Shown here: positions 1 to 64,000 of the stretch, in pieces
Numbering within the stretch: the stretch's first letter is position 1
How the letters are laid out: each line of letters starts with the position of its first letter
Source: Dehalococcoidia bacterium
Lineage (GTDB): Bacteria > Chloroflexota > Dehalococcoidia > GIF9 > UBA5629
Assembly: GCA_041653995.1 (NCBI GenBank)
Contig: JBAZEK010000001.1
Coordinates: forward strand, 1,030,613-1,094,612
Direction of reading: 5' to 3'
DNA length: 64,000 bases
Notes under the pieces: generated by a model
Databases searched by the model: none
What the model saw: only the letters and a program-made list of their open reading frames with translations
What the model was told of the DNA's origin: nothing
Made by a program: the position numbers and the translations under genes

Positions 1-60
1 CCCGCAGGTGGCAACGGTTCTGCCGAATATGATGCGCAACTGAACAGGAGGACGCAAACA

Positions 61-876
61 ATGGATACTTCGACTGACGAGCTGTTATTCGAGTGTGACA
101 ACGGGATTGGGGTTATCACTCTCAACCGGCCGGAAAGGAGAAATGCGATCACCTCAACGATGGGTGAAAGCTTTGTTAAAGTATTGGAACAGGCCAGAAA
201 AAGGGATGATATCAAGGTACTGATCATCACTGGCAGCGGCGAAGGCTTCTGCGCCGGCGCCGATGCTGCCAGCCGTCTCAAAGAACGGATAGGAGACGGC
301 GGTTACAAAGCGCTGGAGAAATCCCGCTCGGAGCTTCTGGAACCCGGCATGATAGTAATGCCCCACGCGCTTATGGACCTCGGTAAACCCGTAATTGCCG
401 CTGTTAACGGTGTCGCTGCCGCCTCGGGCCTTTCTCTGGCGCTGTTGTGTGACTTTCGCATAGCTTCAGAAAAAGCCAGGTTTGTCGCTTCATGGGTAAG
501 GATAGGGTTGATGCCGGACGCAGGCGCAAGCTACTGGCTGCCAAGGATAGTGGGGGTTGATAATGCTCTGAAGCTATTTTATACTGGTGAAGCGATTGAT
601 GCGGCCGAGGCAAAGAGGATAAACCTTGTTACACAGGTTGTTCCGCATGAAGAGCTCATGAGTACAGCCATGGACTTTGCAGGCAAAATAGCCAGTATGC
701 CCTCGGTGTCGATTGAGTTGACCCACCGTACGGTTTACCGTTTATTCAACGAGGAGTTGGCGAGGCAGCTGTTTAATGAAAACCTGGCAATGAACATCTG
801 CTTTAACACGGAAGATTTCAGAGAAGGTACAAAGGCTTTTCTCGAGAAGCGAAAGCCCGTATTTAAAGGCATCTAG
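61..876 (+). CDS. enoyl-CoA hydratase/isomerase (crotonase) family protein
   Basis: 271 aa; crotonase-fold motifs (ITGSGEGFCAGADA..., oxyanion-hole region GxG); full-length ORF. Confidence 0.85.
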   Translation: MDTSTDELLFECDNGIGVITLNRPERRNAITSTMGESFVKVLEQARKRDDIKVLIITGSGEGFCAGADAASRLKERIGDGGYKALEKSRSELLEPGMIVMPHALMDLGKPVIAAVNGVAAASGLSLALLCDFRIASEKARFVASWVRIGLMPDAGASYWLPRIVGVDNALKLFYTGEAIDAAEAKRINLVTQVVPHEELMSTAMDFAGKIASMPSVSIELTHRTVYRLFNEELARQLFNENLAMNICFNTEDFREGTKAFLEKRKPVFKGI

Positions 877-906
877 TCAATCAAAGAATCTAGAAGGAGT
901 GCTACA

Positions 907-2271
907 GTGAAGAAAATCAGGATCGGGGCGGGTTCGGGTTACGCGCCTTCCAAGACGGGTGAAGCACTGAGGCTCGTGCTGGAAGGGAATTTAAATTACA
1001 TCTGCTTCGACCAGCTGGCCGAGCTAACCATGTCCATCATGTCCAAGAACCAGCAGAAGGATCCCTCCAAGGGTTACCTTACCCAGCACATCGACGGTAT
1101 GAAACAGGTACTGCCTGAAGCTCACAAGAGGGGCGTTAAAATCATCACCAACGGCGGTGGCGTCAATCCCGAGGCGGCGGCTGACCAGATACTCAAAATA
1201 GCCTCCGATAATAACATCAAAGGTTTGAAAGTTGCCGTGATCAAAGGCGACAATATAGCAGGCAGGATCGACGAGCTGCTCAAGAAAGGATGGAAGTTCA
1301 CCAACCTGGAGACAGGCGAGGACGATATCAGCCGGATAAAAGACAATATCCTGATCGCCAATGCTTACATCGGCTCCGACTCCATTGTCGAAGCACTGGA
1401 GGCCGGCGCTGACGTGGTTGTGGCTGGCAGATGTTCTGATAGCGCGCTTTTCGTTGCCCCAATGATGCACGAGTTCGGATGGAAGTTTGAAGACACATAC
1501 TGGCCACGCATAGGCGCTGCCATTACCATCGGCCACACGCTGGAATGCGCCGATTTCGTCACGGGAGTGGCCAGCCCGGTGTGGGAACATGTACCCAAGC
1601 CGAACGAGATCGTCTATCCGCTGGCCGAGGTATCCGAGGACGGGACGGCCATACTGGAGATGCCGTCATCGGGAGGCGGCCTGCTCAACGAATGGACCGT
1701 CAAAAGCCAGCTCGTTTACGAGGTGCATGATCCTAAAAACTATATTATGCCCGACGGCGTGGCCGATATGACGGCGGTAAAGGTGGAGGACCTGGGCAAC
1801 AACAGGGTGAAGCTGAGCAATATGACCGGCAAGCGCAGGCCGGACACCCTCAAGGTGATCATCGGGTATCCGGGTGGGTTCATAGCGGAGACCATGAACT
1901 ACATATCGGCGCCTAAAGCCCTGACCAAGGCCAGAAGAGTGGAGGAACTGGGCTGGAAGAACCTTACCAAATACGGCATGAAGCGCGAGGATGTGGACGT
2001 ACAGATCGATTACGTCGGCTTGAATTCGATACTCAAGTCCATAGTCCCCCTGCCGGACGAAGACAGTATCAACGAACTCTGCCTGCGTATAGCGGCCAGG
2101 GGTAAAAATCCTCTCGAGGCGGGCATGATAGCCGTGTCTTTCCTGGACATGTCGCCGGTTGGTTTCACTGTATCGGTCCCTTCCAAGCCGAGAAGCTATA
2201 TATCCCTGTGGCCGACGCTGATACCGCGCGAAGAAGTCCCAACGAGTTTTATTATGAAGAGGCTGGAATAA
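907..2271 (+). CDS. AtuA-like (DUF1446) acyclic terpene utilisation family protein
   Basis: 454 aa; GTG start 7 nt after AAGGAG; N-terminus KIRIGAGSGY typical of DUF1446; followed by small DUF4387-like partner as in atuA loci. Confidence 0.5.
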   Translation: MKKIRIGAGSGYAPSKTGEALRLVLEGNLNYICFDQLAELTMSIMSKNQQKDPSKGYLTQHIDGMKQVLPEAHKRGVKIITNGGGVNPEAAADQILKIASDNNIKGLKVAVIKGDNIAGRIDELLKKGWKFTNLETGEDDISRIKDNILIANAYIGSDSIVEALEAGADVVVAGRCSDSALFVAPMMHEFGWKFEDTYWPRIGAAITIGHTLECADFVTGVASPVWEHVPKPNEIVYPLAEVSEDGTAILEMPSSGGGLLNEWTVKSQLVYEVHDPKNYIMPDGVADMTAVKVEDLGNNRVKLSNMTGKRRPDTLKVIIGYPGGFIAETMNYISAPKALTKARRVEELGWKNLTKYGMKREDVDVQIDYVGLNSILKSIVPLPDEDSINELCLRIAARGKNPLEAGMIAVSFLDMSPVGFTVSVPSKPRSYISLWPTLIPREEVPTSFIMKRLE

Positions 2272-2273
2272 AA

Positions 2274-2624
2274 ATGAGCAAGAAAGTGTTGATTAAAGAG
2301 CTGGCCTATGTCCGCAGCGGCGATAAAGGCGATATCTCCAACGTGGGGATAATGGCGTTCAATAAAGAGAACTACGAGATCATTAAAAAGCAGGTTACGC
2401 CTCAGAAGGTCAAGGACCATTACAAAGAGCTGGTCAAAGGCGAAGTCAAGGTATACGAGATGCCCAATATCGACGCTCTGCAGGTGGTCATGTACAGAGC
2501 CCTGGGAGGCGGCGCTACCTCTACACTCAGGTTCGATGAGACGGGAAAAGCCATGTGCCTGGGCATGCTATTCATGCCGGTCGAGGTGCCGGACGGATTC
2601 AAGCCGGCCAAACCTCCCATGTAA
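2274..2624 (+). CDS. small DUF4387-like protein (AtuA partner)
   Basis: 116 aa from ATG 2274 (same frame as listed ORF 2208..2624); immediately downstream of DUF1446 gene. Confidence 0.45.
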   Translation: MSKKVLIKELAYVRSGDKGDISNVGIMAFNKENYEIIKKQVTPQKVKDHYKELVKGEVKVYEMPNIDALQVVMYRALGGGATSTLRFDETGKAMCLGMLFMPVEVPDGFKPAKPPM

Positions 2625-2671
2625 AATGTGTTATAAAAGGTCCAGCGCTTTCGTGCCGGCCATTCCGACTG

Positions 2672-3040
2672 CTATACGCCAGCCAGCCACTCCAGCAATC
2701 CGAATACCAGAACGCAGGCGATAAAATCTATACAGATACCGAAGCCTATTGCCTTGGTCACGCCGCCCTTACGTTTAACGGCGAAAACGACCAATACTAT
2801 TATTGCTATTCCGACCAGCCCAAGAGCTATAACGAAAAATGTATTTGCCAGAACTGACACCCCCGCCATTCCGGTGGCATTGCCGAGCACTTGTGAAGCA
2901 ATAGCAAGCAGGAGCGCCAGACATGGTGGAATTATTGTTGCGGGTATAGCCAGTCTGGCGGGACCAACCAGTTTCTCTTTTGGCCGGATCACCCATGCAA
3001 GAACGATGGCAGCAATGGTCAGCGGGATGGTCAATAACAT
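2672..3040 (-). CDS. small multi-TM membrane protein
   Basis: ATG at 3040 preceded by GGAGGA; about 4 predicted hydrophobic helices; last gene of membrane–HTH–membrane module. Confidence 0.5.
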   Translation of the reverse strand: MLLTIPLTIAAIVLAWVIRPKEKLVGPARLAIPATIIPPCLALLLAIASQVLGNATGMAGVSVLANTFFVIALGLVGIAIIVLVVFAVKRKGGVTKAIGFGICIDFIACVLVFGLLEWLAGV

Positions 3041-3098
3041 AATGAATTCTCCTCCACTTTTTGGTTTTCTGTCAGAATGTAATTTAGCACGCCTTCCG

Positions 3099-3302
3099 CT
3101 ATCCCTCTTTATCATTCAGAATAAAGATATCTTCGATGGCAGCTCCCAGCGCGCGAGAAATTCCATAAGCCAGCTTGAGCGATGGATTATATTTGCCTTG
3201 CTCGAGAAAGATAATGGTCTCGCGCCGCACCCCCACCATCTCCGCCAGCTTCTCCTGGGTCAGGCCGAGGCGGGCGCGATATTCTTTCATCCTTGTTTTC
3301 AT
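3099..3302 (-). CDS. XRE-family helix-turn-helix transcriptional regulator
   Basis: 67 aa; [29 protein letters not shown]_3 signature; paralog of 23893..24129. Confidence 0.8.
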
Positions 3303-3919
3303 GACTGTTCAACGGCACTGAAACTTGCACATAATCCCTTGCTATAGATTACCAGGCATCCCAGCAGGCTTAATGCCAGCACCGCCGGCGCCACCAGCAG
3401 CCCGAGTATAAAGAAGAAAGCATCCTCGAAGCCGAACCAGACGCTGACCAGATTATGCAGGACGATGGCCAGCGCGATTGTGCTGAGACAGAGCCCGGCT
3501 GTAATCAGGCATATCCTGAGCCATCTTGCCGCTTTCTCACCCAGGCAGGGACGGACACGGTCATAGTAATAATAGCCGATGACATAGACGAAGCCCACGA
3601 CCACGAGTTGTCCGCTGATGATCAGCTCTTTGGGAGTATTCTTGAAGACATTGAACCTGAACAGCAATATCAGCACTATGCTGGCAATAAAGAAAAATAT
3701 TCCGGTCAGGCGCATTGCACCTGTGAGATTATCGCGAACCCGTTCATCGATGACGGGCATCCGGCCGTGACGGATGAGCGACCACAATTCACGATGCCCC
3801 AGCAGCAAAATACCGGCTATCAGCGCTATCACTACGTACAGGTTCTCTCTGGAAAGCATCAGCATCAATGCCAGCAAACTGACAGCGGCATAGGCTATTA
3901 GTATCCATCTTGCTTTCAC
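3299..3919 (-). CDS. membrane protein, DUF2178-like (DER motif) partner of XRE regulator
   Basis: 206 aa, multiple TM helices; cytoplasmic PVIDERVRD segment resembles the DER motif of membrane proteins that pair with small XRE regulators; 4-nt overlap with HTH gene. Confidence 0.55.
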
Positions 3920-4357
3920 CGCATTTCCTCCCTATGTTAGAAATATTTAACGTTAGATATATATAACATATCACGTTCAAAAAGACCTGTCAAGGATTCC
4001 CACAGAAGCATGATGCAATTAAGCGCAGGTCACTGAGAAGAGTTACTTCGAAAAGCGGAGAGGGTTGATGACAGTCCGAGATAATTTACGCTTTGGTGGG
4101 GCATTGTGGACAGTTCCCGAACTCCTGTTTGAGAGCAAAAAGCTTATTTCGGTGCTGCAGCAATTGCTCACTGAAGGCTAACATGACCTTGTTTCCTTCC
4201 CTCCGACAACCACTTGCTCCTCGCCGGGATAAAACCTTTTCGTTTTGCTAAGCAAGACGCTCGAGATTATAAAGGCAGACCACTGACAGAAATCAAACTT
4301 GACAATTTATACCGGAGAAAGCATCTTCAATGTAGATACTATTGAAGGAGGCTTGGA

Positions 4358-4600
4358 TTGAAAGCTCGTATACAGAAATGGGGAAATAGTCTTGCTTTGC
4401 GTATCCCCAAGTCTTTTGCTTCAGAAGCAGGTTTGCAAAGAGAAACCTCTATTGAAATTTCACTATCAGAGGGAAAGCTCATAATAACACCATTGGCTAA
4501 TCCGAAATTTACTCTTAAACAGCTATTGGCAAAGGTTAATAAAGAGAATTTGCATCATGAGACGGATACTGGCCCCGCCGCAGGTAACGAAGCATGGTAA
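4358..4600 (+). CDS. AbrB/MazE-family antitoxin
   Basis: 80 aa; IQKWGNSLALRIPK swapped-hairpin AbrB/MazE motif; overlaps downstream toxin gene. Confidence 0.75.
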   Translation: MKARIQKWGNSLALRIPKSFASEAGLQRETSIEISLSEGKLIITPLANPKFTLKQLLAKVNKENLHHETDTGPAAGNEAW

Positions 4601-4940
4601 GCGCTTCACCTATATTCCAAGATGCGGAGACATAGTGTGGATAACCTTAAATCCTCAAGCAGGACATGAACAATCAGGACGCCGCCCCGCCCTGGTAGTT
4701 TCACCTGTTAGTTATAATGATAAGACAGGGTTGGCCGTCCTTTGTCCCATCAGCAGCATTGTCAAGGGCTACCCTTTCGAAGTACTACTTCCAGAAGGAT
4801 CACCAGTGGCGGGGGCAATCTTATCTGACCAGGTAAAAAGCATGGATTGGCGTATTAGAAATGCAGTACTATTATGCACACTGCCTGCCGGAAATATCTC
4901 TGAGGTGCTCTTAAAACTGAACACCTTGTTATCACACTAA
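4557..4940 (+). CDS. MazF/PemK-family endoribonuclease toxin
   Basis: GDIVWITLNPQAGHEQSGRRPALVVSP matches the MazF/PemK core; start uncertain (only in-frame ATG is 4557, overlapping antitoxin by 44 nt). Confidence 0.7.
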   Translation: MRRILAPPQVTKHGKRFTYIPRCGDIVWITLNPQAGHEQSGRRPALVVSPVSYNDKTGLAVLCPISSIVKGYPFEVLLPEGSPVAGAILSDQVKSMDWRIRNAVLLCTLPAGNISEVLLKLNTLLSH

Positions 4941-5137
4941 ACAAATGCAATAAGGTCGTAGCCGGGTTGCGACTTGGACTACTTTACGATACGGCCTAAC
5001 AACTCTATACCGTTCGCAATATGAGTGTACATGCATAATAAAGTCAGCTTTAAATTCTGACACGCCGGCTTGACTGTGCCTTAATTTTCCCTTAATATTT
5101 CGCTCAACCATGACGTGAGGTTTAGGAGGATTGAAAT

Positions 5138-7201
5138 ATGGTGACAATGCTGAGGCTCTGCATAGCCCTGATTATCATTATCGCATTGGTCCTGCCAGGA
5201 ACAGGTTGTATTAAATTGGGCAAACTGCCGGGAAAACAGGCCGCGGAAAATAAGACTGCAGCATCAGGCGTCACGGCCGGGGGAACTGCCGGACAGTCAG
5301 GATCACAGGCGCCGGACACGGCGGGCAATCAGCCCGGTCAGGGCGGACAACCGGGCGCCCAACCCTCCGGCCAGGAGGCACAGGTCATTACCGGCGGTGG
5401 TGGAGTTGCCGTTGCCAACTGGATCGGCACCTGGCAATGCGGCAACTTTAAAATGTATCTGAACCAGGCAGGTGACCGGGTAACTGGGTGGTACGAGTAC
5501 GAAAACAGCGACATCGAAGGCACTGCTACCGGCAACACTCTCACCGGTACCTGGACTGTATCAGGTGTTAAATATGGTTTTCAGATTGTTCAGTCCTCTG
5601 ACGGCAAATCCTTTTCCGGCCGTTATAACCAGGGAACTTCAAGCAATCAAGGTGGATCATGGTCATGCACAAGGATAAGCACGGCCATGCCCACTGCAAA
5701 ATCATCAGGAGAAAATTCCCAGGTAATCACCCAGGGAGGAGGCGTGGCCGTTGCCAACTGGATCGGCACCTGGCAGTGCGGCAACAATAAAATGTACTTG
5801 GACCAATCAGGAAATCAGGTGACCGGGTGGTTCGATTCTGAAAATAGCGATATTGAGGGCTTTGCCACAGGCAATACACTTGTGGGTACCTGGACCAAGG
5901 GCGGAGTCAAATATGATTTCCAACTGGATCAGTCGTCTGACGGTAAATCATTTGCCGGACATTTTCGCCAGGGATCATCAGGCGCATGGACGGGAGAATG
6001 GTTCTGTATACGCACCAGCAGCGCCAGACCTCCGGCGAAACCAGCCACATCATATCCCCCCTCAGCCATACAGACTGCAAGCTGGACAGGTACATGGGAA
6101 TGCAATAATTATAAAATGTACCTGACCCAGACAGGCAGCAAGGTGACCGGCTGGACTGAACTGGATAATGGTGACATCGAAGGCTATGCAACCGGTAACA
6201 CAATTGTCGGCACCTGGACACTCTCCGGAATTGAATATGATATTCAGCTAAACCAGTCATCCGACGGCAAATCCTTTACAGGCCATTACCGTCAGGGTTC
6301 ATCAGGCAATTGGGCAGGAAGCTGGCCCTGCACTTTTATAACCAACGCACAGCCTCTGCCAAAGTCCGCAGTTCGATCTCAGCCTGCACCGACAGCACCC
6401 CCCACAAGCTGGACCGGCACATGGCAGTGCGGCCAGAAACAAATATGGCTACTTCAGACGGGCAGCCAGGTCATTGGCTGGTATGATGAACAGAGCGGTG
6501 ATATTCAGGGCTATGTCACAGGAAATACACTGGTAGGAACCTGGGCGGACGCCTCGGGTGAAAAAGATATTCAGCTGTCCATGTCCGCAGACGGGAATGC
6601 TTTTTCGGGTCATTACCGCACCAGCCCTTCAGCAAGCTGGATCAGCCACTTCTCCTGCACGAAAAAAAGCGCGGAATTACCCGCACCCAAAGTAACATTT
6701 GATATACAGCCCGTAAGTATTACCAGGGGGATGTCCGCGCAGTTATCCTGGAGCACTATACTGGCTACTTCTGTAGATATTAAACCGGACATAGGTCCCT
6801 GTGGCGCTAATGGCAAAATAAATGTCAAGCCCGACGCAGACATCTCATATACATTGAGCGCGAGCAACCCATTTGGCGGATCTAAAGTAACAGTTCCCCT
6901 AAAGGTAACATCGCCGAACTGGAGCGGGGAATGGGACTGCGGAAGCTTTGGGCATATGATACTCACCCAATCCGGCAACCAGGTTAACGGAATATATACA
7001 TACCAGGGCGGTAAAATCAGTGGCTATGTTAACGGGAATAAGCTTGCAGGAACGTGGTCTGAGGACCCGACCCATAAAGCTCCTGATGATGCGGGTGGTT
7101 GCGAATTCACCCAGTCAGCAGATGGTCTTTCCTTTACCGGTTATTATGACTACGGGTTTTCAGGCGCCGTGAGTCCCTGGAACGGGAAAAGGATTAGATA
7201 G
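5138..7201 (+). CDS. secreted/membrane-anchored protein with five tandem ~105-aa Cys-pair repeats and one Ig-like domain
   Basis: 687 aa; N-terminal hydrophobic signal/anchor, Gly/Gln/Pro-rich linker, then repeats of W-x-G-T-W-x-C-G...M-Y-L-x-Q-x-G-x-x-V-T-G-W...D-I-E-G-x-A-T-G-N-T-L-x-G-T-W...Q-S-S-D-G-K-S-F-x-G-x-Y-R-Q-G-S-S-G-x-W-x-G-x-W-x-C; repeats also >80% identical at DNA level between copies 1 and 2. Confidence 0.7.
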   Translation: MVTMLRLCIALIIIIALVLPGTGCIKLGKLPGKQAAENKTAASGVTAGGTAGQSGSQAPDTAGNQPGQGGQPGAQPSGQEAQVITGGGGVAVANWIGTWQCGNFKMYLNQAGDRVTGWYEYENSDIEGTATGNTLTGTWTVSGVKYGFQIVQSSDGKSFSGRYNQGTSSNQGGSWSCTRISTAMPTAKSSGENSQVITQGGGVAVANWIGTWQCGNNKMYLDQSGNQVTGWFDSENSDIEGFATGNTLVGTWTKGGVKYDFQLDQSSDGKSFAGHFRQGSSGAWTGEWFCIRTSSARPPAKPATSYPPSAIQTASWTGTWECNNYKMYLTQTGSKVTGWTELDNGDIEGYATGNTIVGTWTLSGIEYDIQLNQSSDGKSFTGHYRQGSSGNWAGSWPCTFITNAQPLPKSAVRSQPAPTAPPTSWTGTWQCGQKQIWLLQTGSQVIGWYDEQSGDIQGYVTGNTLVGTWADASGEKDIQLSMSADGNAFSGHYRTSPSASWISHFSCTKKSAELPAPKVTFDIQPVSITRGMSAQLSWSTILATSVDIKPDIGPCGANGKINVKPDADISYTLSASNPFGGSKVTVPLKVTSPNWSGEWDCGSFGHMILTQSGNQVNGIYTYQGGKISGYVNGNKLAGTWSEDPTHKAPDDAGGCEFTQSADGLSFTGYYDYGFSGAVSPWNGKRIR

Positions 7202-7331
7202 GAGCATTATTGGTTTATGGTAAGTATTTTGGCTTCTATATTTAGTGCCAAATAACCAATATCCCATTGAATACCAGTCCATGCTAAAAAGAGATAAGTG
7301 GTGGTAGTATTACCTGGGGGCAGGTCATTTT

Positions 7332-7407
7332 TGGTGGACCTGGGGAGATTCGAACTCCCGACCTCCTGAATGCAAATCAGGCGCTCTCCCAATTGAGCTA
7401 CAGGCCC
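7332..7407 (-). tRNA. tRNA-Ala (anticodon UGC)
   Basis: Reverse complement GGGCCTGTAGCTCAATTGGGAGAGCGCCTGATTTGCATTCAGGAGGTCGGGAGTTCGAATCTCCCCAGGTCCACCA; cloverleaf with G3:U70, anticodon loop TTTGCAT, encoded CCA. Confidence 0.9.
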
Positions 7408-7468
7408 GCAAGACTACATATTATACTAAATCCGCTTCTGTTTGCTAAACGCCAGTGCGGCGATATAG

Positions 7469-8026
7469 CTATTTCTTGCCTTTGGCTGGTTTAGATGGAC
7501 GCGGCTCCGGTGAGCCCATCCAGCGCTCGTAGTGCACGCGCTCCGGCTTGAACCTGTCCTCCATGCGCGGCCTCTCGTCCGGATAGCCTACGGAAACGAG
7601 GGCGATCGGCACTATCCTGGTCGGCATGTTGAGCAGTTTCCTCATACCGTTCATCCTTTCCACCACCGGATAGACGCCGACCCACACCGCCCCCAGTCCC
7701 AGATCATGTGCGGCCAGCAGGATGTTCTGCGTGGCCGCCGAGCAGTCCAGCACACCCCTGCCTCTGGTCAGCTCGAGGCCGCTGTCGTTACACACCAGTA
7801 TGGCAAGCGCGGCTTCCTTGAGCATATGCGCGTGCGGATGAAAGGTCGGCACCTGTACGAGCGTCTTGCGCTCGGTGATGACCACGAAATGCCACGGCTG
7901 CTCATTGGCTGCCGAAGGGGCTGCCATCCCGGCCCGCAGGAGTTGCTCGACAACTTCCGCCGGCACGCGGTTATCCGTATATTTCCTGATGCTTCTGCGC
8001 GTCATGATTGATTCAAATGTTTCCAT
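7469..8026 (-). CDS. nitroreductase family protein
   Basis: 185 aa; N-terminal SIMTRRSIRKY nitroreductase signature. Confidence 0.8.
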   Translation of the reverse strand: METFESIMTRRSIRKYTDNRVPAEVVEQLLRAGMAAPSAANEQPWHFVVITERKTLVQVPTFHPHAHMLKEAALAILVCNDSGLELTRGRGVLDCSAATQNILLAAHDLGLGAVWVGVYPVVERMNGMRKLLNMPTRIVPIALVSVGYPDERPRMEDRFKPERVHYERWMGSPEPRPSKPAKGKK

Positions 8027-8050
8027 CGGTTCACCTCGTAAGCGCCGGAT

Positions 8051-9532
8051 CTATATACGCCGCCTGACCCTGGCAATCCAGCGCCCGATTAAAACGATCA
8101 GTGTAATGACTACCGCCGCCAGAACATAAGGCCAGATCATCTCGTAAAGCGGTGTGGGCGGCGGTTGCCTGTATCCGGTTAAATTCACCTTGAGCCTGTT
8201 GTCCAGTCCGCCGGCTATATGGAAAGTAGTCGCAGTCCTCTTGCCTTCTTTCTCGACAACTATCTTATATGTGCCGTAGAAGCCGCGCATTCTGGCGATG
8301 CCGTCATCACCCGTGTACACATCGCCGCGCGACCACCATTTATCACGGATAAGAGTCAGCAGGCGGTTATAGGCCGGCTTTTTCGTCATATCCATCCGCA
8401 ACAGCCCGGCCGGCGCCCCCTGCCAGGCGCCACTATCCGACAGGTCCCACCAGGTTATGGCCTGCACGGACGGGTGGCTGAAGAGCAGTATGTAGAACTT
8501 CTCCGCGTAATCAGCCTGCTCGTTCTCGCCTGCAGGTGTGGACGGCCACTCGGACGGCTGCTCCTGGGACGATATGCCCGTCCTGGGCTTGCCGCTCAAC
8601 ACGGTCACTTCGGTGAAATGAATGGGGGCATCGAAATCCTTGAACCGCTCGCAGGTATCCCAGACTTGGTATAAAGGCCAGTTGCCGCGGTGCATATGCG
8701 ATTGTATGCCTATGGCATCGAATTTACCCTTCTGCCTGACGATCCCCTGGAGCAGATCGCTATAATCCTGGTCGGTGCGAAAATCGTTGATTATGAGCGT
8801 CGACGTCGGGCAGGCCGACCTGGCCCAGCCCAGCGCATCCGCGCAGACCGTCACAGGTGTACGCTGGGACATCCACTTGCCCACCCGGGTGCTCACCTGC
8901 GCGCTCATGGTCGGCTCATTCACAACATCCCAATAATCGATCGTTCCGCAGAATTCACCGGCAATCTCCTTGACCCGCTTCTCCTGCGCTTTTTGCATAT
9001 CATCGGGCCCGACGGGCGCCCAGCCGGGCACCGATTCAGCCCAGATCAGAGGATGTCCCTTTACCGTGATACCCCTTTTCTCACACCATTCCGCAACCAT
9101 CTCGAGCATAATGGCTGATGACTGGCCCTGCTGCTCTTCATAGCTATCCCAGTAAAAAGGCGCGGTGCCGTAATTGAAAAAAGCGCTCAATGCTTCAGCC
9201 CAGTCCTGGTTGACTGCGGTGGGCCCGTTCTCGGCCAGCGGCGCCAGGCCGGTTCCGAAAAGGAAGTCATGGCTCTGCTGCTCGTAGTATACGCGCGCGC
9301 CCCTCACAGGAACGTTGTTCTCGTCCAGCACCTGTATAACGCCATCCCCCTTGCGTATCTTCTCGATACGGTCGCCGGCGCTCTGCATAATGAACCACTC
9401 AAATATCCCATTGTAAGCCTGAATGATGACATTGCCCGCGCTGACCCCAGGCGCCTGGCAGGCCGCCGCAGGCACAAGCAAAGAGACAACCACAATGGTC
9501 AGCGTCGCTATATAAAAACATCTTCTGTTCAT
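8051..9532 (-). CDS. glycoside hydrolase family 10-like (endo-beta-1,4-xylanase-like) protein with N-terminal signal/anchor and C-terminal TM helix
   Basis: WDVVNEP (acid/base Glu) and IHFTEVTVL (nucleophile Glu, cf. ITELD) GH10 motifs; start at internal ATG 9532 (MNRRCFYIATL... hydrophobic) preferred over 9616; C-terminal WPYVLAAVVITLIVLIGRWIARVRRR anchor. Confidence 0.65.
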   Translation of the reverse strand: MNRRCFYIATLTIVVVSLLVPAAACQAPGVSAGNVIIQAYNGIFEWFIMQSAGDRIEKIRKGDGVIQVLDENNVPVRGARVYYEQQSHDFLFGTGLAPLAENGPTAVNQDWAEALSAFFNYGTAPFYWDSYEEQQGQSSAIMLEMVAEWCEKRGITVKGHPLIWAESVPGWAPVGPDDMQKAQEKRVKEIAGEFCGTIDYWDVVNEPTMSAQVSTRVGKWMSQRTPVTVCADALGWARSACPTSTLIINDFRTDQDYSDLLQGIVRQKGKFDAIGIQSHMHRGNWPLYQVWDTCERFKDFDAPIHFTEVTVLSGKPRTGISSQEQPSEWPSTPAGENEQADYAEKFYILLFSHPSVQAITWWDLSDSGAWQGAPAGLLRMDMTKKPAYNRLLTLIRDKWWSRGDVYTGDDGIARMRGFYGTYKIVVEKEGKRTATTFHIAGGLDNRLKVNLTGYRQPPPTPLYEMIWPYVLAAVVITLIVLIGRWIARVRRRI

Positions 9533-9684
9533 TTCCAACCCTGTCAACGAAAATACTTTATCTATTTTAGCACAGCATCCAATCTGTCTATACCGGCCTG
9601 CAGCCGCGAATGCCATTAACCCGACCGATAGTATTTTTTGACTATTGTTATAAACATCAATATAATATATGATAATATGAGTAT

Positions 9685-10050
9685 ATGGTAATATATTCAG
9701 GGAGTAATCATTTGGCTGAATTGAAATTGGACCGGGTCACGCTGTATGAGTTTCATGCTCAGTTCTGCAAGACGCTGGCTGACGCCAATCGTTTGCTGAT
9801 CATCGCAGAACTTGTCGGTGGAGAGAAGTCTGTGACCGATCTGGCGCACAATCTGGGCCTCGGTCAGTCCAATGTGTCGAAGCACCTGGCGCTGATGAGG
9901 GAGCGCGGACTGGTGGAAACCAGGCGTGACGGCGCGTCCATCTACTACTCACTGTCGGACCCCAGAATCTTTAAGGCTATTGAACTGCTGGTGCAGGTTC
10001 AAACCGAACAGGTTGCCAGAAGGCATAGCCTTGCGCAGCACAGCCGCTGA
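9685..10050 (+). CDS. ArsR/SmtB-family metalloregulator-type transcriptional repressor
   Basis: 121 aa; winged HTH LAHNLGLGQSNVSKHLALMRERGLV. Confidence 0.8.
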   Translation: MVIYSGSNHLAELKLDRVTLYEFHAQFCKTLADANRLLIIAELVGGEKSVTDLAHNLGLGQSNVSKHLALMRERGLVETRRDGASIYYSLSDPRIFKAIELLVQVQTEQVARRHSLAQHSR

Positions 10051-10116
10051 CGCCGTACGGCGTAGTATCAGCTATGAACGTTGGATTTTAATCAAAAGTT
10101 AAGGAGGCTATTCGAA

Positions 10117-10596
10117 ATGGATAACCAGGCAGACGGGGTGACCATAATAGTAATGAGTGGCGACATGGATAAGATAATAGCTGCGTTCAATATCTCCATT
10201 GGCGCCGCAGCTCTGGGCAAAGAAGCTAATATGTTTTTCACATTCTGGGGCATCAAGGCCATTCAGAAGGGCAACCTGACCGGAGACAGTTTCTTCGGCA
10301 AGATGATGGGGCTTCTGAACCGCGGCGGCATTGATCGCATCGGCCCCTCCCGCTTCAACTTCTGGGGCATGGGGAAATGGATGTTCAACCAGATGATGAA
10401 AATGCATAAGATCACACCCATAGCCGAGCTGCGTCAAACCGCCATCGACCTGGGAGTCAAGCTTCTACCCTGCCAGATGAGTATGGAAGTAATGGAAATC
10501 AAAAAAGAGGATCTCATCGACGAGGCCCAGCCTGCCTGCGGTGTGGCCACCATGCTGGAAATGGCCTACCGCTCCAAGGCGACCCTCTTTATTTAA
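10117..10596 (+). CDS. DsrE/DsrF-like family protein (DsrE2-type)
   Basis: ATG 10117 nine nt after AAGGAGG; TIIVMSGDMDK...MFFTFWG pattern of DsrE2-like proteins that sit next to TusA. Confidence 0.6.
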   Translation: MDNQADGVTIIVMSGDMDKIIAAFNISIGAAALGKEANMFFTFWGIKAIQKGNLTGDSFFGKMMGLLNRGGIDRIGPSRFNFWGMGKWMFNQMMKMHKITPIAELRQTAIDLGVKLLPCQMSMEVMEIKKEDLIDEAQPACGVATMLEMAYRSKATLFI

Positions 10597-10606
10597 GGAG
10601 CATATT

Positions 10607-11059
10607 ATGTCAGTAGAAAATGAAGTAGTAATGACGCTTAACCTGGAAGGTCTCCTCTGTCCCATCCCGGTAGTTAAAGTCAGCAAAGCAATGCAGGACC
10701 TTCCCGTCGGGGGCGTGCTGGAAGCGACGGCCACCGACCCGGGCGTGCTTGCCGACATCCCCGCCTGGGCGCGCACCACCGGCAACGAGGTCATCAAGAT
10801 CGAACGAGAAGGCAAGCTGGTCAAATTTCAGATCCGAAGATTGAAATATTATACCCGCCATGATCGATCTATCGTTGGCTGTTCTCCTGGTCTCGTTGGC
10901 CGTTGCCCTGGCAGGCGTGGCGGTATGGATTTACCAGCTCTTCTCCAGGCCGAGCGCGTGCGATCCATCGCCCGGCAAGGGTTCGGACAAGCTGGGAGTA
11001 CTGTATGCCTTTACACTTGGCATGCTGCCGTGGAAGAAGGAAAGCGCCGGCCTGCATAA
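10607..11059 (+). CDS. TusA-like sulfurtransferase (CPxP motif); reading frame runs on without stop into next gene
   Basis: ATG 10607 after AAGGAG; N-terminal 80 aa is a canonical TusA fold signature (LNLEGLLCPIPVVKVSKAM...); expected stop near 10850 absent, frame continues 70 codons overlapping 10860..11504. Confidence 0.7.
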   Translation: MSVENEVVMTLNLEGLLCPIPVVKVSKAMQDLPVGGVLEATATDPGVLADIPAWARTTGNEVIKIEREGKLVKFQIRRLKYYTRHDRSIVGCSPGLVGRCPGRRGGMDLPALLQAERVRSIARQGFGQAGSTVCLYTWHAAVEEGKRRPA

Positions 11060-11504
11060 AATAGTCTATCTAAGGGGTATCTGCTTTCACATCGGCATTT
11101 TCGCCGGTATAGTGGCGCTAATACTTAGTATCTTCGGCATAGCGGCCGGCAGCACGTTGAACCTGGTGCTGAGCATACTGATGTGGATCGGCGCCGTTGC
11201 AGGCGTTACAGCAATAATATCACGCGCAACCGAAGCCAACCTGAGGGGGATCAGCCGCCCCGACGATTACATCTCGCCCGCGTTGATCACGCTCTTTATG
11301 TCCATGGGCGCGCTGCACGCCATGAACCTCGTCGATACCGTGTATTTTTATGCTGCCGCCAGCGTGCTGTGCCTTTACCTCCCCTGGAGCAAGGTCCGGC
11401 ACTGCGTTTACTTCTTCTTCATGCGCGGTAAGATCGGCGCGATGATGGGCCATCGAGGTCTGCTGGGCACGACGCAACGACAGACGAGGAAAGGAACACC
11501 ATGA
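10860..11504 (+). CDS. polytopic membrane protein, possibly NarI/DsrM/HdrE-like cytochrome b subunit
   Basis: 214 aa, about 5 TM helices; His pair 11 residues apart in TM2 (LHKIVYLRGICFH) reminiscent of di-haem NarI fold; 4-nt overlap with downstream Fe-S gene. Confidence 0.4.
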   Translation: MIDLSLAVLLVSLAVALAGVAVWIYQLFSRPSACDPSPGKGSDKLGVLYAFTLGMLPWKKESAGLHKIVYLRGICFHIGIFAGIVALILSIFGIAAGSTLNLVLSILMWIGAVAGVTAIISRATEANLRGISRPDDYISPALITLFMSMGALHAMNLVDTVYFYAAASVLCLYLPWSKVRHCVYFFFMRGKIGAMMGHRGLLGTTQRQTRKGTP

Positions 11505-12790
11505 GCGACAACGACACAGCCACATTAACACCGGCGAATCCGGCATCTACGGACGCCGATATGCTTGATAAGCAGCTGACCAGAGAGGTTGAAGCTGCGC
11601 TGGGCGGCTGCGTACGCTGCGGCCTCTGCGCCGAGTCCTGCCATTACTACTCCGCCCAGCCTCAACTTCAGAATATGCCCGTCTACCGGGGTGAGGCCGT
11701 GAGAAAATTTTTCCGCCAGGCCGGCAGCCGGGCGAAGGGATTATTTCATCGGCCTGCAAAGGCGAAAACCGATGTATCGTCCCTTGACACGCTGGCGGAT
11801 ATGGCCTTCGGCAAGTGCACCCTTTGCCGCCGCTGCACGGTGAACTGCCCTGTGGGAGTGGATACGGCGGCGCTCATGCGTACCGCACGCGCCATCGCCA
11901 CGGCCTCCGGCAAAGCGCCGGAGATACTGGTCCAGCTCGCCGATGCGGCCATCAGCCGCGGGGAGAACATGGAGCTCTTTCGCGATATGTTGCTGGACCG
12001 TTTCAAAGAGCTTGAGGTCGAGACACGCAACAAGATCAATGATCCCGCTTTTTCGATTCCCGTGGGTAAAAAAGGCGCCGATATGCTGTTCGTAGGCCTC
12101 TCGGGCGAGCACAGCATAGTGCCCCCCGCCATATTGTTTCATTACGCCGGGGCAAACTGGACACTCAGCCTGTTTGAGGCGTCCAATTATGGCTCATTCC
12201 TGGGCGACAGCGAGAGATCGAAAAAAATAGCTCAACGCATAATCGACGAAGCCGGAGACCTTGGTGTGAAAGAGGTTGTGATCGGCGAGTGCGGCCACGC
12301 ATATACGGTGCTGCGCTGGGAGGCGCCCAAGTGGTTCAAAAAAGCGCTGCCGTTTCGTGTCAGGAGCCTGATAGAGGTGCTGGCCGAGTGGATACAGAGC
12401 GGGCGGCTGATCCTCAATCCCGAGGCCAATCCCGATCCTGTCACATATCATGATTCCTGCAACCTGGGCCGCAACGGCGGCCTTCTGGAGGAGCCACGCG
12501 TTGTGCTGCGCGCTGCAGTCAAGGATTTCCGCGAGATGTACCCCAACAGGGAGGAAAGCTATTGCTGCGGAGGAGGCAGCGGCATGGTGGCCGTTTCCGA
12601 ATGGGAAGAACGGCGCATGCTGGCGGGCTTGCCTAAAGCCAGGCAGATCAAGGCCACCGGCGCTAAAATCGTTGTCGCTTCCTGCGACAACTGCCGTATC
12701 CAGCTTGGCGAGCTCAACGAGCGCTACAACCTGGGCATCAAAGTGACCGGCCTGGCCGACCTGGTTGTGAACGCCGTCGTCAAAAAATAG
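11501..12790 (+). CDS. HdrD/DsrK/GlpC-like iron-sulfur protein (two 4Fe-4S ferredoxin motifs + two CCG domains)
   Basis: 429 aa; CVRCGLCAESCHYY and CTLCRRCTVNCPV cluster motifs; C-terminal cysteine-rich CCG repeats (ECGHAY...; YHDSCNLGR...; CCGGGSG). Confidence 0.75.
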   Translation: MSDNDTATLTPANPASTDADMLDKQLTREVEAALGGCVRCGLCAESCHYYSAQPQLQNMPVYRGEAVRKFFRQAGSRAKGLFHRPAKAKTDVSSLDTLADMAFGKCTLCRRCTVNCPVGVDTAALMRTARAIATASGKAPEILVQLADAAISRGENMELFRDMLLDRFKELEVETRNKINDPAFSIPVGKKGADMLFVGLSGEHSIVPPAILFHYAGANWTLSLFEASNYGSFLGDSERSKKIAQRIIDEAGDLGVKEVVIGECGHAYTVLRWEAPKWFKKALPFRVRSLIEVLAEWIQSGRLILNPEANPDPVTYHDSCNLGRNGGLLEEPRVVLRAAVKDFREMYPNREESYCCGGGSGMVAVSEWEERRMLAGLPKARQIKATGAKIVVASCDNCRIQLGELNERYNLGIKVTGLADLVVNAVVKK

Positions 12791-12833
12791 TTCCAGTGGG
12801 CCTTTTCTCTCCCTGCATTGCCGGCGCTTATTA

Positions 12834-12915
12834 GTCATTGCGAGGAACGTAGTGACGAAGCAATCCTGTACGTGATTGCGTATACACAAGATTGCCACGC
12901 TTCGCTCGCAATGAC
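12834..12915. repeat. MITE-like palindromic element, copy A (11-bp terminal inverted repeats GTCATTGCGAG/CTCGCAATGAC)
   Basis: 82 bp in 3' intergenic region; left 36 bp nearly identical to copy B at 16884. Confidence 0.6.
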
Positions 12916-12988
12916 GAGGAGAGAAACGCTGGCAACGACGTCTCGGCAAATACACCTCTTAACAGCGCCGTATGTTATCATTTGAGAC

Positions 12989-13720
12989 GTGGAATCCATT
13001 CCCCTCCTCAAGTACCTTGTGGAAGCCGGAATCGGCGCCAGGCGCCAGGTAGTAGCCGCCATCAAGATCGGCCGCGTATCAGTCAACGGGAAGCAGGCCG
13101 AGAGCTATACCATGCCGGTCTATCCGCAGGCGGACAGGATCACCTTCGACGGTAAACCCGTCGCGTTCCACAGCCGTGCCAGAATCGTCCTTATGCTGCA
13201 CAAACCGCTGAACCTGCTGACTACCACTAGCGACGACCGCGGCAGGCAGACTGTGCTCGATATCCTCCCAGCCGAGTACCGCGGACTGGGCCTGTATCCT
13301 GTGGGAAGACTGGACCACGATACCACCGGGCTGCTACTTCTGACCAATGACGGCAACCTTACCTACCGCCTGACGCATCCCCGCTTCGAGCTGGGCAAGG
13401 AATACTTTGTGCACATAGAAGGTACGCTGAGCCGGCAGGAAAAAGAGCTGCTGGAAAAAGGCGTGATGCTGGACGACGGCATCACAGCGCCCGCCGGAGT
13501 GAAGGAGATCGGCTACGAGCCGCCCTACAATTACAGCATCACCATCCACGAAGGGCGCAACCGCCAGGTCAGGCGCATGTTCGCCCATCTCGGATATACC
13601 GTCAAATCCTTAAAACGTGTCAGGATGGGGAATCTCCGGCTGGGCGACCTGGCTGAAGGAAGCTTCAGAAGACTCTCTGCACAGGAGATCGCATCGGCCC
13701 TGCGCCAGCACAAACAATAG
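12989..13720 (+). CDS. RsuA/RluB-family pseudouridine synthase (S4 domain + catalytic domain)
   Basis: 243 aa; N-terminal S4 (LKYLVEAGIGARRQVVAAIKIGRVSVNGK), catalytic GRLDHDTTGLLLLTNDG. Confidence 0.8.
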   Translation: MESIPLLKYLVEAGIGARRQVVAAIKIGRVSVNGKQAESYTMPVYPQADRITFDGKPVAFHSRARIVLMLHKPLNLLTTTSDDRGRQTVLDILPAEYRGLGLYPVGRLDHDTTGLLLLTNDGNLTYRLTHPRFELGKEYFVHIEGTLSRQEKELLEKGVMLDDGITAPAGVKEIGYEPPYNYSITIHEGRNRQVRRMFAHLGYTVKSLKRVRMGNLRLGDLAEGSFRRLSAQEIASALRQHKQ

Positions 13721-13837
13721 CACGCTCGAGTTCATAATCATTGACGGGTAAGTCAATGATGTGCAGCCGTTGCCCTGTTGGTGTACAATATGCAGGGTTT
13801 TGCTCGCAACTAATTAAAATAAGGAGTGTGATTCAAT

Positions 13838-14779
13838 ATGGGTGACAGGCTAAAGGGCAAGGTAGCAATCGTTACGGGTTCCGGACGCGGCATCGGCCGT
13901 GCCGAGGCCATGGCGCTGGCCGCTGAGGGCGCCAAGGTTGTTGTCAACGACCTCGGCGCAGCTTCAGACGGCTCCGGCAAATCGGCCAGCCCGGCGGAGG
14001 AAGTCTGCCAGGAGATCAAGAAGCTGGGCGGCGAGGCCGTACCCAATTTTGATTCTGTGGCCACCTGGGCCGGCGGCGAGAATATCGTAAAGACCGCTAT
14101 CGATAAATTCGGCCGCATCGACATCCTGGTCAATAACGCGGGCATCCTGCGCGACCGCATGCTCTTCAACATGAGCGAGGACGAGTGGGATATTATTCTC
14201 AAAATACATCTATATGGCCATTTTTACTGTGCCAGGGCTGCTTCTCCCTATATGCGCCAGCAGCGCTGGGGGCGCATCATCAACACCTCATCCATCGCCG
14301 GCCTGGGCAATATGGGCCAGACCAACTACAGCGCAGCCAAAGAGGGCATCGTCGGATTCACCCGCTCGGCGGCTCTGGATCTGGGCAAATACGGCATAAC
14401 CTGCAATGCCATCCGTCCCAATGCAGCCACGCGCATGACGGTTACACCCGAGCTCAAGGCCGCCTGGGAGAAGAGGGCCGCAGCGGCGGGCATCACCGAT
14501 AAGGCGCAGTTCGAGGCCATGATCAGCCAGATGTTCGCCTCCAAACCTGAGAATATCGCCCCTGTAGTGGTTTTCCTCTGCACGGACGAGGCTGCCAACA
14601 TCAACGGCAGGACCCTCTTTATCAACCTCAACCAGGTCGGCCTGTATTCAGAGCCTGCCCTGATCAAGGAGATCAATAAGGCCGAAGGCTTCTGGTCTGT
14701 TGATGAACTGGTCAAAGAGATCCCGGGCAAGCTGACCGGCGACCTGGTGAATCCGGCGCCGCCTCAGCCGGCCAAATAA
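13838..14779 (+). CDS. short-chain dehydrogenase/reductase (MFE-2/HSD17B4 N-terminal-like SDR)
   Basis: 313 aa; KVAIVTGSGRGIGRAEA Rossmann motif, NNAG, YSAAK catalytic Tyr-Lys. Confidence 0.85.
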   Translation: MGDRLKGKVAIVTGSGRGIGRAEAMALAAEGAKVVVNDLGAASDGSGKSASPAEEVCQEIKKLGGEAVPNFDSVATWAGGENIVKTAIDKFGRIDILVNNAGILRDRMLFNMSEDEWDIILKIHLYGHFYCARAASPYMRQQRWGRIINTSSIAGLGNMGQTNYSAAKEGIVGFTRSAALDLGKYGITCNAIRPNAATRMTVTPELKAAWEKRAAAAGITDKAQFEAMISQMFASKPENIAPVVVFLCTDEAANINGRTLFINLNQVGLYSEPALIKEINKAEGFWSVDELVKEIPGKLTGDLVNPAPPQPAK

Positions 14780-14799
14780 ACCGCTCAAACAGATAAGCT

Positions 14800-14840
14800 A
14801 AACAGAAGGGCATCACCCTAAAAGATGCCCTTCTGTTATA
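14800..14840 (+). terminator. rho-independent terminator-like hairpin downstream of SDR gene
   Basis: AACAGAAGGGCATC-loop-GATGCCCTTCTGTT followed by TTATAAT. Confidence 0.5.
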
Positions 14841-14884
14841 ATCTCCTTTAACAAGCGCCGGCAGGCTTCAATCAGAGGTTGAAA

Positions 14885-16351
14885 ATGACTGATTTCATCG
14901 TGCAGGACAGCCGACGTCAGCTCTGGATCGTCATAAGCGTGGCATTTGCAGCGTTTATGGCGGCGCTGGATACCTATATTGTCAACGTGGCCCTGCCCAC
15001 CATAGCGTCGGATTTCAATGCCAGCCCCACCGATGCGGCGCTCATCACGCTTTCATATCTGCTGGTCATCACCAGCACCCTGCTTATCTTCGGTAAGATC
15101 GGGGAGAGGACAGGCTTCAAAGTCGTGTTTGTCGCCGGATTCGCCCTGTTCGCCGTCGGCTCTTTCCTGAGTGGACTGGCTCCCACGCTGTACCTGCTCT
15201 CAGGCGCGCGCTGCATACAGGGATTTGGCGCCGCCATGCTTTACGCCGTGGGGATGGCCATGATAATCAGGTACATACCGCCGGGCAAGCGCGGCTGGGC
15301 TTTCGGCATCACCTCGACCGGGGCCGGTATGGGCGTGATTATAGGCGCGCCCATGGGCGGCTTTATCACGCAGTACCTGGACTGGCACTGGATATTCTGG
15401 TTCAACGTGCCGGTCGGTATCGCCGCCGTCATCGTGGCGCTGAAGGTGATGCCCAACGACCGCGTCCGCCGCAAAAAGGGCGTCAAACTTCCCCCCTTCG
15501 ATATCGCCGGCGCCCTGATGAGCTTTTTCGCGCTGGCGCTCCTTGTGGGAGCTATAAACCGGGGCCAGCAGTTCGGCTGGGACCACTGGGGCATCTGGGG
15601 CTCATTCACTCTCTCCGCCATACTTTTCATAGCGTTCGTACTGTGGGAGAAGAGGTGCCGCGATCCCCTGCTCGACATGTCCCTTTTCAAGTTCGCCAGC
15701 TTCGGCTTCGGATCGTTCGCCGCACTGGCCGCATGGAGTATGTACTCCGGAGGCAACTTCCTCTTCCCCTTCTACCTGACCATGATCCAGGGCCTTTCAT
15801 CCAGCATGATCGGCTCCATCTTCCTTATCAGCTCCGTTGTATATATCGCCACCAGCCTTTACATGGGACGGCTGTCCGACCGGATCGGCAGGCGGGTGCT
15901 ATGCTGCGCCGGCATGATCTCGGCCTGCGCGGCGCTGATTTTCCTGGCGCTGACGATGGGCCTGCCCTCCCTCATTCCCATGATGGTTTATCTGGCATGG
16001 GTCGGCGTATCCATGGGCACATTCGTCTCACCCAATAACAGCCTTATGCTCGGATCCATACCGACAGATAACCAGGGCGAAGCGTCGGCGGCGTCCAGGG
16101 CCATGCAAAACCTGGGCATGGTGCTGGGCGTGGCTATCTTTGAGACCGTGTTCTCGGCCTTCATACCATCCGCCGACCTGGGCTCCGAGCAGGCCGTTGC
16201 AGGTGTGCCCACAAACGTGCTTGTGATGGGCTTCAGCGCCGCATGTTTCGTGGGCGCCGCCATGTGCGTTTTATCCCTCATCCTATCCTGGCTGGCCAAA
16301 GAAGACAGTGCGGCTGCAACGGGCGAAAAGCCCGGGCCCATAGCGATTTAG
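14885..16351 (+). CDS. MFS transporter, DHA2 (14-TMS drug:H+ antiporter) family
   Basis: about 488 aa; ATG 14885 seven nt after AGAGG (TTG 14879 alternative); 14 hydrophobic segments, MFS motif region GRLSDRIGRR. Confidence 0.85.
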   Translation: MTDFIVQDSRRQLWIVISVAFAAFMAALDTYIVNVALPTIASDFNASPTDAALITLSYLLVITSTLLIFGKIGERTGFKVVFVAGFALFAVGSFLSGLAPTLYLLSGARCIQGFGAAMLYAVGMAMIIRYIPPGKRGWAFGITSTGAGMGVIIGAPMGGFITQYLDWHWIFWFNVPVGIAAVIVALKVMPNDRVRRKKGVKLPPFDIAGALMSFFALALLVGAINRGQQFGWDHWGIWGSFTLSAILFIAFVLWEKRCRDPLLDMSLFKFASFGFGSFAALAAWSMYSGGNFLFPFYLTMIQGLSSSMIGSIFLISSVVYIATSLYMGRLSDRIGRRVLCCAGMISACAALIFLALTMGLPSLIPMMVYLAWVGVSMGTFVSPNNSLMLGSIPTDNQGEASAASRAMQNLGMVLGVAIFETVFSAFIPSADLGSEQAVAGVPTNVLVMGFSAACFVGAAMCVLSLILSWLAKEDSAAATGEKPGPIAI

Positions 16352-16378
16352 CGTACCTTTATACAGAGGTTACTTTCG

Positions 16379-16873
16379 ATGCAGGGCTATGAGATAAGAC
16401 GGGTACGGGAGGCGGACCGCAGCACCGTGGTGAGCATCTTCAACTACTTCGTTGAGAACAGCTTCGCTGCCTACCCCGATAAAAAAGTGGGGCCGGAGAT
16501 CTTCGACCTGCTTAAAAATATGAGCAGGGCGGGGGTTTTTTATGTGGCGGAAACGGCAGACAAAGAGGTGATAGGCTTCGCCCTGCTGAGACATCACCAG
16601 GTTGCAGAGGCGTTCAAGCGTGCCGGCGAGATCACCTATTTCATTCTGCCCGGGCACGAACGCAGGGGCCTGGGCTCCCGCTTTATGGAGACCATTATTA
16701 TTGATGCCAGGGCTGCAGGTGTGGAAACGCTACTGGCCAATATATCATCGCTCAACGAGGTGAGCCTAAATTTCCACCTCAAGCACGGATTCAAAGAGTG
16801 CGGAAGCTTCCAGCGCATCGGGCAGAAGTTCGGCCGGGATTTCGACGTCGTCTGGATGCAGAAATTCCTGTAG
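16379..16873 (+). CDS. GNAT-family N-acetyltransferase
   Basis: 164 aa; acetyl-CoA binding motif HERRGLGSRFM. Confidence 0.8.
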   Translation: MQGYEIRRVREADRSTVVSIFNYFVENSFAAYPDKKVGPEIFDLLKNMSRAGVFYVAETADKEVIGFALLRHHQVAEAFKRAGEITYFILPGHERRGLGSRFMETIIIDARAAGVETLLANISSLNEVSLNFHLKHGFKECGSFQRIGQKFGRDFDVVWMQKFL

Positions 16874-16883
16874 GCCGGCGCAC

Positions 16884-16971
16884 GCGTCATTACGAGGAAC
16901 GCAGTGACGAAGCAATCTTGTGCCGTCATGCGCGTGAACAGGATTGCCGCGCCCTCCGGGCTCGCAATGAC
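16884..16971. repeat. MITE-like palindromic element, copy B
   Basis: 88 bp; GTCATTACGAGGAACGCAGTGACGAAGCAATCTTGT ... CTCGCAATGAC; lies between convergent gene ends. Confidence 0.6.
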
Positions 16972-16990
16972 CAATGATGATTAATACTTA

Positions 16991-18259
16991 CTACTTCGAG
17001 CGGAAATCGAAAGGCCCGATTTTAAATTCGTACTGATCTGAGTCCGGCGCCGGTATCCAATCCTGGCCGTCGCCCTGGTCGAACTCATAGTACCCCGGCA
17101 GCCTGTCGGGCCATTCAGCCAGCTCAACCGGCACCGAGAGCTGCTGATCCCCTCTCTGTATAGACAGTGTGACTTTATCCCCCGGCTTCTTGCCGTTGAA
17201 ATAAGAAAGGATATCGTTCACTTTAGCTACAGGTGTATCATCAACCGCCAGGATAATGTCGCCACCCGCCGCAGGCTCGTTTTGTTTATTCCTGCCGCTC
17301 TCCACCAACCCGGCCCTGTCCGCAGGGCTGCCGGTTATAACGCCGACGATGTACACGCCCTTCGTCGCCTTGAGATCCAGCTTGTCCTCCAGGTCTCGGC
17401 TGACGGGCATGCCCTCGATGCCGAGCCAGGGGGCCCTGATGGTGCTGCCCTTGATCAGCTCAGGCAGTACTTTTTTAGCGGTATTGATAGGTACGGCAAA
17501 TCCCACCCCGTTGGCTGTGGCCTCTATAGCAGTATTGATACCGACTACTTCGCCTTTCGAATTGAGCAGCGGGCCGCCGGAATTGCCGGGATTGATTGCG
17601 GCGTCCGTCTGTATGATATCCGTTATATTGCGGCTGTTGGAATTTGGTATGGACCTGCCCGTGCCGCTGATGATGCCGATGGTGATAGAGCCCTGCAGAC
17701 CGTAGGGCGAACCAAGGGCCAACGCCATCTGGCCGGGTTTGACCTCGCTGGAATCTGCCATCACCAGGTATGTCAGGTTCGGCACTTTGGAAGCATCCAC
17801 CTGCAGCAGGGCTACATCGTTATTGAGGTCTGCTCCGATGACCTTTCCCTGGAGCTCGCTGCCGTCGCTGAGCACGATCTTGACGGTGGAAGCCCTGTCC
17901 ACCACGTGGTTATTGGTGAGAATATGGCCTTCCGTATCGATGATGAAGCCCGATCCCTGCCCCCTCATATTGGGTATATCCAGGCCGAAGGGGCCGAGCA
18001 ATTTAGAGGCGATCGTTGTCTCGGATTCCACCTGCACCACGGCCGGTATGCACTTTTCATACAGCGAAACAACCGTGTCTTCATCGTAGAGCGGCGTCAC
18101 CTGCACCGTCGCCGATGAGGAGGGAAGGTTGATGGACTTCTGCTCCGTGGAAACGGATCCCGCGCTGCAGCCGGTAAGCAGGAGCGCAGCAATTAAAAGG
18201 GCAGCGGCCGGCGTTCCGATCATGCTGCGCCGTCCACTGCAAATTTTTAATAAAGACAT
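16991..18259 (-). CDS. HtrA/DegP-family trypsin-like serine protease with PDZ domain
   Basis: 422 aa; GGGAGG RBS; lipoprotein-like signal (LLLTGCSAG); catalytic TNNHVV, D, GNSGGPL; C-terminal PDZ. Confidence 0.9.
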   Translation of the reverse strand: MSLLKICSGRRSMIGTPAAALLIAALLLTGCSAGSVSTEQKSINLPSSSATVQVTPLYDEDTVVSLYEKCIPAVVQVESETTIASKLLGPFGLDIPNMRGQGSGFIIDTEGHILTNNHVVDRASTVKIVLSDGSELQGKVIGADLNNDVALLQVDASKVPNLTYLVMADSSEVKPGQMALALGSPYGLQGSITIGIISGTGRSIPNSNSRNITDIIQTDAAINPGNSGGPLLNSKGEVVGINTAIEATANGVGFAVPINTAKKVLPELIKGSTIRAPWLGIEGMPVSRDLEDKLDLKATKGVYIVGVITGSPADRAGLVESGRNKQNEPAAGGDIILAVDDTPVAKVNDILSYFNGKKPGDKVTLSIQRGDQQLSVPVELAEWPDRLPGYYEFDQGDGQDWIPAPDSDQYEFKIGPFDFRSK

Positions 18260-18294
18260 TTATAACCTCCCGGTATTCGATATCCGTAGTGAGA

Positions 18295-19104
18295 TCAAAG
18301 GTTCTGCGGCCCGAAGAATATCTCGTAGTAGTACATGTTGCCCGCCTCCGGCTCCGTGATACGCTCAACGCGGCCCTGCTCGAGGTCGACCAGCGCCAGC
18401 CAGGTTTTCCCATCGAGCTGCACCGATACGATGGCCTGTGCCGCGGCGGGCGTAACTTTCAGAATGGAGCCTCCGATAACGGACATATTGGAGACGGAGG
18501 AAAAAATAGGGAAGACCCTGTCCACACTTCCACCCCTGTCCATGACACTTTTCATCCTCTCATCCGCAGCGGCGATTTTTATCGCGCCTTCACGCTCATC
18601 CTGGGCCAGCTCCGGCATAAAAAGCCCCTCGTAGCGCCGTGCGCTTACCACCGTTTTGACGTTTATATCCACATCGGCTTCGATTAAATCCCCCATACAT
18701 CGCCCGCAGATGACGCTGGCCATACCGTCCCTCACATCCACGCGCATTATGATGATCTCCCCCGTGCCGTTGAGGCGCTGCTGTATGCCGGGATCCCTTT
18801 TGACCACGTCCGCAGCGACAACCGAGGGCGAGGGGGCGGCCAGATAAAAGGCCAGCGATAGCACGGCGGCCACAACGAAGATGGCCAGGCCGCTGGCGGC
18901 GGCCATCCTCCAGGACGGCGCGCGCAGCCAGTTCAGCCAGCCCTTAAAGATGTTCCCCGGCGATTCCAGGCTTCCGCCCGCTGCCAGAGCTTTCGCATAG
19001 GCACCCTGCAGCAGCACCTTTCGCAGGCTGCTTTTGTGTCCCGCTACCATCAGGTCGGGCAGATCAGTGCTTTCCAGCATCCTGATAAGCGCTTCTTTTT
19101 TCAT
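18295..19104 (-). CDS. putative membrane-spanning anti-sigma factor
   Basis: 269 aa; single central TM helix; located between ECF sigma factor and HtrA in classic envelope-stress arrangement. Confidence 0.5.
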   Translation of the reverse strand: MKKEALIRMLESTDLPDLMVAGHKSSLRKVLLQGAYAKALAAGGSLESPGNIFKGWLNWLRAPSWRMAAASGLAIFVVAAVLSLAFYLAAPSPSVVAADVVKRDPGIQQRLNGTGEIIIMRVDVRDGMASVICGRCMGDLIEADVDINVKTVVSARRYEGLFMPELAQDEREGAIKIAAADERMKSVMDRGGSVDRVFPIFSSVSNMSVIGGSILKVTPAAAQAIVSVQLDGKTWLALVDLEQGRVERITEPEAGNMYYYEIFFGPQNL

Positions 19105-19156
19105 AATCCTATGCTTCCGTCCAATAATATAATGTGTTTTAACATAAAAAGTTGCA

Positions 19157-19750
19157 TCACTTCATTTGTTCGCGGAGCTTTTCGACCCCCCTGTGCAGCA
19201 GCGACTTGATTGTTCCCTCTTTCTTGCCCAGTATCTTCACCATCTCGCGTATCTTCTTTTTTTCGAAGAACTTCAGGGCTATGACCTCCTGATAAATAAA
19301 GGGCAGCTCGGAGATCTTTTTGTGCAGTGTAATGAATTCCTCGTGCCGGCTCAGCTCCTCCTCCGCCTCGCTTATCTCGTCGCTGTAATCACCGGTGTCC
19401 GCCAGGTCGGCGATGGATTCGATGCTGGATATCCTCCTTCCCCCCTCCCTGCGGTAATGGTCATTAACCTCATTGCTGGCGATACGGTAAAGCCAGGCCG
19501 CGAAGGGCACGTCCCGCCAGCGATACTTTTTAATCTGCGCAAAGGCTTTGAGAAAGGTTATCGATGTTATGTCAAGTGCTAACTGAACACTGGCAGTTCG
19601 TTTCAAAGCATAGTTGAAGATGCGCCGGTAGTAGATTTCGTACAGTTCTCCGAAGGCTTCCGGGCTGTGCTGGGCGCGCTTCACCAGCTCCTTTTCCGCT
19701 TGCAACTGGTCCGGCGAAAGCGAAGTATCAGACGTCATATGATCAGGCAT
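19157..19750 (-). CDS. ECF-type RNA polymerase sigma-70 factor
   Basis: 197 aa; sigma-70 region 2 (YRRIFNYALKR) and region 4 HTH. Confidence 0.85.
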   Translation of the reverse strand: MPDHMTSDTSLSPDQLQAEKELVKRAQHSPEAFGELYEIYYRRIFNYALKRTASVQLALDITSITFLKAFAQIKKYRWRDVPFAAWLYRIASNEVNDHYRREGGRRISSIESIADLADTGDYSDEISEAEEELSRHEEFITLHKKISELPFIYQEVIALKFFEKKKIREMVKILGKKEGTIKSLLHRGVEKLREQMK

Positions 19751-19881
19751 GTAACACAGTTTAACTCATAACGTAATGGATGCAAAAAGGTTGCATGCGT
19801 AAAACAGGCTGCAACGATATTGGTAATTGTGGCAGGCAACATGCACGGCCTGTATGCGAACTGACGGGCAGCGCGATCCGG

Positions 19882-20559
19882 CTACTGGTTCTTGAAACCC
19901 CAGCGCCAGATGACTGCCGCCAGGATGCCGCCTATGAGGGGCGCAACCCAGAAGAGCCAGAGCTGCGACAGTGCCTCTCCGCCAACTACCAGCGCGGGCC
20001 CAAAGCTGCGCGCCGGATTAACAGAGGTCCCTGTGATGGGTATCCCCACCAGGTGGATAAGCACCAGCGAGAGACCGATGGCCAGCCCGGCAAAGCCCGC
20101 CGGGGCATTTTTGCTGATGGATCCGAAGATAACGAAAAGGAAGAGGGCGGTCAGCACGATTTCAGCCACGAAACAGGATAACAGGTTGAACTGGCCGGGA
20201 GATAGAGCGCCGTATCCGTTCTGGCCCAGGCCGTTAACCGCCAGTGAGTATTCGGGCATACCGCTGGCTATCAGCCACAGCAGCAGGGCAGCCAGCACAC
20301 CGCCCACACACTGGAATATCACGTAAAAAATGGTGTCTTTCCAGCCCAGCCTTCCGGCAACCAGCATGGCCACGGATATGGCCGGATTAATATGGCAGCC
20401 TGATATGTTGCCGATGGCGTACACCATCGCCAGCACGGTCAGACCGAAGGCGAAGGAGATGCCCATGAAGCCGATATACTTGCCGGCGATAACGGCGCTG
20501 CCGCATCCTATCAGCACCAGCGCAAATGTGCCTATCAGTTCCGCCCAGTACTTTTTCAC
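19882..20559 (-). CDS. aquaporin/MIP-family channel (AqpZ/GlpF-like)
   Basis: 225 aa; two NPA boxes (HINPAISV, SVNPARSFGP), six TM helices. Confidence 0.9.
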   Translation of the reverse strand: MKKYWAELIGTFALVLIGCGSAVIAGKYIGFMGISFAFGLTVLAMVYAIGNISGCHINPAISVAMLVAGRLGWKDTIFYVIFQCVGGVLAALLLWLIASGMPEYSLAVNGLGQNGYGALSPGQFNLLSCFVAEIVLTALFLFVIFGSISKNAPAGFAGLAIGLSLVLIHLVGIPITGTSVNPARSFGPALVVGGEALSQLWLFWVAPLIGGILAAVIWRWGFKNQ

Positions 20560-20592
20560 TTCCCGTTTACCTCCTTTCCCGGATTATTCGAT

Positions 20593-21294
20593 CTACTTTT
20601 TCAGCGAATCAAGCGCATTCTGCCAGGCAAGCACGGTCGCATAGGCTGTATTCTTATTAAATGCGATATACAGGTCGACCTTGTGCACAAAGGCCACCGC
20701 TTCGATCTCAGCCGGATCCACGCCCGCCTGCTTGGCCACCAACGCCACATCGGCGCCCGTGCCCAGCCAGAGGTCTGCTTCTCCCGCCACCAGCTTCTTC
20801 AGGCCATCGGCGGTTGAATCGACATAAGCGAAATTGATGCATCCCTGCTGAGCCAGCTTCTGCTGGCCCGCTTCATCTTTAACAACGGCAATGCATTTAA
20901 CGGTCCTGGCCTCATCGATACTGCTAACTCTGACATTCGAGCCCTTCCTGGCATAGAGCCAGTTCTCGTAAGAGCCTATAGGACCCACCCACATGAAAAG
21001 GTTTTCCCTTTCCGACGTCCTGGCCATGGAATAAAGCGCGGTATCGGGTTCCGCAAGCACGACCTCGTAGGCCTGTGACCACGGCAACACCTCGATGGTG
21101 ATGTTCTCGCCCAGCTTGTTGATTACACCTTTGACCGCCTCGGTGGATGAACCGACCAGGTTGCCGCCGGCATCGGTGTAATTGAAAGGAGGATATTCCT
21201 CCGTCATAACGCGCAGTTTAGCGGGCTGCGCCGGCGTTGTGCATGCAGTGACAAGCAGTATTACTGCTATAAGAGCAAAACAAAGTCTCTTCAT
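20593..21294 (-). CDS. ABC-transporter family-3 substrate-binding lipoprotein (amino-acid binding type)
   Basis: ATG 21294 after AGGAGA; lipobox LLVTAC; SBP_bac_3-like YPPFNY...GGNLVG region. Confidence 0.7.
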   Translation of the reverse strand: MKRLCFALIAVILLVTACTTPAQPAKLRVMTEEYPPFNYTDAGGNLVGSSTEAVKGVINKLGENITIEVLPWSQAYEVVLAEPDTALYSMARTSERENLFMWVGPIGSYENWLYARKGSNVRVSSIDEARTVKCIAVVKDEAGQQKLAQQGCINFAYVDSTADGLKKLVAGEADLWLGTGADVALVAKQAGVDPAEIEAVAFVHKVDLYIAFNKNTAYATVLAWQNALDSLKK

Positions 21295-21558
21295 ATCTCC
21301 TACCTCAGTGGTTTTTAACAAGATTATACTCCAGATTCGGCAATGTCAATAGGTGAATGGTACTGGACCAAACACTGGGACAAGATGAAAATCGAGATCG
21401 AGGCGGCGCAGCAATACGAGAGCCGTGAATCGCCTGCTTAATCATTCAGACAGGTCAGTCCGCCTTTGTGTGAATCTGATGCAATTTGGTAGCCCTGCAC
21501 AACGGAGCTATAATGCAATTCAGACCCGAGTATAGTGTCGCTGGAGGTTCTGTCTAAT

Positions 21559-22032
21559 ATGAACTTCAAATTTATTCCGGCATTGCTCTTAATGATACTG
21601 GTTTTATCCGGCTGCGCTTCCGGCACAGCTGATTCCAACACCCCACCAACTCCCACCCCGTCAGATAACTCAACTTCAGCGCCTTCGGACAAGGCGCCGC
21701 GCATCAGCATCGAAGAGCTGTTGCAGAAGATGAACAGCGGATCGGATATCCTCATTGTCGATGCCAGGAGGGATGTGGAAGAACAATTCAAGATAGCGCA
21801 TATCAAGGGCGCCATTGCGGTTCCTCCCGATAAAATCACGGCGGGACAATGGACGCCGCCGCCTGATCTAAACAGAGAAATAGTCATCTACTGCTCCTGT
21901 CCCAACGATGGGACAAGCGCCAGCGCTGTGCTTGTACTGGTTAGTAAAGGTTACACCAACGTCAGGGCATTGAAGGGCGGCTGGAACGCCTGGCAGGCAG
22001 CCGGATACCCTGTGGAATCCGGTACCGATTAG
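21559..22032 (+). CDS. rhodanese-domain sulfurtransferase lipoprotein
   Basis: lipobox LSGCASG; rhodanese active-site loop IVIYCSCPNDGTSAS with catalytic Cys. Confidence 0.8.
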   Translation: MNFKFIPALLLMILVLSGCASGTADSNTPPTPTPSDNSTSAPSDKAPRISIEELLQKMNSGSDILIVDARRDVEEQFKIAHIKGAIAVPPDKITAGQWTPPPDLNREIVIYCSCPNDGTSASAVLVLVSKGYTNVRALKGGWNAWQAAGYPVESGTD

Positions 22033-22053
22033 GGAGTTTACTTCCGGCTCATT

Positions 22054-23361
22054 TTACTCAGGCGTAATCTCAGAGATATAGGAAACGCCGGCAACAGCAC
22101 GTTTGATGCGGGTTGTATCCAGAAGGTGACGCATATCCACAAACTCACCGGCGCGCGCGATCCTTCTGATTTCTCCGTCCAGATCCAGGGCATAATCCCA
22201 CTGCATATTTTCAAAGACCACACCGTGGTTATGCAGCAGCATCATCTTCTTATCGCCGACATTGGCCGGGTGCATATAGAACGCGTTCTCCAGTGCTGAT
22301 TTCGACAGGTGGGACAGGTCGGCCGTCAGGTCCAGCCCCAGTCCGAAGCTGATCATGGTCCGGCCGGGCAGCTTCGGCTCCAGATTAATGTCCATCCATT
22401 TCTCTATATTTTCAGGATCCGTAATCAGTCCTTTGTTGGCCGGGGCGTGTTTTTTGATGGGGGAGATTTTGACGCCGGAGCTGAAAAGCACGTCCAGGTC
22501 GGCTATCATGGCCACGCTCACCAGGCCACGATTAATCACCTGCCGCTCCCGGGCTATATCGAAAACGGCTTCGTACAGCTCGCTGAGGGTAATCGCTTTG
22601 CTGCCAGCGTCGTCACCTACCAGCATGATATCGTTAAATTCACCATGCAAAGCCAGATTGAGACCGGTGTGGATCATGACCTCGCCTGTATCTTTTTGAG
22701 GGATGAGAAAATCGGGTGTGTCGTTTCCGTCGGTGGGCAGCCAGACCATGGTGCCTCCGCTGGTCATCATTTCGCCCAGCAGCGGCAGGCAGTCTTCAAG
22801 GCTACCGCCCAACGCCCCCAGGCCGATGGAATACTCCGCCTCGGAGAAACGCCTCTGCCGTATATCGCCTGATTCCAGGGTGGCATTCATTACTTTGCTC
22901 AGATCGCCCACGGTCTTCAGAGTGGCGGGGCGATCGGTAACGTGGAAGACGTGAAAGCTGGTATCCTTTCTGTGGTAACAGGGAAGGCTTCCCCAGTCCT
23001 TTTCGGAGCGTCTCATATCCTTCAGCATGGAGCTGTGGTTGACGGCTTCGTCCACCGTAGAATAGGTGGGGAACATGCCTTCCATACCCGCCATCTTCAA
23101 GACCTGGGCCGGGTATTCCGTAATTCCACACAGGGAGAGATGCCCTTTTCTGCCGGCCAGTTTTTTATGTATGGAGAGAAGGAGCCTGATGCCCCCGCTG
23201 CTCAAATACAGCGCGCCGGACATATCGAGCACCAGATAGTGATCGTCCTCCGTTACAAGGAACTCAAGCTCTTTGCCCAGGCCGGCGGCCTCAAAGGCGC
23301 CCAGCCTGCCCTCCAGAGCCACCACCAGGATGCCGTTTCTGCGTTCCGATTTAATGCTCAC
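22054..23361 (-). CDS. STAS-domain (anti-sigma antagonist-like) protein fused to ~320-aa uncharacterized domain
   Basis: 435 aa, GTG start; N-terminal SpoIIAA-like STAS (GILVVALEGRLGAFEA...LDMSGALYLSSGGIRLL); C-terminal region without recognizable motifs. Confidence 0.5.
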   Translation of the reverse strand: MSIKSERRNGILVVALEGRLGAFEAAGLGKELEFLVTEDDHYLVLDMSGALYLSSGGIRLLLSIHKKLAGRKGHLSLCGITEYPAQVLKMAGMEGMFPTYSTVDEAVNHSSMLKDMRRSEKDWGSLPCYHRKDTSFHVFHVTDRPATLKTVGDLSKVMNATLESGDIRQRRFSEAEYSIGLGALGGSLEDCLPLLGEMMTSGGTMVWLPTDGNDTPDFLIPQKDTGEVMIHTGLNLALHGEFNDIMLVGDDAGSKAITLSELYEAVFDIARERQVINRGLVSVAMIADLDVLFSSGVKISPIKKHAPANKGLITDPENIEKWMDINLEPKLPGRTMISFGLGLDLTADLSHLSKSALENAFYMHPANVGDKKMMLLHNHGVVFENMQWDYALDLDGEIRRIARAGEFVDMRHLLDTTRIKRAVAGVSYISEITPE

Positions 23362-23502
23362 AACGATTCAATTTAATTAATAAGCCGGAGTATGTCAACA
23401 GACAGCAGTCCGAATAAAGACGGTACACAACCGGTAATACACTTGACAGAATGTATAGTATGCTTTACAATTAGTATAATAAACTATATAGGAGACGTTG
23501 TA

Positions 23503-23883
23503 ATGCAAGTAAGCAGATTCCGAGTCTACAGGGCGATTATAGCCGCCGGGCTGGCCGTTGCCGTGGCGATTGCGATCGCCACCGATATCCCCTTAATCGC
23601 GCTGGTCGCGGTTGTCGTTGCTATCGCGCTTGCCATAGTTCTGGAACGCCGCAACAAAGAGATCGTGCGGGATGAGCGGATCCAGCAGATCGGCGGGAGG
23701 GCCGCCACTGCATCTTTCAACAGCGTGATTATACTGGCGGCTGTGGCCGCGCTGGGCGCTGCCCTTTTCCGCAATCAATTGCCTGAAAATATTGTATTCG
23801 TCGGCAACATCATGGGCTATTTCGTCTGCATCGCCATAATACTGCACCTGTGCTTTTACGCATATTTCAGCCGCAAGCTTTAG
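23503..23883 (+). CDS. membrane protein, DUF2178-like (ERR..VRDER motif) partner of XRE regulator
   Basis: ATG 23503 after GGAGA; 3-4 TM helices; LERRNKEIVRDERIQQ cytoplasmic motif; stop 10 nt before HTH gene. Confidence 0.55.
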   Translation: MQVSRFRVYRAIIAAGLAVAVAIAIATDIPLIALVAVVVAIALAIVLERRNKEIVRDERIQQIGGRAATASFNSVIILAAVAALGAALFRNQLPENIVFVGNIMGYFVCIAIILHLCFYAYFSRKL

Positions 23884-23892
23884 GGTGTAAAT

Positions 23893-24129
23893 ATGAAAAA
23901 CAGGTTAAAGGTATTCCGGGCCATGCACGACCTCACACAGGAGGCGCTGGCCGATCGATTGCGCGTGACCAGGCAGACGGTCATATCCATCGAAAACGGC
24001 AAATACGACCCTTCCCTGCCGCTTGCCTTCCGTATCGCCAATCTTTTTAACGTGAAAATCGAGGACGTCTTCTTCTACGAAGGTGGTCCGGGTGAGTTCC
24101 ACGGCTATCCACCCAGGTCTGAAAAATGA
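23893..24129 (+). CDS. XRE-family helix-turn-helix transcriptional regulator
   Basis: 78 aa; LTQEALADRLRVTRQTVISIENGK; paralog of 3099..3302. Confidence 0.8.
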   Translation: MKNRLKVFRAMHDLTQEALADRLRVTRQTVISIENGKYDPSLPLAFRIANLFNVKIEDVFFYEGGPGEFHGYPPRSEK

Positions 24130-24148
24130 AGCCGCCGCAAAGAAGCAG

Positions 24149-24538
24149 TCATGCCTTCCCAAAAGCGCCCTGGAGTATCAGTAGAGCCGAAATTGTAAAA
24201 ATAACCGGACAAAGTCTATATGGAATAAAATCGATTTGGGCGCCTGTAAACAGCGACAGCACTGCCATCGCTATCAGCATGACCGCTGCTGATACAAACA
24301 CAACTTTCCGTGATTTCAGATTACTGTAGTTGAGTGCTGCAACGAGAATTACCAACCCTCCCAGGAATAAGAGCGTCAGGCCTTCATTTATCCATTCCAT
24401 CAAAACTATTCTTGTATTGTCGACTGAAATGGCGCCGAATCCATCGACAACCGAATCAGTGGGAATCAAGTGAGCAATACCCCATAAGATACACAGTGCG
24501 CCACCGATTATAACCAATACTTTCCTGGCCATCTTCAC
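24149..24538 (-). CDS. small 4-TM membrane protein
   Basis: 129 aa, hydrophobic throughout; convergent with HTH gene. Confidence 0.45.
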   Translation of the reverse strand: MKMARKVLVIIGGALCILWGIAHLIPTDSVVDGFGAISVDNTRIVLMEWINEGLTLLFLGGLVILVAALNYSNLKSRKVVFVSAAVMLIAMAVLSLFTGAQIDFIPYRLCPVIFTISALLILQGAFGKA

Positions 24539-24629
24539 ACTCCTTCAATTTGTTACCGCACCATCCAGTTCAGGCAGCTGCCCAATCAATTACAATAGTA
24601 TCCCATCCGACCTCCCATAGTCATCACGC

Positions 24630-24666
24630 CATTTTCATTTCAGTAATCTCACGACTGTTTCTTAAA
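24630..24666 (+). repeat. direct repeat (upstream copy) flanking RHH–MazF cassette
   Basis: CATTTTCATTTCAGTAATCTCACGACTGTTTCTTAAA; core 24 bp 23/24 identical to 25312..25335. Confidence 0.6.
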
Positions 24667-24701
24667 TATGGTATGATAATATGTAATACCAGGAGGTCAT
24701 A

Positions 24702-24944
24702 ATGGGCAAGGAAAAGATAGCGATCACTATTGATGGGCAGCTTGTCAGCGAACTTGACGGGCTGGTGGGTAAAAACGTCTTTCAGAGCCGCAGCCAGGCT
24801 ATTCAGGAAGCTGTCCATGAAAAACTTATGCGAATCAGAAAGACCCGCCTGGCGGAAGAGTGCGCCAAACTTAATCCTTCATTTGAAAGAGCCCTCTCCG
24901 AGGACGGATTTGAAGGGGATATTAAACAGTGGCCGGAATACTGA
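24702..24944 (+). CDS. ribbon-helix-helix (CopG-family) antitoxin
   Basis: 80 aa; AGGAGG RBS; KIAITIDGQLVSELDGLV...SRSQAIQEAV RHH pattern; overlaps toxin by 16 nt. Confidence 0.65.
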   Translation: MGKEKIAITIDGQLVSELDGLVGKNVFQSRSQAIQEAVHEKLMRIRKTRLAEECAKLNPSFERALSEDGFEGDIKQWPEY

Positions 24945-25264
24945 GGGGAGAGATCCGCTGGGCGGACTTAAGCCCAACTCGGGGACATGAACAAACGGGT
25001 TTGCGCCCCGTGCTCGTTGTCAGTCACGACGTTTTCAATGAACGCTCGGGCACCGCTATTGTAGTCGCAATCACGAGTCAGCTGCAGCAGGCTGGTTTTC
25101 CACTTGTCCTGGAGTTGAAAACGGGAGGCCTTCCCAAGCGTTCATGGGCAAAAATCAGCCAGATCAGGACCGTTTCAACTGAAAGGCTGGGCAATAAAGT
25201 CGGTAGATTATCCCACGAAGAGCTGGCAAAAATCATCGATGGTCTGAACGAAATCGTTGCATAA
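24929..25264 (+). CDS. MazF/PemK-family endoribonuclease toxin
   Basis: 111 aa; RGEIRWADLSPTRGHEQTGLRPVLVVS core. Confidence 0.75.
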   Translation: MAGILRGEIRWADLSPTRGHEQTGLRPVLVVSHDVFNERSGTAIVVAITSQLQQAGFPLVLELKTGGLPKRSWAKISQIRTVSTERLGNKVGRLSHEELAKIIDGLNEIVA

Positions 25265-25298
25265 ATATACGCCGGGCAGCTTCGAGAAAAACATACTG

Positions 25299-25335
25299 CA
25301 TTATTATTTAGGTAATCTCACGACTGCTTCTTAAA
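25299..25335 (+). repeat. direct repeat (downstream copy) flanking RHH–MazF cassette
   Basis: CATTATTATTTAGGTAATCTCACGACTGCTTCTTAAA. Confidence 0.6.
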
Positions 25336-25654
25336 CAGGCATGCAACCTGCATCACCAACCTGCCGGGTTGAATTCACCGGTCACTGGTGATAGTATTTC
25401 CAACATAATACGCATAAAGGAGGACTATTGATGCTTGCCATTTTAATAACTGCGGATATTACATCCCTTGAGGTTTCAGGCTAGATACCATATCATCGTT
25501 TAACCGATAGATTGCCGGTCGTTCCGCAGGGAACGGCTTTTTTGTTCTTCTCCTGATCAGGAAGTAAGGCTTAATTACGCACGGGGTGTGAGTCCGTGGA
25601 TTATTCGACATTGAATAATGTCCTGATTAACTTACTTTCGAAAAGGAGCAAGAA

Positions 25655-26764
25655 TTGAATATAGCTTCAAACCATTCACGAACACCCAACCTCCAGGATA
25701 TAGGGTGGAATTCGTTTTTTCAGAAGAGCTACCGGGCGTTGCAAATCCCGGACACCATGCCTGCCAGAGTCATCACCGAACTCAAGGATGCTTTTCAGGT
25801 TTACACTGAATGCGGGGAATTGACTGCCGCGGTTTCAGGCAGGATGAGACACTTCGCTGAAAGTGAAGAACGATATCCGGCCGTCGGCGACTGGGTTGTC
25901 ATCAAACGGCTGAATAACGAACGGAAAGCGGTAATCCATGCCGTACTGCCGAGAAAGAGCAAATTCTCCAGGAAAGTTGCCGGGGAACGTACCGAAGAGC
26001 AGATTGTCTCGGCTAACATAGACACCGTTTTCATTGTCAGCGCTATGGACGGCGGCAGGAACTTCAATCTCCGGCGGATTGAGCGATATCTCACACTTGC
26101 CTGGAGCAGCGGCGCCACCCCGGTAGTTGTCCTCAATAAAGTCGACCTGTGCACGGATATCGATACGCCCGTTCACGAAGTCGAGACTGTCGCTCCGGGC
26201 ATATCCATTCACCCGGTCAGCGCCCGTGAGAAAATCGGTCTGGATGCGCTCACAGCTTACCTGGGAAGAGGAAAAACGACTGCTTTTCTGGGCTCCTCGG
26301 GCGTGGGCAAATCCGCACTGATCAATGCGCTGCTCGGCGTGGAGAGACAGAAGACGGGAGAGGTCCGGGGAGACGACCGCATGGGCAGGCACACCACGAC
26401 CAGACGCGAACTGATCATCCTTCCCGGCGGCGGCATGGTGATTGATACGCCGGGTATGAGGGAAATCCAGATGTGGGCCGGAGAAGAGGACCTGCAGGCG
26501 GCATTTCAAGATATCGAGATGCTGGCCGGACAATGCCGCTTCAGCGATTGCAGTCACAACACGGAATCCGGCTGCGCCGTAAAAGCAGCAATCGCCAGGG
26601 GCGCTCTTGACCCATCCAGGCTGGAGAGCTTCAGGAAACTGCAGAGGGAAATAGATTACCTTGCATACAGGGAAGAGCATGGTACACGCCTGTACGAAAA
26701 GCTCAGATGGAAGAAAGTAGCTAAGCTGGTGAAAGAAATAAAGCATAATCCCAAGAATCGTTAA
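25655..26764 (+). CDS. rsgA: ribosome small-subunit-dependent GTPase A (circularly permuted GTPase)
   Basis: 369 aa, TTG start after AAGGAG; G4-G1-G3 order (VVLNKVDL ... GSSGVGKSALINAL ... DTPG), C-terminal zinc finger CRFSDCSHNTESGCAV. Confidence 0.9.
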   Translation: MNIASNHSRTPNLQDIGWNSFFQKSYRALQIPDTMPARVITELKDAFQVYTECGELTAAVSGRMRHFAESEERYPAVGDWVVIKRLNNERKAVIHAVLPRKSKFSRKVAGERTEEQIVSANIDTVFIVSAMDGGRNFNLRRIERYLTLAWSSGATPVVVLNKVDLCTDIDTPVHEVETVAPGISIHPVSAREKIGLDALTAYLGRGKTTAFLGSSGVGKSALINALLGVERQKTGEVRGDDRMGRHTTTRRELIILPGGGMVIDTPGMREIQMWAGEEDLQAAFQDIEMLAGQCRFSDCSHNTESGCAVKAAIARGALDPSRLESFRKLQREIDYLAYREEHGTRLYEKLRWKKVAKLVKEIKHNPKNR

Positions 26765-26850
26765 CCGGCTGCAGACGTTTGAACCAATAGTCTCCCTCGC
26801 ATCATTCTTGATCGCAGGGGGGCTATCAGTTTTGACCATTTGATTAATAA

Positions 26851-29545
<2,695 letters not shown>

Positions 29546-29566
29546 TACCATAAACGCTTTTCTGTG

Positions 29567-29606
29567 ATTCAAAGGTAACAATGTTACCTTTGAATCACAG
29601 TAGCAA
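29567..29606 (+). terminator. perfect 19-bp-arm inverted repeat immediately downstream of katG (terminator-like hairpin, no T-tract)
   Basis: CTGTGATTCAAAGGTAACA ATG TTACCTTTGAATCACAG. Confidence 0.45.
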
Positions 29607-29661
29607 TCCATTATGAACCCGCAGGCAGGGCAGAATGACTATGCTATGATAGATACTCACA

Positions 29662-30966
29662 ATGGTCTATTTCGAAATAATCATCATTATCTTTTTGACT
29701 ATGCTCAACGGCTTGCTCGCCATGTCCGAGCTTGCTATTGTCTCTTCACGTAAAAGCCGTCTTGAACAGATGATGAAAAACGGGGACAAGGGGGCGCGTT
29801 CAGCTCTCCGGCTCCTCGAGAATCCCAGCCGGTTCCTTTCAACCGTCCAGATAGGCATCACTCTTATCGGCCTGATCGCCGGTGCATTTAGTGGAGCAAC
29901 GATCGGACACCGCCTTGGGCTTTGGCTGGATTCCTTTCCAGTGATCTCACCATATGGTGACATACTGGGTATAGGTGTTACGGTTATAGCCATTACGTAT
30001 TTATCTGTGATAATAGGTGAACTCGTCCCAAAGCGGATTGCCTTTGCCCAACCTGAGAGGATTGCTGCTTCCATTGCCAGGCCAATGCAGGTGCTCTCGC
30101 TCATATTCACGCCTGCGGTCTGGTTGCTTCACGTATCAACCGAAGGAGTGTTGCGTGTATTCCACATGTCGGCAAACAGGGAAACAAGCATCACTGAAGA
30201 TGAGGTCAAATCACTCATCACCGAAGGGACAAGAGCGGGTGTCTTTGCTCCGCAAGAAAAGGAGATGATCGATGGTGTACTCAGGCTGGCAGACCGCCCG
30301 GTAAGAGCAATCATGACACCGCATTCCAAGATAATCTGGTTGGACTTACAATCAGATCGGGATACTATACTCAAGATACTGGAGACCAACCGCTTTTCCC
30401 GTGTTTTAGTCTGTGATGGAACTCTGGATAAGCCGATTGGCGTTGTGAATGCTAAAGACCTTCTGCCAAAAGCCATGACTTGCGCTGATATTAATCTGGC
30501 TGATTTGATTACACCTTTGCTTTATGTTCCTGAAAACACATCTATCCTTATACTTCTCAATCAATTCAAGAAAGAAAAGGTGCATGTGGCCGCCGTAATC
30601 GACGAATACGGCATGACTAAAGGGCTGGTCACGCTCACCGATGTAATCGAAGCAGTCGCTGGAGATTTGCCGGAACTTGGCGAAGATATGACTCCTGAGA
30701 TTACCCAAAGAGATGACGGATCGTGGCTGATCGACGGCATGCTGCCGACGGATGAATTGGAATCCATCACCGGCATCAGCGTGGGGAAAAGTATGAAGAT
30801 CCTTGCCGGATTCGTAATGGAACAGCTTGGACATATACCGGCAGCAGGTGAGAGCTTCATCTATGGGAGCTATCGGTTTGAAGTGGTGGACATGGACGGC
30901 AACCGTATCGACAAGGTACTCATCCAAAACATTCAAAACGCTGCTGAAGCTCAAAGCTCGGATTAG
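29662..30966 (+). CDS. CNNM/TlyC-family membrane protein (DUF21 + CBS pair + CorC_HlyC)
   Basis: 434 aa; N-terminal 4-TM DUF21, tandem CBS, C-terminal transporter-associated domain. Confidence 0.85.
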   Translation: MVYFEIIIIIFLTMLNGLLAMSELAIVSSRKSRLEQMMKNGDKGARSALRLLENPSRFLSTVQIGITLIGLIAGAFSGATIGHRLGLWLDSFPVISPYGDILGIGVTVIAITYLSVIIGELVPKRIAFAQPERIAASIARPMQVLSLIFTPAVWLLHVSTEGVLRVFHMSANRETSITEDEVKSLITEGTRAGVFAPQEKEMIDGVLRLADRPVRAIMTPHSKIIWLDLQSDRDTILKILETNRFSRVLVCDGTLDKPIGVVNAKDLLPKAMTCADINLADLITPLLYVPENTSILILLNQFKKEKVHVAAVIDEYGMTKGLVTLTDVIEAVAGDLPELGEDMTPEITQRDDGSWLIDGMLPTDELESITGISVGKSMKILAGFVMEQLGHIPAAGESFIYGSYRFEVVDMDGNRIDKVLIQNIQNAAEAQSSD

Positions 30967-31038
30967 CAATCATTATCTTTGGCTTTGCCGCTCCCTTTGA
31001 CGCTCGCCCGCCCGGTTGCGGGCCGTTTTGATCTGGGT

Positions 31039-31275
31039 TTACATGATGTAGGGCGTGCGGCAGCATTTAAGTGCAACACGATGAGAACATATGGTGGGCG
31101 ATACTGGATTTGAACCAGTGACCCCCTGTGTGTAAGACAGGTAAAAACCTTTAATTGACTGGAGCTTATTGATAATCTCTAGGGAAGCCTTACGTTGTCC
31201 TGAAAGAATCATGCTCAAATAGCTTTTACTGATACCTAATTCTTTGGCTAATTGACTCTGTGTTAACTTTTTCAT
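31039..31275 (-). CDS. XRE-family HTH protein whose C-terminal codons read through the tRNA-derived att repeat
   Basis: LTQSQLAKELGISKSYLSMILSGQRK HTH; last ~20 codons (GVTGSNPVSPTI) overlie the 51-bp tRNA-Val fragment. Confidence 0.55.
   Translation of the reverse strand: MKKLTQSQLAKELGISKSYLSMILSGQRKASLEIINKLQSIKGFYLSYTQGVTGSNPVSPTICSHRVALKCCRTPYIM
31092..31142. repeat. att-site direct repeat: 51-bp copy of tRNA-Val(TAC) 3' end
   Basis: TGGTGGGCGATACTGGATTTGAACCAGTGACCCCCTGTGTGTAAGACAGGT identical to 43144..43194. Confidence 0.85.
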
Positions 31276-31530
31276 TTATTTCACCCGCCTTTTTATATCC
31301 TTTAAGCCTGCGTTTCCAATTATCGGTAAATATTGGTACGACTTCTTCTGTCTTCCTTTTGCACTAAAGTTCCCCTGTGGTTTTCTCACAAAATGACAGT
31401 CTACCTCATCAATAAGCCATCTCCGTCCAATGTAGAGTGCATTAATCCGTCCCTCTGACAAAAGCTTACGAACCCGTCTCTCAGATATACCAAGCCTTTC
31501 TGCTGCCTGTGGAACCGTAAGTAGTTTCAT
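31276..31530 (-). CDS. excisionase-family (HTH_17/MerR-like) DNA-binding protein
   Basis: 84 aa; LLTVPQAAERLGISERRVRKLLSEGRINALYIGRRWLI matches excisionase/Xis HTH pattern; adjacent to attL. Confidence 0.6.
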   Translation of the reverse strand: MKLLTVPQAAERLGISERRVRKLLSEGRINALYIGRRWLIDEVDCHFVRKPQGNFSAKGRQKKSYQYLPIIGNAGLKDIKRRVK

Positions 31531-31823
31531 TCAATTACCTTCTATCATTTTAATATTATACCGTTATCGGAATAATGTCAAGTATAATTACAAGCTAAAA
31601 TATCTTTTCTTTTTGCCGCATTTTTCCATAATACTCCGCAGAATTTTTTCAAATCGTATTTAAATTAAGTTTTAAAAGTTCAAGAATGAGGGTTTATAAT
31701 ATGCATATAAACTGGAAGCATATGGAAGGAAGCACGATAGAAAGTTAGAACGTAAGCAAGCGAGTAAGCAAGAAGGAAAGCAGGCGAGCAGGGAAGCTAT
31801 GTTGCTTTCCTTTTTTTAATTTT

Positions 31824-32057
31824 TTGATTCGGAGGTACGAAATGACTGAAAACAAGGTCAAGGAAATTAGATTGAGCAAATGCATGAATCAGAGAGAACT
31901 GGCAGAGAGAGCTCATATCTGTCAAACAGCTATTTCAGACATTGAAAGGGGGGTAAGACTACCATGGAAAGCAGCGTCTGAAAAGCTTGCTATTGCATTG
32001 GGTGTCACAATCGAGGAATTATTCCCAAACAATCTTAGGGGAGGTAAAAATTGCTAA
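31824..32057 (+). CDS. XRE-family HTH regulator
   Basis: 77 aa; MNQRELAERAHICQTAISDIERG. Confidence 0.65.
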   Translation: MIRRYEMTENKVKEIRLSKCMNQRELAERAHICQTAISDIERGVRLPWKAASEKLAIALGVTIEELFPNNLRGGKNC

Positions 32058-32398
32058 ACAAAAATAGAACGTCTTTAAAGCTGGGAAACAAGAAAGTAGG
32101 CTACTTTGAAGGTGATAAATTCATCAAACCCGTAATCGGCTCAAAGCATCTGCTGAAATTTCCTTACCAAGCTTGGGCAATTGATGCCAAAGTATTTGAC
32201 GATGAAATTAAACCTAACGCCAATTATTTTATTGTAAGAGATAGGGAGTCGGGGCTTGAATATAGTTGTACGGTAAAGGACTTCGACAATTTAAAGCGAA
32301 CCATTAACAGAGGGTATGGTAAGCAGTACAGTCTATCTCTAAAACATTGGAAAATAGCAGCTATGGAAGACGCTGAAGCTTCCAGTAACGCAACATAG
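32051..32398 (+). CDS. hypothetical protein
   Basis: 115 aa ORF on island, AT-rich codon usage consistent with neighbours. Confidence 0.4.
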   Translation: MLNKNRTSLKLGNKKVGYFEGDKFIKPVIGSKHLLKFPYQAWAIDAKVFDDEIKPNANYFIVRDRESGLEYSCTVKDFDNLKRTINRGYGKQYSLSLKHWKIAAMEDAEASSNAT

Positions 32399-32579
32399 AG
32401 TAGTGCAGCACCCGTTTTAGTAGTTGGAGGTGCTGTGTAAAAATGGTATTAGACAGAAGGAAAAGGCTGATGGAGGAGGGTATGACTCGCCATGATATTT
32501 CAGGAGCCTACTTATTTAATCAATTCAAGTGAGTTGTAATAGATGGTCATACCTATTCGATGGTCTTAAGGAGGAAAAT

Positions 32580-33026
32580 ATGATTCAGGGCATAGAAAAT
32601 TATATAAATTTAACAGATACCAAGAATGAATGGGCAAAATTTCTAAATGGCTTTGAATGGCATTGGTTCTTTACTCTCACATTTGATAAAAAGGTAAGTG
32701 ATGACTTGGCATACAAGCAATTCTTTAGGTGGAAGAATTGGATAAAGAGTTCAGTAGGACACAGAATTTTCTATCTAATTATTCCTGAGCGTCCCAAGTA
32801 TAAGGGAGATAATACTCATATTCATGGATTTCTTAATGGTGTTGAAAATGAGAAACCCTACATATGGAGAAGGAAATGGGAGGCAATGGCAGGCTTTTCT
32901 CGGATTCAACCCTATGATAGTTCAAGGGGTGCAAGCTATTATCTAGCGGATAAAATTGTATTTAAAGAAGAGGATATTTATCATAGCAAAGACCTAAATA
33001 TGATAAAGATAAATACACTCAATTAA
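32580..33026 (+). CDS. putative rolling-circle replication initiator (HUH endonuclease, Rep-like)
   Basis: ATG 32580 after AAGGAGG; motif I FFTLTF, motif II (HUH) THIHGFL, candidate motif III Y-x-x-K in ASYYLADKIVFK. Confidence 0.5.
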   Translation: MIQGIENYINLTDTKNEWAKFLNGFEWHWFFTLTFDKKVSDDLAYKQFFRWKNWIKSSVGHRIFYLIIPERPKYKGDNTHIHGFLNGVENEKPYIWRRKWEAMAGFSRIQPYDSSRGASYYLADKIVFKEEDIYHSKDLNMIKINTLN

Positions 33027-33094
33027 ATCCATTATATATATCAATATGATTATTACTACAAACATCAATATTTATTTCTTTTACTTTTACTTTT

Positions 33095-33150
33095 CCTTAT
33101 GCCCCTTTTTTATTTTTGCCCCAAATATGAATTAAATATAAATATCTACA
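33095..33150. repeat. iteron-like repeat cluster downstream of rep (GCCCCTTTTTTATTTTTGCCCC ... AAATATAAATATCTACAA)
   Basis: GGGGCAAAAA(T/G)A(A/G)AAAAAGGGG-type motif recurs inverted at ~40250..40275; AAATATAAATATCTACAA recurs at 34199..34216. Confidence 0.45.
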
Positions 33151-33231
33151 ATTAATTGCATAAAATTGGGGCATAGGGAAAAAATCACATATAAAATTCA
33201 AATAGAAAGTCAGGAGGAATCAGTAAGTAAA

Positions 33232-33858
33232 ATGAGTACAATAATTTCAAAACCTACGACAATTCAAATTAGCATGCTTGGGACACATGCCTTTTGTGAA
33301 TATAGGATATATCTTGAGCTTGTTATGGGTTTTAAAGCACGAGGTACACCAGAAATGCTTGAAGGCACAAAAGCACACTCAAGGATAAATACGATGGCTT
33401 TCTTAACGAGAGATTCAAATATTAGCATTGAGGATGCGTTGCTCCAAGCAGAGTCAGACGGAAGAGAAATAACAAAAAGGAACGTACGGGTAACAGGTAA
33501 GATACTACGTGGGAATATCGATGAAATTCACATTGGGCCAAAAGAAATTACGATTATAGATGATAAAAAATGGGCAGAGCATTATCCATCATATAAAAAT
33601 CAAGTCTTTGGCTATTGCCTTGCGTTTAAAGAACAATACAACCCAAAGCAGCCGATATACGGTGCCATAAAGAATTATCAGTCTGGAAAGGAAGTCTGGA
33701 AAAAACAATTTTCAGTTTTGGAAGAGGAATATATAAACGGCATTGTTCAAAGAATACTGGGGATAATTCGTGAGGATATCACTCCAAAACCCATTGGTGT
33801 TAGAGAAGTATGCTGGCAATGTGGATTTAAAAATTACTGCAATGTAAGGACACGATAG
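33232..33858 (+). CDS. Cas4-like/DUF83 PD-(D/E)xK nuclease with 4-Cys Fe-S site
   Basis: ATG 33232 after AGGAGG; N-terminal Cys (HAFCEY), IDEI...IIDDKK (D/ExK), QVFGY (QhxxY), C-terminal CWQCGFKNYC (CxxCx5C). Confidence 0.6.
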   Translation: MSTIISKPTTIQISMLGTHAFCEYRIYLELVMGFKARGTPEMLEGTKAHSRINTMAFLTRDSNISIEDALLQAESDGREITKRNVRVTGKILRGNIDEIHIGPKEITIIDDKKWAEHYPSYKNQVFGYCLAFKEQYNPKQPIYGAIKNYQSGKEVWKKQFSVLEEEYINGIVQRILGIIREDITPKPIGVREVCWQCGFKNYCNVRTR

Positions 33859-33895
33859 CAAAATGGTGGAAAAAGGAAAAAGAAGAAACTAACTA

Positions 33896-34159
33896 CTATA
33901 CTGCCTTGAAACCCACAATAAAGTAATTTGATTTATCAAATATAAGTCTTATCTTGTGTTCTGAATTATCCTTGCCGGCCAGGGCAATTAAGAATGATAG
34001 CTTCTTTGGATTAGTAACTGTCTTAGAAATTGGACGATGGACAATAAAACCCTCAAGTTCAATCTTCACATATCTACAGCCAGTCTTCGGATATGGCAAA
34101 TCCTTCTCTTCCACAATATCTATATATTTGCATATGGCTGAATTTGTCCTTCTTGGCAT
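33896..34159 (-). CDS. hypothetical protein
   Basis: 87 aa ORF on island; no motifs. Confidence 0.3.
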   Translation of the reverse strand: MPRRTNSAICKYIDIVEEKDLPYPKTGCRYVKIELEGFIVHRPISKTVTNPKKLSFLIALAGKDNSEHKIRLIFDKSNYFIVGFKAV

Positions 34160-34526
34160 ATTTATTTCCTTTCTTCCCTTTTCCGCTAAATTTAAACTAA
34201 ATATAAATATCTACAAATTATTATATTAAATCCACAACCAAATTTGAATATGAATGCCACAGATAAATGGCGGAAAAGAAAAAGAGTCTTAGAGATATTA
34301 TTATTTTGTATTATTTTCTTTAATAGTCAGATAGCAAGTGTGGCTAAGGGCAATTTTACCTTTAAAAATATTGAATCTGGTTGTCATTTGTCTAGTGCTT
34401 TAAAAATAGAAAACCTTCACGTGTGAGAAATGCCAGTAGCACGTGTATTAGAAGCGGCATTTTAAATAAAATCTTAGCCCAAAGTCATAGCAAATATAGA
34501 TTGTTGCATGCGTCCTTTTAATACGA

Positions 34527-34610
34527 TAGAATACGGTCAATGTAGTGAGGCTGGGGAGATGAAATATTTACTTGCTTGTTTCATAGCACTATTCGTTATA
34601 TCAGCCTGTG
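34527..34610 (+). repeat. 84-bp module (5' UTR + RBS + lipoprotein signal peptide MKYLLACFIALFVISAC) duplicated identically at 40435..40518
   Basis: exact identity of ATAGAATACGGTCAATGTAGTGAGGCTGGGGAGATGAAATATTTACTTGCTTGTTTCATAGCACTATTCGTTATATCAGCCTG; weaker similarity extends ~80 bp upstream. Confidence 0.8.
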
Positions 34611-36502
34611 CATCTCAAGTCCATGTTGGTGACCAAGCTCCAAACTTCACACTGACAGATATAAATGGTAAACGTATTAGTCTGCAAGATTTTCGTGGCA
34701 AGCAGGTTGTTCTTTATCTTTGGTTTTTATATTGTCCTGAATGTACAGAAGACCTTGCTGAGATTCAAGAGTTGAATAATAATAGTGACGAAAGAGTCAT
34801 TAAGTTCCTAACCATTAACCCAGAAAATTCATCAAAAGACGTTGCGGATTTTTTCACTAAAAATGGATATAGTTTCCCAGTTTTGTTTGATTTAGATGGA
34901 AGTATTTACAAGCAATATAATTTACGACCTCGGTCTGCACCCTACACAATAATTATTGCTCCTGATGGAAAGATTAACAATATTACAGTGGGGAATCTTC
35001 ATTATCAAGGTGGTTTAAAACGGTTAATTGGAGATAACGTAACATCCTTCAGTCCAAGTGCACAAACTCAAAAGACTCCAATAATTATCGTACCCAGTTT
35101 ACAATCTCATGGTGTCGATGAACTTGCTTATGTATCTAGCGAAACGAACACGAACTCTATATATGTCGTGAATGCAAACGGGGAATATATTGCTAACTCA
35201 TCTGGAAAAATGGATGCATTATACCATGTTAGTTGGTCGCCAAACGGAGATAAGATTATTTTTGAAGTGGTTAAAGATATCAATATAGACCAGAGAAATA
35301 TGACCCTTATTTCTTCGTCTGATATTTATTCTCTTGATATTAAAGACCATGAAGAGCGTAGACTTACTTCAAATTATCCGTATAGCAATTGTTCTCCCAC
35401 ATGGATTGAAGACGATAAAATCGTATTTTATTCAACAAGGGGAAGTTCGTATGGCAGTTTTTTACAAAATATATACATCATGAACGCAGACGGAAGTAAT
35501 CAGATAAATTTAACTAATTGTGCAGAGAATGTACCTATGGTATTAGAACCAATATTATCGCCTGACCACTTGTCTGCAGCATATATTACGGGTAAGTTAT
35601 TCGATGAAGATATATATGTGATAAACCTAGTGAATGGAAATAAATTTGAAATAGGCCATAATCCAACATTTGCACCCTGGACTTGGTGGTCTCCAAACAG
35701 TAAACAGATAGCGTATATATCTGCCTCTCTAAACGGGGGGCCTGAATCATTTTATCTCTACGATGTCGAAAAACAGAAACCGATAAAATACTATGATAGC
35801 CCTCAATCTTATTCTATTATGGAAATAGCATGGTCGCCAGACAGTAACAAAGTCGCTATTTTTGAAAAACCGCAGAGCTTGTATGTTTTAGATTGTCTGA
35901 GTTCCAAGTTTACAAAACTTGATGGGATATGTGACTGGGTAGTAGAGATGAAATGGATACCTAATAACCAACAAATAGCCATTATTGGTGACAGGTTTAC
36001 AAACAGAAACTTGTATGTAATTGATATTGGTGAGCAGAGTAAGCATAAAATCAATCCAGAGGGAACGGCAGTCGAGTCGTATCGATGGTCAACTGATAAT
36101 ACAAGAATCATTTATTGCTTAGATGATGGATATCTTTACACAACTTTCCTACCCAACTTAAATACCATAAAACTAATGCAACTTAATAAAAATACGATAA
36201 AAGGGTTAGCTTTGTCACCAGACGGTTTATTAATCGCTGTTGCTCTGAGTGACGATACTCTAACTGTAATTTCATTAAACAATAACAAGGTGTGCTTGTT
36301 AACTAATGATTATTACAATATTGGAGCAATTTCTTGGTCGCAAAACAGTAACATACTTGCATTTGAATACGGAACTTTATGGGATAGTCCGTTTGTATGC
36401 AGTAACATTCAAATCATCAATTTCGAAAACGAGGAACAGTTCATTAAATTAGATAAACCAATCTCAGGACGCTCTCCAATTTGGGCGAGAAAGGAAAAAT
36501 AA
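34559..36502 (+). CDS. exported lipoprotein: TlpA/ResA-like thioredoxin-fold domain (CPEC) + TolB-like beta-propeller
   Basis: lipobox ISAC; APNFTLTDINGKRISLQDFRGKQVVLYLWFLYCPEC redoxin; C-terminal repeated W-S-P-D/N-G/S blades (SWSPNGDKIIF, AWSPDSNKVAIF, RWSTDNTRIIY, ALSPDGLLIAV, SWSQNSNILAF). Confidence 0.75.
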   Translation: MKYLLACFIALFVISACASQVHVGDQAPNFTLTDINGKRISLQDFRGKQVVLYLWFLYCPECTEDLAEIQELNNNSDERVIKFLTINPENSSKDVADFFTKNGYSFPVLFDLDGSIYKQYNLRPRSAPYTIIIAPDGKINNITVGNLHYQGGLKRLIGDNVTSFSPSAQTQKTPIIIVPSLQSHGVDELAYVSSETNTNSIYVVNANGEYIANSSGKMDALYHVSWSPNGDKIIFEVVKDINIDQRNMTLISSSDIYSLDIKDHEERRLTSNYPYSNCSPTWIEDDKIVFYSTRGSSYGSFLQNIYIMNADGSNQINLTNCAENVPMVLEPILSPDHLSAAYITGKLFDEDIYVINLVNGNKFEIGHNPTFAPWTWWSPNSKQIAYISASLNGGPESFYLYDVEKQKPIKYYDSPQSYSIMEIAWSPDSNKVAIFEKPQSLYVLDCLSSKFTKLDGICDWVVEMKWIPNNQQIAIIGDRFTNRNLYVIDIGEQSKHKINPEGTAVESYRWSTDNTRIIYCLDDGYLYTTFLPNLNTIKLMQLNKNTIKGLALSPDGLLIAVALSDDTLTVISLNNNKVCLLTNDYYNIGAISWSQNSNILAFEYGTLWDSPFVCSNIQIINFENEEQFIKLDKPISGRSPIWARKEK

Positions 36503-36527
36503 GAAATTTCAAAAATGGAGACTGAAT

Positions 36528-36824
36528 ATGACTGGCGAATTGGGAAATTTTGTTATCGTCATGGGATTACCCTGTTTAGGAGCGCTGTTAATAGCTTTTT
36601 GTTCATTACCAACCGATAAATGGACAATAAAACACACTTTTATGTTGGTGGGAACTTCACTAATTTTTATTAGCTTTATTTTGCAAGCATATCAGATTAT
36701 TGATAAATACCCTGATAAAAATGAATATATATTTGGATGGTGGATTGTCGGTTTAGCTACCGTTATCATGGCTATAATAGGGCAAATTATTAGAATCAGA
36801 TACGGTAAAAGTTGGTTCCAATAG
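36528..36824 (+). CDS. small 3-TM membrane protein
   Basis: 98 aa hydrophobic ORF directly after lipoprotein gene. Confidence 0.4.
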   Translation: MTGELGNFVIVMGLPCLGALLIAFCSLPTDKWTIKHTFMLVGTSLIFISFILQAYQIIDKYPDKNEYIFGWWIVGLATVIMAIIGQIIRIRYGKSWFQ

Positions 36825-36920
36825 GATAATAAAATAGTGGGAAAGGAAAGAGAAGGAAATTTAATTAGCTATCTATATTTAAGATAAGAGTGACTTATAG
36901 AACTTCATTGAGGTTGGGAG

Positions 36921-37451
36921 ATGCAACAACAGTATCAATGCCCTAATTGTAGGTATCCAGTTGCTTATGGGAATAATTTCTGTGGACATTGTAGACAACA
37001 ACTAATCTGGCAACAATTAATGCCACCTTCACCACCAGTACACCATCAGCAAACACCACAAGGCATTATTGGGAAATCACACGAGCAAAACACTTCTGGA
37101 CAAGGTGGTCAATCAATAATACCCGATGAAAAGCGTATTAAACTTCCAAAACTCAATATTCGTTTCGACTTTGAGTTGTTTCAAGCAATTGAGGACAATG
37201 ACCGTAAACTGGCTGAACAGCTCAAAGCAAAATATGGGGATGATGTTTATAATTCCAATTTTTATAACCTGCTTAGTATCGAAGACGCTAACTCAGTAGA
37301 CTCACTTCATCTTAAACTAGTATCAGTTGAAAAAATGAATTTCAATGATATTTTATGCGAAAGTATCAAAATAGAGACTGAAAAAGTACGCAAAAGGATA
37401 GAGGAGCTTGAGAATATAAAAAATTTACGCAACGGGATTGAGGAAGTGTAA
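36921..37451 (+). CDS. zinc-ribbon (MQQQYQCPNC...CGHC) + coiled-coil protein
   Basis: 176 aa; N-terminal CPNC-x11-CGHC; member of the window-wide MQQxYxCPxC family. Confidence 0.55.
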   Translation: MQQQYQCPNCRYPVAYGNNFCGHCRQQLIWQQLMPPSPPVHHQQTPQGIIGKSHEQNTSGQGGQSIIPDEKRIKLPKLNIRFDFELFQAIEDNDRKLAEQLKAKYGDDVYNSNFYNLLSIEDANSVDSLHLKLVSVEKMNFNDILCESIKIETEKVRKRIEELENIKNLRNGIEEV

Positions 37452-37461
37452 GGAACTGACT

Positions 37462-37505
37462 AAACCCCTGAAACTGGCAGCTCGAGTAAGAAAAATGGCG
37501 GGAAA
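37462..37505 (+). repeat. ~44-bp intergenic repeat (AACCCCTGAAACTGGCAGCTCGAGTAAGAAAAATGGCGG), second copy 39411..39455
   Basis: ~90% identity; each sits between a stop codon and next start; in second copy ATGGCGG is the start of the HEPN-like gene. Confidence 0.6.
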
Positions 37506-37511
37506 GAAAAT

Positions 37512-39368
37512 TTGATTTATATGTTATGGGATGATACGTATCGTAAAGATGCAGCGGAGTATGAAATCTATCTGCGTATGCATCATAAAGAAAAAAACGA
37601 TTACGAGAAGCTTTTATCTAATCTTGAACGTGAGTGGTCAGAAAAATCAGTTAAAGAAGAAAACTACATATCGCTTAAAAAGGAATACACAGCGAAACTA
37701 CAGGAAACAAAGAAGTACATTTCAAAGCTGAAATTCCAGATTACAGCACTCATTAAAAAATGTAATAAAGACATAGATAAAATCGATAGCCAAATTGAAC
37801 AAATTAAATTGCGGCACAAAGTTGGTGAATATTCAGAGGAGAAACTCAAAGAACTATTATCACCATCTGAAACAGAAAGAAGGCAATTTGAATCCTTAAT
37901 AATCGAACTGAAACGCATACATGGCTTGAAATATATACCTAAACCAACTACCGATGATGTTGTATCAGAAACAGAACCGAGTCAGCCTAGAAGGTCTCCT
38001 ATCCCAACGTCATCTACTTCTATTTCAACAGCTGAAGAGCAAGCCCCCGAAATATCAGCACCAATGAGTTTTGAAGAACCGCCTCCTATTTTGGTACCTG
38101 CTGTATTTAAAAAGTCTTCACCTGTAAGAGTAAAGAAGAGTCTGTGGATTATGGCTTCGATTACTATGTTTGTAATATTAATTCTCTGTTTTGTTATTTG
38201 GAATATAGAAGTGCATAAAAAGGTAATCCCTCAGATTGGAGACCAAGCTCCAAACTTCTCTCTCCCAGATATGAATGGTAAAACGGTTAACCTTCAGGAC
38301 TTTCACGGAAAGGGTGTTGTTCTTTACCTTTGGGACACATCATGTCCTTACTGCAAAAATGACCTTAGCTGGATAAATGAATTAAATGGCTGCACCTATG
38401 ACGAAGCAATAATATTTTTAACTATTAATATCTCAGATTCACGTGGAACAGCTATTAAATATTTTGAGGAAAATGGATATAGTATTCCCGTTTTAAATGA
38501 TATGCGTGGGACGGTTATTAAGCAGTATGTAAAGTACACCTTAGGCCATACGTATCCAGATACTATTCTTATTGGTTCAAATGGCCAGATTCGTAATGTA
38601 AAAGTCGGGCCCTTCCAAAGCAAGACTGAATTAAAAACATTTATAGAATCAGGTTTAACCCCCCGTTGGGATAATACTCCTCCACAAATTTATGATATTA
38701 ATCTTTCTAAGGCCTCTATTTTGAGTTGGAAAACGGATGAGGAAACACATAGTAATATACAAGGGTTTCGTAATAGTGTCGGAGGTGCTGGAGTCACTCT
38801 TGGTGAAAATTGGACAAGATATCATAGCGTAAATGAAACAGTTTGCACTAATGGCTACTATGACCAAATTCAAATCAACTCGTATGACCGCTGCGGTAAT
38901 TCTGCTTCAAAAGTTTTTACACTGCCCAACTGCATAAATTTAGGTTGTAGAGCTCCTGATTTCACAGCAACTTCAACTAATAATCAGGATATAACGCTGT
39001 CCGCAGTACCTAGCAAAATGACTCTACTTCACTTCTGGCTACTCGGATGTGGTGCATGTGAAAAGGAACTTCCATTAATCCAAAAACTATATTATGAGCG
39101 TCCTAGAGAAGAACTTGAGATATTGGCTGTGAATGTTAGAGGTGACATATACAGCATAAATGACTTCGTTACTGCAAATGGTTATAGATTAATTATTTTA
39201 CTAGATACAGAAGGCATAATAGATGCCGCCTATCATAATCCAAGGTTCCCCACAACCTTTTTATTGGATTGCAATAAGGTAATTATTAACAAGCATGACG
39301 GTGCCTTTCAAAATTATGAAGAAATCGTTGATTTTGTAGGTCAGTATCCAAAACTTCCTGGTAAATAG
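37512..39368 (+). CDS. bitopic protein: cytoplasmic coiled-coil, one TM helix, two periplasmic TlpA-like thioredoxin-fold domains (CPYC, CGAC)
   Basis: 618 aa; TM SLWIMASITMFVILILCFVIW; APNFSLPDMNGKTVNLQDFHGKGVVLYLWDTSCPYC; second redoxin LLHFWLLGCGACEKEL. Confidence 0.7.
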   Translation: MIYMLWDDTYRKDAAEYEIYLRMHHKEKNDYEKLLSNLEREWSEKSVKEENYISLKKEYTAKLQETKKYISKLKFQITALIKKCNKDIDKIDSQIEQIKLRHKVGEYSEEKLKELLSPSETERRQFESLIIELKRIHGLKYIPKPTTDDVVSETEPSQPRRSPIPTSSTSISTAEEQAPEISAPMSFEEPPPILVPAVFKKSSPVRVKKSLWIMASITMFVILILCFVIWNIEVHKKVIPQIGDQAPNFSLPDMNGKTVNLQDFHGKGVVLYLWDTSCPYCKNDLSWINELNGCTYDEAIIFLTINISDSRGTAIKYFEENGYSIPVLNDMRGTVIKQYVKYTLGHTYPDTILIGSNGQIRNVKVGPFQSKTELKTFIESGLTPRWDNTPPQIYDINLSKASILSWKTDEETHSNIQGFRNSVGGAGVTLGENWTRYHSVNETVCTNGYYDQIQINSYDRCGNSASKVFTLPNCINLGCRAPDFTATSTNNQDITLSAVPSKMTLLHFWLLGCGACEKELPLIQKLYYERPREELEILAVNVRGDIYSINDFVTANGYRLIILLDTEGIIDAAYHNPRFPTTFLLDCNKVIINKHDGAFQNYEEIVDFVGQYPKLPGK

Positions 39369-39410
39369 ATAATTTCTTGATATTAAGAAATCGAGGTGTA
39401 CTGGTCTGAA

Positions 39411-39455
39411 CCCCTGAAACTGGACAGCTTGAGTAAGAAAAATGGCGGAAAAAGA
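39411..39455 (+). repeat. second copy of ~44-bp intergenic repeat
   Basis: AACCCCTGAAACTGGACAGCTTGAGTAAGAAAAATGGCGG. Confidence 0.6.
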
Positions 39456-39951
39456 AATGCAACAGGAGGAGCATCCCCTAAATATGGGGAAGCTACTTGT
39501 GAATTTCCAATCACTTGAGATAGCTCTCCGTCTATTTCTTTATAATGATGAAATTGCCTCTAGAGTTTCATCTCCTCAGGCGGTAAACCTAAATGCTATG
39601 AATGCGGGGGATATAGTAGCTGAAAATGCGTTCACAAACTATGATAGTCTAAGTCAACTCATTGATAAATATAATAACCATCCCAACATCATATCGACAG
39701 GTCTAACCATTGATAAGACTTTAGTGGACATACGTGATGCAATAGCTCATGGAAGAGTCGCTGGAGTCACTCCTTTGCTTGTGCCTCCTTTAAAACTAAT
39801 GAAGTTTGATAAACCAAAGAACAAAAGTGTGAAAGTAACATTTAGCGTTTTATTGACAAGGGAATGGTTCATTCTAGAGATGGCTAAGGTTCAAGATGCA
39901 GTTTTTAAAGTCTTTCAAGCTATCCAAATAATACAGAGTGCTAAGACATAA
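39442..39951 (+). CDS. hypothetical protein with HEPN-like R-x4-H motif
   Basis: 169 aa; IRDAIAHGR contains Rx4H; predicted all-alpha. Confidence 0.4.
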   Translation: MAEKEMQQEEHPLNMGKLLVNFQSLEIALRLFLYNDEIASRVSSPQAVNLNAMNAGDIVAENAFTNYDSLSQLIDKYNNHPNIISTGLTIDKTLVDIRDAIAHGRVAGVTPLLVPPLKLMKFDKPKNKSVKVTFSVLLTREWFILEMAKVQDAVFKVFQAIQIIQSAKT

Positions 39952-40434
39952 GTGGTGCCCTCTGAAATCGCTCTGAGGGGCTGAAATCAGGGTGTTGCAT
40001 ATTGAACATGACGGATTCCACCTGTCATTACTATTCCAGCTTAATTAGAGCCTTTAAAGTATTAAACAGTAAAGGTAATAACTCTACTTCCTTTCCCTTA
40101 AGCCCCTTTATTATTTCTTCGCCTAAGTTTCCGTTCAAGTGAATTATGTCGCTTTTAAGACCAACAAACGCTGGTACACCATAAACACGTTTACGTTCAA
40201 GCCAATTATGTCGTTTTGCATATATTATTTCCAGCTTAAATTAACTACAGAAAAATGGGGCAAAAAGAGAAAAAGGGGAATTATATATCAATTTATTGTC
40301 AATAATCTTTGAAATACTATTACTTCATCTGAGAGAGATGCCAGCAGCTAAGTGTAACGGCATTGAATTTTAAATAACTTCTCAGCCCAAAGTGGTAACG
40401 CATATAGGTCTATTGCATAAGTATTGTTCATATA

Positions 40435-40518
40435 ATAGAATACGGTCAATGTAGTGAGGCTGGGGAGATGAAATATTTACTTGCTTGTTTCATAGCACTA
40501 TTCGTTATATCAGCCTGC
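40435..40518 (+). repeat. second copy of 84-bp 5'UTR+signal-peptide module
   Basis: identical to 34527..34610. Confidence 0.8.
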
Positions 40519-41880
40519 ACACCAAATAACTCAATAAACAACGTTGAGACATTCCCAAAAATCGGAGATAAGATACCGAATATCTCATGGACTACTATCA
40601 ATGGCGAAAAGATTGATTTAAATCAGTTTAAAGGCAGTTGGGTGCTACTATGCTATTGGTGCTCTTGCCCTGTACATAGGAATGACATACTGACTATTCA
40701 TAATGTTTATGATTCATTATATGATAAGAATCTCGATGTCATTGTAATTAATGATACTTATGCTCAGATAGAATTAGAGGCATTTGGAAAACAAAACAAT
40801 GTACCGTTTTATTTAATTGAAGATAATCAAAAAACAATTGATAAACTTGTACCATTTGGCAACAGGCCAATATATCTCTTAATTGATGGGAGTGGGGATT
40901 TACATGCTATCGAAATAGGTACATTTCGCTCTGGCGAAAATAGCGTTAACAATGTAATCAATTTCCTTGATGATGTGATTAAGGTAAGAATCGATAATAT
41001 TACAGTCACTAATATTACTTCAAATAGGGCAACTGTGAGATGGAAAACAGATAAGGCAGTACCGTGTTGGTTGGAAATTCACCCCCAAGGTGACCCAATC
41101 GGAAAGTGCATCGGCAAGACAAATCCAAATACATTTCATGAATTGATATTAAACTGTAATCCCAACACAGCTTACACTTTTAACGTAGCTGCTAGTGGAT
41201 TAGATAATTCTTTAATTAACGATGCAAGCAATCGTAGTAGTGAATTTTCATTTCAAACATTACCAAATTGGGTTACTTCTTTATATGAGGTTGACTCTAC
41301 TAAACCAAAAATATCGAATGTTAAAGTTTCTATAATTACAGATACGAGTGCAGAGTTATATTGGGAAACTGATGTGGAAGCTCAAGTCACCGCTACAATC
41401 TGTAAATATATATCCAGTACTGATGCGCCCTTAAACTCCCAGAAAATTGATTTTATAGAAGACATATATTTTACAAAGAAACATAGCTTTACAATTAGCT
41501 CTCTTGAGCCAAGACGATTATATGACGTTGGTTTAAATGCCAAAGATAGAATGGGAAGGGTTGCCGATTACAGTGTCGAATTTTTAACACAACCTTCAAA
41601 TTATACTCACGGAGCGAAGATATCCAATATATCTTTATATGACATCACGGACAGGAGTGCTAAATTAAAATGGTCAACTGACAAGTCAGTATGGAGTTCA
41701 GCCTGCTATAAATATGAGTGCTCTTCTGGGGACATCAACACTGAGCATTCATATACACTATCCTATGGTCTGGAACCCGATACAGAATACTGGGTGCAAA
41801 TTCTAGCACATGGGGAATCGGTATCTGATGTATTCAACTTCAGAACATTAAAGACAACAGATAAGGTAGATATGAAATGA
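40468..41880 (+). CDS. exported lipoprotein: thioredoxin-fold domain (CYWCSC) + three fibronectin-III/purple-acid-phosphatase-N-like domains
   Basis: 470 aa; same signal peptide as 34559 gene; Fn3-like segments TNITSNRATVRWKTD, VSIITDTSAELYWETD, ISLYDITDRSAKLKWSTD. Confidence 0.7.
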   Translation: MKYLLACFIALFVISACTPNNSINNVETFPKIGDKIPNISWTTINGEKIDLNQFKGSWVLLCYWCSCPVHRNDILTIHNVYDSLYDKNLDVIVINDTYAQIELEAFGKQNNVPFYLIEDNQKTIDKLVPFGNRPIYLLIDGSGDLHAIEIGTFRSGENSVNNVINFLDDVIKVRIDNITVTNITSNRATVRWKTDKAVPCWLEIHPQGDPIGKCIGKTNPNTFHELILNCNPNTAYTFNVAASGLDNSLINDASNRSSEFSFQTLPNWVTSLYEVDSTKPKISNVKVSIITDTSAELYWETDVEAQVTATICKYISSTDAPLNSQKIDFIEDIYFTKKHSFTISSLEPRRLYDVGLNAKDRMGRVADYSVEFLTQPSNYTHGAKISNISLYDITDRSAKLKWSTDKSVWSSACYKYECSSGDINTEHSYTLSYGLEPDTEYWVQILAHGESVSDVFNFRTLKTTDKVDMK

Positions 41881-41907
41881 AAGAAAATCAAAAGGGAGGT
41901 AAAGAAG

Positions 41908-42084
41908 ATGGTAGCAAATAAGAAGAAGTATTATGCAGGGGAATCAGCTAAAGTCTCTGGCAAATACAACGAATGCAGATTGGGCACAGGCAAAACAGGA
42001 GTAACAGCAAATGTCAAGAAGGGGGATACACTCCCACCACATAAAATAGGAGCTCATTGGGAGTTATCAAGAAAATCTAAATAA
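41908..42084 (+). CDS. small basic protein (58 aa), hypothetical
   Basis: strong RBS AAGGGAGG 8 nt upstream; MVANKKKYYAGESAKVSGKYNECRLGTGKTG...; not in ORF track (<60 aa). Confidence 0.35.
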   Translation: MVANKKKYYAGESAKVSGKYNECRLGTGKTGVTANVKKGDTLPPHKIGAHWELSRKSK

Positions 42085-42316
42085 TATAGACATATTTAAG
42101 AAAGTGGTGACTTATAAAACTTCATGCTGTCCTGAAAGCTGAATGACCGAGTATATCTTTGCACCATAATAAAGTTCAGCCAAGGCACCGTTAAAATGTA
42201 CTACAGAATTGTTCTAAAGGGCCAAAATGGGGTATATAATATAGGGCATGACAGATTCTTCCTGCCTGAGCTTTTCAAGCTTAATTATTGAACAAATAAC
42301 TATGAAATCCTGATTG

Positions 42317-43081
42317 CTAACGAGGTAACTGATTTGAGCCGTTCACATCTTTGTAGACTTGAAGAGCATCCTCAAAGGATAAAGATTTTGAATACCTTTC
42401 AACCATAGAAATGCTTTCCCAACCGCCTAGATTTTGCACAATACGAGTGGATAACCCAGACTTAATATTGTGAATACAAAACCCTCTTCTATAGCTATGG
42501 GCGTTGGACTTAATGCCAGTTTCTTTAGACAATCGTTTAAGCATAGTTTTAATGCCAGCTCTTGATATTTCAAAACTATCATGCTCATCAAACCACTTTC
42601 CGATAACACCATTACCAGCTAAAGCCTTACGATACTTGTTACCCTTGCCCAGAATGGTTACTGTACCTTCACCCCAGTCAAAGTCTTTAGCGTGCACATT
42701 AGCACATTCACTCAGCCTTACTCCTGAGTACCATAAGAAACTAATTAATGCTCTATCACGTTCACAATGACAATGATTTATCAGAACTTCTAATTGTTCT
42801 TTTGATACCGCAGGCAATAGCTTCTTTTGAATTTTTGGGCTAGGAACTTTGTCAATAACCTTGTCGTGAATATAGCTATTGCTGTATAGCCATGAAATGA
42901 GAGTTTTGAGAGCTTGATAGAATCTTGCTTTGCCATTATGACAGGTAAGTGATTTTAGATAAGCATTAACTCCATCTGGACTTAGGGGATAACCAATAAA
43001 ATGAGTTAAAGTATATTCGTAAAATTCAATAGTTCGCTTACTACAACCATCGGGGCGAGAAGAAATAAACTTCTCCAACAA
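42317..43081 (-). CDS. tyrosine recombinase/phage-type integrase (compact XerC/D-like)
   Basis: 254 aa; N-terminal SAM-like domain, catalytic R...HSYRRGF...LGGW...Y (R-H-R-Y); adjacent to tRNA-Val target. Confidence 0.85.
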   Translation of the reverse strand: MLEKFISSRPDGCSKRTIEFYEYTLTHFIGYPLSPDGVNAYLKSLTCHNGKARFYQALKTLISWLYSNSYIHDKVIDKVPSPKIQKKLLPAVSKEQLEVLINHCHCERDRALISFLWYSGVRLSECANVHAKDFDWGEGTVTILGKGNKYRKALAGNGVIGKWFDEHDSFEISRAGIKTMLKRLSKETGIKSNAHSYRRGFCIHNIKSGLSTRIVQNLGGWESISMVERYSKSLSFEDALQVYKDVNGSNQLPR

Positions 43082-43143
43082 TTCTTTTGTGAACTTTTTG
43101 TAGCTAACTTGTGAATATTGTGAAATTGAGCTGTAGTTTTCTT

Positions 43144-43219
43144 TGGTGGGCGATACTGGATTTGAACCAGTGACCCCCTGTGTGTAAGACAGGTGCTCTA
43201 ACCGCTGAGCTAATCGCCC
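43144..43219 (-). tRNA. tRNA-Val (anticodon UAC); integration target
   Basis: rc GGGCGATTAGCTCAGCGGTTAGAGCACCTGTCTTACACACAGGGGGTCACTGGTTCAAATCCAGTATCGCCCACCA; encoded CCA. Confidence 0.9.
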
Positions 43220-43226
43220 TGGGGAG

Positions 43227-43302
43227 TGGCACGCCTGGTGGGGCTTGAACCCACGGCCTCAGCCTCCGCAGGGCTGCGCTCTATCCACTGAGCTACAGGC
43301 GC
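43227..43302 (-). tRNA. tRNA-Arg (anticodon GCG as read; G37)
   Basis: rc GCGCCTGTAGCTCAGTGGATAGAGCGCAGCCCTGCGGAGGCTGAGGCCGTGGGTTCAAGCCCCACCAGGCGTGCCA; anticodon stem CAGCC/GGCTG, loop CTGCGGA; G1·U72 wobble if ends are as drawn. Confidence 0.7.
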
Positions 43303-43308
43303 ATAAAA

Positions 43309-43395
43309 TGGTGCCGAAGGTGGGAGTTGAACCCACACATCCGTTACGGATACTACGCCCTGAACGTAGCGCGTCTGCCATTCCGCCACTTCGGC
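43309..43395 (-). tRNA. tRNA-Leu (anticodon CAG), long variable arm
   Basis: rc GCCGAAGTGGCGGAATGGCAGACGCGCTACGTTCAGGGCGTAGTATCCGTAACGGATGTGTGGGTTCAACTCCCACCTTCGGCACCA. Confidence 0.85.
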
Positions 43396-43397
43396 CC

Positions 43398-43470
43398 TGG
43401 GCAGCACAGGATTTGAACCTGTGACCCCTTGCGTGTGAAGCAAGTGCTCTAACCGCTGAGCTAGCCGCCC
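43398..43470 (-). tRNA. tRNA-Val (anticodon CAC), CCA not encoded
   Basis: rc GGGCGGCTAGCTCAGCGGTTAGAGCACTTGCTTCACACGCAAGGGGTCACAGGTTCAAATCCTGTGCTGCCCA followed by GG. Confidence 0.85.
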
Positions 43471-43481
43471 TCTAACGCTAT

Positions 43482-43511
43482 ATTTTATTCTTTAACAAGG
43501 TTTAAAAGCAA
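43482..43511 (-). promoter_or_regulatory. candidate sigma-70 promoter for the tRNA operon (TTGCTT-N18-TAAAAT)
   Basis: read on minus strand; -10 lies ~12 nt upstream of tRNA-Val(CAC) 5' end. Confidence 0.3.
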
Positions 43512-43605
43512 GGCGAACCGCCCCGTACAATCATAGTTCATCAGGATTTATAAGCCCGCGCTGTGGACATCCCTCTACTCCAATGCATATAATTCAACTA
43601 CACCC

Positions 43606-44448
43606 ATGTTATCTTTTAAGCCGCTTGAAGCCGGCCCATCATCGCTGCTGAGTGTCCTCATCCTGCTTGCCGTGCTGGCTGTGGCCTGTGCATCACCCCT
43701 GCCGTCGCAACCGACGCCGGGCGACGATAATTCTCAACCCACGGCTGAGCCGGCGCAGATACCGGCTGCTCCTCCACCGGAACCGGCTGAATCCGAGAAC
43801 GTCTCCACAACAGTTGCCACTCCGGGATCGCCCGTCCGGATAAAGCTTATCCACTACAGGGGCACGCTCAGCAGGATCGGTTGCTGCAATCCGGGACTTT
43901 ACGAGAGAGATGAATTCGTTGTCATCCAGAATGTCGGAGATACGTATGTCGATATCGTCGACTGGCGTCTGACCAATATTACCAGGGGCTATCCCACTTT
44001 CATATTCCCGTCGCACTTCCCCTGCGTCCCCTACGAGCTGCCGCCGCCGGACCCGACCGAGGAAATAATATCGACCGAAAGCTATTACTCCTTGACCAAG
44101 AACCCGGCGCAGTCCGAGATCTACAGGTTCACGACAAATCCCCAGCAGTCCAAACCGACCAATGTGCCCAACAGTGAAATAGACTGGGCTTCATGCACGC
44201 CGGTGGAACCGCTGGACGAGACGCCCATGCAGCCGATAGCGGGCGAACAGGGAGTGCCGCCGCAGTGCATCCTCTACCCCGGTCAAACGATACTGGTATT
44301 CACAGATGAAATTCACTGCCAGACCGGAGGCTTCTCCTTCAACTGGGGACTGGGCAATATCTGGAACAACGTGACCGCCGATACGGCCGCGCTGTATAAC
44401 GCCCGCGGCGAAGAGGTATCGCGCAGGAGCTACCTTGTCGGCAGATAG
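43606..44448 (+). CDS. lipoprotein with two lamin-tail-domain (LTD)-like segments
   Basis: 280 aa; signal + Pro-rich linker; EFVVIQNVGDTYVDIVDWRL resembles the LTD core motif (EYVElyN.GdtaVDLsGW.L). Confidence 0.5.
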   Translation: MLSFKPLEAGPSSLLSVLILLAVLAVACASPLPSQPTPGDDNSQPTAEPAQIPAAPPPEPAESENVSTTVATPGSPVRIKLIHYRGTLSRIGCCNPGLYERDEFVVIQNVGDTYVDIVDWRLTNITRGYPTFIFPSHFPCVPYELPPPDPTEEIISTESYYSLTKNPAQSEIYRFTTNPQQSKPTNVPNSEIDWASCTPVEPLDETPMQPIAGEQGVPPQCILYPGQTILVFTDEIHCQTGGFSFNWGLGNIWNNVTADTAALYNARGEEVSRRSYLVGR

Positions 44449-44586
44449 CGGCATGTTTTTCTCCCCGAATTATTAAGTTTATTGATTTATTTAATACCTG
44501 TGTATATAATCAAGAAAATGGTTAAACATAGTCCGCCGGAAATACGTTTTCTCTATGGATAGTTATGGATGTGATGGAGAGATGAA

Positions 44587-45612
44587 ATGCAGCAATGGAT
44601 AAGATGCACCAGATGCGGCGCCAATAATGCTCCCGGACAGAAATTCTGTAACGCATGCGGTACACCCCTGCCGACCGTCTGCCCCAATTGCGGAACCCCG
44701 GCAGGTCCCGGCAGCACTTTCTGCGCCAGGTGCGGCATGACATTCAGCGGTATGCCCCAGCAGACCGGATATTACCCTCCGCAGCAGCCGGGATATCCTC
44801 AGCAACCTGGCTATCCGCAGCAACCGGCATATCCGCAACAGCCGGGCTATCCTCAGCAACCGGGCTATCCTCAGCAACCGGGCTATCCGCAACAGCCGGG
44901 ATACCCGCAACAGCCTGGATATCCGCAGCAGCCCCCCGGCTACCCGCCTCAACAGACCGGCTATTATCCTCCGCAGCAGCCGGGTTATCCTCCACAGCCG
45001 GGATATCCGCAGCAACCGCCCGGTTATCCGCCGCAGCCGGGATATCCGCAACAGCCCGGCTATCCCCAGCAACCGGGATATCCGCCGGGCTATCCTCCGC
45101 AGCAGCCGCCACGCGGAGCGTATCCGCCGGGCGCAAGGCCACCCCAGCAAGGCGGCGGCAAAGGCATGCTCATATTGCTGCTGGTTGTTCTGATTGCCGG
45201 CCTGGCAGGCTTCGGTTACTGGGCTTACAGCCAGGGCTACCTCAAGGGCATACTTAACTTCGGCAGCGATAACACCACCACCTCCACAGGGAAACAGAAG
45301 GACACTGTGCCGCCCACCATCAGCGGCGTAGAAGTTAGCGCCAAGGCCATAAACGAAGTCGGCATTATCTGGAAGACGGACAAGCCATCCAGTTCTCAGG
45401 TGGAATGGGGTCCCAAGGGATCGTTCGGCAACAAGACGACACTACAGGATGACCCCGTGAGCGGTACCAGCATCGGTGTCACCGATCACGGGGTTATCGT
45501 CAAGGGATTAACGGCAAATACTGAATACCAGTACCGTGTGTTATCACATACCGACGGCAACGTTGACGCCGTATCCGCCACCAATACTTTCACGACACCT
45601 TCGGCAGATTAA
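44587..45612 (+). CDS. double zinc-ribbon – PQ-rich (PGYPQQ x ~20) – TM – Fn3-like domain protein
   Basis: 341 aa; [44 protein letters not shown]; [23 protein letters not shown]; C-terminal [17 protein letters not shown]...TEYQYRV purple-acid-phosphatase-N/Fn3-like. Confidence 0.65.
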
Positions 45613-45644
45613 CCCTCCTTTTCGCTGCGTTTACAGATTTTCTA

Positions 45645-46529
45645 ATGTATCAATCAACAGTACCCTGCCCTAAATGCGGCGCGCAGAACCTGCGGGGACA
45701 GTGGGTATGCGCGTACTGCGGAAATACGCTTGTCGTTTATTGTCCATCCTGCCATACCGGCAACGCCATCGACAGCCAGTATTGCCACGCCTGCCATGCA
45801 GTTCTCGCGTATACCGGCGTTCCGCCGGCTCAACCACAGTATCAACCCCAACCCCAGCAGCCTCAACCATATCCGCAGTACCCGCAATATCCTCCCGGGC
45901 AAACTGACCAGGGCCAGTACCCTCCGCAGTATCCACCCTACCCTCCACCCGGTTATCCACCACAGCAACCACCCTACCCGGACTACCAGGCCGGATACGG
46001 CCAGCCCGGCGATTATAAACCATACTCGGTTCACGGCGGCGAAGCCTACGCCGGAGGCGGGCTGGACGGCCTGATCGACAGGCTCAAAGAGTTCGTGCGC
46101 AATACCAATCCCATTCTCCTCTCTTCGCTGGTGGTGCTGGTAGTCGGTCTGACCATCTTCCTCATCCTGGCCTTCCAGTTCGGCTGGATCAAGACGGGTT
46201 CGGCGCCCAAAGTAGAAACAGTTAAAGATACCACAGCTCCTGTGATAACTTATTTAACTTATGAGCCCGGTGAAAATAGAAGCATTATAATAATTTGGGC
46301 AACCAATGAGCCAGCAAGTACGCGGGTCGAGTGGGGTATCGCACCTGTTTTCAACCAATTCACACTTATAGAAAACGATCCCCAAGTTGGCCAAGGTACA
46401 CTTTCACATAGGGTAACATTGACTAACCTGCTACCAAACACCAGCTATATTTACCGCGCAATATCATATGACAAAGCAGGGAACAAATGCATGAGTCCTA
46501 CTATGCCATTCCAAACTACGAACTACTAG
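45645..46529 (+). CDS. paralogous double zinc-ribbon – PQY-rich – TM – Fn3-like protein
   Basis: 294 aa; CPKCGAQNLRGQWVCAYCGNTLVVYCPSCHTGNAIDSQYCHAC; same architecture as upstream gene. Confidence 0.65.
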   Translation: MYQSTVPCPKCGAQNLRGQWVCAYCGNTLVVYCPSCHTGNAIDSQYCHACHAVLAYTGVPPAQPQYQPQPQQPQPYPQYPQYPPGQTDQGQYPPQYPPYPPPGYPPQQPPYPDYQAGYGQPGDYKPYSVHGGEAYAGGGLDGLIDRLKEFVRNTNPILLSSLVVLVVGLTIFLILAFQFGWIKTGSAPKVETVKDTTAPVITYLTYEPGENRSIIIIWATNEPASTRVEWGIAPVFNQFTLIENDPQVGQGTLSHRVTLTNLLPNTSYIYRAISYDKAGNKCMSPTMPFQTTNY

Positions 46530-46632
46530 TAGAAACGCACCCTGCCTCAAAGCCCGCGTAACATCCGACACCGATCATACATTGCTCCGGGCCCGCATTG
46601 GACATACAATATTAAGCATTTAAGGGATTATC

Positions 46633-46917
46633 ATGCAGCAAAACTTTCTCTGTCCCATCTGCTGGCAAGAAAATACGGCCGGCAGCACGGTGTGCAGCCA
46701 CTGCCACTCACAACTCGGCGTTCTGGGCGCCGTCAATTCCAATTGCCCCCATCCCGGCTGCCGATGGCCGCGCGTACCCTACGACCGCTTCTGCGGCAAC
46801 TGCGGAAGCCCTCTGCAACCCATCTGCCCTAACTGCGGCAACAACATCTCCAGGGACTCGAGATACTGCCCCAAATGCAGCTTTTTCTGCGGCGGGGGCC
46901 GGGAAGGATTAAAATAA
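46633..46917 (+). CDS. triple zinc-ribbon small protein (MQQNFLCPIC...)
   Basis: 94 aa with three CxxC-x(10-12)-CxxC pairs. Confidence 0.5.
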   Translation: MQQNFLCPICWQENTAGSTVCSHCHSQLGVLGAVNSNCPHPGCRWPRVPYDRFCGNCGSPLQPICPNCGNNISRDSRYCPKCSFFCGGGREGLK

Positions 46918-46942
46918 TCATATAGCACTGCTGGAGAAGTAT

Positions 46943-47263
46943 ATGGCTGATATCCTTGACGAAGCTCAATCGTTATTACAGTGCAAGACCTGCCCCTGGT
47001 ATAAGAACTGCGTCCTGCCTGTCCGCGTGACGGAGCTCGACCTGAAAAAGCAACTCGGCTCGAATATATCTTTCTCCACGCCTCCCGGCATGGAGGACCT
47101 GGGTCTCAACCAGTTGCTGGGGGGTCTGGCTTCAGCCGCCGAAAATTCGATGCTGGAAGGCTGCCCGGTTTTCATCGATAGACTGCGCTCCAATCCCAAT
47201 CTGGCCCTGCGCATTAAAAAGGTCATGCAGGAGTGGTCGGACGAAAGCGGCGACCAGCAATAG
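46943..47263 (+). CDS. hypothetical protein (106 aa)
   Basis: ORF with coding-like composition, stop 3 nt before xth start. Confidence 0.4.
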   Translation: MADILDEAQSLLQCKTCPWYKNCVLPVRVTELDLKKQLGSNISFSTPPGMEDLGLNQLLGGLASAAENSMLEGCPVFIDRLRSNPNLALRIKKVMQEWSDESGDQQ

Positions 47264-47266
47264 CTG

Positions 47267-48130
47267 ATGAGCGATCAGATCAAGCTTATCTCCTGGAACG
47301 TGGTCAGCATGCGAAACATGCTGGATAAGGCCAACCTGGCGCCGGACGGACAACCACATTTGCCCTTTCTCGACTGGTTGAAACGGGAATCGCCCGACGT
47401 TGTCTGTTTCCAGGAAACGAAGCTGCAGCAGTCCCAGCTCCCTCCCGCCCTCGAAAACCCGGCCGGCTACTTCACGCTCTGGAATTTCGCAGAGAAGAAG
47501 GGCTACAGCGGTGTGGCCACATTCAGCCGTAATAAGCCTCTTTCCCACAGCAGCGGGCTGGGGATAGAAAGGTTCGACAGCGAGGGCAGGGTGCTGATGA
47601 CCGAACACCCCGGATTCAAACTCTTCAACATCTATTTTCCCAAGGCCTATTCGCCAAAGGAGGTGGCCACAGCCCGCAAAGAGGGCGCAGGAAATGCCGA
47701 TAAAATGGCGGAACGGCTGCCCTTCAAGCTGGCCTTTTACGATGCGCTGCTGGAACACGTGGACCGATTATCGGAGCGGGGCGAAAAAATTGTTATCTGC
47801 GGCGACTTCAATGTAGCCCATACCGAGATAGACCTTGCCCGTCCCAGGGAAAACCGCGAGACCTCCGGATTCCTGCCCGAGGAACGCGCATGGATGGATA
47901 AGCTGATCGACCATGGGTACGTCGACACCTTCCGCCATATCTATAAGGACGCCGGGCATTACACCTGGTGGAGCTACCGCTTCAAAGCACGGGAAAAAGA
48001 TATCGGTTGGCGTCTCGACTATTTCTTTATCTCACGCAATCTGACCGAATCGCTGACCGGCGCATTCATCCTCAAAAACGTGCTGGGATCGGACCACTGC
48101 CCGGTGGGCATAACGTTGAAAATAGGCTGA
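47267..48130 (+). CDS. xth: exodeoxyribonuclease III (EEP-family AP endonuclease)
   Basis: 287 aa; KLISWNV, CFQETK, final SDHCPV motifs. Confidence 0.85.
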   Translation: MSDQIKLISWNVVSMRNMLDKANLAPDGQPHLPFLDWLKRESPDVVCFQETKLQQSQLPPALENPAGYFTLWNFAEKKGYSGVATFSRNKPLSHSSGLGIERFDSEGRVLMTEHPGFKLFNIYFPKAYSPKEVATARKEGAGNADKMAERLPFKLAFYDALLEHVDRLSERGEKIVICGDFNVAHTEIDLARPRENRETSGFLPEERAWMDKLIDHGYVDTFRHIYKDAGHYTWWSYRFKAREKDIGWRLDYFFISRNLTESLTGAFILKNVLGSDHCPVGITLKIG

Positions 48131-48153
48131 GCAGGCCTTAATATAAAGGGTAT

Positions 48154-48453
48154 ATGATCGACGCCCTGCACGAACTGAAAAACAATATAGCGCGCGTAGA
48201 GCAGAGCCATCCCCACCTGGGCAACGACCTTTCATCCACATGCGACAGGGCCATCACGGAACTGCAGGAGATCCACCGACGGCAGCGCATGGCCGGGACG
48301 AGGGATAGCGCTGAAGCCGCGCCGCGGACAACCGGGACCAATCCCCTTTCGCAGATGATCGATAAGACAGGCGCCTGTATCATAAGCGGACTGGACAGGA
48401 TGGGCGACGCCATCATATTTCTCTTCGTAAAGATCGGCAGGGTATTCAGTTAG
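48154..48453 (+). CDS. hypothetical protein (99 aa)
   Basis: ORF only. Confidence 0.3.
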   Translation: MIDALHELKNNIARVEQSHPHLGNDLSSTCDRAITELQEIHRRQRMAGTRDSAEAAPRTTGTNPLSQMIDKTGACIISGLDRMGDAIIFLFVKIGRVFS

Positions 48454-48498
48454 ACGCCTGATTTCAATACAAAGCGGCTTCTCTGTTAAGATATTTGC

Positions 48499-49443
48499 AT
48501 GAAAAAAACGCAGCGCATCGCTGTGATAGGCGCCGGCGCCGTGGGAAGCTATTACGGGGGACGTCTGGCCGAGGCCGGACATGATGTCCGATTCCTGGTC
48601 AGGCGTGATTACCATACCGTCAGGTCGTCCGGCCTGAATGTAACCAGTCCGGACGGGGATTTCCTGCTGGCACGTCCTTTTACAGCTGCAGACAGCACGG
48701 AGATAGGTACGGTGGACTGGGTGATCTGCGCGCTCAAGTCAACCTCCATTCATGCCGCACACAAGCTGGTCCAGCCCTGCGTGGGCGCCGACACCCGCAT
48801 ACTGGTGCTGATGAACGGCCTGGGATTGGAGGACCATTTCGCCGGGTGGTTCGGCCAAGAACGCATATTCGGAGGCCTGGCCTTTACCTGTATCAACAGA
48901 GGCAAGCCCGGTAACGTGCATCACCTGGCATACGGAACGGTTACACTGGGACACTACAAAAACGATCAAGGCGAGATCGACAAAGCCCTTGCGCTGTGGT
49001 CGGGCAGCAAAACCAGCGTTGTCTCAGCGTCCTCGCTTTTGAAGGCCCGCTGGGAGAAGCTTTGCTGGAATATACCTTTCAGCGGCCTGTGCGTGGCCGG
49101 CGGAGGTATCACGACCGACCGCATCATGGCGGACGAAGGACTGCGCGCCGCTGCAAAGGCATTGATGCAGGAAGTCATATGCGCGGGAAACGCCGACCTG
49201 GCATATCACGGCGAAAAATCCGACATCGACCGCAATACAATAATAAATAGTCTGTTTCAGAAGACTTCCACCATGGGAGCATATAAGCCGAGCACCATGA
49301 TCGATTTCGTGGAGGGCAAGGCTATGGAGGTCGACGCCATCTTCGCTGAGCCGCTACGGCGCGCCCGTGAACTCAAGGTCCCCACCCACCGCCTTGCGCT
49401 GCTTACAACCCTGCTGAGATCCCTCAACCACGGCCGGCAATAG
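48499..49443 (+). CDS. panE: 2-dehydropantoate 2-reductase (ketopantoate reductase, ApbA/PanE family)
   Basis: 314 aa; IAVIGAGAVGSYYGGRLAEAGHDV Rossmann N-terminus and ApbA C-terminal domain. Confidence 0.8.
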   Translation: MKKTQRIAVIGAGAVGSYYGGRLAEAGHDVRFLVRRDYHTVRSSGLNVTSPDGDFLLARPFTAADSTEIGTVDWVICALKSTSIHAAHKLVQPCVGADTRILVLMNGLGLEDHFAGWFGQERIFGGLAFTCINRGKPGNVHHLAYGTVTLGHYKNDQGEIDKALALWSGSKTSVVSASSLLKARWEKLCWNIPFSGLCVAGGGITTDRIMADEGLRAAAKALMQEVICAGNADLAYHGEKSDIDRNTIINSLFQKTSTMGAYKPSTMIDFVEGKAMEVDAIFAEPLRRARELKVPTHRLALLTTLLRSLNHGRQ

Positions 49444-49455
49444 GGCCCGAGGCCG

Positions 49456-49866
49456 CTACGGTACCGTTATGCCCGATTCCCCTGAGATAGGCACGTATCT
49501 GAATGGACCGCTGTAATCCAGACCCTCCATGCCCATTTTAATATCGTTTACATCCCATATCGAGCTGATGATCCAGACCACCGCCACCTGTTTGCTGGCG
49601 GTAAGCTTTATTAGTATGGGGGCGAAGTCCTTTGTTCCCTGTTTATAGTACTCGATGGGGCCTATCTCGTAACCCTCAGCGACGGATCGCTGCTTCATCG
49701 CGGCCAGCGAGCTCCTTCCGGTCTCATTATCGAGGACCAGGAAAGAGGCATAACTTTTGGATGGATCATAGGTGAAGCCCTGTTCCGGCAACAACGAACA
49801 TGCAAGACACGGCAACGCAAGCAGGACGAGAGCCGCCAGGGTAGCAAGAAGCAGTTTCAGACGCAT
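49456..49866 (-). CDS. small lipoprotein, hypothetical
   Basis: internal ATG 49866 gives MRLKLLLATLAALVLLALPCLACS signal/lipobox; the longer 232-aa ORF upstream lacks support. Confidence 0.4.
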   Translation of the reverse strand: MRLKLLLATLAALVLLALPCLACSLLPEQGFTYDPSKSYASFLVLDNETGRSSLAAMKQRSVAEGYEIGPIEYYKQGTKDFAPILIKLTASKQVAVVWIISSIWDVNDIKMGMEGLDYSGPFRYVPISGESGITVP

Positions 49867-49950
49867 CTTTTTAATTTCCTTACCGGTATTCCGTATATTA
49901 TACAAAATGGCAGGCCTGGACGCCCAATTCGATGTATAATCGTCAGTAAT

Positions 49951-50160
49951 ATGAAAAGGGTCTACCACAACGATAAAATAACGGTTTTCTGGGATTCGGA
50001 GAAGTGTATACATTCCGGCAACTGCTTCTCCAACCTGCCCGAGGTTTTTAAACCGATGAGGCGTCCCTGGGTGGATATCAATGCCGCCGAAGCGGCGACT
50101 ATTAAAAGCGCCATAGACAAATGCCCATCGGGCGCGCTTACCTGTGAACTGCATAAATAG
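49951..50160 (+). CDS. small ferredoxin-like (divergent 4Fe-4S mono-cluster-type) protein
   Basis: 69 aa; KITVFWDSEKCIHSGNC ... CPSGAL Cys pattern. Confidence 0.3.
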   Translation: MKRVYHNDKITVFWDSEKCIHSGNCFSNLPEVFKPMRRPWVDINAAEAATIKSAIDKCPSGALTCELHK

Positions 50161-50252
50161 CGGGTGACTGTCGTTAGGGACATTGGGGGCATGACTAAAT
50201 ACCTATTGATACCGGAATATCTGCTGTTATAATAAGCAGTTGGAGGTGATCT

Positions 50253-50900
50253 ATGGGAATCCAGAATGCGGGACAGGTGCTCGGTGTCGTATGCCTGGGT
50301 CTGGCATCCCTGGCAGCATTTCTCATGGTGCCGGCGCGCGAACTGAGCATACGGGAGAGGATCGGCATACATACGTTTTACTGGGCTTTTGCCGTCTACG
50401 CAGCCTGGACCATATTCTTCATGTCGGCAGACCAGGGCTGGGAAAGATATTTTTATACCTGCATACCGTTGATGCTGGGATTGATCCTCAGCCTGTTGTC
50501 CGAGCTGCAGTCCAAACAGCCGCCCATCAATATAAACGATGCCCGTCTCAAAAAGATCGCCGTCCGGACGTGGCAAAGGCTGCCTAATCACGTGAAAAGA
50601 GGGCTGCAGAGCACCGTCATGAATATACAGGAGGTCCCGGAGTGGGACGAGCTGGACGAGGAATATTCCAGGGATTCCACGGCCAGGGCAGCGCGCTGGT
50701 ATACCATCCTGCCCCTGCCGACCAGAGGTATAATACACGTATCGGAAAGCGACTGCCGAAACCTGCAGGACCAGGCTGTAGCGGCAGCCCTGGCACGCGA
50801 GTTAGGCATGGCATATCAATCCACCAAAACCCCCTTCGACAGCAACGCCATCGAAAAAGCCGGCGACGAGCTGCCTGTTAAATGGAAGTTCACTAAATAG
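50253..50900 (+). CDS. hypothetical membrane protein
   Basis: 215 aa; 3-4 N-terminal TM helices. Confidence 0.4.
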   Translation: MGIQNAGQVLGVVCLGLASLAAFLMVPARELSIRERIGIHTFYWAFAVYAAWTIFFMSADQGWERYFYTCIPLMLGLILSLLSELQSKQPPININDARLKKIAVRTWQRLPNHVKRGLQSTVMNIQEVPEWDELDEEYSRDSTARAARWYTILPLPTRGIIHVSESDCRNLQDQAVAAALARELGMAYQSTKTPFDSNAIEKAGDELPVKWKFTK

Positions 50901-50990
50901 GTCCGGCCTGTTGCATTCGTCTCATATCAACCGTATCATGGTGACGGTTCACTATCTATGCCCGCGGGGAACTGAGGAGGAGAACAGTAT

Positions 50991-52187
50991 ATGCTGAGCA
51001 AAAGCAGGACCTCTGTCAGGGCCGTCGATGTCGACGATGTGCTTTCCGAGTGGCGTTCCAGGGCGGTCACGGTTTTAACTTACGTGGTTCTGATAGTGGC
51101 GCTGCCGGCATTTGCGATTTCAGCGTTCTCCATGTACGCGTCAAAATCCTGGGCCGCGTTTGTCGTGATGAGCGCGGCTTACCTGGGGATGATCGCGCTT
51201 GCCTTATTAAAAAAGATCGATTTCAGGTTGCGGGCCTGGGTGCTGATCACACTGGGCTATATGATGGCCGCGGTCAATTTATGGTATTTCGGGTCCGCGG
51301 GTTCCGCGCGCGTTTATCTCCTGGCATTACCCATTTTGGGATTCATTCTAATCGGTACGCGCACCGGATGGGTCACCACCGCCTTCAGCGCCCTGCTCTA
51401 CGCTGTTTTCTGCCTTCTTGACTATTACGCAATCCTCTCGCCCCGCTTATTGCCTCTCGATAGATTTGATTTGTTGAACTGGGTTACGACTGGTTTTACT
51501 ATGATGATGCTGCTGGTTATCATCGTGATCCTGCTGATACGCATGTACCGTTTCCTGATCAACACCCTGAGGAAAGAGCGTGTCCTTTCGGCCGAGCTGG
51601 AACAGACCTACGACGCGACTCTGGAGGGCTGGGCTACTGCACTGGAATATCGCGACCTTGAAACGGCCGGACACTGTCACCGCGTCAGCGCAATAACCAA
51701 AAGGCTGGCGGAGGCCGACGGCACGGGAGCGCTCGATATAATGGACGTCCATCGCGGCTCCCTTCTGCACGACGTCGGCAAAATGGGCATACCGGACAGC
51801 GTCCTGCTCAAGCCGGGCAAGCTCACCGATGAGGAATTCAAGCAGATGCAGCAGCATACAACCTATGCGTATGAACTGTTGTCCCATATACCCTATCTCA
51901 AACATGCGCTGGATATACCTTACTGCCACCACGAGAAATGGGATGGCAGCGGCTATCCGCGCGGGTTGAAGGGCACGGATATCCCCCTTTCGGCCCGCAT
52001 CTTCTCGGTGGTCGACGTCTACGATGCCCTCATCTCGGACCGCCCATACCGCAAAGCCTGGCAGGAAGAGAAGGCGATCGAATATATAAAAGAGAGATCG
52101 GGCAAAGATTTCGACCCGGCCGTGGTCCAGGCGTTTGTAAAGCTGGCCGAAGAGGAAACCGATTCGCTTTCCAGCAGCGAAGAATGA
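50991..52187 (+). CDS. membrane-anchored HD-GYP domain c-di-GMP phosphodiesterase
   Basis: 398 aa; ~6 TM helices then HDVGKMGIP...HHEKWDGSGYPRGL. Confidence 0.85.
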   Translation: MLSKSRTSVRAVDVDDVLSEWRSRAVTVLTYVVLIVALPAFAISAFSMYASKSWAAFVVMSAAYLGMIALALLKKIDFRLRAWVLITLGYMMAAVNLWYFGSAGSARVYLLALPILGFILIGTRTGWVTTAFSALLYAVFCLLDYYAILSPRLLPLDRFDLLNWVTTGFTMMMLLVIIVILLIRMYRFLINTLRKERVLSAELEQTYDATLEGWATALEYRDLETAGHCHRVSAITKRLAEADGTGALDIMDVHRGSLLHDVGKMGIPDSVLLKPGKLTDEEFKQMQQHTTYAYELLSHIPYLKHALDIPYCHHEKWDGSGYPRGLKGTDIPLSARIFSVVDVYDALISDRPYRKAWQEEKAIEYIKERSGKDFDPAVVQAFVKLAEEETDSLSSSEE

Positions 52188-52350
52188 CAGACCATAGCAA
52201 ACCCGAGGCTATGTCGCTTCAAGCTGTTATGAAAATCCTTCTCAAGAATAATTAATCAGCCCGCTACTGAATTAGGTATGCCTACGTATTTATCAGGCGG
52301 CGCTAAGATTGTATACTTTCCACTCACTACAATGGAGGAGAAAGTATACA

Positions 52351-53187
52351 ATGATAAAAATAATCTGCGACAGCACCGGAGACATTCCCGAGGAAATAAG
52401 AAAGCAGTACGACATCACCATCGTGCCGCTTAACGTGCAATTCGGCACCGACAGCTATCAGGACGGCGTGAACCTTACTGGAACTCAGTTCTATAAGATG
52501 CTGGTGGAGGGCAAGGTGCATCCCACCACATCCCAGCCCGCGCCCGGCGTGTTTGCCGAGGCATATGAGAAGCTGGCCAAACAAACGGATGAAATACTGG
52601 TGCTGACCATATCGGCCGGCATCAGCGGCACCTACGACAGCGCCATGCAGGCCAAACAACTTGTGGACAGCAAGCTTAAAATCGAGGTCATCGATAGCAA
52701 GTGGACCTGCGCCGGGCTGCTGCTGCCCACACTCAAAGCTGCCAGGGCGGTTGAAAAGGGCATGAAGATGGCGGAGATCACCAGTATGATAAAGGATATC
52801 CTGCCTAAGATCCGTGTCTACATGATTTTCGACACCCTGGAATACCTGAGGAAAGGCGGCCGCATCGGCCGGGCCAAGGCGCTGCTGGGGGGTATGCTCA
52901 AACTGAACCCGGTTTTGACGCTCAAGGACGGTGTAATCCACCCGGTGACTCAAGCTCGCGGCCGTGCCAAAGCCGTAGATCTATTGGTTGACCTGATTAA
53001 AAAGACCGGTAATCCTGACGAAATCGTGGTGGAAGATGCCACCACACCGGATGAGCTCGAAGACCTGGCCAAACGTATAGGCTCCGCCATCCCCAACGCC
53101 AAAATAATCCGCACCAAGGTTGGCCCCACTATCGGCGTCCACGCCGGTCCGAGGATTATGGTCGCCGGCGCAATAGCCACCGTCTGA
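52351..53187 (+). CDS. DegV-family fatty-acid-binding protein
   Basis: ATG 52351 after GGAGGAG; IKIICDSTGDIP N-terminus. Confidence 0.85.
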   Translation: MIKIICDSTGDIPEEIRKQYDITIVPLNVQFGTDSYQDGVNLTGTQFYKMLVEGKVHPTTSQPAPGVFAEAYEKLAKQTDEILVLTISAGISGTYDSAMQAKQLVDSKLKIEVIDSKWTCAGLLLPTLKAARAVEKGMKMAEITSMIKDILPKIRVYMIFDTLEYLRKGGRIGRAKALLGGMLKLNPVLTLKDGVIHPVTQARGRAKAVDLLVDLIKKTGNPDEIVVEDATTPDELEDLAKRIGSAIPNAKIIRTKVGPTIGVHAGPRIMVAGAIATV

Positions 53188-53235
53188 TCCTCCTCTCCAT
53201 CAGTCAGACTACTGGAACCTGTGAAGAATCCCGAT

Positions 53236-53283
53236 GTGAGCCGGGTGCGGTCTATGTCGTTATCCGGCTCACAGGTTTTTTTT
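53236..53283 (+). terminator. rho-independent terminator
   Basis: GTGAGCCGG-loop-CCGGCTCAC followed by T8. Confidence 0.75.
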
Positions 53284-53479
53284 GCTTTCAGCCCTTCCGC
53301 CGCCTGCAATCGATCCCATTTCAGCAGTGTTTCGGATCAACCCTGTATTAACCCAGTACCTAAGTCATAGTACCATAGTAGTATTGCTAATTTGAATATA
53401 CTGAGGTTATATATATGACATATGTATATGAGGTCGGATGTGAGGGTCCCCTTCAAATCAAACTTATATACATGCAAGG

Positions 53480-55312
53480 GTGAGGGTGAAACCGAATAGA
53501 TATGAAAAAGATCGATCTTTAAGTGAGGCATGGGCCGGCATCGACCGCGAGAGCTGTGATCAGCTGTTCAAATCGATATTTTTGAATTCCCCCATAGGTA
53601 AATACGTTGGGCAGAACGGCAAGTTCGTGCTCTTTAATCCTGCCTTTGAAAAGATCACCGGTCATAAGAAAGACGATCTCAGGGACATGCGCCATTTGAG
53701 CCTGGTCGTCCCGGCCGACAGGGAGCTCGTCAGAAGGAATGCCGTGCGCATGCTTAAAGGTTTGCGCAAAACACCCTACCGGTTCAGGGTATGTACGCGC
53801 ACGGGCGAGGTGCGCTGGATAATCGAGACAGTCGTGCCCATCGTGTACCGGGGCCGGCGCGCCGTCCTGGGCAATTCCACGGACATCACCAGCCAGAAAA
53901 ACCTGGGGGAGTCGTTTAAGGCAAGCGAGGAAAAATACCGCGCGCTGGTGGAGAATATCAACGACGTTTTATTCACGCTGGACACCAGGAAGACTATAAC
54001 TTATATAAGTCCGGTCGTAGAGCGCGTCACCAGCTATAAAGTTAAGGAATTGCTGGGACAACCCTTTACCTCATATGTACATCCGGATGACCTGCCGGGC
54101 CTGCTGGGCAGCTACAAACGCCTGCTGTCGGGGATAGTGGAGCCATGGGAATTCCGCCTGAAGGACAGGGACGGTGAAACCAGATTCGTGCGTTCCTCCA
54201 GCCGCCCGATCTACCGGGAAAAACGCATCGTGGGGGTTTCCGGCCTGATAACCGATATAACCGAGCACAGGAAAGCTGAGGACGAGCTTGTGAGATCCAA
54301 GAACCTGTTGCAGAACGTGATAGACGCCACTCCCGACTGGATGTGCGTCAAAGATTTCGAGCATAAATACATATTAGTCAACAAGAGCTTTGCTCAGGCT
54401 CAGCACCTTTCACCCCGGGATATGATAGGCAGGCCGGATACCGACTTCTTCGCGGAAGAGCTATGCGTGGGTAATCCGGGAAAAGGCATCGCGGGATTTC
54501 ACCATGACGACATGCAGGCCTTTCAGGGCCTCCTCGTGCAGAATCCCGGGACCGTTGTAACCTGGGCCGATAGCTCACAACATATTTACGATATATACAA
54601 TATCCCGTTGAGGGACAACTCGGGAAATGTGTACGCCGCCCTCACGTACAGCCGCGACTCCACAGAGAGACAGAAGGCGGAGGAAGAGCGCGAGGCATCC
54701 ATCAACGCCCTACAGAGGACTTTGCGGGCCCTGGTGGATACCATGGTCAAGGTGGTGGAGATGCGAGACCCATATACCGCCGAACACCAGCACCGGGTGG
54801 CCGACCTGGCGGGCGCCATTGCCAGGGAAATGAAGATGGATGAGCTGCGGATCGAACACCTGGTGATGGCGGCCAAAATCCACGATATCGGCAAGATGTA
54901 TGTGCCGTCGGATATACTCAGCAAGCCCGGCAAACTGACCGACACCGAACTGGACCTGATCAAGACGCATACCCTCGGCAGCTATTCCATACTGCGGGAC
55001 ATCGAGTTCTCCCGTCCCATCGCCTTAATGGTCCTGCAGCACCATGAAAGGCTGGACGGTTCCGGTTACCCCCGGGGATCGACGGGCAAAGAGATGCTGA
55101 CGGAGTCCAAGATACTGGCTGTGGCCGATGTGGTGGAAGCCATGTCGTCGCACCGCCCCTACAGAGCGGCGCTGGGTATAGATAAAGCCCTGAATGAAAT
55201 ATCAAAGAATCAAGGCAGGCTGTACGATCCCGAAGTTGTCGACGTCTGCCTGATGCTGTTTAAAGAGAAAGGATTTAAATTCGAGGACAGGTTCGTCTAC
55301 AGGGACCTGTAG
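53480..55312 (+). CDS. PAS-domain (x3-4) sensor fused to HD-GYP phosphodiesterase
   Basis: 610 aa; HDIGKMYVPSDIL...HHERLDGSGYPRGS. Confidence 0.85.
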   Translation: MRVKPNRYEKDRSLSEAWAGIDRESCDQLFKSIFLNSPIGKYVGQNGKFVLFNPAFEKITGHKKDDLRDMRHLSLVVPADRELVRRNAVRMLKGLRKTPYRFRVCTRTGEVRWIIETVVPIVYRGRRAVLGNSTDITSQKNLGESFKASEEKYRALVENINDVLFTLDTRKTITYISPVVERVTSYKVKELLGQPFTSYVHPDDLPGLLGSYKRLLSGIVEPWEFRLKDRDGETRFVRSSSRPIYREKRIVGVSGLITDITEHRKAEDELVRSKNLLQNVIDATPDWMCVKDFEHKYILVNKSFAQAQHLSPRDMIGRPDTDFFAEELCVGNPGKGIAGFHHDDMQAFQGLLVQNPGTVVTWADSSQHIYDIYNIPLRDNSGNVYAALTYSRDSTERQKAEEEREASINALQRTLRALVDTMVKVVEMRDPYTAEHQHRVADLAGAIAREMKMDELRIEHLVMAAKIHDIGKMYVPSDILSKPGKLTDTELDLIKTHTLGSYSILRDIEFSRPIALMVLQHHERLDGSGYPRGSTGKEMLTESKILAVADVVEAMSSHRPYRAALGIDKALNEISKNQGRLYDPEVVDVCLMLFKEKGFKFEDRFVYRDL

Positions 55313-55453
55313 CTACCGCCTGCCGATATCACCGCCATCTTTCTAAACCACTTTGCTTTCCTCTACGTTTTAATATTTGATCAATATTTGAGCTGTATAC
55401 TGTTTATGTAAACAGCTTAAGATGGTCAATTATAGTGCGCAGGACGTAGATAA

Positions 55454-55651
55454 ATGCTGAAGAATTTGTACTGCCCCAGGTGCATGGCGCGGGTTATGTG
55501 CGGTGAGAGATTCTGTGGGAATTGCGGTGCAAACCTTGTATGGGCGGTGCGGCCGGCACAGTCAGGTGTGCCTGTGACGCCCATCAGCAAGGATATCTCC
55601 AGATTACTGGCAGACTTCGAGAAGCATATTAAATACAGCCATTCCAACTGA
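55454..55651 (+). CDS. small zinc-ribbon protein
   Basis: 65 aa; CPRC-x10-CGNC. Confidence 0.4.
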   Translation: MLKNLYCPRCMARVMCGERFCGNCGANLVWAVRPAQSGVPVTPISKDISRLLADFEKHIKYSHSN

Positions 55652-55751
55652 AGTAATACACCGCCCGTTTAAGTTTAAGAGTTGCATAATAAGGAAGCGC
55701 TGACCGGGTCGATGCGATCAGCGCTTCCCTGTTTTATAAGACGTCAGGCTG

Positions 55752-56180
55752 CTACGGCATGGGCGGCGGGGGTGGCATGGTGCCGGGGAAGGGGCCGGGG
55801 AACGGGCCGGGGAACGGAGCGGGCCGCGGCGCCGGGTATGAACGATACGGGTAGTTATACCAGGGTGTGCCGTAGGAGTAGGTCCGGTAATAGATAACGG
55901 TGGGTTGATAGGCCGGCTGCGCAGAAGTTACATACGTATTCTGCTGCCGCAGTTTGGCCTGGGCTTCAGCCAGCGATTGCTGGGTAGTATTCAGTTGCTG
56001 CTGGGTTGAAGACAACTGCTGCTGTGTAGAGTTCAGCGAGTTGTTGAGTGAGTTCACCTGGCCTTGCAGGGCCATGTACTGCTCGCTGCTTATACCAGTG
56101 GAAATGCAACCCGCAGACATCACCGTCATCAGCAATACGACTGATAGAACCGCGATAATTGCTGTCTTTTTCATTTTCAC
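55752..56180 (-). CDS. lipoprotein with Q/N/S-rich coiled-coil and Pro-rich tail
   Basis: 142 aa; lipobox MSAGC. Confidence 0.5.
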   Translation of the reverse strand: MKMKKTAIIAVLSVVLLMTVMSAGCISTGISSEQYMALQGQVNSLNNSLNSTQQQLSSTQQQLNTTQQSLAEAQAKLRQQNTYVTSAQPAYQPTVIYYRTYSYGTPWYNYPYRSYPAPRPAPFPGPFPGPFPGTMPPPPPMP

Positions 56181-56281
56181 CTCCTTTTTCTTAGCATAAA
56201 GGAGGTGAACTCAGTATGCTTGACGGCAATCTGACAAGTTACTGATATCAGGCTAACAAATTATCGATCGAGGCTGAATTG

Positions 56282-57880
56282 TCACGGGGTTACGCTCACG
56301 GTGACCGTGGCGTTATCAGTCCCGTAGCTGTTGATGGCGGTCAAGGTAAAGCTGGTGGTTTCAGCCGGCGATACAGCCTGCGTGTATTTCGAGGCTGGAA
56401 CGCCGATGCCCTGGTCAATAATGTATAAAGTAGCGCCATTCACATTCCAGGAAAGGTTGGATGTCCCGCCCTGAGAAATGCCGGTAGGCGTGGCCGTGAA
56501 AGATCTTATTATCGGCGCAGTGCCGTCGGTTAAAACGCCTACCGCAACCGTGACTTCCTTCTTTACGGAGCCGAACGTGTTGACCGCGGTCAGCTCATAA
56601 GTGGTGGAAGCGGTCGGTATCACCTTCGTCCAGCCGGAAGACGGTACGCTGCCGACATTCGGGCTGATAGAGACTGTCCTGGCCGCATCGACCGTCCAAT
56701 TGAGTGTCACCTCCTCCCCCAGCATGATCGAATTGTTGCTTACGGAGAAGGTTTTAATCCGGGGCGGGTCTTTGGTCAGCGCCGGACCGGTGCTCAGGCT
56801 GGAAGCATCCACGCTGATAGTGACCGTCCTGGTTACCGAGCCGTAGTCGCTGTCGGCCCTCAATGTATATACTGCGGTCTCGGAGGGCGTTATTCTGACC
56901 GTACCCTTTAAGGCCACGCCGCCGATGCCCGGACTGATATTAATCGATTTCGCGCCGATGATATCCCATGCCAGCGTCGCTTCGTCGCCGGCTTTAATCG
57001 AGGACGGGCTGGCGCTGAAGATCGTGATGATGGGCGTCTTGGATGTGCTTACCTCCAGCGCGGCTGAAGCGGTTGTATTGCCGTTGATATTGGCCGCCGT
57101 CAGCACATAGCGGGTGGTCGCTCCCGGGGAAACGACTTTCGATCCGGTCGAAGATACGGTTCCCACCTCCGGCTGGATGGAAACCGATGTTGCGCCGGAG
57201 ACGTTCCAGGATAAAGTGGACGTCTGCCCCACATAGATACCGCCAGGGCTGGCAACAAAGCTGTTGACCGTCGGCGGCTTGCCGGTGACCTCAACGGTTA
57301 TCTCCCTGCTCACAGAGCCGCCGAAACGGCTATCGGCGGTCAGCTTATAGGTAGTGGTTTCATCCGGCGACATTTTCTTTGTTCCGCTGAAAGACACCGT
57401 CCCTATGCCGGGGCTGATGGAGACGGCGGTTGCCTCGCCGACATCCCACTGTAAAGTCACCTCCTGGCCGGATATAATCGTAGATGAACTGGCCTCGAAA
57501 GCTGTAATAACCGGCGGCGCAAACAGTTTTTCAATATCTCCCTTCAAAGCAACGCCCGTGACGATAAGCGCTGTAACAACAAGCAAGGCAGAGGCTATAG
57601 CAATAGTCTTTGTCCGGTTATCTTTTATCCGCTGCAGCAGTTTCGATACGACGCTATTATTCGGCGGTTGTTCCTGTCCCTGCGAATCCTGACCCGCCCA
57701 TTGATTACCTTCCTGCGACTGATACCATTGCTGCTGCTGATCATGCCGGGAATCGTATGACTGGGACTGGCCCTGCGTCTGGGATCCCTGCCAGTTGAGG
57801 ACGGTTTTGCAGTATGAGCACTGCGCCTGTCCGTAGACGACAGGTGTGTTGCAGTAGGGGCAGTAATACATTTGCTGCAT
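56282..57880 (-). CDS. zinc-ribbon (MQQMYYCPYC) – TM – Ig-like-repeat surface protein
   Basis: 532 aa; five ~95-aa repeats with TLxWxVxGAxSVSIxPGIGTVSxSGxxxVxPxxTTxYxLTA consensus. Confidence 0.7.
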   Translation of the reverse strand: MQQMYYCPYCNTPVVYGQAQCSYCKTVLNWQGSQTQGQSQSYDSRHDQQQQWYQSQEGNQWAGQDSQGQEQPPNNSVVSKLLQRIKDNRTKTIAIASALLVVTALIVTGVALKGDIEKLFAPPVITAFEASSSTIISGQEVTLQWDVGEATAVSISPGIGTVSFSGTKKMSPDETTTYKLTADSRFGGSVSREITVEVTGKPPTVNSFVASPGGIYVGQTSTLSWNVSGATSVSIQPEVGTVSSTGSKVVSPGATTRYVLTAANINGNTTASAALEVSTSKTPIITIFSASPSSIKAGDEATLAWDIIGAKSINISPGIGGVALKGTVRITPSETAVYTLRADSDYGSVTRTVTISVDASSLSTGPALTKDPPRIKTFSVSNNSIMLGEEVTLNWTVDAARTVSISPNVGSVPSSGWTKVIPTASTTYELTAVNTFGSVKKEVTVAVGVLTDGTAPIIRSFTATPTGISQGGTSNLSWNVNGATLYIIDQGIGVPASKYTQAVSPAETTSFTLTAINSYGTDNATVTVSVTP

Positions 57881-58106
57881 GATATATTTTTACTTCCGTC
57901 ACAGAGGTAAGTCAAGCTGTATAAATAGTCCGGTGTGCCGGGATTGTTCGATCTTCTCCCTGTGGTTGACGAAGCTTAGCATAATGCATAGTCCGGGCCG
58001 GGTCAACTCATTCTCAGATAAGGACGCCATTGCTTTCGTGCCCTTAATAAATCCTTTATAATTTGCACATAAACTATTACATATATGACAAAAGTGAAGA
58101 TTTGTT

Positions 58107-60068
58107 ATGCAGCAAATGTACTCTTGTCCAAACTGTAGAGCGCTTATTCAGTATGGACAGCCGTATTGCAGCAACTGCGGTATGACCTTTAATTGGCCTC
58201 CTCCACAACCGCCTCCTTACCCATACCCCAACCAGCAATATATGTACGGCAATCAGGGGGCTATGCCGCCCGGGAAAAGCTCGATGGGCGGTTTTGTCTG
58301 GTTTATTGTGATATTGCTGATCGTCGGCGGAGCGATCGGCGGCTTCTATTACGCTACGAACGGAGATGTCTTGAAATGGTTCACCCCACCCTCCGTAACA
58401 TCCTTCGACGCCAGTCCCAAGTCCATCACGTCGGGAGGGACGGCAACATTAAACTGGGCCGTCATGGGGGCTCAATCGGTCTCCATCAGCCCCGACATCG
58501 GGACCGTGTCATCCAGCGGTTCGCAGGCTGTGAATCCTGATAAAACGACCGAGTACACACTGACCGCCTCCAATTTATCCGGCTCCTCCCGCGCCTGGGC
58601 CACCGTTACAGTTACAGCTCCGAGCAAGCCGGCCATCAGCAGCTTCAGTTCCAATCCGGGCACTATCACCGCCGGGCAGTCGGCCACATTATCATGGAAT
58701 GTTACGGGGGCAACCTCGGTTTCCATCAGTCCCGCTGTCGGCAACGTATCATCGAGCGGCTCAAAGACAGTGACACCCACCGAGACAACCAGCTACACGA
58801 TCACCGCCGTCAACGACGCCGGCTCGTCTACAACAACAGCCAAAGTTACGGTGAATCCGTCCGGACCACCGACGATCGCCAGTTTTACAGCCAGCCCGGC
58901 CTCTATCACCTCAGGCGGGAGTTCGACGCTGTCCTGGACCGTCAGCGGCGCAACCTCTGTTACCATTAACCAGGGTGTGGGCACAGTATCGACTTCCGGA
59001 ACCAGGTCGGTATCGCCCTCCACCACAACCACCTACACCCTTACAGCCGGCAACAGCCTGGGCAGCTCCACCGCGACGGCCGCTGTCACGGTCACGGCGG
59101 CAGGCATACCCGTCATAACCATATTCACCGCCAGCCCGTCGCCGATTACCGCAGGGGACAATATGACACTGTCGTGGACCGTAACGGGGGCGACAACGAT
59201 CAATATCTTGCCAGGTGTCGGAACAGTATCGGCAACAGGAACGCGCACTCTGATCCCCGCTGCGACCACCACCTATACGCTAACCGCCACCAACACTAAC
59301 GGCCCGGCGACCGCGACAGCGACGGTGACGGTGGCTTCGGAAGGCCCACCGGTAATCAGCTCGTTTTACCCATCTCCCGTCACCGTTACCTCCGGATCGT
59401 CTTCGACACTGCACTGGACTGTTGCGGATGCGACGGAGGTATCCATTACCCCCGGCATCGGCGTCGTATCTGCCACCGGATTAGAGACGGTAACGCCTTT
59501 ATCCACAACCACCTATGTATTAACCGCCTTTAACAGCCACGGCACAATCACGGCGACGACCGCTGTCACAGTGGCCCCGGCAGGCTATCCCGCGATCAGC
59601 TTCTTCAATGCCGTCCCGGCCTCGGTCGCGTCGGGACAATCGACAACGTTATCATGGACCGTCACTGGGGCGAGCACGGTCTCCATCAACCAGGGCATAG
59701 GCGCCGTTTCGGCCTCGGGTTCCAGGACAATAACTCCCGCCGCCACCACCACATACACAATTACCGCAACCAACGGCTCCGGCTCTGTTGCTGCTTCAGC
59801 TACGGTAACCGTAACGACAACCTCAGGTACGCCTCCGGTAATAGATTCTTTCGGAGCTTCGCCCACTACCATCTCGCCCGGAGGATCATCGCTGCTGAAC
59901 TGGTCCATAACGGGAGCAACTTCCATCTCAATCGAACCCGATATAGGCGAGCCATCATCGTGGGGCTATCAGGACGTATATCCCACGGAGACCACGACTT
60001 ATACCCTGACCGCCTTCAACAGCGCGGGTTCGGATACAGCCACAGTGACCGTGACGGTAACTCCCTGA
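58107..60068 (+). CDS. zinc-ribbon (MQQMYSCPNC) – TM – Ig-like-repeat (x7) surface protein
   Basis: 653 aa; same architecture, divergently transcribed from 56282..57880. Confidence 0.7.
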   Translation: MQQMYSCPNCRALIQYGQPYCSNCGMTFNWPPPQPPPYPYPNQQYMYGNQGAMPPGKSSMGGFVWFIVILLIVGGAIGGFYYATNGDVLKWFTPPSVTSFDASPKSITSGGTATLNWAVMGAQSVSISPDIGTVSSSGSQAVNPDKTTEYTLTASNLSGSSRAWATVTVTAPSKPAISSFSSNPGTITAGQSATLSWNVTGATSVSISPAVGNVSSSGSKTVTPTETTSYTITAVNDAGSSTTTAKVTVNPSGPPTIASFTASPASITSGGSSTLSWTVSGATSVTINQGVGTVSTSGTRSVSPSTTTTYTLTAGNSLGSSTATAAVTVTAAGIPVITIFTASPSPITAGDNMTLSWTVTGATTINILPGVGTVSATGTRTLIPAATTTYTLTATNTNGPATATATVTVASEGPPVISSFYPSPVTVTSGSSSTLHWTVADATEVSITPGIGVVSATGLETVTPLSTTTYVLTAFNSHGTITATTAVTVAPAGYPAISFFNAVPASVASGQSTTLSWTVTGASTVSINQGIGAVSASGSRTITPAATTTYTITATNGSGSVAASATVTVTTTSGTPPVIDSFGASPTTISPGGSSLLNWSITGATSISIEPDIGEPSSWGYQDVYPTETTTYTLTAFNSAGSDTATVTVTVTP

Positions 60069-60195
60069 CGTTTTGAACCTGCAATACGTTTGCGTTCAAC
60101 TAAAAACCGGTATAGCTATAGCGAACCAATCATTACAGGGAATCGCTATAATCCGGTGCACTTATACAGCGATGGAACCCGGCAATAACCGGATG

Positions 60196-60282
60196 CTACT
60201 TCTTCTTGGCTGTGCCCTTTTTAGCTTTGGTCGGCTTACCCTTTGTCTTCGGCGGATTGTGAGCAGCGCACGTCTTGCACAT
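60196..60282 (-). CDS. candidate 28-aa Cys/Lys-rich micro-protein (MCKTCAAHNPPKTKGKPTKAKKGTAKKK)
   Basis: GGAGGA RBS 6 nt upstream of ATG; too short to be in ORF track. Confidence 0.25.
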   Translation of the reverse strand: MCKTCAAHNPPKTKGKPTKAKKGTAKKK

Positions 60283-60379
60283 AATATCCTCCTCGCCTTG
60301 AAGCTGTCTCCTTACTTCCGATAATAGTTATTCCGTTTAAAGCTGTCAAATTAAAAGGCATACATACTTAAAAGGTCGA

Positions 60380-61465
60380 TCAAGGGGTGCATGTGATGGT
60401 AAAACTCGCCTGGTTCGACATCATCGGCAACGGGGTAAGGATGCTCACCCTTTCCCAGTACGTGACATTGGAGGCCACATAGATCATCCAGCTCGTTGAT
60501 ACGGTCTTGGTGCCGGCCGCGCTGAAGACGAGGGTCTCCACCGGGCCTGTCGCGCCGTCGATACGCTCCCATCTATATGTTACCGTGCAGGGCCCGTCGA
60601 CAGTGATATCAGCGGACGTGGTAACAGTTTTCGGGCACGGGCCGGTATAGTTGGACGGATTTGCCGTAGCTACAGCGCTTGTCACCTTGGGAGGACCCGA
60701 CCAGCCGCCTCCACCGGGCGGAGTTGCGGGAGGCGGTGTTATCGGTACCGGCGTCCCTACCACAAATGTTCCGACCTGGACTGTTTTTGTAGCTGTCCCA
60801 CCACAGCCGGTGGCTGTCAGTACATAGGTTGTAGAAGTTGTCGGATAAACCACGCGTGAGCCCGGTGACCCCACTTCACCGAAGCCGCCGGGTGAAAGAA
60901 CAACAGAATTCACCAGTTCCCCCGACGTTCCGTTGGTTACCGGACCCCATTCCAGTGTAACCGCCTTGCCGGATTCAACAAAACCGGGATTCGCCTCAAA
61001 ATGGGAAAAAATAGGTGCTCCGGGACATCCGGCGGGCGAGGGTTGCTGCGGTTGGCCCGGTTGCGATGGCTGTTGCGGCTGGCCCGGTTGCGACGGTTGC
61101 TGCGGCGTCCCTGTTCCTGCCACTTCAACCATAACCTCGCGTCTGAGCACAGTGCTGCCTATATCTATCATAAGAGCATAGACGGTGGATTCGGACGGGC
61201 ATACCTGCTTCTGGCCGGAGGCATTCACCGGTTGGCCTTGCAGTTCCACTCCAAAGAAACCTTCGCCCTGAATACTCCAGTTCAGATTAACGCATTCTCC
61301 CGGCTGAATAGTGTTTCTGTCCGTTGTGAAAACTATTTGCGGTTCCCCGGGGGGCTGAGCGCCCTGCGGCGTGCCCGGAGCAACTTCACTTCCTCCCCGG
61401 CATGTGCAGCTGACAGTGGCCAGCATGATCGCAATAAGCACTACAGCAAATACACTTCTACACAT
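60380..61465 (-). CDS. secreted lipoprotein with Ig-like repeat modules and PQQPSQPGQ linker
   Basis: 361 aa; signal LATVSCTC; repeats ending TVYALMI / TTYVLTA as in neighbouring family. Confidence 0.65.
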   Translation of the reverse strand: MCRSVFAVVLIAIMLATVSCTCRGGSEVAPGTPQGAQPPGEPQIVFTTDRNTIQPGECVNLNWSIQGEGFFGVELQGQPVNASGQKQVCPSESTVYALMIDIGSTVLRREVMVEVAGTGTPQQPSQPGQPQQPSQPGQPQQPSPAGCPGAPIFSHFEANPGFVESGKAVTLEWGPVTNGTSGELVNSVVLSPGGFGEVGSPGSRVVYPTTSTTYVLTATGCGGTATKTVQVGTFVVGTPVPITPPPATPPGGGGWSGPPKVTSAVATANPSNYTGPCPKTVTTSADITVDGPCTVTYRWERIDGATGPVETLVFSAAGTKTVSTSWMIYVASNVTYWERVSILTPLPMMSNQASFTITCTP

Positions 61466-61683
61466 TTCAAAACCTCCTCAGTATCATAGCAGTGTGCTGA
61501 GTCCCGACAATACAAACCCGTTAAGGACATATTAAAAGAAATCCCTGGAATCGGCAATCAAGACGATGGTCCCGGCTGATAGAACGTATGATCGGCCTGC
61601 TGACCGCCGGGATTGATTAATGCCGGAGGCAAGATCCCGTTATTGACACCGGGACACATCAGAATCTACAATACTTATCTGAA

Positions 61684-62109
61684 ATGCCGATTGCTTCTTA
61701 TACGCATACCATTGCCACTGTGCTGGGCTTTATTTGCGCGATAGTCTGCGCCGCCCTCATGCTGAACTTGAAGACGGATGAGCAGAGGCTTAAAAGGGCG
61801 CGCATCGCACGTCGCATAGCGCCTGTAACCTGGGTCGCCTTTATCGCGCTTATTATCAGCGGAATCTTTCTGGCCCTGGACAAGAATGACCTCAATGTCT
61901 ATGTATTGGGAGCGAAGCACCTGCTGGTGTTAATACTGCTGGTCGACGCCCTGCTGATTCACTTCCGCTATTTCCCGCGATTTTTCAAACAGATCGGATC
62001 ACCCGAGTTCGCTAAAACATACACGGTGATGCGCCGCATCGGCGCACTGTCCGTTTCCTGCTGGATCATCATCCTTGTGCTTTCGGTCCTGCTTGACCGT
62101 TTGACTTAG
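61684..62109 (+). CDS. hypothetical 4-TM membrane protein
   Basis: 141 aa. Confidence 0.4.
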   Translation: MPIASYTHTIATVLGFICAIVCAALMLNLKTDEQRLKRARIARRIAPVTWVAFIALIISGIFLALDKNDLNVYVLGAKHLLVLILLVDALLIHFRYFPRFFKQIGSPEFAKTYTVMRRIGALSVSCWIIILVLSVLLDRLT

Positions 62110-62151
62110 GCTCTTGTTCCCATTTCCTGCGCAAAGACTATAATATCAGCT

Positions 62152-62439
62152 ATGAAAGGCGCCTGGTACGTTTATATAGTCGAGTGCAGTGAGGGTACCC
62201 TTTACACAGGCATCACTAACAATATTGATAAGCGTATAAGGGATCACAATGCAGGGATCGGTTCCAGGTACACCAAAGGGAGGAGGCCTGTTAAATTGCT
62301 CGGGAAGTGGGATTGTGCCGACAAATCACATGCAGCTAAAATGGAGTATAAAATAAAGCGCCTTTCCAGATCAGATAAACTGAGGGCAATCATGGGAATG
62401 GTAAAATCAAAAGGAGAAGGGGAACTTGATCAACGTTAA
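62152..62439 (+). CDS. GIY-YIG nuclease-family protein (UPF0213-type)
   Basis: 95 aa; WYVYIVECSEGTLYTGITNNIDKRIRDHN. Confidence 0.8.
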   Translation: MKGAWYVYIVECSEGTLYTGITNNIDKRIRDHNAGIGSRYTKGRRPVKLLGKWDCADKSHAAKMEYKIKRLSRSDKLRAIMGMVKSKGEGELDQR

Positions 62440-63448
62440 GACTGTTCTGTGTATTATATTGGCTGGATTGGCAACCATTTTATGCGGTTGCATTCCTGCG
62501 GTGGTGGTATCCGATATCCCGGCCCGCAACTGGGTAATGAGCGTCGTGACCAACGAAAACTCAGCCTGGACCAGAGGAGCGCAGCTGTTCGCCGACCTGG
62601 TCAAACAACGCAGCGGCGGCCGGATTCAGATAACAGTTCATCCCGATGCCGGGCTGGCGGGCGGCAACCAGGTGAACGAACTGACCATGCTGCGGGACGG
62701 CAACATTAATTTCACCTATCACTCCAATTTGCTTTATTCCAATCTCGACCAATCGTTCGCGGCCATTTCCATGCCGTGGTTGTTCACGGACTATGCGCAG
62801 GTCGATGCGGCGCTGTCAGGTGCGGCCGGCAGCGAGCTGTTGAAGGAGACGGAAGCCTACGGCATAGTCGGCCTGGCCTACGGCGAGAACGGTTTTCGCC
62901 AGTTGACCAACAGCAAGCTCGCGGTACGTGGACCCGACGACATGCACGGTTTGAAGATCCGTATCCCCGATGTAGGGCTATATAACTCGATTTACACAGA
63001 ACTGGGCGCCACCCCCATAATAATGAACTTCCCCGAGGTTACCGGCGCACTCAAGCAGGGACAAATCGACGGCCAGGAGAATCCCGTGGACATTATTGTG
63101 TCCTCCCGGCTCTACGAGGTACAGAACCATATTACCGTCTGGAACTACTCCTACGACGCCCTTATCCTGGGAATGAACAAGAAGGACTGGGACGGTTTAC
63201 CCGCCGCTGCACAGAATATTATCAGGCAGGCGGCAATCGAAGCTTCACAGGAACAGGTAAAGCTGTCTCGCGATGCCGCCCGGACGAAGTTGAGCCTGTT
63301 GCGTGATAAGGGCATGGCTGTAACCGAACTGACACCGGACCAGGTTAAAGCATTTCGGACTGCGACAGAACCGGTATATGCGGAATGGTCGGGTAAGATC
63401 GAACCCCATATTCAAAAGTTATGGGAGATCAGGAGCCTGTCCCAGTAG
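62426..63448 (+). CDS. DctP-family TRAP-transporter substrate-binding protein (orphan; no DctQM adjacent)
   Basis: 340 aa; TTG start after AAGGAG; ALKQGQIDGQENPVD hallmark. Confidence 0.75.
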   Translation: MINVKTVLCIILAGLATILCGCIPAVVVSDIPARNWVMSVVTNENSAWTRGAQLFADLVKQRSGGRIQITVHPDAGLAGGNQVNELTMLRDGNINFTYHSNLLYSNLDQSFAAISMPWLFTDYAQVDAALSGAAGSELLKETEAYGIVGLAYGENGFRQLTNSKLAVRGPDDMHGLKIRIPDVGLYNSIYTELGATPIIMNFPEVTGALKQGQIDGQENPVDIIVSSRLYEVQNHITVWNYSYDALILGMNKKDWDGLPAAAQNIIRQAAIEASQEQVKLSRDAARTKLSLLRDKGMAVTELTPDQVKAFRTATEPVYAEWSGKIEPHIQKLWEIRSLSQ

Positions 63449-63612
63449 CCGCAAGCTACACGGATCGTTTCAACGCTATCATATGGCAGCCATCTGCCGG
63501 CACTATCTGATATTGACCGATATTAATCAGACTTATACAATGTAACTTAACGAACACTTACTTTTTCCACTATCAATAAACGCAGATCAGTCTTGCAATA
63601 TAGGAGGCAGCA

Positions 63613-64000
63613 GTGAAAAAAAACATAGCATCTCAGATATTGGTGGCGATTCTTACTCTGGCTTTATTGTTTGTATCTGCGCCCGTCGTCGCTGATTCCG
63701 GTCTCACCAGCGGGTTTGTAAAAATCAAGGACTGGGATGAGACACATGAAGCCTTCAGTTTTTCATCGGGACAAGTTGCCTGGGGCAGCGGCGACTTCTT
63801 TATTTCACCCAGAGGGATCCATGTTTTTGAATCTCCCGGCATCATCGATATGGGTTTGGTATATCTTGACGATGTAGGCGAGGCGCCGGCAGCGGGATAT
63901 GTGGAGATGGCTGCGCCGGTTGATGGTCATACATATGTTGTGCGCTCCAATGGAAAGTACGGTAAATTCTATCTCGAGGAGACCTATGATTGGCTGACCC
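63613..64000 (+). CDS. secreted hypothetical protein (3'-truncated by window end)
   Basis: GTG start 7 nt after GGAGG; signal peptide ILTLALLFVSAPVVA; frame open to position 64000. Confidence 0.45.
   Translation, partial: MKKNIASQILVAILTLALLFVSAPVVADSGLTSGFVKIKDWDETHEAFSFSSGQVAWGSGDFFISPRGIHVFESPGIIDMGLVYLDDVGEAPAAGYVEMAAPVDGHTYVVRSNGKYGKFYLEETYDWLT

Follow-up and report, generated by a model that had tools for sequence, protein, structure and literature searches.

Chromosomal toxin-antitoxin (TA) modules are horizontally mobile, and to our knowledge the entry of a two-gene unit into a chromosome without a recombinase has rarely been documented. Insertion with long target duplication was reportedly described for restriction-modification gene complexes by Nobusato et al. 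in 2000 (Gene 259:99), and we know of no system, restriction-modification included, for which the mechanism of such insertions has been established. Restriction-modification systems lacking mobility genes are flanked by repeats of >30 to ~400 bp, and a cycle of insertion, amplification and release has been proposed for them (PMC2853133; PMC3874152), with DNA double-strand breakage put forward as the common cause (Furuta, Abe & Kobayashi 2010; PMC2853133). The criteria of Furuta et al. 2010 (PMC2853133) comprise a complete module of <20 kb without a mobility gene, a repeat of >30 bp that is not multi-copy, and an empty site holding both flanks; the locus described here is a complete, mobility-gene-free module of 632 bp with a 37-nt repeat. 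Two further kinds of described system are relevant. In the TA cassettes of chromosomal integrons and CALIN arrays, homologous ribbon-helix-helix (RHH)-MazF cassettes carry their own promoter and repeated sites, and form arrays in the same orientation (Cury et al. 2016, PMC4889954). In integrative elements whose insertion leaves a second copy of the 3' terminus of a tRNA gene or protein gene (attL/attR), direct repeats of the target flank the insert, as they do here.

The restriction-modification insertions are close to the locus described here. As in these, the locus consists of an addiction-type module without transposase or integrase between locus-specific direct repeats of >30 bp, a related genome holds the repeated sequence once, repeat length varies by locus (31-218 bp in the TA family), and a tandem amplified form exists (related locus L102). 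It differs in its cargo, a type II TA whose toxin is an RNase instead of a DNA-cutting enzyme, in an empty site available on one side only, and in repeats that have diverged to 86% identity. With an RNase as the cargo toxin, the DNA double-strand breakage invoked for restriction-modification systems (PMC2853133) cannot come from the module itself.

The region of interest in the window (the whole stretch of DNA analyzed, 64 kb) is an ordinary type II TA module, in which a probable RHH antitoxin is paired with a toxin of the MazF endoribonuclease type, both activities being predicted:

24702..24944, plus strand: antitoxin gene, 80 aa, probably ribbon-helix-helix (weak RHH_1 match)
24929..25264, plus strand: MazF/PemK toxin gene, 111 aa (Pfam PF02452, E 8.6e-32, 104/111 residues covered)

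The nearest solved relative of the toxin was B. subtilis EndoA/YdcE (4mdx/1ne8, E 9e-20), matches to EndoA/MazF entries of the PDB ranged from E 9e-20 to 4e-9, and 7973 homologues were retrieved at E <= 1e-20. The antitoxin gene lies directly upstream in the same orientation and overlaps the toxin gene by 16 nt. Its product matched Pfam RHH_1 at E 0.002 and 18.4 bits, under the cut-off of 20.5, with further weak matches to the RHH domain of NikR (E 0.06) and to the RHH antitoxin Rv0298 (E 0.27). The 80 + 111 aa architecture was found in the related loci that cover the upstream region, the remaining loci ending at contig edges. The pair shares with B. subtilis EndoAI/EndoA (YdcD/YdcE) and other MazEF/PemIK type II TA systems the MazF/PemK fold of the toxin, a small, overlapping upstream antitoxin with a probable RHH N-terminus, and a palindromic operator overlapping the promoter. 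It departs from them in a weak sequence-level RHH assignment, and its toxicity, specificity and antitoxin binding are putative.

This module is bracketed by two direct repeats:

24630..24666, plus strand: direct repeat copy 1, CATTTTCATTTCAGTAATCTCACGACTGTTTCTTAAA, the extra, duplicated copy (repeat search and comparison with the related contig L107)
25299..25335, plus strand: direct repeat copy 2, CATTATTATTTAGGTAATCTCACGACTGCTTCTTAAA, the resident copy, 31/37 identical to L107:5646-5682

A repeat search of the 64-kb window showed the copies to be 37 nt long, identical at 32/37 positions (86% overall, longest identical run 15 bp) and 669 nt apart from start to start. The ATG of the antitoxin (24702) lies 35 nt beyond the end of copy 1, and copy 2 begins 34 nt past the toxin stop (25264). 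An earlier note on this DNA had described an RHH-antitoxin/MazF cassette between 37-bp direct repeats, which the search confirmed at 24630-24666 and 25299-25335, and a second pair at 4358-4940, which proved to be a MazE/AbrB-type antitoxin with a PemK toxin. It had also considered that a 24-nt core of the repeat might be a widespread motif. With up to 3 mismatches allowed, the core occurred at two sites in the 64 kb, both of them the repeat copies, and in none of the other relatives apart from L107. Among 14 related rsgA loci, the 37-mer was likewise absent except for the single L107 copy. Exact-pattern scans for the 37-mer in GTDB genomes and JGI contigs and metagenomes returned no match, a weak result, as known carriers (e.g. 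JGI contig L018) were missed too and the source genome is evidently not in these collections. No flanking repeats were found around the second TA pair.

Several identities for the repeat were rejected. A dispersed repeat or MITE is at odds with the presence of only two copies of the 37-mer in the window; an insertion sequence or MITE-type transposon with the absence of inverted repeats at the cassette ends and of a transposase ORF, and with a direct repeat of 37 nt. No Rfam match to a known RNA family was found in 23800-26200 or 3900-5200. The 37-mer is also distinct from a ~95-nt, coding-like sequence of Dehalococcoidia, here called element X, to which nhmmer found one match in the window (4091-4188) and none at the repeat.

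The sequence between the repeats and the short elements within it were annotated as follows:

24667..25298, plus strand: inferred inserted unit of 632 bp (operator/promoter, RBS, antitoxin, toxin, 34-nt tail), absent from L107
24670..24690, plus strand: palindromic operator GGTATGATAATATGTAATACC, holding the extended -10 TGATAATAT; probable RHH antitoxin binding site (family conservation)
24691..24696, plus strand: antitoxin RBS, AGGAGG (read from the sequence; conserved in the family)
25265..25298, plus strand: 34-nt cassette tail, from the toxin stop to repeat copy 2 (read from the sequence)

The 632 bp hold only the promoter, antitoxin and toxin, with no mobility gene, and start 3 nt ahead of the operator palindrome; the 34-nt tail showed no significant similarity to L107. 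The palindrome (GGTATGA-N7-TAATACC) occupies the same place in 64 related cassettes, and a profile HMM built from related cassettes had its sole window match at 24668-24693 (E 4e-6). Its conservation and its overlap with an extended -10 promoter suggest an operator for autoregulation, to which the antitoxin would bind. Because the palindrome carries a TGn-extended -10, the cassette needs no -35 of its own. The idea that the upstream repeat copy could be the autoregulatory operator did not hold: the family as a whole has its operator in the palindrome at 24670-24690, just right of copy 1, and this palindrome is the only upstream element conserved in the family.

The two flanks of the repeat-bounded cassette belong to different neighborhoods:

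24149-24538, minus strand: memb129, a divergent membrane-protein gene, left neighbor of the cassette
24539..24619, no strand assigned: conserved left flank, the memb129 upstream region, aligning with the upstream region of the L005 memb129 orthologue
25336..25654, plus strand: right flank, the rsgA leader, conserved ahead of rsgA in L004, L005, L009, L011, L013, L105, L106 and L107
25369-25374 and 25392-25397, plus strand: rsgA leader promoter, TTGAAT and TAGTAT with a 17-nt spacer (sequence)
25431-25484, plus strand: RBS and 17-codon ORF in the rsgA leader (sequence)
25517-25538, plus strand: terminator-like hairpin in the rsgA leader (terminator prediction)
25655-26764, plus strand: rsgA, downstream of the leader

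Homology of the left flank to L005 ends at ~24619, and no repeat-like sequence was found upstream of the L005 memb129 orthologue. Since this repeat-free region is the orthologue of the left flank as far as 24619, both repeat copies lie ~10 nt inside the two homology breakpoints. In sister lineages, two different TA cassettes have landed at one spot ahead of the rsgA leader. No flanking repeats were found around the TA of L011.

The contig L107, a related Dehalococcoidia contig with 89% identical RsgA and the synteny Rhodanese-STAS-DUF2178-HTH-rsgA, provided the comparison with a genome without the cassette. It contains neither the TA pair nor memb129, and a single repeat copy at 5646-5682, which continues into the same rsgA-leader flank as copy 2 (93% between window 25301-25700 and L107 5648-6046); therefore, copy 2 is the resident copy and copy 1 the extra one. 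The proposal of the earlier note that the cassette moved in as a discrete unit, with target duplication or an att-like site, gains support from this comparison on the right side. Only the right side of the empty site is clean, because memb129 is also missing from L107, and the junction of left flank and single repeat was absent from the loci compared. The L107 state could equally be a secondary loss through recombination between repeats. The L107 copy was identical to copy 1 at 30/37 and to copy 2 at 31/37 positions (5 differences between copies 1 and 2, 7 between copy 1 and L107, 6 between copy 2 and L107), and copies 1 and 2 agreed against L107 at 4 positions. Being nearly equidistant, the three versions indicate either an old duplication or a copy 1 derived from a diverged donor. 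No polymorphic empty site was detected within the species: all contigs with identical MazF or memb129 hold the cassette and both repeats (cassette present in 7/7 contigs with identical memb129).

We consider it probable that a 632-bp promoter-plus-TA unit was inserted with long target duplication and that the repeats are most likely the insertion scar. The TA unit would have entered just upstream of a resident 37-bp sequence preceding the rsgA leader, duplicating these 37 bp; an equivalent route would be single-crossover (Campbell-type) integration of a circular DNA carrying the TA unit and a 37-bp copy. The repeat copies would now be junction scars and not regulatory sites. As they have drifted to the stated identity, with their short longest identical run, they are poor substrates for homologous excision. 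Cells losing such a module by inter-repeat recombination would be killed or arrested by the stable toxin, so that repeat-flanked addiction modules would survive where neutral cargo is lost.

Flanking repeats recur across the TA family. Direct repeats scoring at least 15 flanked 13/63 non-redundant family cassettes, compared with 6/572 same-locus control pairs (1%; Fisher p 4.6e-10). These repeats are locus-specific and 31-218 bp long; among them are duplications of host sequence, repeats resembling attC and a tandem copy of the cassette. The duplicated host sequence corresponds to 218 bp of the cysK 3' end in L034/L037, to 52 bp with the terminator of an upstream MFS gene in L029, and to a 47-bp promoter region in a prophage in L103, while L102 holds two tandem cassette copies, 98.4% identical, with the same 192 bp after each. 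Part of the enrichment has other causes, namely attC-like cassette-array repeats (L096, L069, L098, L094, L070) and a dispersed 95-nt element (L022, L024, L026). Element X flanks some related cassettes and forms arrays in L021, L022, L024 and L028. The search for its parent protein among 5.8 billion proteins gave only hypothetical ORFs of 37-73 aa, with no NCBIfam match, and no conserved RNA structure was detected in it.

A separate island in the window contains a recombinase:

42317-43081: tyrosine recombinase (PF00589), the only one found among the ORFs scanned in 29.6-44 kb, 17 kb from the cassette
43144-43219: tRNA-Val, forming with a 48-nt partial copy at 31095-31142 a classical integrative-element att pair

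Four other explanations of the repeats were weighed. Chance likeness of two AT-rich intergenic stretches has nothing in its favor except the modest repeat length, and it is barely credible given that the 24-nt core had an expectation of 0 in 100 dinucleotide-preserving shuffles even with 3 mismatches, that a 15-nt identical run lies inside the 32/37 match, that the copies are symmetric about the cassette, and that an orthologous copy is present in L107. The repeats might instead be sites of the attL/attR kind, used by a site-specific recombinase that acts in trans, whether in an integron-like (attC) or some other cassette system, and the cassette could then still leave as a circle. Members of this TA family are often genuine integron cassettes and the window holds the tyrosine integrase gene at 42317-43081, yet this integrase is part of the tRNA-Val island, which has a 48-nt att repeat of its own, and no integron integrase was found adjacent to the cassette. 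The attC sites of the family, supported by a covariance model in at least 22 related loci, start at the MazF stop codon (TAA|C ... GTTRRRY). This model (R2) was built from 14 sites that directly follow the MazF stop; it was validated on untrained sites and gave 33 matches at E <= 0.01 in 22 loci, including untrained sites and whole arrays. With filters off, it had no match near 24.5-25.4 kb, the best window match being E 0.23 at 8734. Neither repeat copy nor 25262-25372 folded better than shuffles did (z -0.6 to +0.7), R''/R' boxes were absent, and within the window the repeat sequence is confined to the cassette spot. An integron attC at the window cassette was rejected on the negative covariance model and the absence of a hairpin in DNA folding. 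Unlike integron and CALIN cassettes, the window cassette lacks attC, hairpin and array, and the sequence duplicated around it was resident ahead of the leader of a housekeeping gene; unlike integrative elements, the TA unit is only 632 bp, with no integrase between the repeats and an intergenic target. Sites of a recombinase acting in trans are an improbable explanation, though one that these data separate only incompletely from target duplication.

A regulatory role appears more improbable still. The repeats could act as a second antitoxin operator (DNA looping), or the TA 3' UTR (copy 2, sense) could pair as RNA with a memb129 5' UTR running through copy 1 (antisense). Copy 1 does occupy the -35 region position of other family members, and a promoter-like minus-strand site (24700-24673) could drive a transcript through copy 1 toward memb129. 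Against this, the sole upstream element conserved across the family is the operator, which lies elsewhere; the 37-nt sequence is not conserved in any other family cassette, it has no internal symmetry, and L107 retains it without TA and memb129. A remnant of tandem duplication carries more weight than these, although we regard it as rather unlikely: the cassette and its upstream leader would once have been duplicated (leader-TA-leader-TA) and the second gene pair deleted, leaving copy 2 as a solo leader stub, of which L107 would keep the stub only. Such an array exists in L102, with its nearly identical copies and 192-bp repeats, and the 26-nt stretch right of copy 1, which holds the operator, resembles its 26-nt counterparts right of copy 2 and of the L107 copy above shuffled similarity (p ~0.003-0.005). 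However, the family operator profile had no match at 25336-25361 or at the L107 site (E <= 100), identity falls sharply from 86% to ~60% where the 37 nt end, and window and L107 agree at 93% over the stub, unlike free decay. As the pairwise similarity is weakly significant and the operator profile negative, the solo-leader remnant stays a rival to insertion with long target duplication.

Under insertion with long target duplication, the repeat-flanked pattern is one already known for other addictive gene modules, and the window case is a further instance. Long locus-specific target duplications have hitherto been described for restriction-modification systems and attributed to DNA breakage; their occurrence around a module with an RNase toxin points to a property shared by addiction modules. 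Candidate properties are selection against loss by inter-repeat recombination and a common route through circular intermediates. The window cassette has preserved junctions and a one-sided empty site, and the signature is seen in about one fifth of the 63 related cassettes. Tentatively, and with considerable doubt, RHH-MazF modules, and perhaps addiction modules generally, may spread as minimal promoter-plus-TA units by recombinase-independent long target duplication, toxin killing preserving the repeat-flanked state, alongside Dehalococcoidia cassette arrays with element X junctions instead of attC hairpins. If this were true, the 'virus-like life cycle' of restriction-modification systems (insert, amplify, release) would extend to modules that do not cut DNA.

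The toxin-antitoxin (TA) cassette, a probable ribbon-helix-helix (RHH) antitoxin gene with an overlapping MazF toxin gene, is bracketed by two copies of a 37-nt direct repeat and lies between a membrane-protein gene (memb129) and rsgA:

24149-24538, minus strand: memb129, divergent gene for a 129-aa membrane protein, left of the cassette
24630-24666: direct repeat, copy 1 (37 nt)
24702-24944: antitoxin ORF, 80 aa, weak ribbon-helix-helix signal
24929-25264: MazF/PemK toxin ORF, 111 aa, overlapping the antitoxin ORF
25299-25335: direct repeat, copy 2 (37 nt)
25369-25654: rsgA leader, with promoter TTGAAT-17-TAGTAT, strong RBS, 17-codon ORF and hairpins
25431-25484: leader ORF, 17 codons, MLAILITADITSLEVSG
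25517-25538: terminator-like hairpin in the rsgA leader; a second hairpin precedes rsgA
25655-26764: rsgA, right of the cassette, leader of ~290 nt

By its predicted protein, the second ORF clearly belongs to the PemK/MazF toxins (E 9e-32 in Pfam; E 9e-20 against EndoA of B. subtilis). The two repeat copies were identical at 32 of 37 positions, with a longest identical run of 15 nt (GTAATCTCACGACTG), and their 24-nt core (up to 3 mismatches) occurred at these two sites only in the 64 kb (0 expected, 100 shuffles); no third copy was found by a repeat search across the whole window. The positions reported in the earlier note were reproduced, the repeats lying 35 nt before the antitoxin start and 34 nt past the toxin stop, 669 nt apart, and its second pair at 4358-4940 was confirmed, combining a PemK toxin and an antitoxin of the MazE/AbrB type. 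As a TA system the cassette is of the ordinary MazEF type. The pair of 80 and 111 aa was kept in nearly all of the related loci retrieved, namely 80 metagenomic ones (MazF identity 69-81%) and four from closer homologues, and an identical toxin was present in contigs from metagenomes and in an NCBI MAG of Dehalococcoidia bacterium.

The earlier note had also considered the upstream repeat as a possible autoregulatory operator. When the family loci were aligned on the antitoxin start, every one contained a palindrome, GGTATGA-N-TCATACC, surrounding a TATAAT-like -10 that is preceded by TG (extended -10) and followed by AGGAGG. The operator profile (64 distinct upstream regions) had its sole window match at 24668-24693 (E 4e-6), the predicted palindrome lying 3 nt past the end of copy 1. 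The operator option for the repeat therefore fails, since the palindrome is the conserved site and, among the related loci examined, no other family member had the 37-mer in its upstream region.

Relatives were located via RsgA. The rsgA leader was kept in all those examined (8 or more genomes), its ORF being cut shorter by a stop in the relative L011; it matched no Rfam family, and may represent an attenuator or a small RNA. Homology to the leader region began at 25346 in L011 (RsgA 91% identity) and L105 (93%), at ~25362-25369 in five others (L106, L004, L005, L009 and L013), and at 25296-25301 in L107 (RsgA 89%). Left of memb129 the window encodes a DUF2178 and XRE-HTH pair and a STAS protein; L107 kept the Rhodanese-STAS-DUF2178-HTH-rsgA synteny, without memb129 and without a TA pair. 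This contig carried exactly one repeat copy, TCTTATTATTTAAGTAATCTCACGACTATTTCTCAAA (L107:5646-5682), which matches copy 2 at 31/37 positions and copy 1 at 30/37, and is followed, as is copy 2, by CAGGCATGCAACCTG...GGGTTGAATTC (93% over 400 nt). As the single copy runs into the same right flank, copy 2 is taken as resident sequence. On the left, window positions 24539-24619 were orthologous to the region upstream of memb129 in L005, where nothing repeat-like was found. Both copies are thus placed ~10 nt inside the two points at which homology ends, and the additional copy is copy 1. At four positions the two window copies agreed with each other and differed from L107, and pairwise differences among the three copies numbered 5, 7 and 6, which points to an old duplication or to a diverged donor as the source of copy 1.

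Within the species no empty site was found: all contigs with identical MazF or memb129 carried the cassette, with both repeats wherever the sequence reached far enough. The comparison with a genome lacking the cassette, as the earlier note had proposed, yielded a single repeat copy in L107 and supported its reading of a cassette with target duplication, with an empty site on the right-hand side only. The contig L019, which stops inside copy 2, is a mosaic strain variant (L019:2279-2659, equivalent to window 24949-25313): its left flank and antitoxin gene are near-identical to the window (one substitution), and many substitutions are present from the mazF start onward, a pattern that suggests recombination between strains within the cassette. 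A DUF2178 membrane protein and XRE-type HTH pair adjoins both TA loci of the window (3099-3919, minus strand; 23392-24129, plus strand), and in the contig L021 the orthologous HTH gene is followed directly by an RHH-MazF cassette.

Flanking repeats recurred in the family. Locus by locus, the 300 nt preceding the antitoxin were aligned to the 300 nt that follow the toxin, and the score threshold of 15 was reached by 13 of 63 non-redundant loci vs. 6 of 572 equally spaced same-locus control pairs (Fisher p 4.6e-10). The repeat sequence varied by locus, and four classes were distinguished:

Class 1, duplicated host sequence, L034/L037: cysK-like gene, 218 bp from its 3' end, matching at 209/218 positions
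Class 1, duplicated host sequence, L029: 52 bp with the terminator of the upstream MFS gene
Class 1, duplicated host sequence, L103/L104:4774-5336: 47 bp, promoter region including the -35, in prophage/phage
Class 1, duplicated host sequence, window: 37 bp
Class 2, tandem amplification, L102:4774-6395: two cassettes 98.4% identical, the same 192 bp (97%) after each
Class 3, attC-like repeats in GC-rich cassette arrays, assigned by inspection: L096, L069, L098, L094, L070
Class 4, element X (95-nt, dispersed): L022, L024, L026

The L103/L104 cassette (MazF 82% identical) lies between portal/capsid genes and terminase, and the tandem pair of L102 looks like amplification through flanking repeats.

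Integrons and CALINs, including secondary-site insertion and Chloroflexi integrons, have been described previously (PMC4889954). Many family members had an attC beginning in the stop codon (GCGTAAC ... GTTRRRY), with the TAAC context at 31 of 78 loci. Fourteen such sites were aligned, with 78% of cells paired in the R and L helices vs. 23-43% in slid controls, and the covariance model built from them (R2) matched 33 sites (E <= 0.01) at 22 loci. Of these sites, 32 lay on the cassette strand, and untrained sites and multi-cassette arrays (L036, L058, L063, L030, L060, L066) were among them. In these contigs, L055, L080 and others, RHH-MazF is often a genuine integron cassette, with a 5' boundary between G and TTACGC ~72 nt before the antitoxin start. 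Class 3 loci gave just one R2 match, on the minus strand of L098. Near the window cassette, R2 detected no attC with filters off (best window match E 0.23, at 8734), and copy 1, copy 2 and the span 25262-25372 folded no better than shuffled sequence; on these grounds the window cassette is not an integron cassette, though the family often is. A weak, non-significant match (9.5 bits, E 3.2) was located at 4994-5049 (plus strand), 54 nt past the stop of the second TA pair.

The best-supported explanation, whose mechanism we infer, is insertion of a 632-bp unit with a 37-bp duplication. The unit (24667-25298) would comprise the operator with its extended -10 promoter, RBS, antitoxin, toxin and a 34-nt tail, and would have entered upstream of the rsgA leader, duplicating the resident 37-bp sequence. 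Staggered breaks, later filled in, or single-crossover integration of a circle made of the unit and one 37-bp copy could each have led there; formally they are equivalent, and the product is identical. A tandem duplication of leader and TA pair, the second gene pair having since been lost, is the main rival; it has a precedent in L102 and agrees with a weak likeness of the 26 nt after each copy (p ~0.003-0.005), but the downstream stub was not recognised by the operator profile. The repeats are less likely to be the att site of an unknown recombinase, given the negative R2 and folding results, and a regulatory role is also less likely, as the predicted operator is the adjacent palindrome and the 37-mer precedes no other family member examined.

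Under the insertion reading, the persistence of the arrangement has to be considered, as flanking repeats normally promote the loss of an insert. With an addiction module, segregants arising by repeat-mediated loss would be poisoned, which would explain an over-representation of repeat-flanked arrangements around restriction-modification (RM) and TA modules. At 86% identity and with no more than 15 identical bases in a row, the window repeats are poor recombination substrates today and are best regarded as fossils.

Other insertions were found at the rsgA leader. In the two closest relatives, L011 (4999-5691) and L105 (808-1235), a different TA module is joined to it at window-equivalent 25346, ~10-45 nt away from where the RHH-MazF cassette joins; its two members are an antitoxin of AbrB/MazE type and an 86-aa partner, truncated in L105 and with no match in Pfam. 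In L005 the same interval is occupied by a cupin gene together with the remnant of a tRNA fragment, and in L011 by a 5-kb insert. Given these varied inserts, the interval from memb129/HTH to the promoter of the rsgA leader is a site where DNA, including TA cassettes, has landed repeatedly. The L005 fragment (~5605-5640, GGGCGATACTGGATTTGAACCAG), which lies directly before the rsgA leader, matches the 3' end of the window tRNA-Val gene without a difference and was probably left behind as an att site by an integrative element that used this hot spot. An integrated element of ~12 kb occupies window positions 31095-43219, and also encodes several AhpC/TSA-domain proteins and contains AT-rich internal repeats:

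31095-31142: partial tRNA-Val copy, 48 nt, at the far end of the element
32529-33026: Rep ORF2/G2P-like cargo gene
33166-33858: Cas4-like nuclease, cargo gene
42317-43081, minus strand: tyrosine integrase, adjoining tRNA-Val (43144-43219)

Element X, which flanks the RHH-MazF cassette in the class 4 loci, is a conserved sequence of ~95 nt (...TGGTGGGGCATTATGGACAGTTCCCGAACTCCTGTTTGAGAGCAAAAAGCTTATTCC....CTGCAGCAATTGCTCA...), dispersed in Dehalococcoidia loci and unrelated in sequence to the 37-mer. It was found by nhmmer in 21 places (E 1e-27 to 1e-9), every one on the gene strand; whenever a gene on that strand could be identified upstream, the element lay 18-50 nt past the stop of that gene. 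Its sites included:

L024: 107, 811, 1318, 2908
L022: 1556, 2268, 3851
L021: 2642, 3695
L028: 3042, 4070
L004: 5343; L005: 4905; L009: 2838

Arrays of element X and small cassettes were present in L024, L022, L021 and L028, and the window has a single copy (4091-4188, plus strand), with the second TA pair beginning 170 nt downstream. Variability followed a codon-like period of three, position 3 > 1 > 2 (0.34, 0.20, 0.13; Kruskal p 2e-4), in a frame reading GGALWTVPELLFE(S/K)K.LIP.LQQLL and then stop (peptide GGALWTVPELLFESKKLIPxLQQLL, stop). The frame lacks a start codon, a search of 5.8 billion sequences yielded no longer parent protein, and the element matched nothing in NCBIfam or Rfam and showed no conserved secondary structure.

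Long, variable target duplications have been described around RM systems, flanking gene modules without mobility genes, using as criteria an insert < 20 kb, a repeat > 30 bp and a related genome with the site empty (PMC2853133); the proposed life cycle comprises insertion, repeat-mediated amplification and release (PMC2853133; summarised in PMC3874152). The window cassette is likewise a module without mobility genes, with a repeat of 37 bp. A full-text search of the literature collection returned no report of long target duplications or flanking direct repeats around type II TA modules. Noteworthy here, rather than the cassette itself, are the insertion signature and the fact that it recurs in the family, and the evidence supports placing the window case among addiction modules inserted with long target duplication, as already described for RM systems.

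What the first reader, a model, noticed from the sequence alone, without database searches (positions are those of the whole stretch)
31092..43219. ~12-kb AT-rich integrative element inserted in tRNA-Val(TAC), bounded by perfect 51-bp att repeats
A 51-bp copy of the 3' end of tRNA-Val(TAC) (31092..31142) is identical to the real tRNA 3' end (43144..43194). A tyrosine integrase (42317..43081) abuts the intact tRNA. An excisionase-like HTH plus XRE regulators sit at the opposite end, and the host XRE ORF 31039..31275 reads through the tRNA fragment. The interior is visibly AT-rich with A/T-ending codons, unlike the GC-rich flanks. Cargo: a rolling-circle Rep-like HUH protein, a Cas4-like nuclease, a HEPN-motif protein, and three exported proteins carrying four thioredoxin-fold domains. 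That mix does not match a typical prophage, ICE or IME.
Basis: seen in the sequence. Interest (0 to 1): 0.85.

Follow-up and report, generated by a model that had tools for sequence, protein, structure and literature searches.

The report
Bacterial island with self-splitting integrase
A 12-kb mobile element sits in a valine tRNA gene of a Dehalococcoidia bacterium, and inserting there cuts its own integrase gene in two, a design that a 2021 review says occurs only in archaea.

Summary
A perfect 51-bp copy of the 3' end of tRNA-Val(TAC) (31092-31142 = 43144-43194) bounds a 12,052-bp segment of 34-40% GC in a 48-60% GC Dehalococcoidia chromosome. The cargo calls (HUH Rep, Cas4-like nuclease, HEPN protein, three exported proteins with four thioredoxin-fold domains) hold up.

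One correction matters. The "host XRE ORF" reading through the tRNA fragment is the severed N-terminus of the element's own integrase. Joining the two ends as in the excised circle gives one ATG-started 336-aa ORF: HTH domain, att-encoded linker, complete Xer-like recombinase. So attP lies inside the integrase gene, and integration splits it into Int(N) at attL and Int(C) at attR.

This is a family trait. About 100 non-redundant relatives in Chloroflexota assemblies abut about ten different tRNA genes. In 24 of 26 elements with both ends, the rebuilt junction restores the same HTH-linker-integrase ORF. One metagenome contig carries the unsplit gene directly behind a xis-like gene.

The architecture matches archaeal SSV-type "suicidal" integrases but uses an unrelated Xer-like (PF00589) enzyme. 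Myxophage Mx8 is a partial bacterial precedent, with attP at the 3' end of int. No empty site or circle junction was found, and activity is untested. Verdict: new variant of a known kind.

The parts
31092..31142 (-). attL: displaced 51-bp copy of the 3' end (positions 26-76) of tRNA-Val(TAC)
   Evidence: Exact identity to 43144..43194.
31039..31275 (-). Int(N): the severed 5' part of the integrase gene. The ATG at 31275 and the XRE-type HTH (31143..31275) are element DNA. The ORF then reads through the att core and ends in host flank, giving a 78-aa product. NCBI annotates it as a helix-turn-helix transcriptional regulator.
   Evidence: Pfam HTH_3, E=1.2e-10. It is in frame with Int(C) in the rebuilt circle junction. 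Its motif LGISKSYLSMILSGQR is shared with the N-termini of 24 other rebuilt integrases and with the unsplit P0014.
31276..31530 (-). Xis-like recombination directionality factor (HTH_17). Its stop codon directly abuts the Int(N) ATG.
   Evidence: Pfam HTH_17 E=2.8e-10. PHROG excisionase families. The same xis-then-int order appears in L004. It is 81% identical to the xis of the related element L003.
31531..31823 (.). Divergent control region between xis-int(N) and the XRE gene
   Evidence: Promoter-like TTGACA-17-TAATAT at 31581..31553(-) and TTTAAA-18-TATAAT at 31671..31700(+), plus palindromes at 31646-31680. These are consensus matches only.
31824..32057 (+). XRE/cI-like regulator
   Evidence: Pfam HTH_3 E=5.9e-10. 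PHROG transcriptional repressor families.
32051..32398 (+). 115-aa protein of unknown function, shared with one other family element (L217)
   Evidence: No family hits. A BLAST cluster links it to L217.
32529..33026 (+). Small HUH-type rolling-circle Rep (likely start at 32580, 148 aa)
   Evidence: PF23343 scores 27.6 bits against a cutoff of 27.8. There are 470 relatives. Motif I (FTLTF), HUH (H97/H99) and YYLxxK (Y138/K142) are conserved. 56 of 60 relatives hit PF23343 and 7 hit RepSA.
33166..33858 (+). Stand-alone Cas4-like PD-(D/E)xK nuclease with four Cys
   Evidence: Pfam Cas_Cas4 30.7 bits (cutoff 22.7) and PDDEXK_1. PADLOC Cas4 E=1e-14. TIGR00372 scores 51.5, below its cutoff of 65.
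33896..34159 (-). 87-aa ORF of unknown function
   Evidence: Called as a gene in the ENA contig. No family hits.
34508..36502 (+). Lipoprotein: thioredoxin-fold (AhpC/TSA, CPEC motif) domain plus beta-propeller
   Evidence: Pfam. The lipobox VISAC is seen in the translation.
36528..36824 (+). 98-aa membrane protein
   Evidence: Hydrophobic segments in the translation. No significant family.
36921..37451 (+). 176-aa zinc-ribbon protein
   Evidence: Weak DZR/zinc-ribbon hits.
37512..39368 (+). Membrane-anchored protein with two thioredoxin-fold domains (CPYC and CGAC motifs)
   Evidence: Pfam AhpC-TSA, two stretches, E=3.8e-38.
39442..39951 (+). HEPN-fold protein (RDAIAHGR motif)
40468..41880 (+). 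Lipoprotein: thioredoxin-fold domain plus fibronectin-III domains. Its signal-peptide region is 92% identical to that of 34508..36502.
   Evidence: Pfam. Repeat D5.
41908..42084 (+). 58-aa ORF (phrog_3202, unknown function)
42111..42182 (-). Vestigial fragment of an integrase C-terminus, a relic of an earlier cassette
   Evidence: tblastn with a related integrase, residues 297-320, E=1e-4. Homologous to duplicated relics in L003.
42317..43143 (-). Int(C): a complete Xer-like core-binding plus catalytic domain. Its only canonical start is the TTG at 43081, and the frame stays open upstream into the att core.
   Evidence: Pfam Phage_integrase E=3e-21. It covers positions 9-253 of 263 in the XerA model. 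Catalytic R, K, HxxR, W and Y are invariant in the family. Conserved F79/T80/L83 lie upstream of the TTG.
43144..43219 (-). attR: intact tRNA-Val(TAC). Its 3' 51 nt (43144..43194) is the att core and, in the circle, would encode integrase residues YLSYTQGVTGSNPVSPT.

Best explanation
This is a 12-kb integrative, plasmid-like element of a Dehalococcoidia bacterium. It inserted by tyrosine-recombinase site-specific recombination into the anticodon-to-3' half of tRNA-Val(TAC), restoring the tRNA with its own copy.

Its attachment site attP lies inside the integrase gene, in the linker between an N-terminal XRE-type HTH domain and a complete Xer-like core-binding plus catalytic module. Only the excised circle encodes the full 336-aa protein, transcribed as a xis-int operon from a promoter next to a divergent XRE regulator gene.

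Integration separates the gene. The promoter, xis and the HTH part (Int(N), now a 78-aa stand-alone HTH protein) stay at attL. The recombinase part (Int(C)) ends up 12 kb away at attR, behind the tRNA cluster, without its own promoter or ATG.

Shown here: the element boundaries, the gene split, its conservation across a large Chloroflexota family that uses about ten tRNA targets in both orientations, and the domain architecture.

Inferred: integration is self-limiting. Excision would need Int(C) made from the weak TTG, a related full-length integrase supplied in trans, or a resident circle. After excision the circle would replicate by rolling circle through its small HUH Rep. The cargo (extracytoplasmic thiol-disulfide oxidoreductases, Cas4-like nuclease, HEPN protein) would be accessory.
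For: **Integration signature.** The window shows a 51-bp exact direct repeat, an intact tRNA, a GC drop of about 18 points, and an integrase next to the tRNA.

**Rebuilt circle junction.** Joining 43143, the core and 31143 gives one stop-free ORF. It runs from the ATG at 31275, through the core, to the integrase stop at 42317.

**Start codon.** Int(C) has no ATG, and family-conserved residues (FTxEL) lie upstream of its only start, the TTG at 43081. Across 102 non-redundant relatives that abut a tRNA, 81 have no ATG, GTG or TTG between the tRNA and that motif.

**Family test.** In 26 non-redundant elements with both direct repeats (22-58 bp; elements 2.4-12 kb), the rebuilt junction gives a 324-363-aa ORF of conserved HTH, core and Int(C) in 24. 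Under independent genes, the chance of an in-frame, stop-free join is at most about 0.1 per element (my estimate).

**Targets.** They include Val-TAC, Val-CAC, Ala-GGC, Ala-TGC, Glu-CTC, Gly-GCC, Gly-TCC, Gly-CCC, Met-CAT and Arg-TCT, in sense and antisense orientation. Many database proteins of the family carry N-terminal translations of tRNA genes.

**Unsplit form.** JGI contig L004/L163 has xis overlapping by 4 nt a 324-aa HTH_3 plus Phage_integrase ORF (P0014). A 44-bp segment inside that ORF is identical to the tRNA-Glu(CTC) core of integrated relatives.

**Structure.** AlphaFold2 of P0014 gives a helical HTH (residues 3-38), a low-confidence linker (residues 33-68, pLDDT below 50) that holds the att-encoded residues, and a confident Xer-like body.

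**Rep.** The HUH motifs are conserved in 470 relatives.

**Assembly.** An independent ENA assembly has the same island at attR at 99.9% identity.
Against: No empty tRNA-Val site and no circular junction of this particular element was found. The Logan contigs break at the repeat, so current mobility is unproven.

Only one clean unsplit gene was found among about 130 family loci. L039 is frameshifted. L004 could in principle be an assembler mis-join across the shared 44-bp core.

Int(C) alone is a complete Xer-like recombinase and might be translated from the TTG at 43081. The split may therefore modulate the enzyme rather than inactivate it.

76% of Int(C) copies are still uninterrupted, which argues against rapid pseudogene decay.

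The Rep sits just under the Pfam cutoff (27.6 vs 27.8). No origin was identified. No Rep relatives occur in sequenced phages or plasmids.

All data come from metagenome-assembled genomes.
Confidence: 0.82

Rival explanations
1. This is an ordinary tRNA island with two separate genes. A small XRE regulator sits at one end and an arm-less Xer-like integrase, starting at the TTG at 43081, sits at the other. The open frame across the rebuilt junction is a coincidence, helped by the fact that tRNA sequences are often stop-free in that frame.
For: Int(C) covers the whole Xer model. A spurious tRNA-spanning ORF also exists in the host cluster at 43210..43443. For the window alone, I estimate the chance of an in-frame open join at a few percent, which is not negligible.
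Against: 24 of 26 independent elements, with different tRNAs and both orientations, rebuild the same ORF. The HTH ORFs never have their own stop before the core. Conserved residues lie upstream of any start, and 81 of 102 loci lack any start codon there. An unsplit ORF exists in L004.
Confidence: 0.06
2. The split is a regulatory switch rather than a suicide. After integration the freed HTH fragment acts as a repressor of the xis-int promoter, or as an immunity factor. Int(C), transcribed by read-through from the tRNA operon, remains the working excisionase partner of Xis. This would parallel the integration-dependent immunity of mycobacteriophages BPs and Brujita.
For: Int(N) keeps a complete HTH and its own promoter and ATG, and stays intact in 24 of 26 elements. 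Int(C) is uninterrupted in 83 of 109 copies. Brujita gp33, an arm-less Xer-like integrase, is among the closest solved structures. Placement of attP inside an HTH-protein gene is documented in BPs (PMC4557955).
Against: There are no expression or binding data. No promoter-like site or good ribosome-binding site precedes the TTG. 24% of Int(C) copies are decayed.
Confidence: 0.3
3. The element is an integrated virus, for example a filamentous or membrane-vesicle ssDNA virus. The HUH Rep would replicate the genome, and the exported and membrane proteins would be virion or adsorption components.
For: The Rep family model PF23343 is named after the ORF2/G2P replication-associated proteins. The element has three exported or membrane proteins, a 98-aa membrane protein, and one small ORF hitting an unknown-function PHROG.
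Against: No capsid, Zot-like ATPase, terminase or other structural PHROG was found. The integrase family is absent from IMG/VR, where the best match is 28% identical. The Rep has no tblastn hit in 50,697 phage records. The exported proteins are ordinary TlpA/ResA-like oxidoreductase folds.
Confidence: 0.07

Closest known systems
SSV-type (type I, "suicidal") integrases of archaeal viruses and plasmids (SSV1/2, pTN3, pT26-2)
   Same: attP lies inside the integrase ORF near its 5' end. Integration into a tRNA gene leaves Int(N) and Int(C) at opposite ends of the element. The att identity is 40-50 bp. Close relatives switch among many tRNA targets. The carriers are small plasmid- or virus-like elements (PMC8371274, PMC7253208, compared).
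   Different: The host is a bacterium (Dehalococcoidia). The enzyme is Xer-like PF00589, not Phage_integr_3 PF16795. The cut falls in an inter-domain linker, so Int(C) keeps a complete core-binding plus catalytic module. Int(N) is an XRE-type HTH. A Xis-like gene precedes int. This looks like an independent (convergent) origin.
Myxophage Mx8 IntP
   Same: It is a bacterial element whose attP lies within the int coding sequence and targets a tRNA gene, so integration changes the integrase gene (PMC6070905, PMC4383910).
   Different: In Mx8 the site is at the 3' end and integration only swaps the C-terminal tail. Here the site is near the 5' end and removes the promoter, the start codon and an entire DNA-binding domain.
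Integration-dependent immunity of mycobacteriophages BPs, Brujita and Charlie
   Same: attP lies inside the ORF of an HTH protein next to a simple Xer-like integrase, so integration changes which protein is made. Brujita gp33 (5VFZ) is among the nearest solved homologues.
   Different: There the interrupted gene is a separate repressor, truncated at its 3' end. Here the HTH is the N-terminal domain of the integrase itself.
Actinomycete integrative elements of the pSAM2 type (AICEs) and other tRNA-integrating integrative plasmids
   Same: They are about 11-12 kb, with Int, Xis and a rolling-circle Rep, integrated at the 3' part of a tRNA gene. 7 of 60 Rep relatives also hit the RepSA model (PMC2440964).
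   Different: There is no FtsK-like transfer gene and no other conjugation function. The phylum is different. The integrase gene is split.

Membership tests
tRNA-integrated genomic island (Islander-type signature) | An intact tDNA plus a co-oriented displaced tDNA fragment bracket the island | tested here: met
   tRNA-Val(TAC) at 43144..43219 and a 51-bp 3' fragment at 31092..31142, same strand.
tRNA-integrated genomic island (Islander-type signature) | A tyrosine integrase gene lies inside the interval | tested here: met
   PF00589 E=3e-21, with catalytic R-K-HxxR-W-Y conserved.
tRNA-integrated genomic island (Islander-type signature) | An empty site in relatives, or a detectable excised circle | tested here: inconclusive
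   The exact-junction scan of JGI metagenomes gave 0 hits, even for attL and attR. The other assemblies break at the repeat.
SSV-type / suicidal integrases | attP lies within the int ORF, so integration partitions the gene into Int(N) and Int(C) at the two ends | tested here: met
   The rebuilt junction gives a continuous 336-aa ORF. The same holds in 24 of 26 relatives. An unsplit gene is present in L004.
SSV-type / suicidal integrases | Sequence membership in the SSV/pTN3/pT26-2 superfamily (Pfam PF16795) | tested here: not met
   Only PF00589 is hit. The best NCBIfam and PDB matches are XerA, XerC and XerD.
SSV-type / suicidal integrases | The split halves are inactive, so excision needs an intact copy | not testable with these tools
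   Indirect only. There is no ATG or promoter for Int(C). 24% of copies are decayed and 76% are intact.
HUH rolling-circle Rep | Motif I, the HUH metal-binding motif and a catalytic Tyr motif in order | tested here: met
   FTLTF, H97-x-H99 and Y138-YLxxK142 are invariant or nearly invariant in relatives. PF23343 scores 27.6 vs a cutoff of 27.8 for this protein, and 56 of 60 relatives hit it.
HUH rolling-circle Rep | A cognate double-strand origin with a nick site | tested here: inconclusive
   Only AT-rich imperfect inverted repeats occur near the rep 3' end, at 32970-33020 and 33106-33184. No conserved nick motif was identified.
Cas4 | A PD-(D/E)xK nuclease core with a four-Cys cluster | tested here: met
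   PF01930 scores 30.7 bits (cutoff 22.7). One Cys lies near the N-terminus and CWQCGFKNYC lies at the C-terminus.
Cas4 | Association with a CRISPR-cas adaptation module; equivalog score | tested here: not met
   TIGR00372 scores 51.5 against a cutoff of 65. There are no cas genes in the element. It is a stand-alone Cas4-like nuclease.
HEPN | An Rx4-6H motif in a four-helix up-and-down fold | tested here: met
Prophage / ICE / IME | Virion and packaging genes, a type IV secretion system, or a relaxase with oriT | tested here: not met
   No such Pfam, PHROG or PADLOC hits in any ORF.
Integration-dependent immunity (BPs/Brujita type) | attP lies inside a separate repressor gene, whose 3' truncation stabilises the repressor | tested here: not met
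   Here the interrupted ORF is the integrase itself, and the HTH is its N-terminal domain.

The most novel reading that the evidence does not exclude
Dehalococcoidia host a large, previously unrecognised family of small integrative elements. Their Xer-like integrases have independently evolved the "suicidal" design thought to be unique to archaea. Only the excised circle encodes the HTH-integrase fusion. Insertion into any of about ten tRNA genes, including antisense insertions that replace the tRNA's 5' half and promoter, severs the enzyme. It also frees a small HTH protein that then acts as the element's integration-state sensor or repressor. The att-encoded linker makes target switching easy, because the tRNA-derived sequence only has to stay open, not fold.
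Probability: 0.45. Interest if true: 0.8.

Novelty: new variant of a known kind. Interest (0 to 1): 0.68.

Why it matters
[quoted passage not shown] That review and Badel et al. 2020 use them to discuss how integrases evolve new target specificity and how elements with apparently irreversible integration persist.

A bacterial family built on an unrelated Xer-like scaffold would show that the design is convergent. It comprises about 100 non-redundant integrated copies, about ten tRNA targets and both orientations. It would offer a second, independent system for asking why self-splitting is advantageous.

There is also a practical consequence. The Int(N) halves are currently annotated as stand-alone transcriptional regulators and the Int(C) halves as XerC/XerD. 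Island finders that exclude Xer-like recombinases (Islander, PMC4383910) would miss these elements. The mobilome of Dehalococcoidia, an environmentally important and hard-to-culture class, is therefore probably under-counted.

Tried and rejected
1. **Empty site and circle.** I scanned the JGI metagenome contigs with one degenerate pattern that matches attB, attP, attL or attR of this element. It returned 0 hits. Exact-protein look-ups of flanking genes only returned the same strain, and those contigs break at the repeat.

2. **Virus hypothesis.** The IMG/VR scan with the integrase alignment gave nothing above 28% identity. The Rep has no hit in INPHARED phages or PLSDB plasmids. Rep alignments were too divergent for locus scans.

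3. **L032 and L039 as unsplit genes.** L032 is only an Int(C) ORF over-extended through an antisense tRNA-Gly. L039 has the attP-like order but is frameshifted.

4. **L003, the only other element with this Rep and Xis.** It is a decayed relative with only C-terminal integrase relics and no Int(N). The complete tRNA-Ala beside its xis end does not fit either integration geometry and stays unexplained.

5. **Defence-island reading.** PADLOC recognises only the Cas4-like protein.

6. **Literature.** Searches found no report of a bacterial N-terminally self-splitting integrase. They did turn up the Mx8 C-terminal precedent.


Full report
**1. Observation**

ARAGORN places tRNA-Val(tac) at 43144..43219 on the minus strand. 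It is the last gene of a Val(cac)-Leu(cag)-Arg(gcg)-Val(tac) cluster. Repeat finding and a pairwise alignment show that 31092..31142 is identical over 51 bp to 43144..43194, which is tRNA positions 26-76 including CCA. Identity collapses on both sides.

Every 1-kb window between 31 and 43 kb has 0.34-0.40 GC. The flanks have 0.48-0.60. The start-to-start distance of the repeats is 12,052 bp.

**2. Gene content**

Pfam, PHROGs, PADLOC and NCBIfam give the following genes:

| Coordinates | Strand | Call |
|---|---|---|
| 31276..31530 | - | HTH_17 excisionase-type protein |
| 31824..32057 | + | XRE regulator |
| 32529..33026 | + | Small HUH Rep |
| 33166..33858 | + | Stand-alone Cas4-like nuclease |
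| 34508..36502, 37512..39368, 40468..41880 | + | Three exported or membrane proteins with four AhpC/TSA-type thioredoxin folds |
| 42317..43081 | - | Tyrosine recombinase |

- **Rep.** It scores just under the PF23343 cutoff. An exhaustive search found 470 relatives. These conserve motif I (FTLTF), the HUH histidines and a YYLxxK tyrosine motif. 56 of 60 relatives hit PF23343 and 7 hit the pSAM2 RepSA model.
- **Absent functions.** No virion, packaging, conjugation or relaxase gene was detected.
- **Host.** It is a Dehalococcoidia MAG with a 1.28-Mb contig. An independent ENA assembly carries the same island at 99.9% identity.

**3. The ORF across attL is the front half of the integrase**

Its ATG and HTH domain lie inside the element, immediately after the xis stop codon.

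I rebuilt the junction that excision would create: 43143, then the 51-bp core, then 31143. Translated on the minus strand, it gives a single stop-free ORF. The sequence is MKKLTQSQLAKELGISKSYLSMILSGQRKASLEIINKLQSIKGF, then YLSYTQGVTGSNPVSPT (encoded by the tRNA-derived core), then KENYSSISQYSQVSYKKFTKEL, then LEKFISSRPDG... and on to the integrase stop. The total is 336 aa.

In the integrated state the recombinase part has no ATG at all. Its only canonical start is the TTG at 43081.

**4. Is that chance?**

For the window alone it could be. I estimate a few percent. The family evidence removes the doubt.

- **Database homologues.** A search with the rebuilt protein found 448 homologues at 58-88% identity, named Chloroflexota or Dehalococcoidia where named. 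Many have N-terminal extensions that are literal translations of tRNA genes. Some are in sense (…GAVAQLGERLPCTEEVRGSNPLSST…) and some in antisense (…LVAHTGFEPVISSLRGRCPKPLDECA…). Residues F79, T80 and L83, upstream of the window's TTG, are nearly invariant.
- **Unsplit gene.** P0014 is a single 324-aa ORF with both HTH_3 and Phage_integrase. It shares LGISKSYLSMILSG with the window's Int(N). On its contig (L004/L163) it is overlapped by 4 nt by an HTH_17 xis-like gene. This is exactly the predicted circle gene order. It contains a 44-bp stretch identical to the tRNA-Glu(CTC) core that forms the direct repeat of integrated relatives L011, L012 and L017. The flanks match their Int(N) and Int(C) sides.
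- **More loci.** Scans of GTDB genomes and JGI metagenomes gave about 130 family loci.
- **tRNA neighbours.** 102 non-redundant Int(C) genes abut a tRNA. The targets are Val-TAC, Val-CAC, Ala-GGC, Ala-TGC, Glu-CTC, Gly-GCC, Gly-TCC, Gly-CCC, Met-CAT and Arg-TCT, in both orientations.
- **Missing starts.** In 81 of those 102 loci no ATG, GTG or TTG lies in frame between the tRNA and the conserved FT motif.
- **Rebuilt junctions.** A downstream direct repeat of 22-58 bp was found in 26 non-redundant elements of 2.4-12 kb, all AT-richer than their flanks where flank sequence was available. Rebuilding the junction restores an HTH-core-Int(C) ORF of 324-363 aa in 24 of them, nearly all starting at an ATG.
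- **The two exceptions.** L005 has a stop just after the core. L008 has a truncated HTH. Both look like post-integration decay.

**5. Architecture of the enzyme**

Int(C) alone aligns to positions 9-253 of the 263-position XerA model. Its nearest solved structures are XerA (4A8E), XerD (1A0P) and Brujita gp33 (5VFZ). It is therefore a complete arm-less Xer-like recombinase. The catalytic R, K, HxxR, W and Y are invariant in the family.

AlphaFold2 of P0014 gives a three-helix N-terminal HTH, then a low-confidence segment (residues 33-68), then a confident two-domain body. The low-confidence segment holds the att-encoded residues.

The att site therefore sits in a linker that needs only to remain open. 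This plausibly explains the easy switching between tRNA targets. The closest relative of the window's enzyme (88% identical) sits at tRNA-Val(CAC) instead of Val(TAC).

**6. Mechanism**

Shown:
- Site-specific insertion at the anticodon-to-3' half of tRNA-Val(TAC).
- Separation of the promoter, xis and Int(N) from Int(C).

Inferred:
- The full-length enzyme is made only from the circle, from a promoter-like site at 31581..31553 in a divergent control region shared with the XRE gene.
- After integration, Int(C) lacks a promoter and a good start. Integration is therefore self-limiting, and excision depends on weak Int(C) expression, on Int(N) or Xis in trans, or on a related intact integrase.
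- 83 of 109 Int(C) copies are uninterrupted and 26 are decayed. This is compatible with either a "suicide" reading or a "switch" reading.
- The small HUH Rep would replicate the excised circle.

Other family members carry AAA_25 ATPases instead of this Rep. They share only the xis-int cassette with the window. The cassette is thus a portable module. A vestigial integrase C-terminus at 42111..42182, and two such relics in the related element L003, suggest past cassette replacement.

**7. Comparison with what is known**

- **Archaeal SSV-type integrases.** The architecture matches SSV-type "suicidal" integrases. A 2021 review states that these occur exclusively in archaea and belong to a single superfamily, PF16795. 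The present family is bacterial and Xer-like, so it fails sequence membership while sharing the mechanism.
- **Mx8.** A bacterial precedent for attP inside int exists in myxophage Mx8, but at the 3' end.
- **Integration-dependent immunity.** In mycobacteriophages of the BPs type, attP lies inside a separate repressor gene.
- **Island finders.** Islander explicitly excludes Xer-like recombinases. This may be why these elements were missed.
- **Literature.** I found no paper in the held library describing this family.

**8. Limits**

- No empty site or circle junction was found for this element.
- Only one clean unsplit gene was found, and it could be an assembly mis-join across the shared core.
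- All sequences are from metagenome assemblies.
- Nothing here tests activity.

**9. Verdict**

- Novelty: new variant of a known kind.
- Interest: 0.68.

Noticed in passing
L011 9903-9981, L012 1265-1343, L017 2244-2320, L016, L204, L217, L218, L220 (family loci): Many family members insert antisense into the 5' half of a tRNA gene, for example tRNA-Glu(CTC), the first gene of a Glu-Thr-Tyr-Thr cluster. The direct repeat covers tRNA positions 1-42. The element must therefore supply the tRNA's 5' half, and presumably the promoter of the whole cluster, from within the int(C) 5' region. Targeting the 5' half is unusual for tRNA islands (my own knowledge).
   Followed up: partly
window 42111-42182 (-); L003 16302-16393 and 16927-17023: A short relic of an integrase C-terminus lies just downstream of the intact int(C). 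The related element L003 has two such relics and no intact integrase. This suggests repeated replacement or decay of the integrase cassette on the Rep/Xis backbone.
   Followed up: partly
L003 8867-17500 (ENA ERZ25039512 contig_46783): This is the only other element with this Rep (68% identical) and Xis (81% identical). It is an AT-rich ~8.5-kb segment beside a complete tRNA-Ala(TGC) at its xis end, with no direct repeat and no Int(N). This geometry fits neither the sense nor the antisense integration scheme and remains unexplained.
   Followed up: partly
window 34504-34608 vs 40413-40517; 34626-34777 vs 38236-38387: The upstream region and lipoprotein signal peptide of two thioredoxin-fold genes are 92% identical. 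The first thioredoxin domains of two genes are 70% identical. The cargo therefore expanded by duplication within the element.
   Followed up: no
window 33097-33166 and 34162-34231; 37478-37511 and 39425-39458: Repeated AT-rich ~70-nt and 34-nt sequences lie directly upstream of several cargo genes (…AAATATAAATATCTACAA…; CAGCTYGAGTAAGAAAAATGGCGG…). They are probably shared promoter or leader elements.
   Followed up: no
window 44587-45612 (+), tandem 18-bp repeats 44754-44999: A host protein has an N-terminal double zinc ribbon, a long PQQPGY repeat tract, a membrane anchor and a C-terminal fibronectin-III-like domain. The element's own 176-aa zinc-ribbon protein (36921-37451) and a protein in L003 start with a similar MQQ..C..C zinc-ribbon motif.
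   Followed up: no
window 43398-43470 vs 43144-43219: tRNA-Val(CAC), in the same cluster, is 82% identical to the target tRNA-Val(TAC). The closest relative of this integrase (88% identical: P0003/P0127, L167) sits at tRNA-Val(CAC). This is a recent target switch between neighbouring isoacceptor genes.
   Followed up: partly
window 31006-31025 (+): A GC-rich hairpin followed by a T-run (terminator-like) lies after the CNNM/CorC transporter gene 29662-30966, about 65 bp before attL. The original attB therefore lay between that terminator and the tRNA cluster.
   Followed up: no

Follow-up and report, generated by a model that had tools for sequence, protein, structure and literature searches.

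pSAM2 integrates in a tRNA gene, has the genes int, xis and repSA, and uses rolling-circle replication (RCR) (PMC2440964). In the pSAM2-type AICEs, the HUH initiator replicates the excised circle. A second point of comparison is offered by the rudiviruses, archaeal viruses with linear dsDNA, hairpin ends and a 'flip-flop' mechanism, whose SIRV1 ORF119 is a very small stand-alone HUH protein (PDB 2x3g; PMC4187194) and which conserve a Cas4-like nuclease of the RecB family, exemplified by SIRV2 gp19 (PMC3158340). Solo-Cas4 proteins are reported to be frequent in many Chloroflexi, where they form a monophyletic group, and MGEs often recruit cas4 for a function that is unknown (PMC5704561). Two further points of comparison are the small RCR plasmids with hairpin double-strand origins and the Pfam family PF23343, a domain named after ORF2 of plectroviruses and the gene II protein of inoviruses.

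The locus lies in a 64,000-nt window (the whole stretch of DNA that was analysed) of a Dehalococcoidia chromosome, where a 12.1-kb island (31092-43194) occupies tRNA-Val. The island has a GC content of 0.34-0.40 against 0.48-0.60 in its flanks, and a repeat search of the window places a 51-nt direct repeat, identical at 51/51 positions, at its two ends (Table 1). An Rfam scan reports tRNAs only, among them a weak match over attL (31095-31160). The pSAM2-type AICEs (PMC2440964), at roughly 11 kb, share with it the position in a tRNA 3' end, a tyrosine integrase, an Xis-type protein and an HUH RCR initiator, although for the initiator a role in replicating the excised circle is only proposed here. 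The first-pass annotation had described a tRNA-integrated element, and the att repeats at tRNA-Val, the tyrosine integrase and the excisionase-type HTH protein bear this out. The larger island ORFs contain only redoxin, beta-propeller, FN3, zinc-ribbon and HTH domains in Pfam and PHROG scans; three HTH proteins are encoded, and secreted redoxin-fusion proteins make up the cargo. We conclude that this is a real and fairly ordinary plasmid-like integrative element.

Table 1. Features of the integrated element and its borders (window coordinates; a dot marks features given no strand).
Feature	Position	Strand	Evidence and remarks
HTH_3 protein, Cro/CI-type, 78 aa	31039-31275	-	PF01381, 41.7 bits; 3' end of gene crosses attL
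attL	31092-31142	.	Exact copy of the tRNA-Val(tac) 3' part, 51 nt; left end of island; 100% identical to 43144-43194
HTH_17 DNA-binding protein, excisionase family, 84 aa	31276-31530	-	PF12728, 40.7 bits; TIGR01764 'excise', 40.7 against a cut-off of 28.8
24-nt motif copy	31604-31627	-	PWM 29.2 bits; upstream of TTGACA-17-TATAAT promoter-like site of HTH_17 gene
Second HTH_3 regulator, 77 aa	31824-32057	+	PF01381, 39.5 bits
Conserved leader upstream of rep, with possible 16-codon uORF (32482-32532, MTRHDISGAYLFNQFK)	32400-32579	+	Invariant blocks in comparison with L001, L004, L042 and L043
Rep, 148-aa stand-alone HUH endonuclease	32580-33026	+	PF23343; conserved catalytic residues; fold
rep-cas4 non-coding spacer, candidate origin and/or control region	33027-33231	.	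59-70% identical to relatives
Conserved block just past rep stop: ACTACAAAC, or GTTTGTAGT on the minus strand	33055-33063	-	A.ACTACA.AC invariant in the window, L001, L004 and L002
Inverted-repeat module 1	33086-33185	.	T-rich arm with GCCCC 33090-33113; AT-rich spacer; A-rich arm with GGGGC 33160-33183; PWM 24.1 and 23.8 bits
Cas4-family PD-(D/E)xK Fe-S nuclease, 208 aa, solo/MGE type	33232-33858	+	Motifs; PF01930; fold
24-nt motif copy	33857-33880	+	PWM 27.5 bits; directly after cas4 stop
Inverted-repeat module 2, architecture as module 1	34165-34284	.	T-rich arm with CCGC; second 18-mer 34199-34216; A-rich arm 34261-34284; PWM 29.3 bits
Inverted-repeat module 3	40091-40272	.	T-rich arm with GCCCC 40091-40114, PWM 15.2; A-rich arm with GGGGC 40249-40272, PWM 30.5 (second site of the first-pass annotation)
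Tyrosine integrase, 254 aa, Xer-sized, adjoining attR	42317-43081	-	PF00589, 76.2 bits; phrog_216 and phrog_1 integrase
tRNA-Val(tac)	43144-43219	-	ARAGORN; Rfam 74.2 bits; its 3' 51 nt (43144-43194) are attR

The element nevertheless departs from the AICEs in several respects. No FtsK/SpoIIIE-type Tra translocase and no spread genes were found among its larger ORFs in the Pfam and PHROG scans, Kor is likewise lacking, and its host belongs to the Chloroflexota rather than the Actinomycetota. Its Rep is a stand-alone protein that falls in PF23343 and not in PF20199, and a Cas4-like nuclease forms part of its conserved backbone. From the rudiviruses it differs in having a bacterial host, in being an integrated and presumably circular element, and in having no virion genes. 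The small RCR plasmids provide homologous Reps on circles of 0.95-2.1 kb with a conserved loop, whereas the window element sits in the chromosome, is ten times their size and carries a candidate hairpin whose loop is long and composite in place of one of 13-15 nt.

Both ORFs of the proposed replication module, a HUH Rep-like initiator and a Cas4-like Fe-S nuclease, are present as first described. The rep gene starts with an ATG just downstream of AAGGAGGAAAAT, and homologues start at the same residue. Rep passes PF23343 (REP_ORF2-G2P) by a marginal 0.2 bits (28.0 against a gathering threshold of 27.8), and the residues expected of an HUH nuclease are conserved throughout its family. In an alignment of 70 relatives, W27, T34, F35, E70, H80, H82, W100, G105 and Y121 are near-invariant. 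Two of the motifs that had been read from the letters hold up there: FFTLTF (motif I, residues 30-35, on model strand 29-35), with T34 and F35 at least 90% conserved, and HIHGF (motif II, residues 80-84), with H80 and H82 conserved to the same degree. The conserved E70 could serve as a third metal ligand. The Y-x-x-K assigned as motif III does not stand, since the sole literal YxxK in the protein (YHSK, 133-136) is not conserved; the catalytic tyrosine candidate is instead Y121 in GASYYLADK, which is at least 90% conserved and sits at the start of model helix 123-128. The motif reads YxxxK in the clade of the window Rep and YxxK in the wider family.

The predicted structure of Rep (pLDDT 91.3) has the alpha/beta architecture and antiparallel sheet that HUH proteins share with Rep nuclease domains. 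Its nearest structure is the rudivirus Rep SIRV1 ORF119 at 16% identity, which is also the top PDB match of the Rep sequence profile. A direct phmmer search of PDB sequences with Rep gave no match, no PHROG or NCBIfam model matched the protein, and PADLOC assigned neither Rep nor the small ORFs to a defence system. On its profile, its conserved residues and its modelled fold, ORF 32580-33026 is a HUH Rep-type initiator.

The nature of the wider family is informative about what such a protein does. A word-indexed search recovered only two Rep homologues, and an exhaustive search was needed to obtain 632 representative sequences, mostly of 130-230 aa. PF23343 is matched by 66 of 70 relatives (best E 4.6e-14), the RepSA family of pSAM2 by 11 of 70 and Helitron_like_N by 4 of 70. 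Sixteen contigs with assembler-type terminal overlaps represent circular units of 954-2061 nt that encode Rep, and on such 1-2 kb replicons the homologue is the sole sizeable gene. At about 25 Rep-homologue loci a perfect hairpin is found, its stem 11-19 bp long and its loop, of 13-15 nt, of the form ..CCATCCTTGTAG. Slid controls pair 38-52% of cells, against 84% here, and none of 500 shuffles matches the observed compensatory changes; other mini-circles in the family have different loops. Weak matches extend to annotated Reps of small cultured plasmids from Bacillus, Brevibacterium and Macrococcoides, and distant relatives adjoin tyrosine or serine recombinases in many phyla. A tblastn search of PLSDB and INPHARED with Rep returned no match. 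Because homologues occur on 1-2 kb circles with a hairpin origin, on small plasmids and beside integrases, we regard the family as one of replication initiators. The first-pass annotation had left open a plasmid or a virus as the source of the element and had proposed a search for free circular relatives. A plasmid source fits the occurrence of homologous Reps on these small replicons and plasmids. There is no evidence for a viral source, as neither virion genes nor viral relatives were found. Homologous Reps do occur on the 16 circular contigs, but the excised form of the element itself was not seen: its predicted attP junction (TGTAGTTTTCTT, the 51-nt att and AAAAACCTTTAA) is absent from viral contigs, and locus L013 is ambiguous.

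The adjacent nuclease gene starts with an ATG preceded by AGGAGGA, again at the residue where homologues start. Its product scores 31 bits against PF01930 (threshold 22.7), the best fold match of its model is Cas4, and the hallmarks listed for it at first sight (N-terminal Cys, D/ExK, QhxxY and CxxCx5C) are present and conserved. Specifically, GxxD(97)E, D110xK112, Q124xxxY128 and C194xxC197x5C203 are invariant in 10 homologues, and C22 is found in all 8 that are full-length. The four cysteines (C22 and those of CxxCx5C) are predicted to hold a 4Fe-4S cluster, in segments where the model is poor. In its RecB motifs, QhxxY and cysteines, the protein resembles the solo and MGE-borne Cas4 proteins (PF01930, COG1468; PMC5704561, PMC3466216). 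It differs from them in being fixed beside a HUH Rep in an integrative element, an arrangement for which our literature search found no description. It scores 51.9 against the TIGR00372 equivalog, below the cut-off of 65. Its neighbours are Rep and an 87-aa ORF, no cas1 or cas2 adjoins it, and the 64 kb contain no CRISPR array; this Cas4-family nuclease is not CRISPR-associated. A direct phmmer search of the PDB gave no match, the Cas4 profile gave only noise there, and no PHROG was matched. An alignment of Cas4 homologues likewise found nothing in viral contigs.

The two genes are adjacent in the window, on the P0005 contig and at loci L004-L008, L042 and L043. The pair occurs in at least five diverged elements of Dehalococcoidia type, where it is under purifying selection (dN/dS 0.13-0.25 for both genes). 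The backbone order HTH_17, Rep, Cas4 and, further on, integrase recurs in diverged relatives, with the HTH_17 gene kept in position and integrase homologues at the far end. Beyond the close clade the Rep-Cas4 linkage is absent, and locus L001 has Rep without Cas4 and only a fragment of the integrase; Rep function therefore does not depend on Cas4. At loci L011-L013, an IS stands in place of rep and cas4 is truncated.

We consider it probable, though by no means certain, that rep-cas4 is the replication module of a plasmid-like, integrative element of 12.1 kb that integrates and replicates in the manner of pSAM2. In such a scheme, the integrase and Xis would excise the element as a supercoiled circle, and Rep, using HUH-bound metal and Y121, would nick one strand in the conserved Rep-proximal region. 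The best nick-site candidate is module 1, whose apical loop would present TTGTAGATAT on the minus strand. The nick would prime RCR, such that the excised copy could be maintained or amplified before re-integration or transfer, as in pSAM2. By analogy, the Cas4-like enzyme may be a 5'-3' ssDNA exonuclease acting on displaced strands, 5' flaps or ends, and its work would lie in the processing or recombination of replication intermediates.

The spacer between rep and cas4 is 59-70% identical to relatives, compared with 31-39% at synonymous sites of the flanking genes, and this putative origin is the best candidate for one. The repeats flagged in the first-pass annotation are real: GGGGCAAAAA.A.AAAAAGGGG occurs at 33101-33122(-) with two mismatches and exactly at 40257-40278(+) (chance expectation 0.01), and AAATATAAATATCTACAA is found exactly at 33134 and 34199 (chance expectation 0.06). 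They are also not peculiar to this element, given that the spacer and its inverted pair are kept in related ones. They do not appear to be classical iterons. The GC-clamped A-tract is part of a 24-nt motif with about ten copies dispersed over 10 kb of the island, all of them intergenic, and near rep the copies form an inverted pair rather than a tandem, local array.

The spacer of module 1 holds the 18-mer at 33134-33151, which reads TTGTAGATAT... on the minus strand (33142-33151), and the fold of the module pairs 33091-33105 with 33167-33181 (minus-strand DNA dG -15 kcal/mol, z -2.1, 4/200 shuffles). The same inverted repeat is present in L001, L002, L042 and L044 with different GC cores. Folding of the whole rep-cas4 intergenic region gives no significant structure for either strand (z about -1). 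A nick site was sought within the repeats and none is established: the TTGTAG that the apical loop of module 1 shares with the mini-circle origin loops is only 6 nt long, and the island has 11 copies where about 8 are expected by chance. The island contains three similar inverted-repeat modules, the second of which the repeat search reports as a 70-nt repeat (74%), and this number is odd for a single origin. A MITE-like origin of the modules is unlikely for module 1, which occupies the same place in diverged relatives. A small hairpin drawn around ACTACAAAC proved neither stable nor significant, and the corresponding hairpins of L001 and L004 are not stable either; for this block we retain sequence conservation alone.

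An alternative to which we assign a substantial chance, somewhat short of even, is that these repeats are regulatory DNA (HTH operators, promoter-associated sites or UP-element-like A-tracts) and that Rep nicks at another place, such as the rep leader or ACTACA(A/G)AC. The 52 kb of host DNA contain no copy of the 24-nt motif, seven copies stand in the sense orientation upstream of a gene, and the TTGACA-17-TATAAT site directly downstream of the 31604 copy is a perfect one. The motif class is also intergenic in relatives, with variable GC cores, and the element encodes three HTH proteins. Yet the GC core of the motif is free to vary between copies and between elements, as is seldom seen in sequence-specific operators. 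Moreover, the paired inverted arms, with cores that change together, are kept at the rep-cas4 junction in six lineages, and the arm at 33090-33113 faces no gene. Other accounts of the motif were discarded: sigma-70 and terminator sites in the island scan are close to the shuffled expectation, and a role as an RBS or leader-peptide start (several copies include ATGG) is contradicted by the lack of an in-frame ORF at most copies. A regulatory role of the motif is at least as likely. It probably contributes to transcriptional control of the element's genes, either besides or instead of any origin function.

It is unlikely, in our judgement, that Rep serves mainly as a relaxase-like nickase for transfer of the excised circle by a helper, whether a conjugative or another DNA-transfer system, which would make the element an integrative mobilisable element and not an autonomous vegetative replicon. 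HUH chemistry is common to Reps and relaxases, RCR-Rep-like relaxases have been described for integrative mobilisable elements, and this element lacks genes for transfer. [quoted passage not shown] Against this, homologues of Rep are the only substantial gene of 1-2 kb circles and are found on small non-mobilisable plasmids, where they must replicate, and relaxase and T4SS families went unmatched in every search.

Still less probable is that the island is a decaying integrated plasmid in which rep and cas4 no longer serve replication. Decay is evident among relatives, as the loss of cas4 at L001 and the disrupted loci L011-L013 illustrate. However, the att repeats in the window remain identical, Rep, Cas4 and the integrase each retain every catalytic residue, dN/dS is about 0.15, and the rep-cas4 intergenic region is under constraint. 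We give similarly long odds to a more elaborate proposal, that Rep and the Cas4-like nuclease might form a coupled two-enzyme replication machine related to the ORF119-type Rep and gp19 of rudiviruses. The modules would then be Rep-recognised hairpins, several of which could be cut by Rep during replication or the shuffling of cargo cassettes. Finally, it is highly improbable that the element is a temperate ssDNA virus, a prophage of inovirus, plectrovirus or microvirus type that replicates by means of Rep. PF23343 does bear a phage-derived name, and a distant family member shares a circular contig of 6.4 kb with a Zot ATPase, but the island has no Zot, coat or capsid gene, no filamentous-phage morphogenesis genes, PHROG matches only to an integrase and one unknown, a Rep and Cas4 without relatives in viral contigs or phage genomes, and a cargo of redoxin fusions.

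Little is known of mobile elements in the Dehalococcoidia and other uncultured Chloroflexota, and the present analysis delineates a family of small elements that integrate in tRNA genes and share an Xis-like HTH protein, an HUH Rep of 148 aa, a nuclease of Cas4 type and an integrase of Xer size. Given this recognisable backbone, such elements would provide a group without genetic tools with a replicon and an integration system of natural origin. Furthermore, a nuclease fixed beside a rolling-circle initiator provides a testable context for the long-open role of solo and MGE-borne Cas4. The findings also connect a Pfam family that takes its name from proteins of filamentous phages with integrative elements across many phyla, and with circular replicons that are among the smallest seen in metagenomes.

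Between approximately 31 kb and 43 kb of the window, GC content falls to 0.34-0.40, compared with 0.48-0.60 on either side. The borders of this region are an exact direct repeat of 51 nt, and its right copy coincides with the 3' part of tRNA-Val(tac), which leads a cluster of four tRNA genes. A tyrosine recombinase gene adjoins this tRNA, and at the opposite end a Cro/CI-type HTH gene stands beside one for an 84-aa HTH_17 protein that passes the NCBIfam excisionase-family domain model (40.7 bits versus a cut-off of 28.8). The drop in GC content, the exact end repeats, the integrase and the excisionase-family protein show the island to be an integrated element of 12.1 kb with both ends intact, in agreement with the tRNA-integrated element proposed in the first-pass annotation. 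Pfam and PHROG scans of the larger island ORFs revealed no transfer or virion genes.

Coordinates (window positions) of features of the integrated element and its surroundings
Feature	Position	Strand	Details
attL	31092-31142		51-nt direct repeat
attR	43144-43194		51-nt direct repeat
Cro/CI-type HTH (HTH_3)	31039-31275	-	end opposite integrase
rep leader	32400-32579		
Possible short upstream ORF	32482-32532		MTRHDISGAYLFNQFK
Rep	32580-33026		148 aa
Cas4-like nuclease	33232-33858		208 aa
Tyrosine recombinase	42317-43081	-	254 aa; PF00589 76 bits; PHROG integrase; adjoins tRNA-Val
AhpC/TSA-redoxin fusion proteins	34508-36502, 37512-39368, 40468-41880		cargo
Zinc-ribbon proteins	44587-46529		host genes
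Module 1	33086-33185		inverted repeat; 18-mer in spacer
Module 2	34165-34284		inverted repeat; 18-mer in spacer
Module 3	40091-40272		inverted repeat
24-nt motif, strong	31604-31627	-	weight matrix
24-nt motif, strong	33090-33113	-	weight matrix
24-nt motif, strong	33160-33183	+	weight matrix
24-nt motif, strong	33857-33880	+	weight matrix
24-nt motif, strong	34261-34284	+	weight matrix
24-nt motif, strong	37489-37512	+	weight matrix
24-nt motif, strong	39436-39459	+	weight matrix
24-nt motif, strong	40249-40272	+	weight matrix
24-nt motif, weaker	40091-40114	-	weight matrix
24-nt motif, weaker	41887	+	weight matrix

The HTH_3 gene runs through attL, so the last ~30 C-terminal residues of its product come from tRNA-derived and host sequence, and this C-terminus would differ after excision. 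The cargo comprises three paralogous secreted or lipoprotein-like redoxin fusion proteins, whose fusion partners are a beta-propeller, a second redoxin domain or FN3 domains, and whose upstream regions and signal peptides are duplicated (repeats D1, D2 and D10). Related elements bear other cargo (zinc-ribbon/FN3). Beyond the right border, the products of two neighbouring host genes are zinc-ribbon proteins in which long PGYPQQ-type repeats (tandem repeat at 44778-45085) occur together with a membrane segment and a C-terminus resembling FN3; the cargo of the island and of its relatives likewise includes zinc-ribbon and FN3 domains.

The Rep ORF begins with an ATG preceded by a strong Shine-Dalgarno sequence, and its homologues share the start residue. 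Its sole Pfam match, PF23343 (REP_ORF2-G2P, 28.0 bits), lies only 0.2 bits above the gathering score, so that taken alone it is thin evidence. A word-indexed search returned only two Rep homologues; an exhaustive profile search recovered 632 cluster representatives (E<=1e-3), nearly all of 130-230 aa. When 70 of these 632 were aligned, W27, T34, F35, E70, H80, H82, W100, G105 and Y121 proved to be at least 90% conserved, corresponding to motif I (TLTF), an acidic residue, the HUH histidines and one tyrosine in GAxYYLxK. PF23343 is matched by 66 of the 70 relatives (best E 4.6e-14), RepSA of pSAM2 by 11 and Helitron_like_N by four, each of which is an HUH family. The marginal Pfam match and the residues conserved in the 70 relatives bear out the earlier assignment as an HUH Rep-like initiator, together with its motif I (T34/F35) and motif II (H80/H82). 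The literal YxxK at 133-136 that had been offered as motif III is not conserved; Y121 is conserved instead and is the predicted catalytic tyrosine. A tblastn search with the window Rep found nothing in PLSDB or phage genomes. The rep leader is conserved in four related loci (L001, L004, L042 and L043), and the possible upstream ORF within it, which reads MTIHHISGASIFN in L001, could control rep translation.

The neighbouring ORF passes PF01930 (31 bits versus 22.7) and PF12705, and its alignment to TIGR00372 cas4 covers the full length at 51.9 bits, under the equivalog cut-off of 65. The Cas4 hallmarks noted previously hold: D97/E98, D110-x-K112, Q124..Y128 and C194-xx-C197-x5-C203 are kept in all 10 homologues (50-66% identical), and every full-length homologue has the N-terminal cysteine. 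No cas1 or cas2 gene lies near this ORF and no CRISPR array is present in the 64-kb window; therefore, it is a solo/MGE-type Cas4. Genes of this type are reported to be widespread in Chloroflexi and to have been taken up frequently by mobile elements, where they have no assigned function (PMC5704561).

Contigs carrying Cas4 homologues (the P0005 contig, L004-L008, L042 and L043) share a recurring backbone of HTH_17 (-), a 148-150-aa PF23343 Rep (45-69% identical to the window Rep), a 206-211-aa Cas4, variable cargo and an integrase (-). The insertion tRNA differs among relatives (tRNA-Ala in L001 and L004, tRNA-Asn in L011-L013). Purifying selection acts on both rep and cas4 (dN/dS 0.13-0.25; synonymous sites are close to saturated), and by these comparisons the Rep-Cas4 pair constitutes a conserved module. 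Decayed versions include L001, which keeps Rep and has no Cas4, and L011-L013, which have an IS in place of Rep and a truncated Cas4. In L010 (1400-2884), a 494-aa protein without a Pfam or NCBIfam match precedes the Cas4 homologue where Rep otherwise stands, and may be a different replication protein. The L013 contig (8576 nt) has the same 27-nt tRNA-Asn att core at both ends and the length of the integrated element in L011 (7350-15933); the contig represents an excised circle or, alternatively, reflects a break in the assembly at the att repeat. Rep neighbourhoods of distant relatives lack the Rep-Cas4 linkage, which was found only in the close clade. We found no published description of this backbone in Dehalococcoidia, which, as literature coverage was incomplete, is absence of evidence only.

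Many very small contigs were among the matches of a metagenome scan for Rep relatives. The two ends of 16 of them overlap by 55, 95, 123 or 127 nt, as is typical of circular assembly (L017, L063, L084/L091, L085, L094/L095, L096, L097/L098, L101, L105, L106, L114/L117 and L126). These units of 954-2061 nt contain Rep and one or two small ORFs, and are among the smallest self-contained replicons to be expected. Most also bear a perfect covarying hairpin with the loop ..CCATCCTTGTAG. The largest, L106 (2061 nt, 62% GC), has a 273-aa ORF without a family match that could encode a capsid protein. Across ~25 small Rep loci, the Rep-sense strand carries a perfect hairpin whose stem measures 11-19 bp and whose loop reads C(A/T)(T/C)CCATCCTTGTAG. 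In an alignment of 22 loci, 84% of cells are paired, compared with 38-52% when the partner is slid; compensatory changes occur in three pairs (10 cells), and none of 500 shuffles matches the cell count or covariation score. Judged by this pattern, the hairpin is a textbook rolling-circle double-strand origin. One mini-circle Rep weakly matches annotated Reps from small non-mobilisable plasmids found in Bacillus, Brevibacterium and Macrococcoides; the Macrococcoides plasmid measures 1436 bp. Tiny circles, hairpin origins and cultured plasmids are three lines of evidence that members of the Rep family are replication initiators.

Both repeats reported downstream of rep exist and are non-random. 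Pairs of a dispersed 24-nt motif form three modules, in each of which a T-rich arm is followed, after an AT-rich spacer, by an A-rich arm. Modules 1 and 2 have in their spacers the 18-mer noted in the first-pass annotation. Module 1 lies between rep and cas4, and is kept at the same position in L001, L002/L004, L042 and L044; its GC cores vary from element to element yet agree between both arms, and the inverted repeats are better than 191-200 of 200 shuffles. The rep-cas4 spacer is 59-70% identical between elements, versus 31-39% at synonymous sites. As minus-strand DNA, module 1 is predicted to form a long composite hairpin (dG -15 kcal/mol, z -2.1, 4/200 shuffles) with a 16-nt apical loop beginning TTGTAGATAT. 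The reverse complement of the 18-mer is TTGTAGATATTTATATTT. The mini-circle origin loop, too, has TTGTAG as its invariant 3' end, and this hexamer lies within a hairpin loop (TGCCATCCATTTGTAGCTAT) in L014, the closest genomic relative. This sharing is suggestive only: the island holds 11 copies where ~8 are expected by chance, other mini-circles of the family have other loops, and identity between the compared Reps is only ~30%. Immediately after the rep stop codon comes another conserved block, ACTACA(A/G)AC, whose flanking hairpin proved unstable in a folding test. In our reading, the rep-cas4 spacer functions in cis and is the best origin candidate.

The 24-nt motif (consensus ~AGAAAAATGGCGGAAAAAGAAA) includes the GC-clamped A-tract as one of its forms. 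The weight matrix was built from seven of the strong copies, so the copy count is partly circular; the matrix has no hit in the 52 kb of host sequence, and the expectation for the island after shuffling is 0.27 copies. The motif is confined to intergenic regions of the island, with most copies upstream of a gene in sense orientation, and the same class with other GC cores occurs in L001, L002, L004, L042 and L043. It may be an operator, a UP-element-like sequence or a Rep site. As a whole, the dispersed motif looks more like transcriptional control DNA than iterons; of the proposed iterons or origin, the repeats and a candidate origin stand, and the iteron reading of the dispersed copies is the less likely one.

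The element resembles pSAM2-type elements in integration and replication mode. However, it does not qualify as an AICE, since it lacks a Tra translocase and its host belongs to a different phylum, and none of the tests applied marks it as a prophage. Of the suggested plasmid- or virus-derived origin, the plasmid side fits the presence of the Rep family on tiny circles and small plasmids; the viral side is disfavoured by the lack of virion genes. In structure, the modelled window Rep comes closest to the rudiviral Rep, and a Cas4-like nuclease is conserved in rudiviruses as well (PMC3158340), which offers a possible parallel.

Our proposal builds on an intact integrative element in which an HUH initiator and a Cas4-family nuclease are neighbours, separated by non-coding DNA under constraint. 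The integrase and Xis would excise the element, and Rep would then nick a hairpin-exposed site near its own gene to begin rolling-circle replication of the circle. Replication of this kind is documented for the excised circle of pSAM2, a tRNA-integrated element with int, xis and an RCR Rep (PMC2440964). In the weakest step, the Cas4-like exonuclease might process single-stranded or flapped intermediates; Cas4 proteins are 5'-3' ssDNA exonucleases bearing an Fe-S cluster (PMC3466216).

Distant Rep relatives adjoin tyrosine integrases or large serine recombinases in Acidobacteriota, Chloroflexia, Gemmatimonadota, Polyangia, Clostridia and others. In addition, a circular contig of 6443 nt from a Lachnospiraceae MAG (L034) encodes a distant Rep of the family and a Zot ATPase (PF05707), and is a small inovirus-like genome. 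Together with the circles and plasmids, these neighbourhoods indicate that the Rep family is used by plasmids and integrative elements as well as by filamentous phages.
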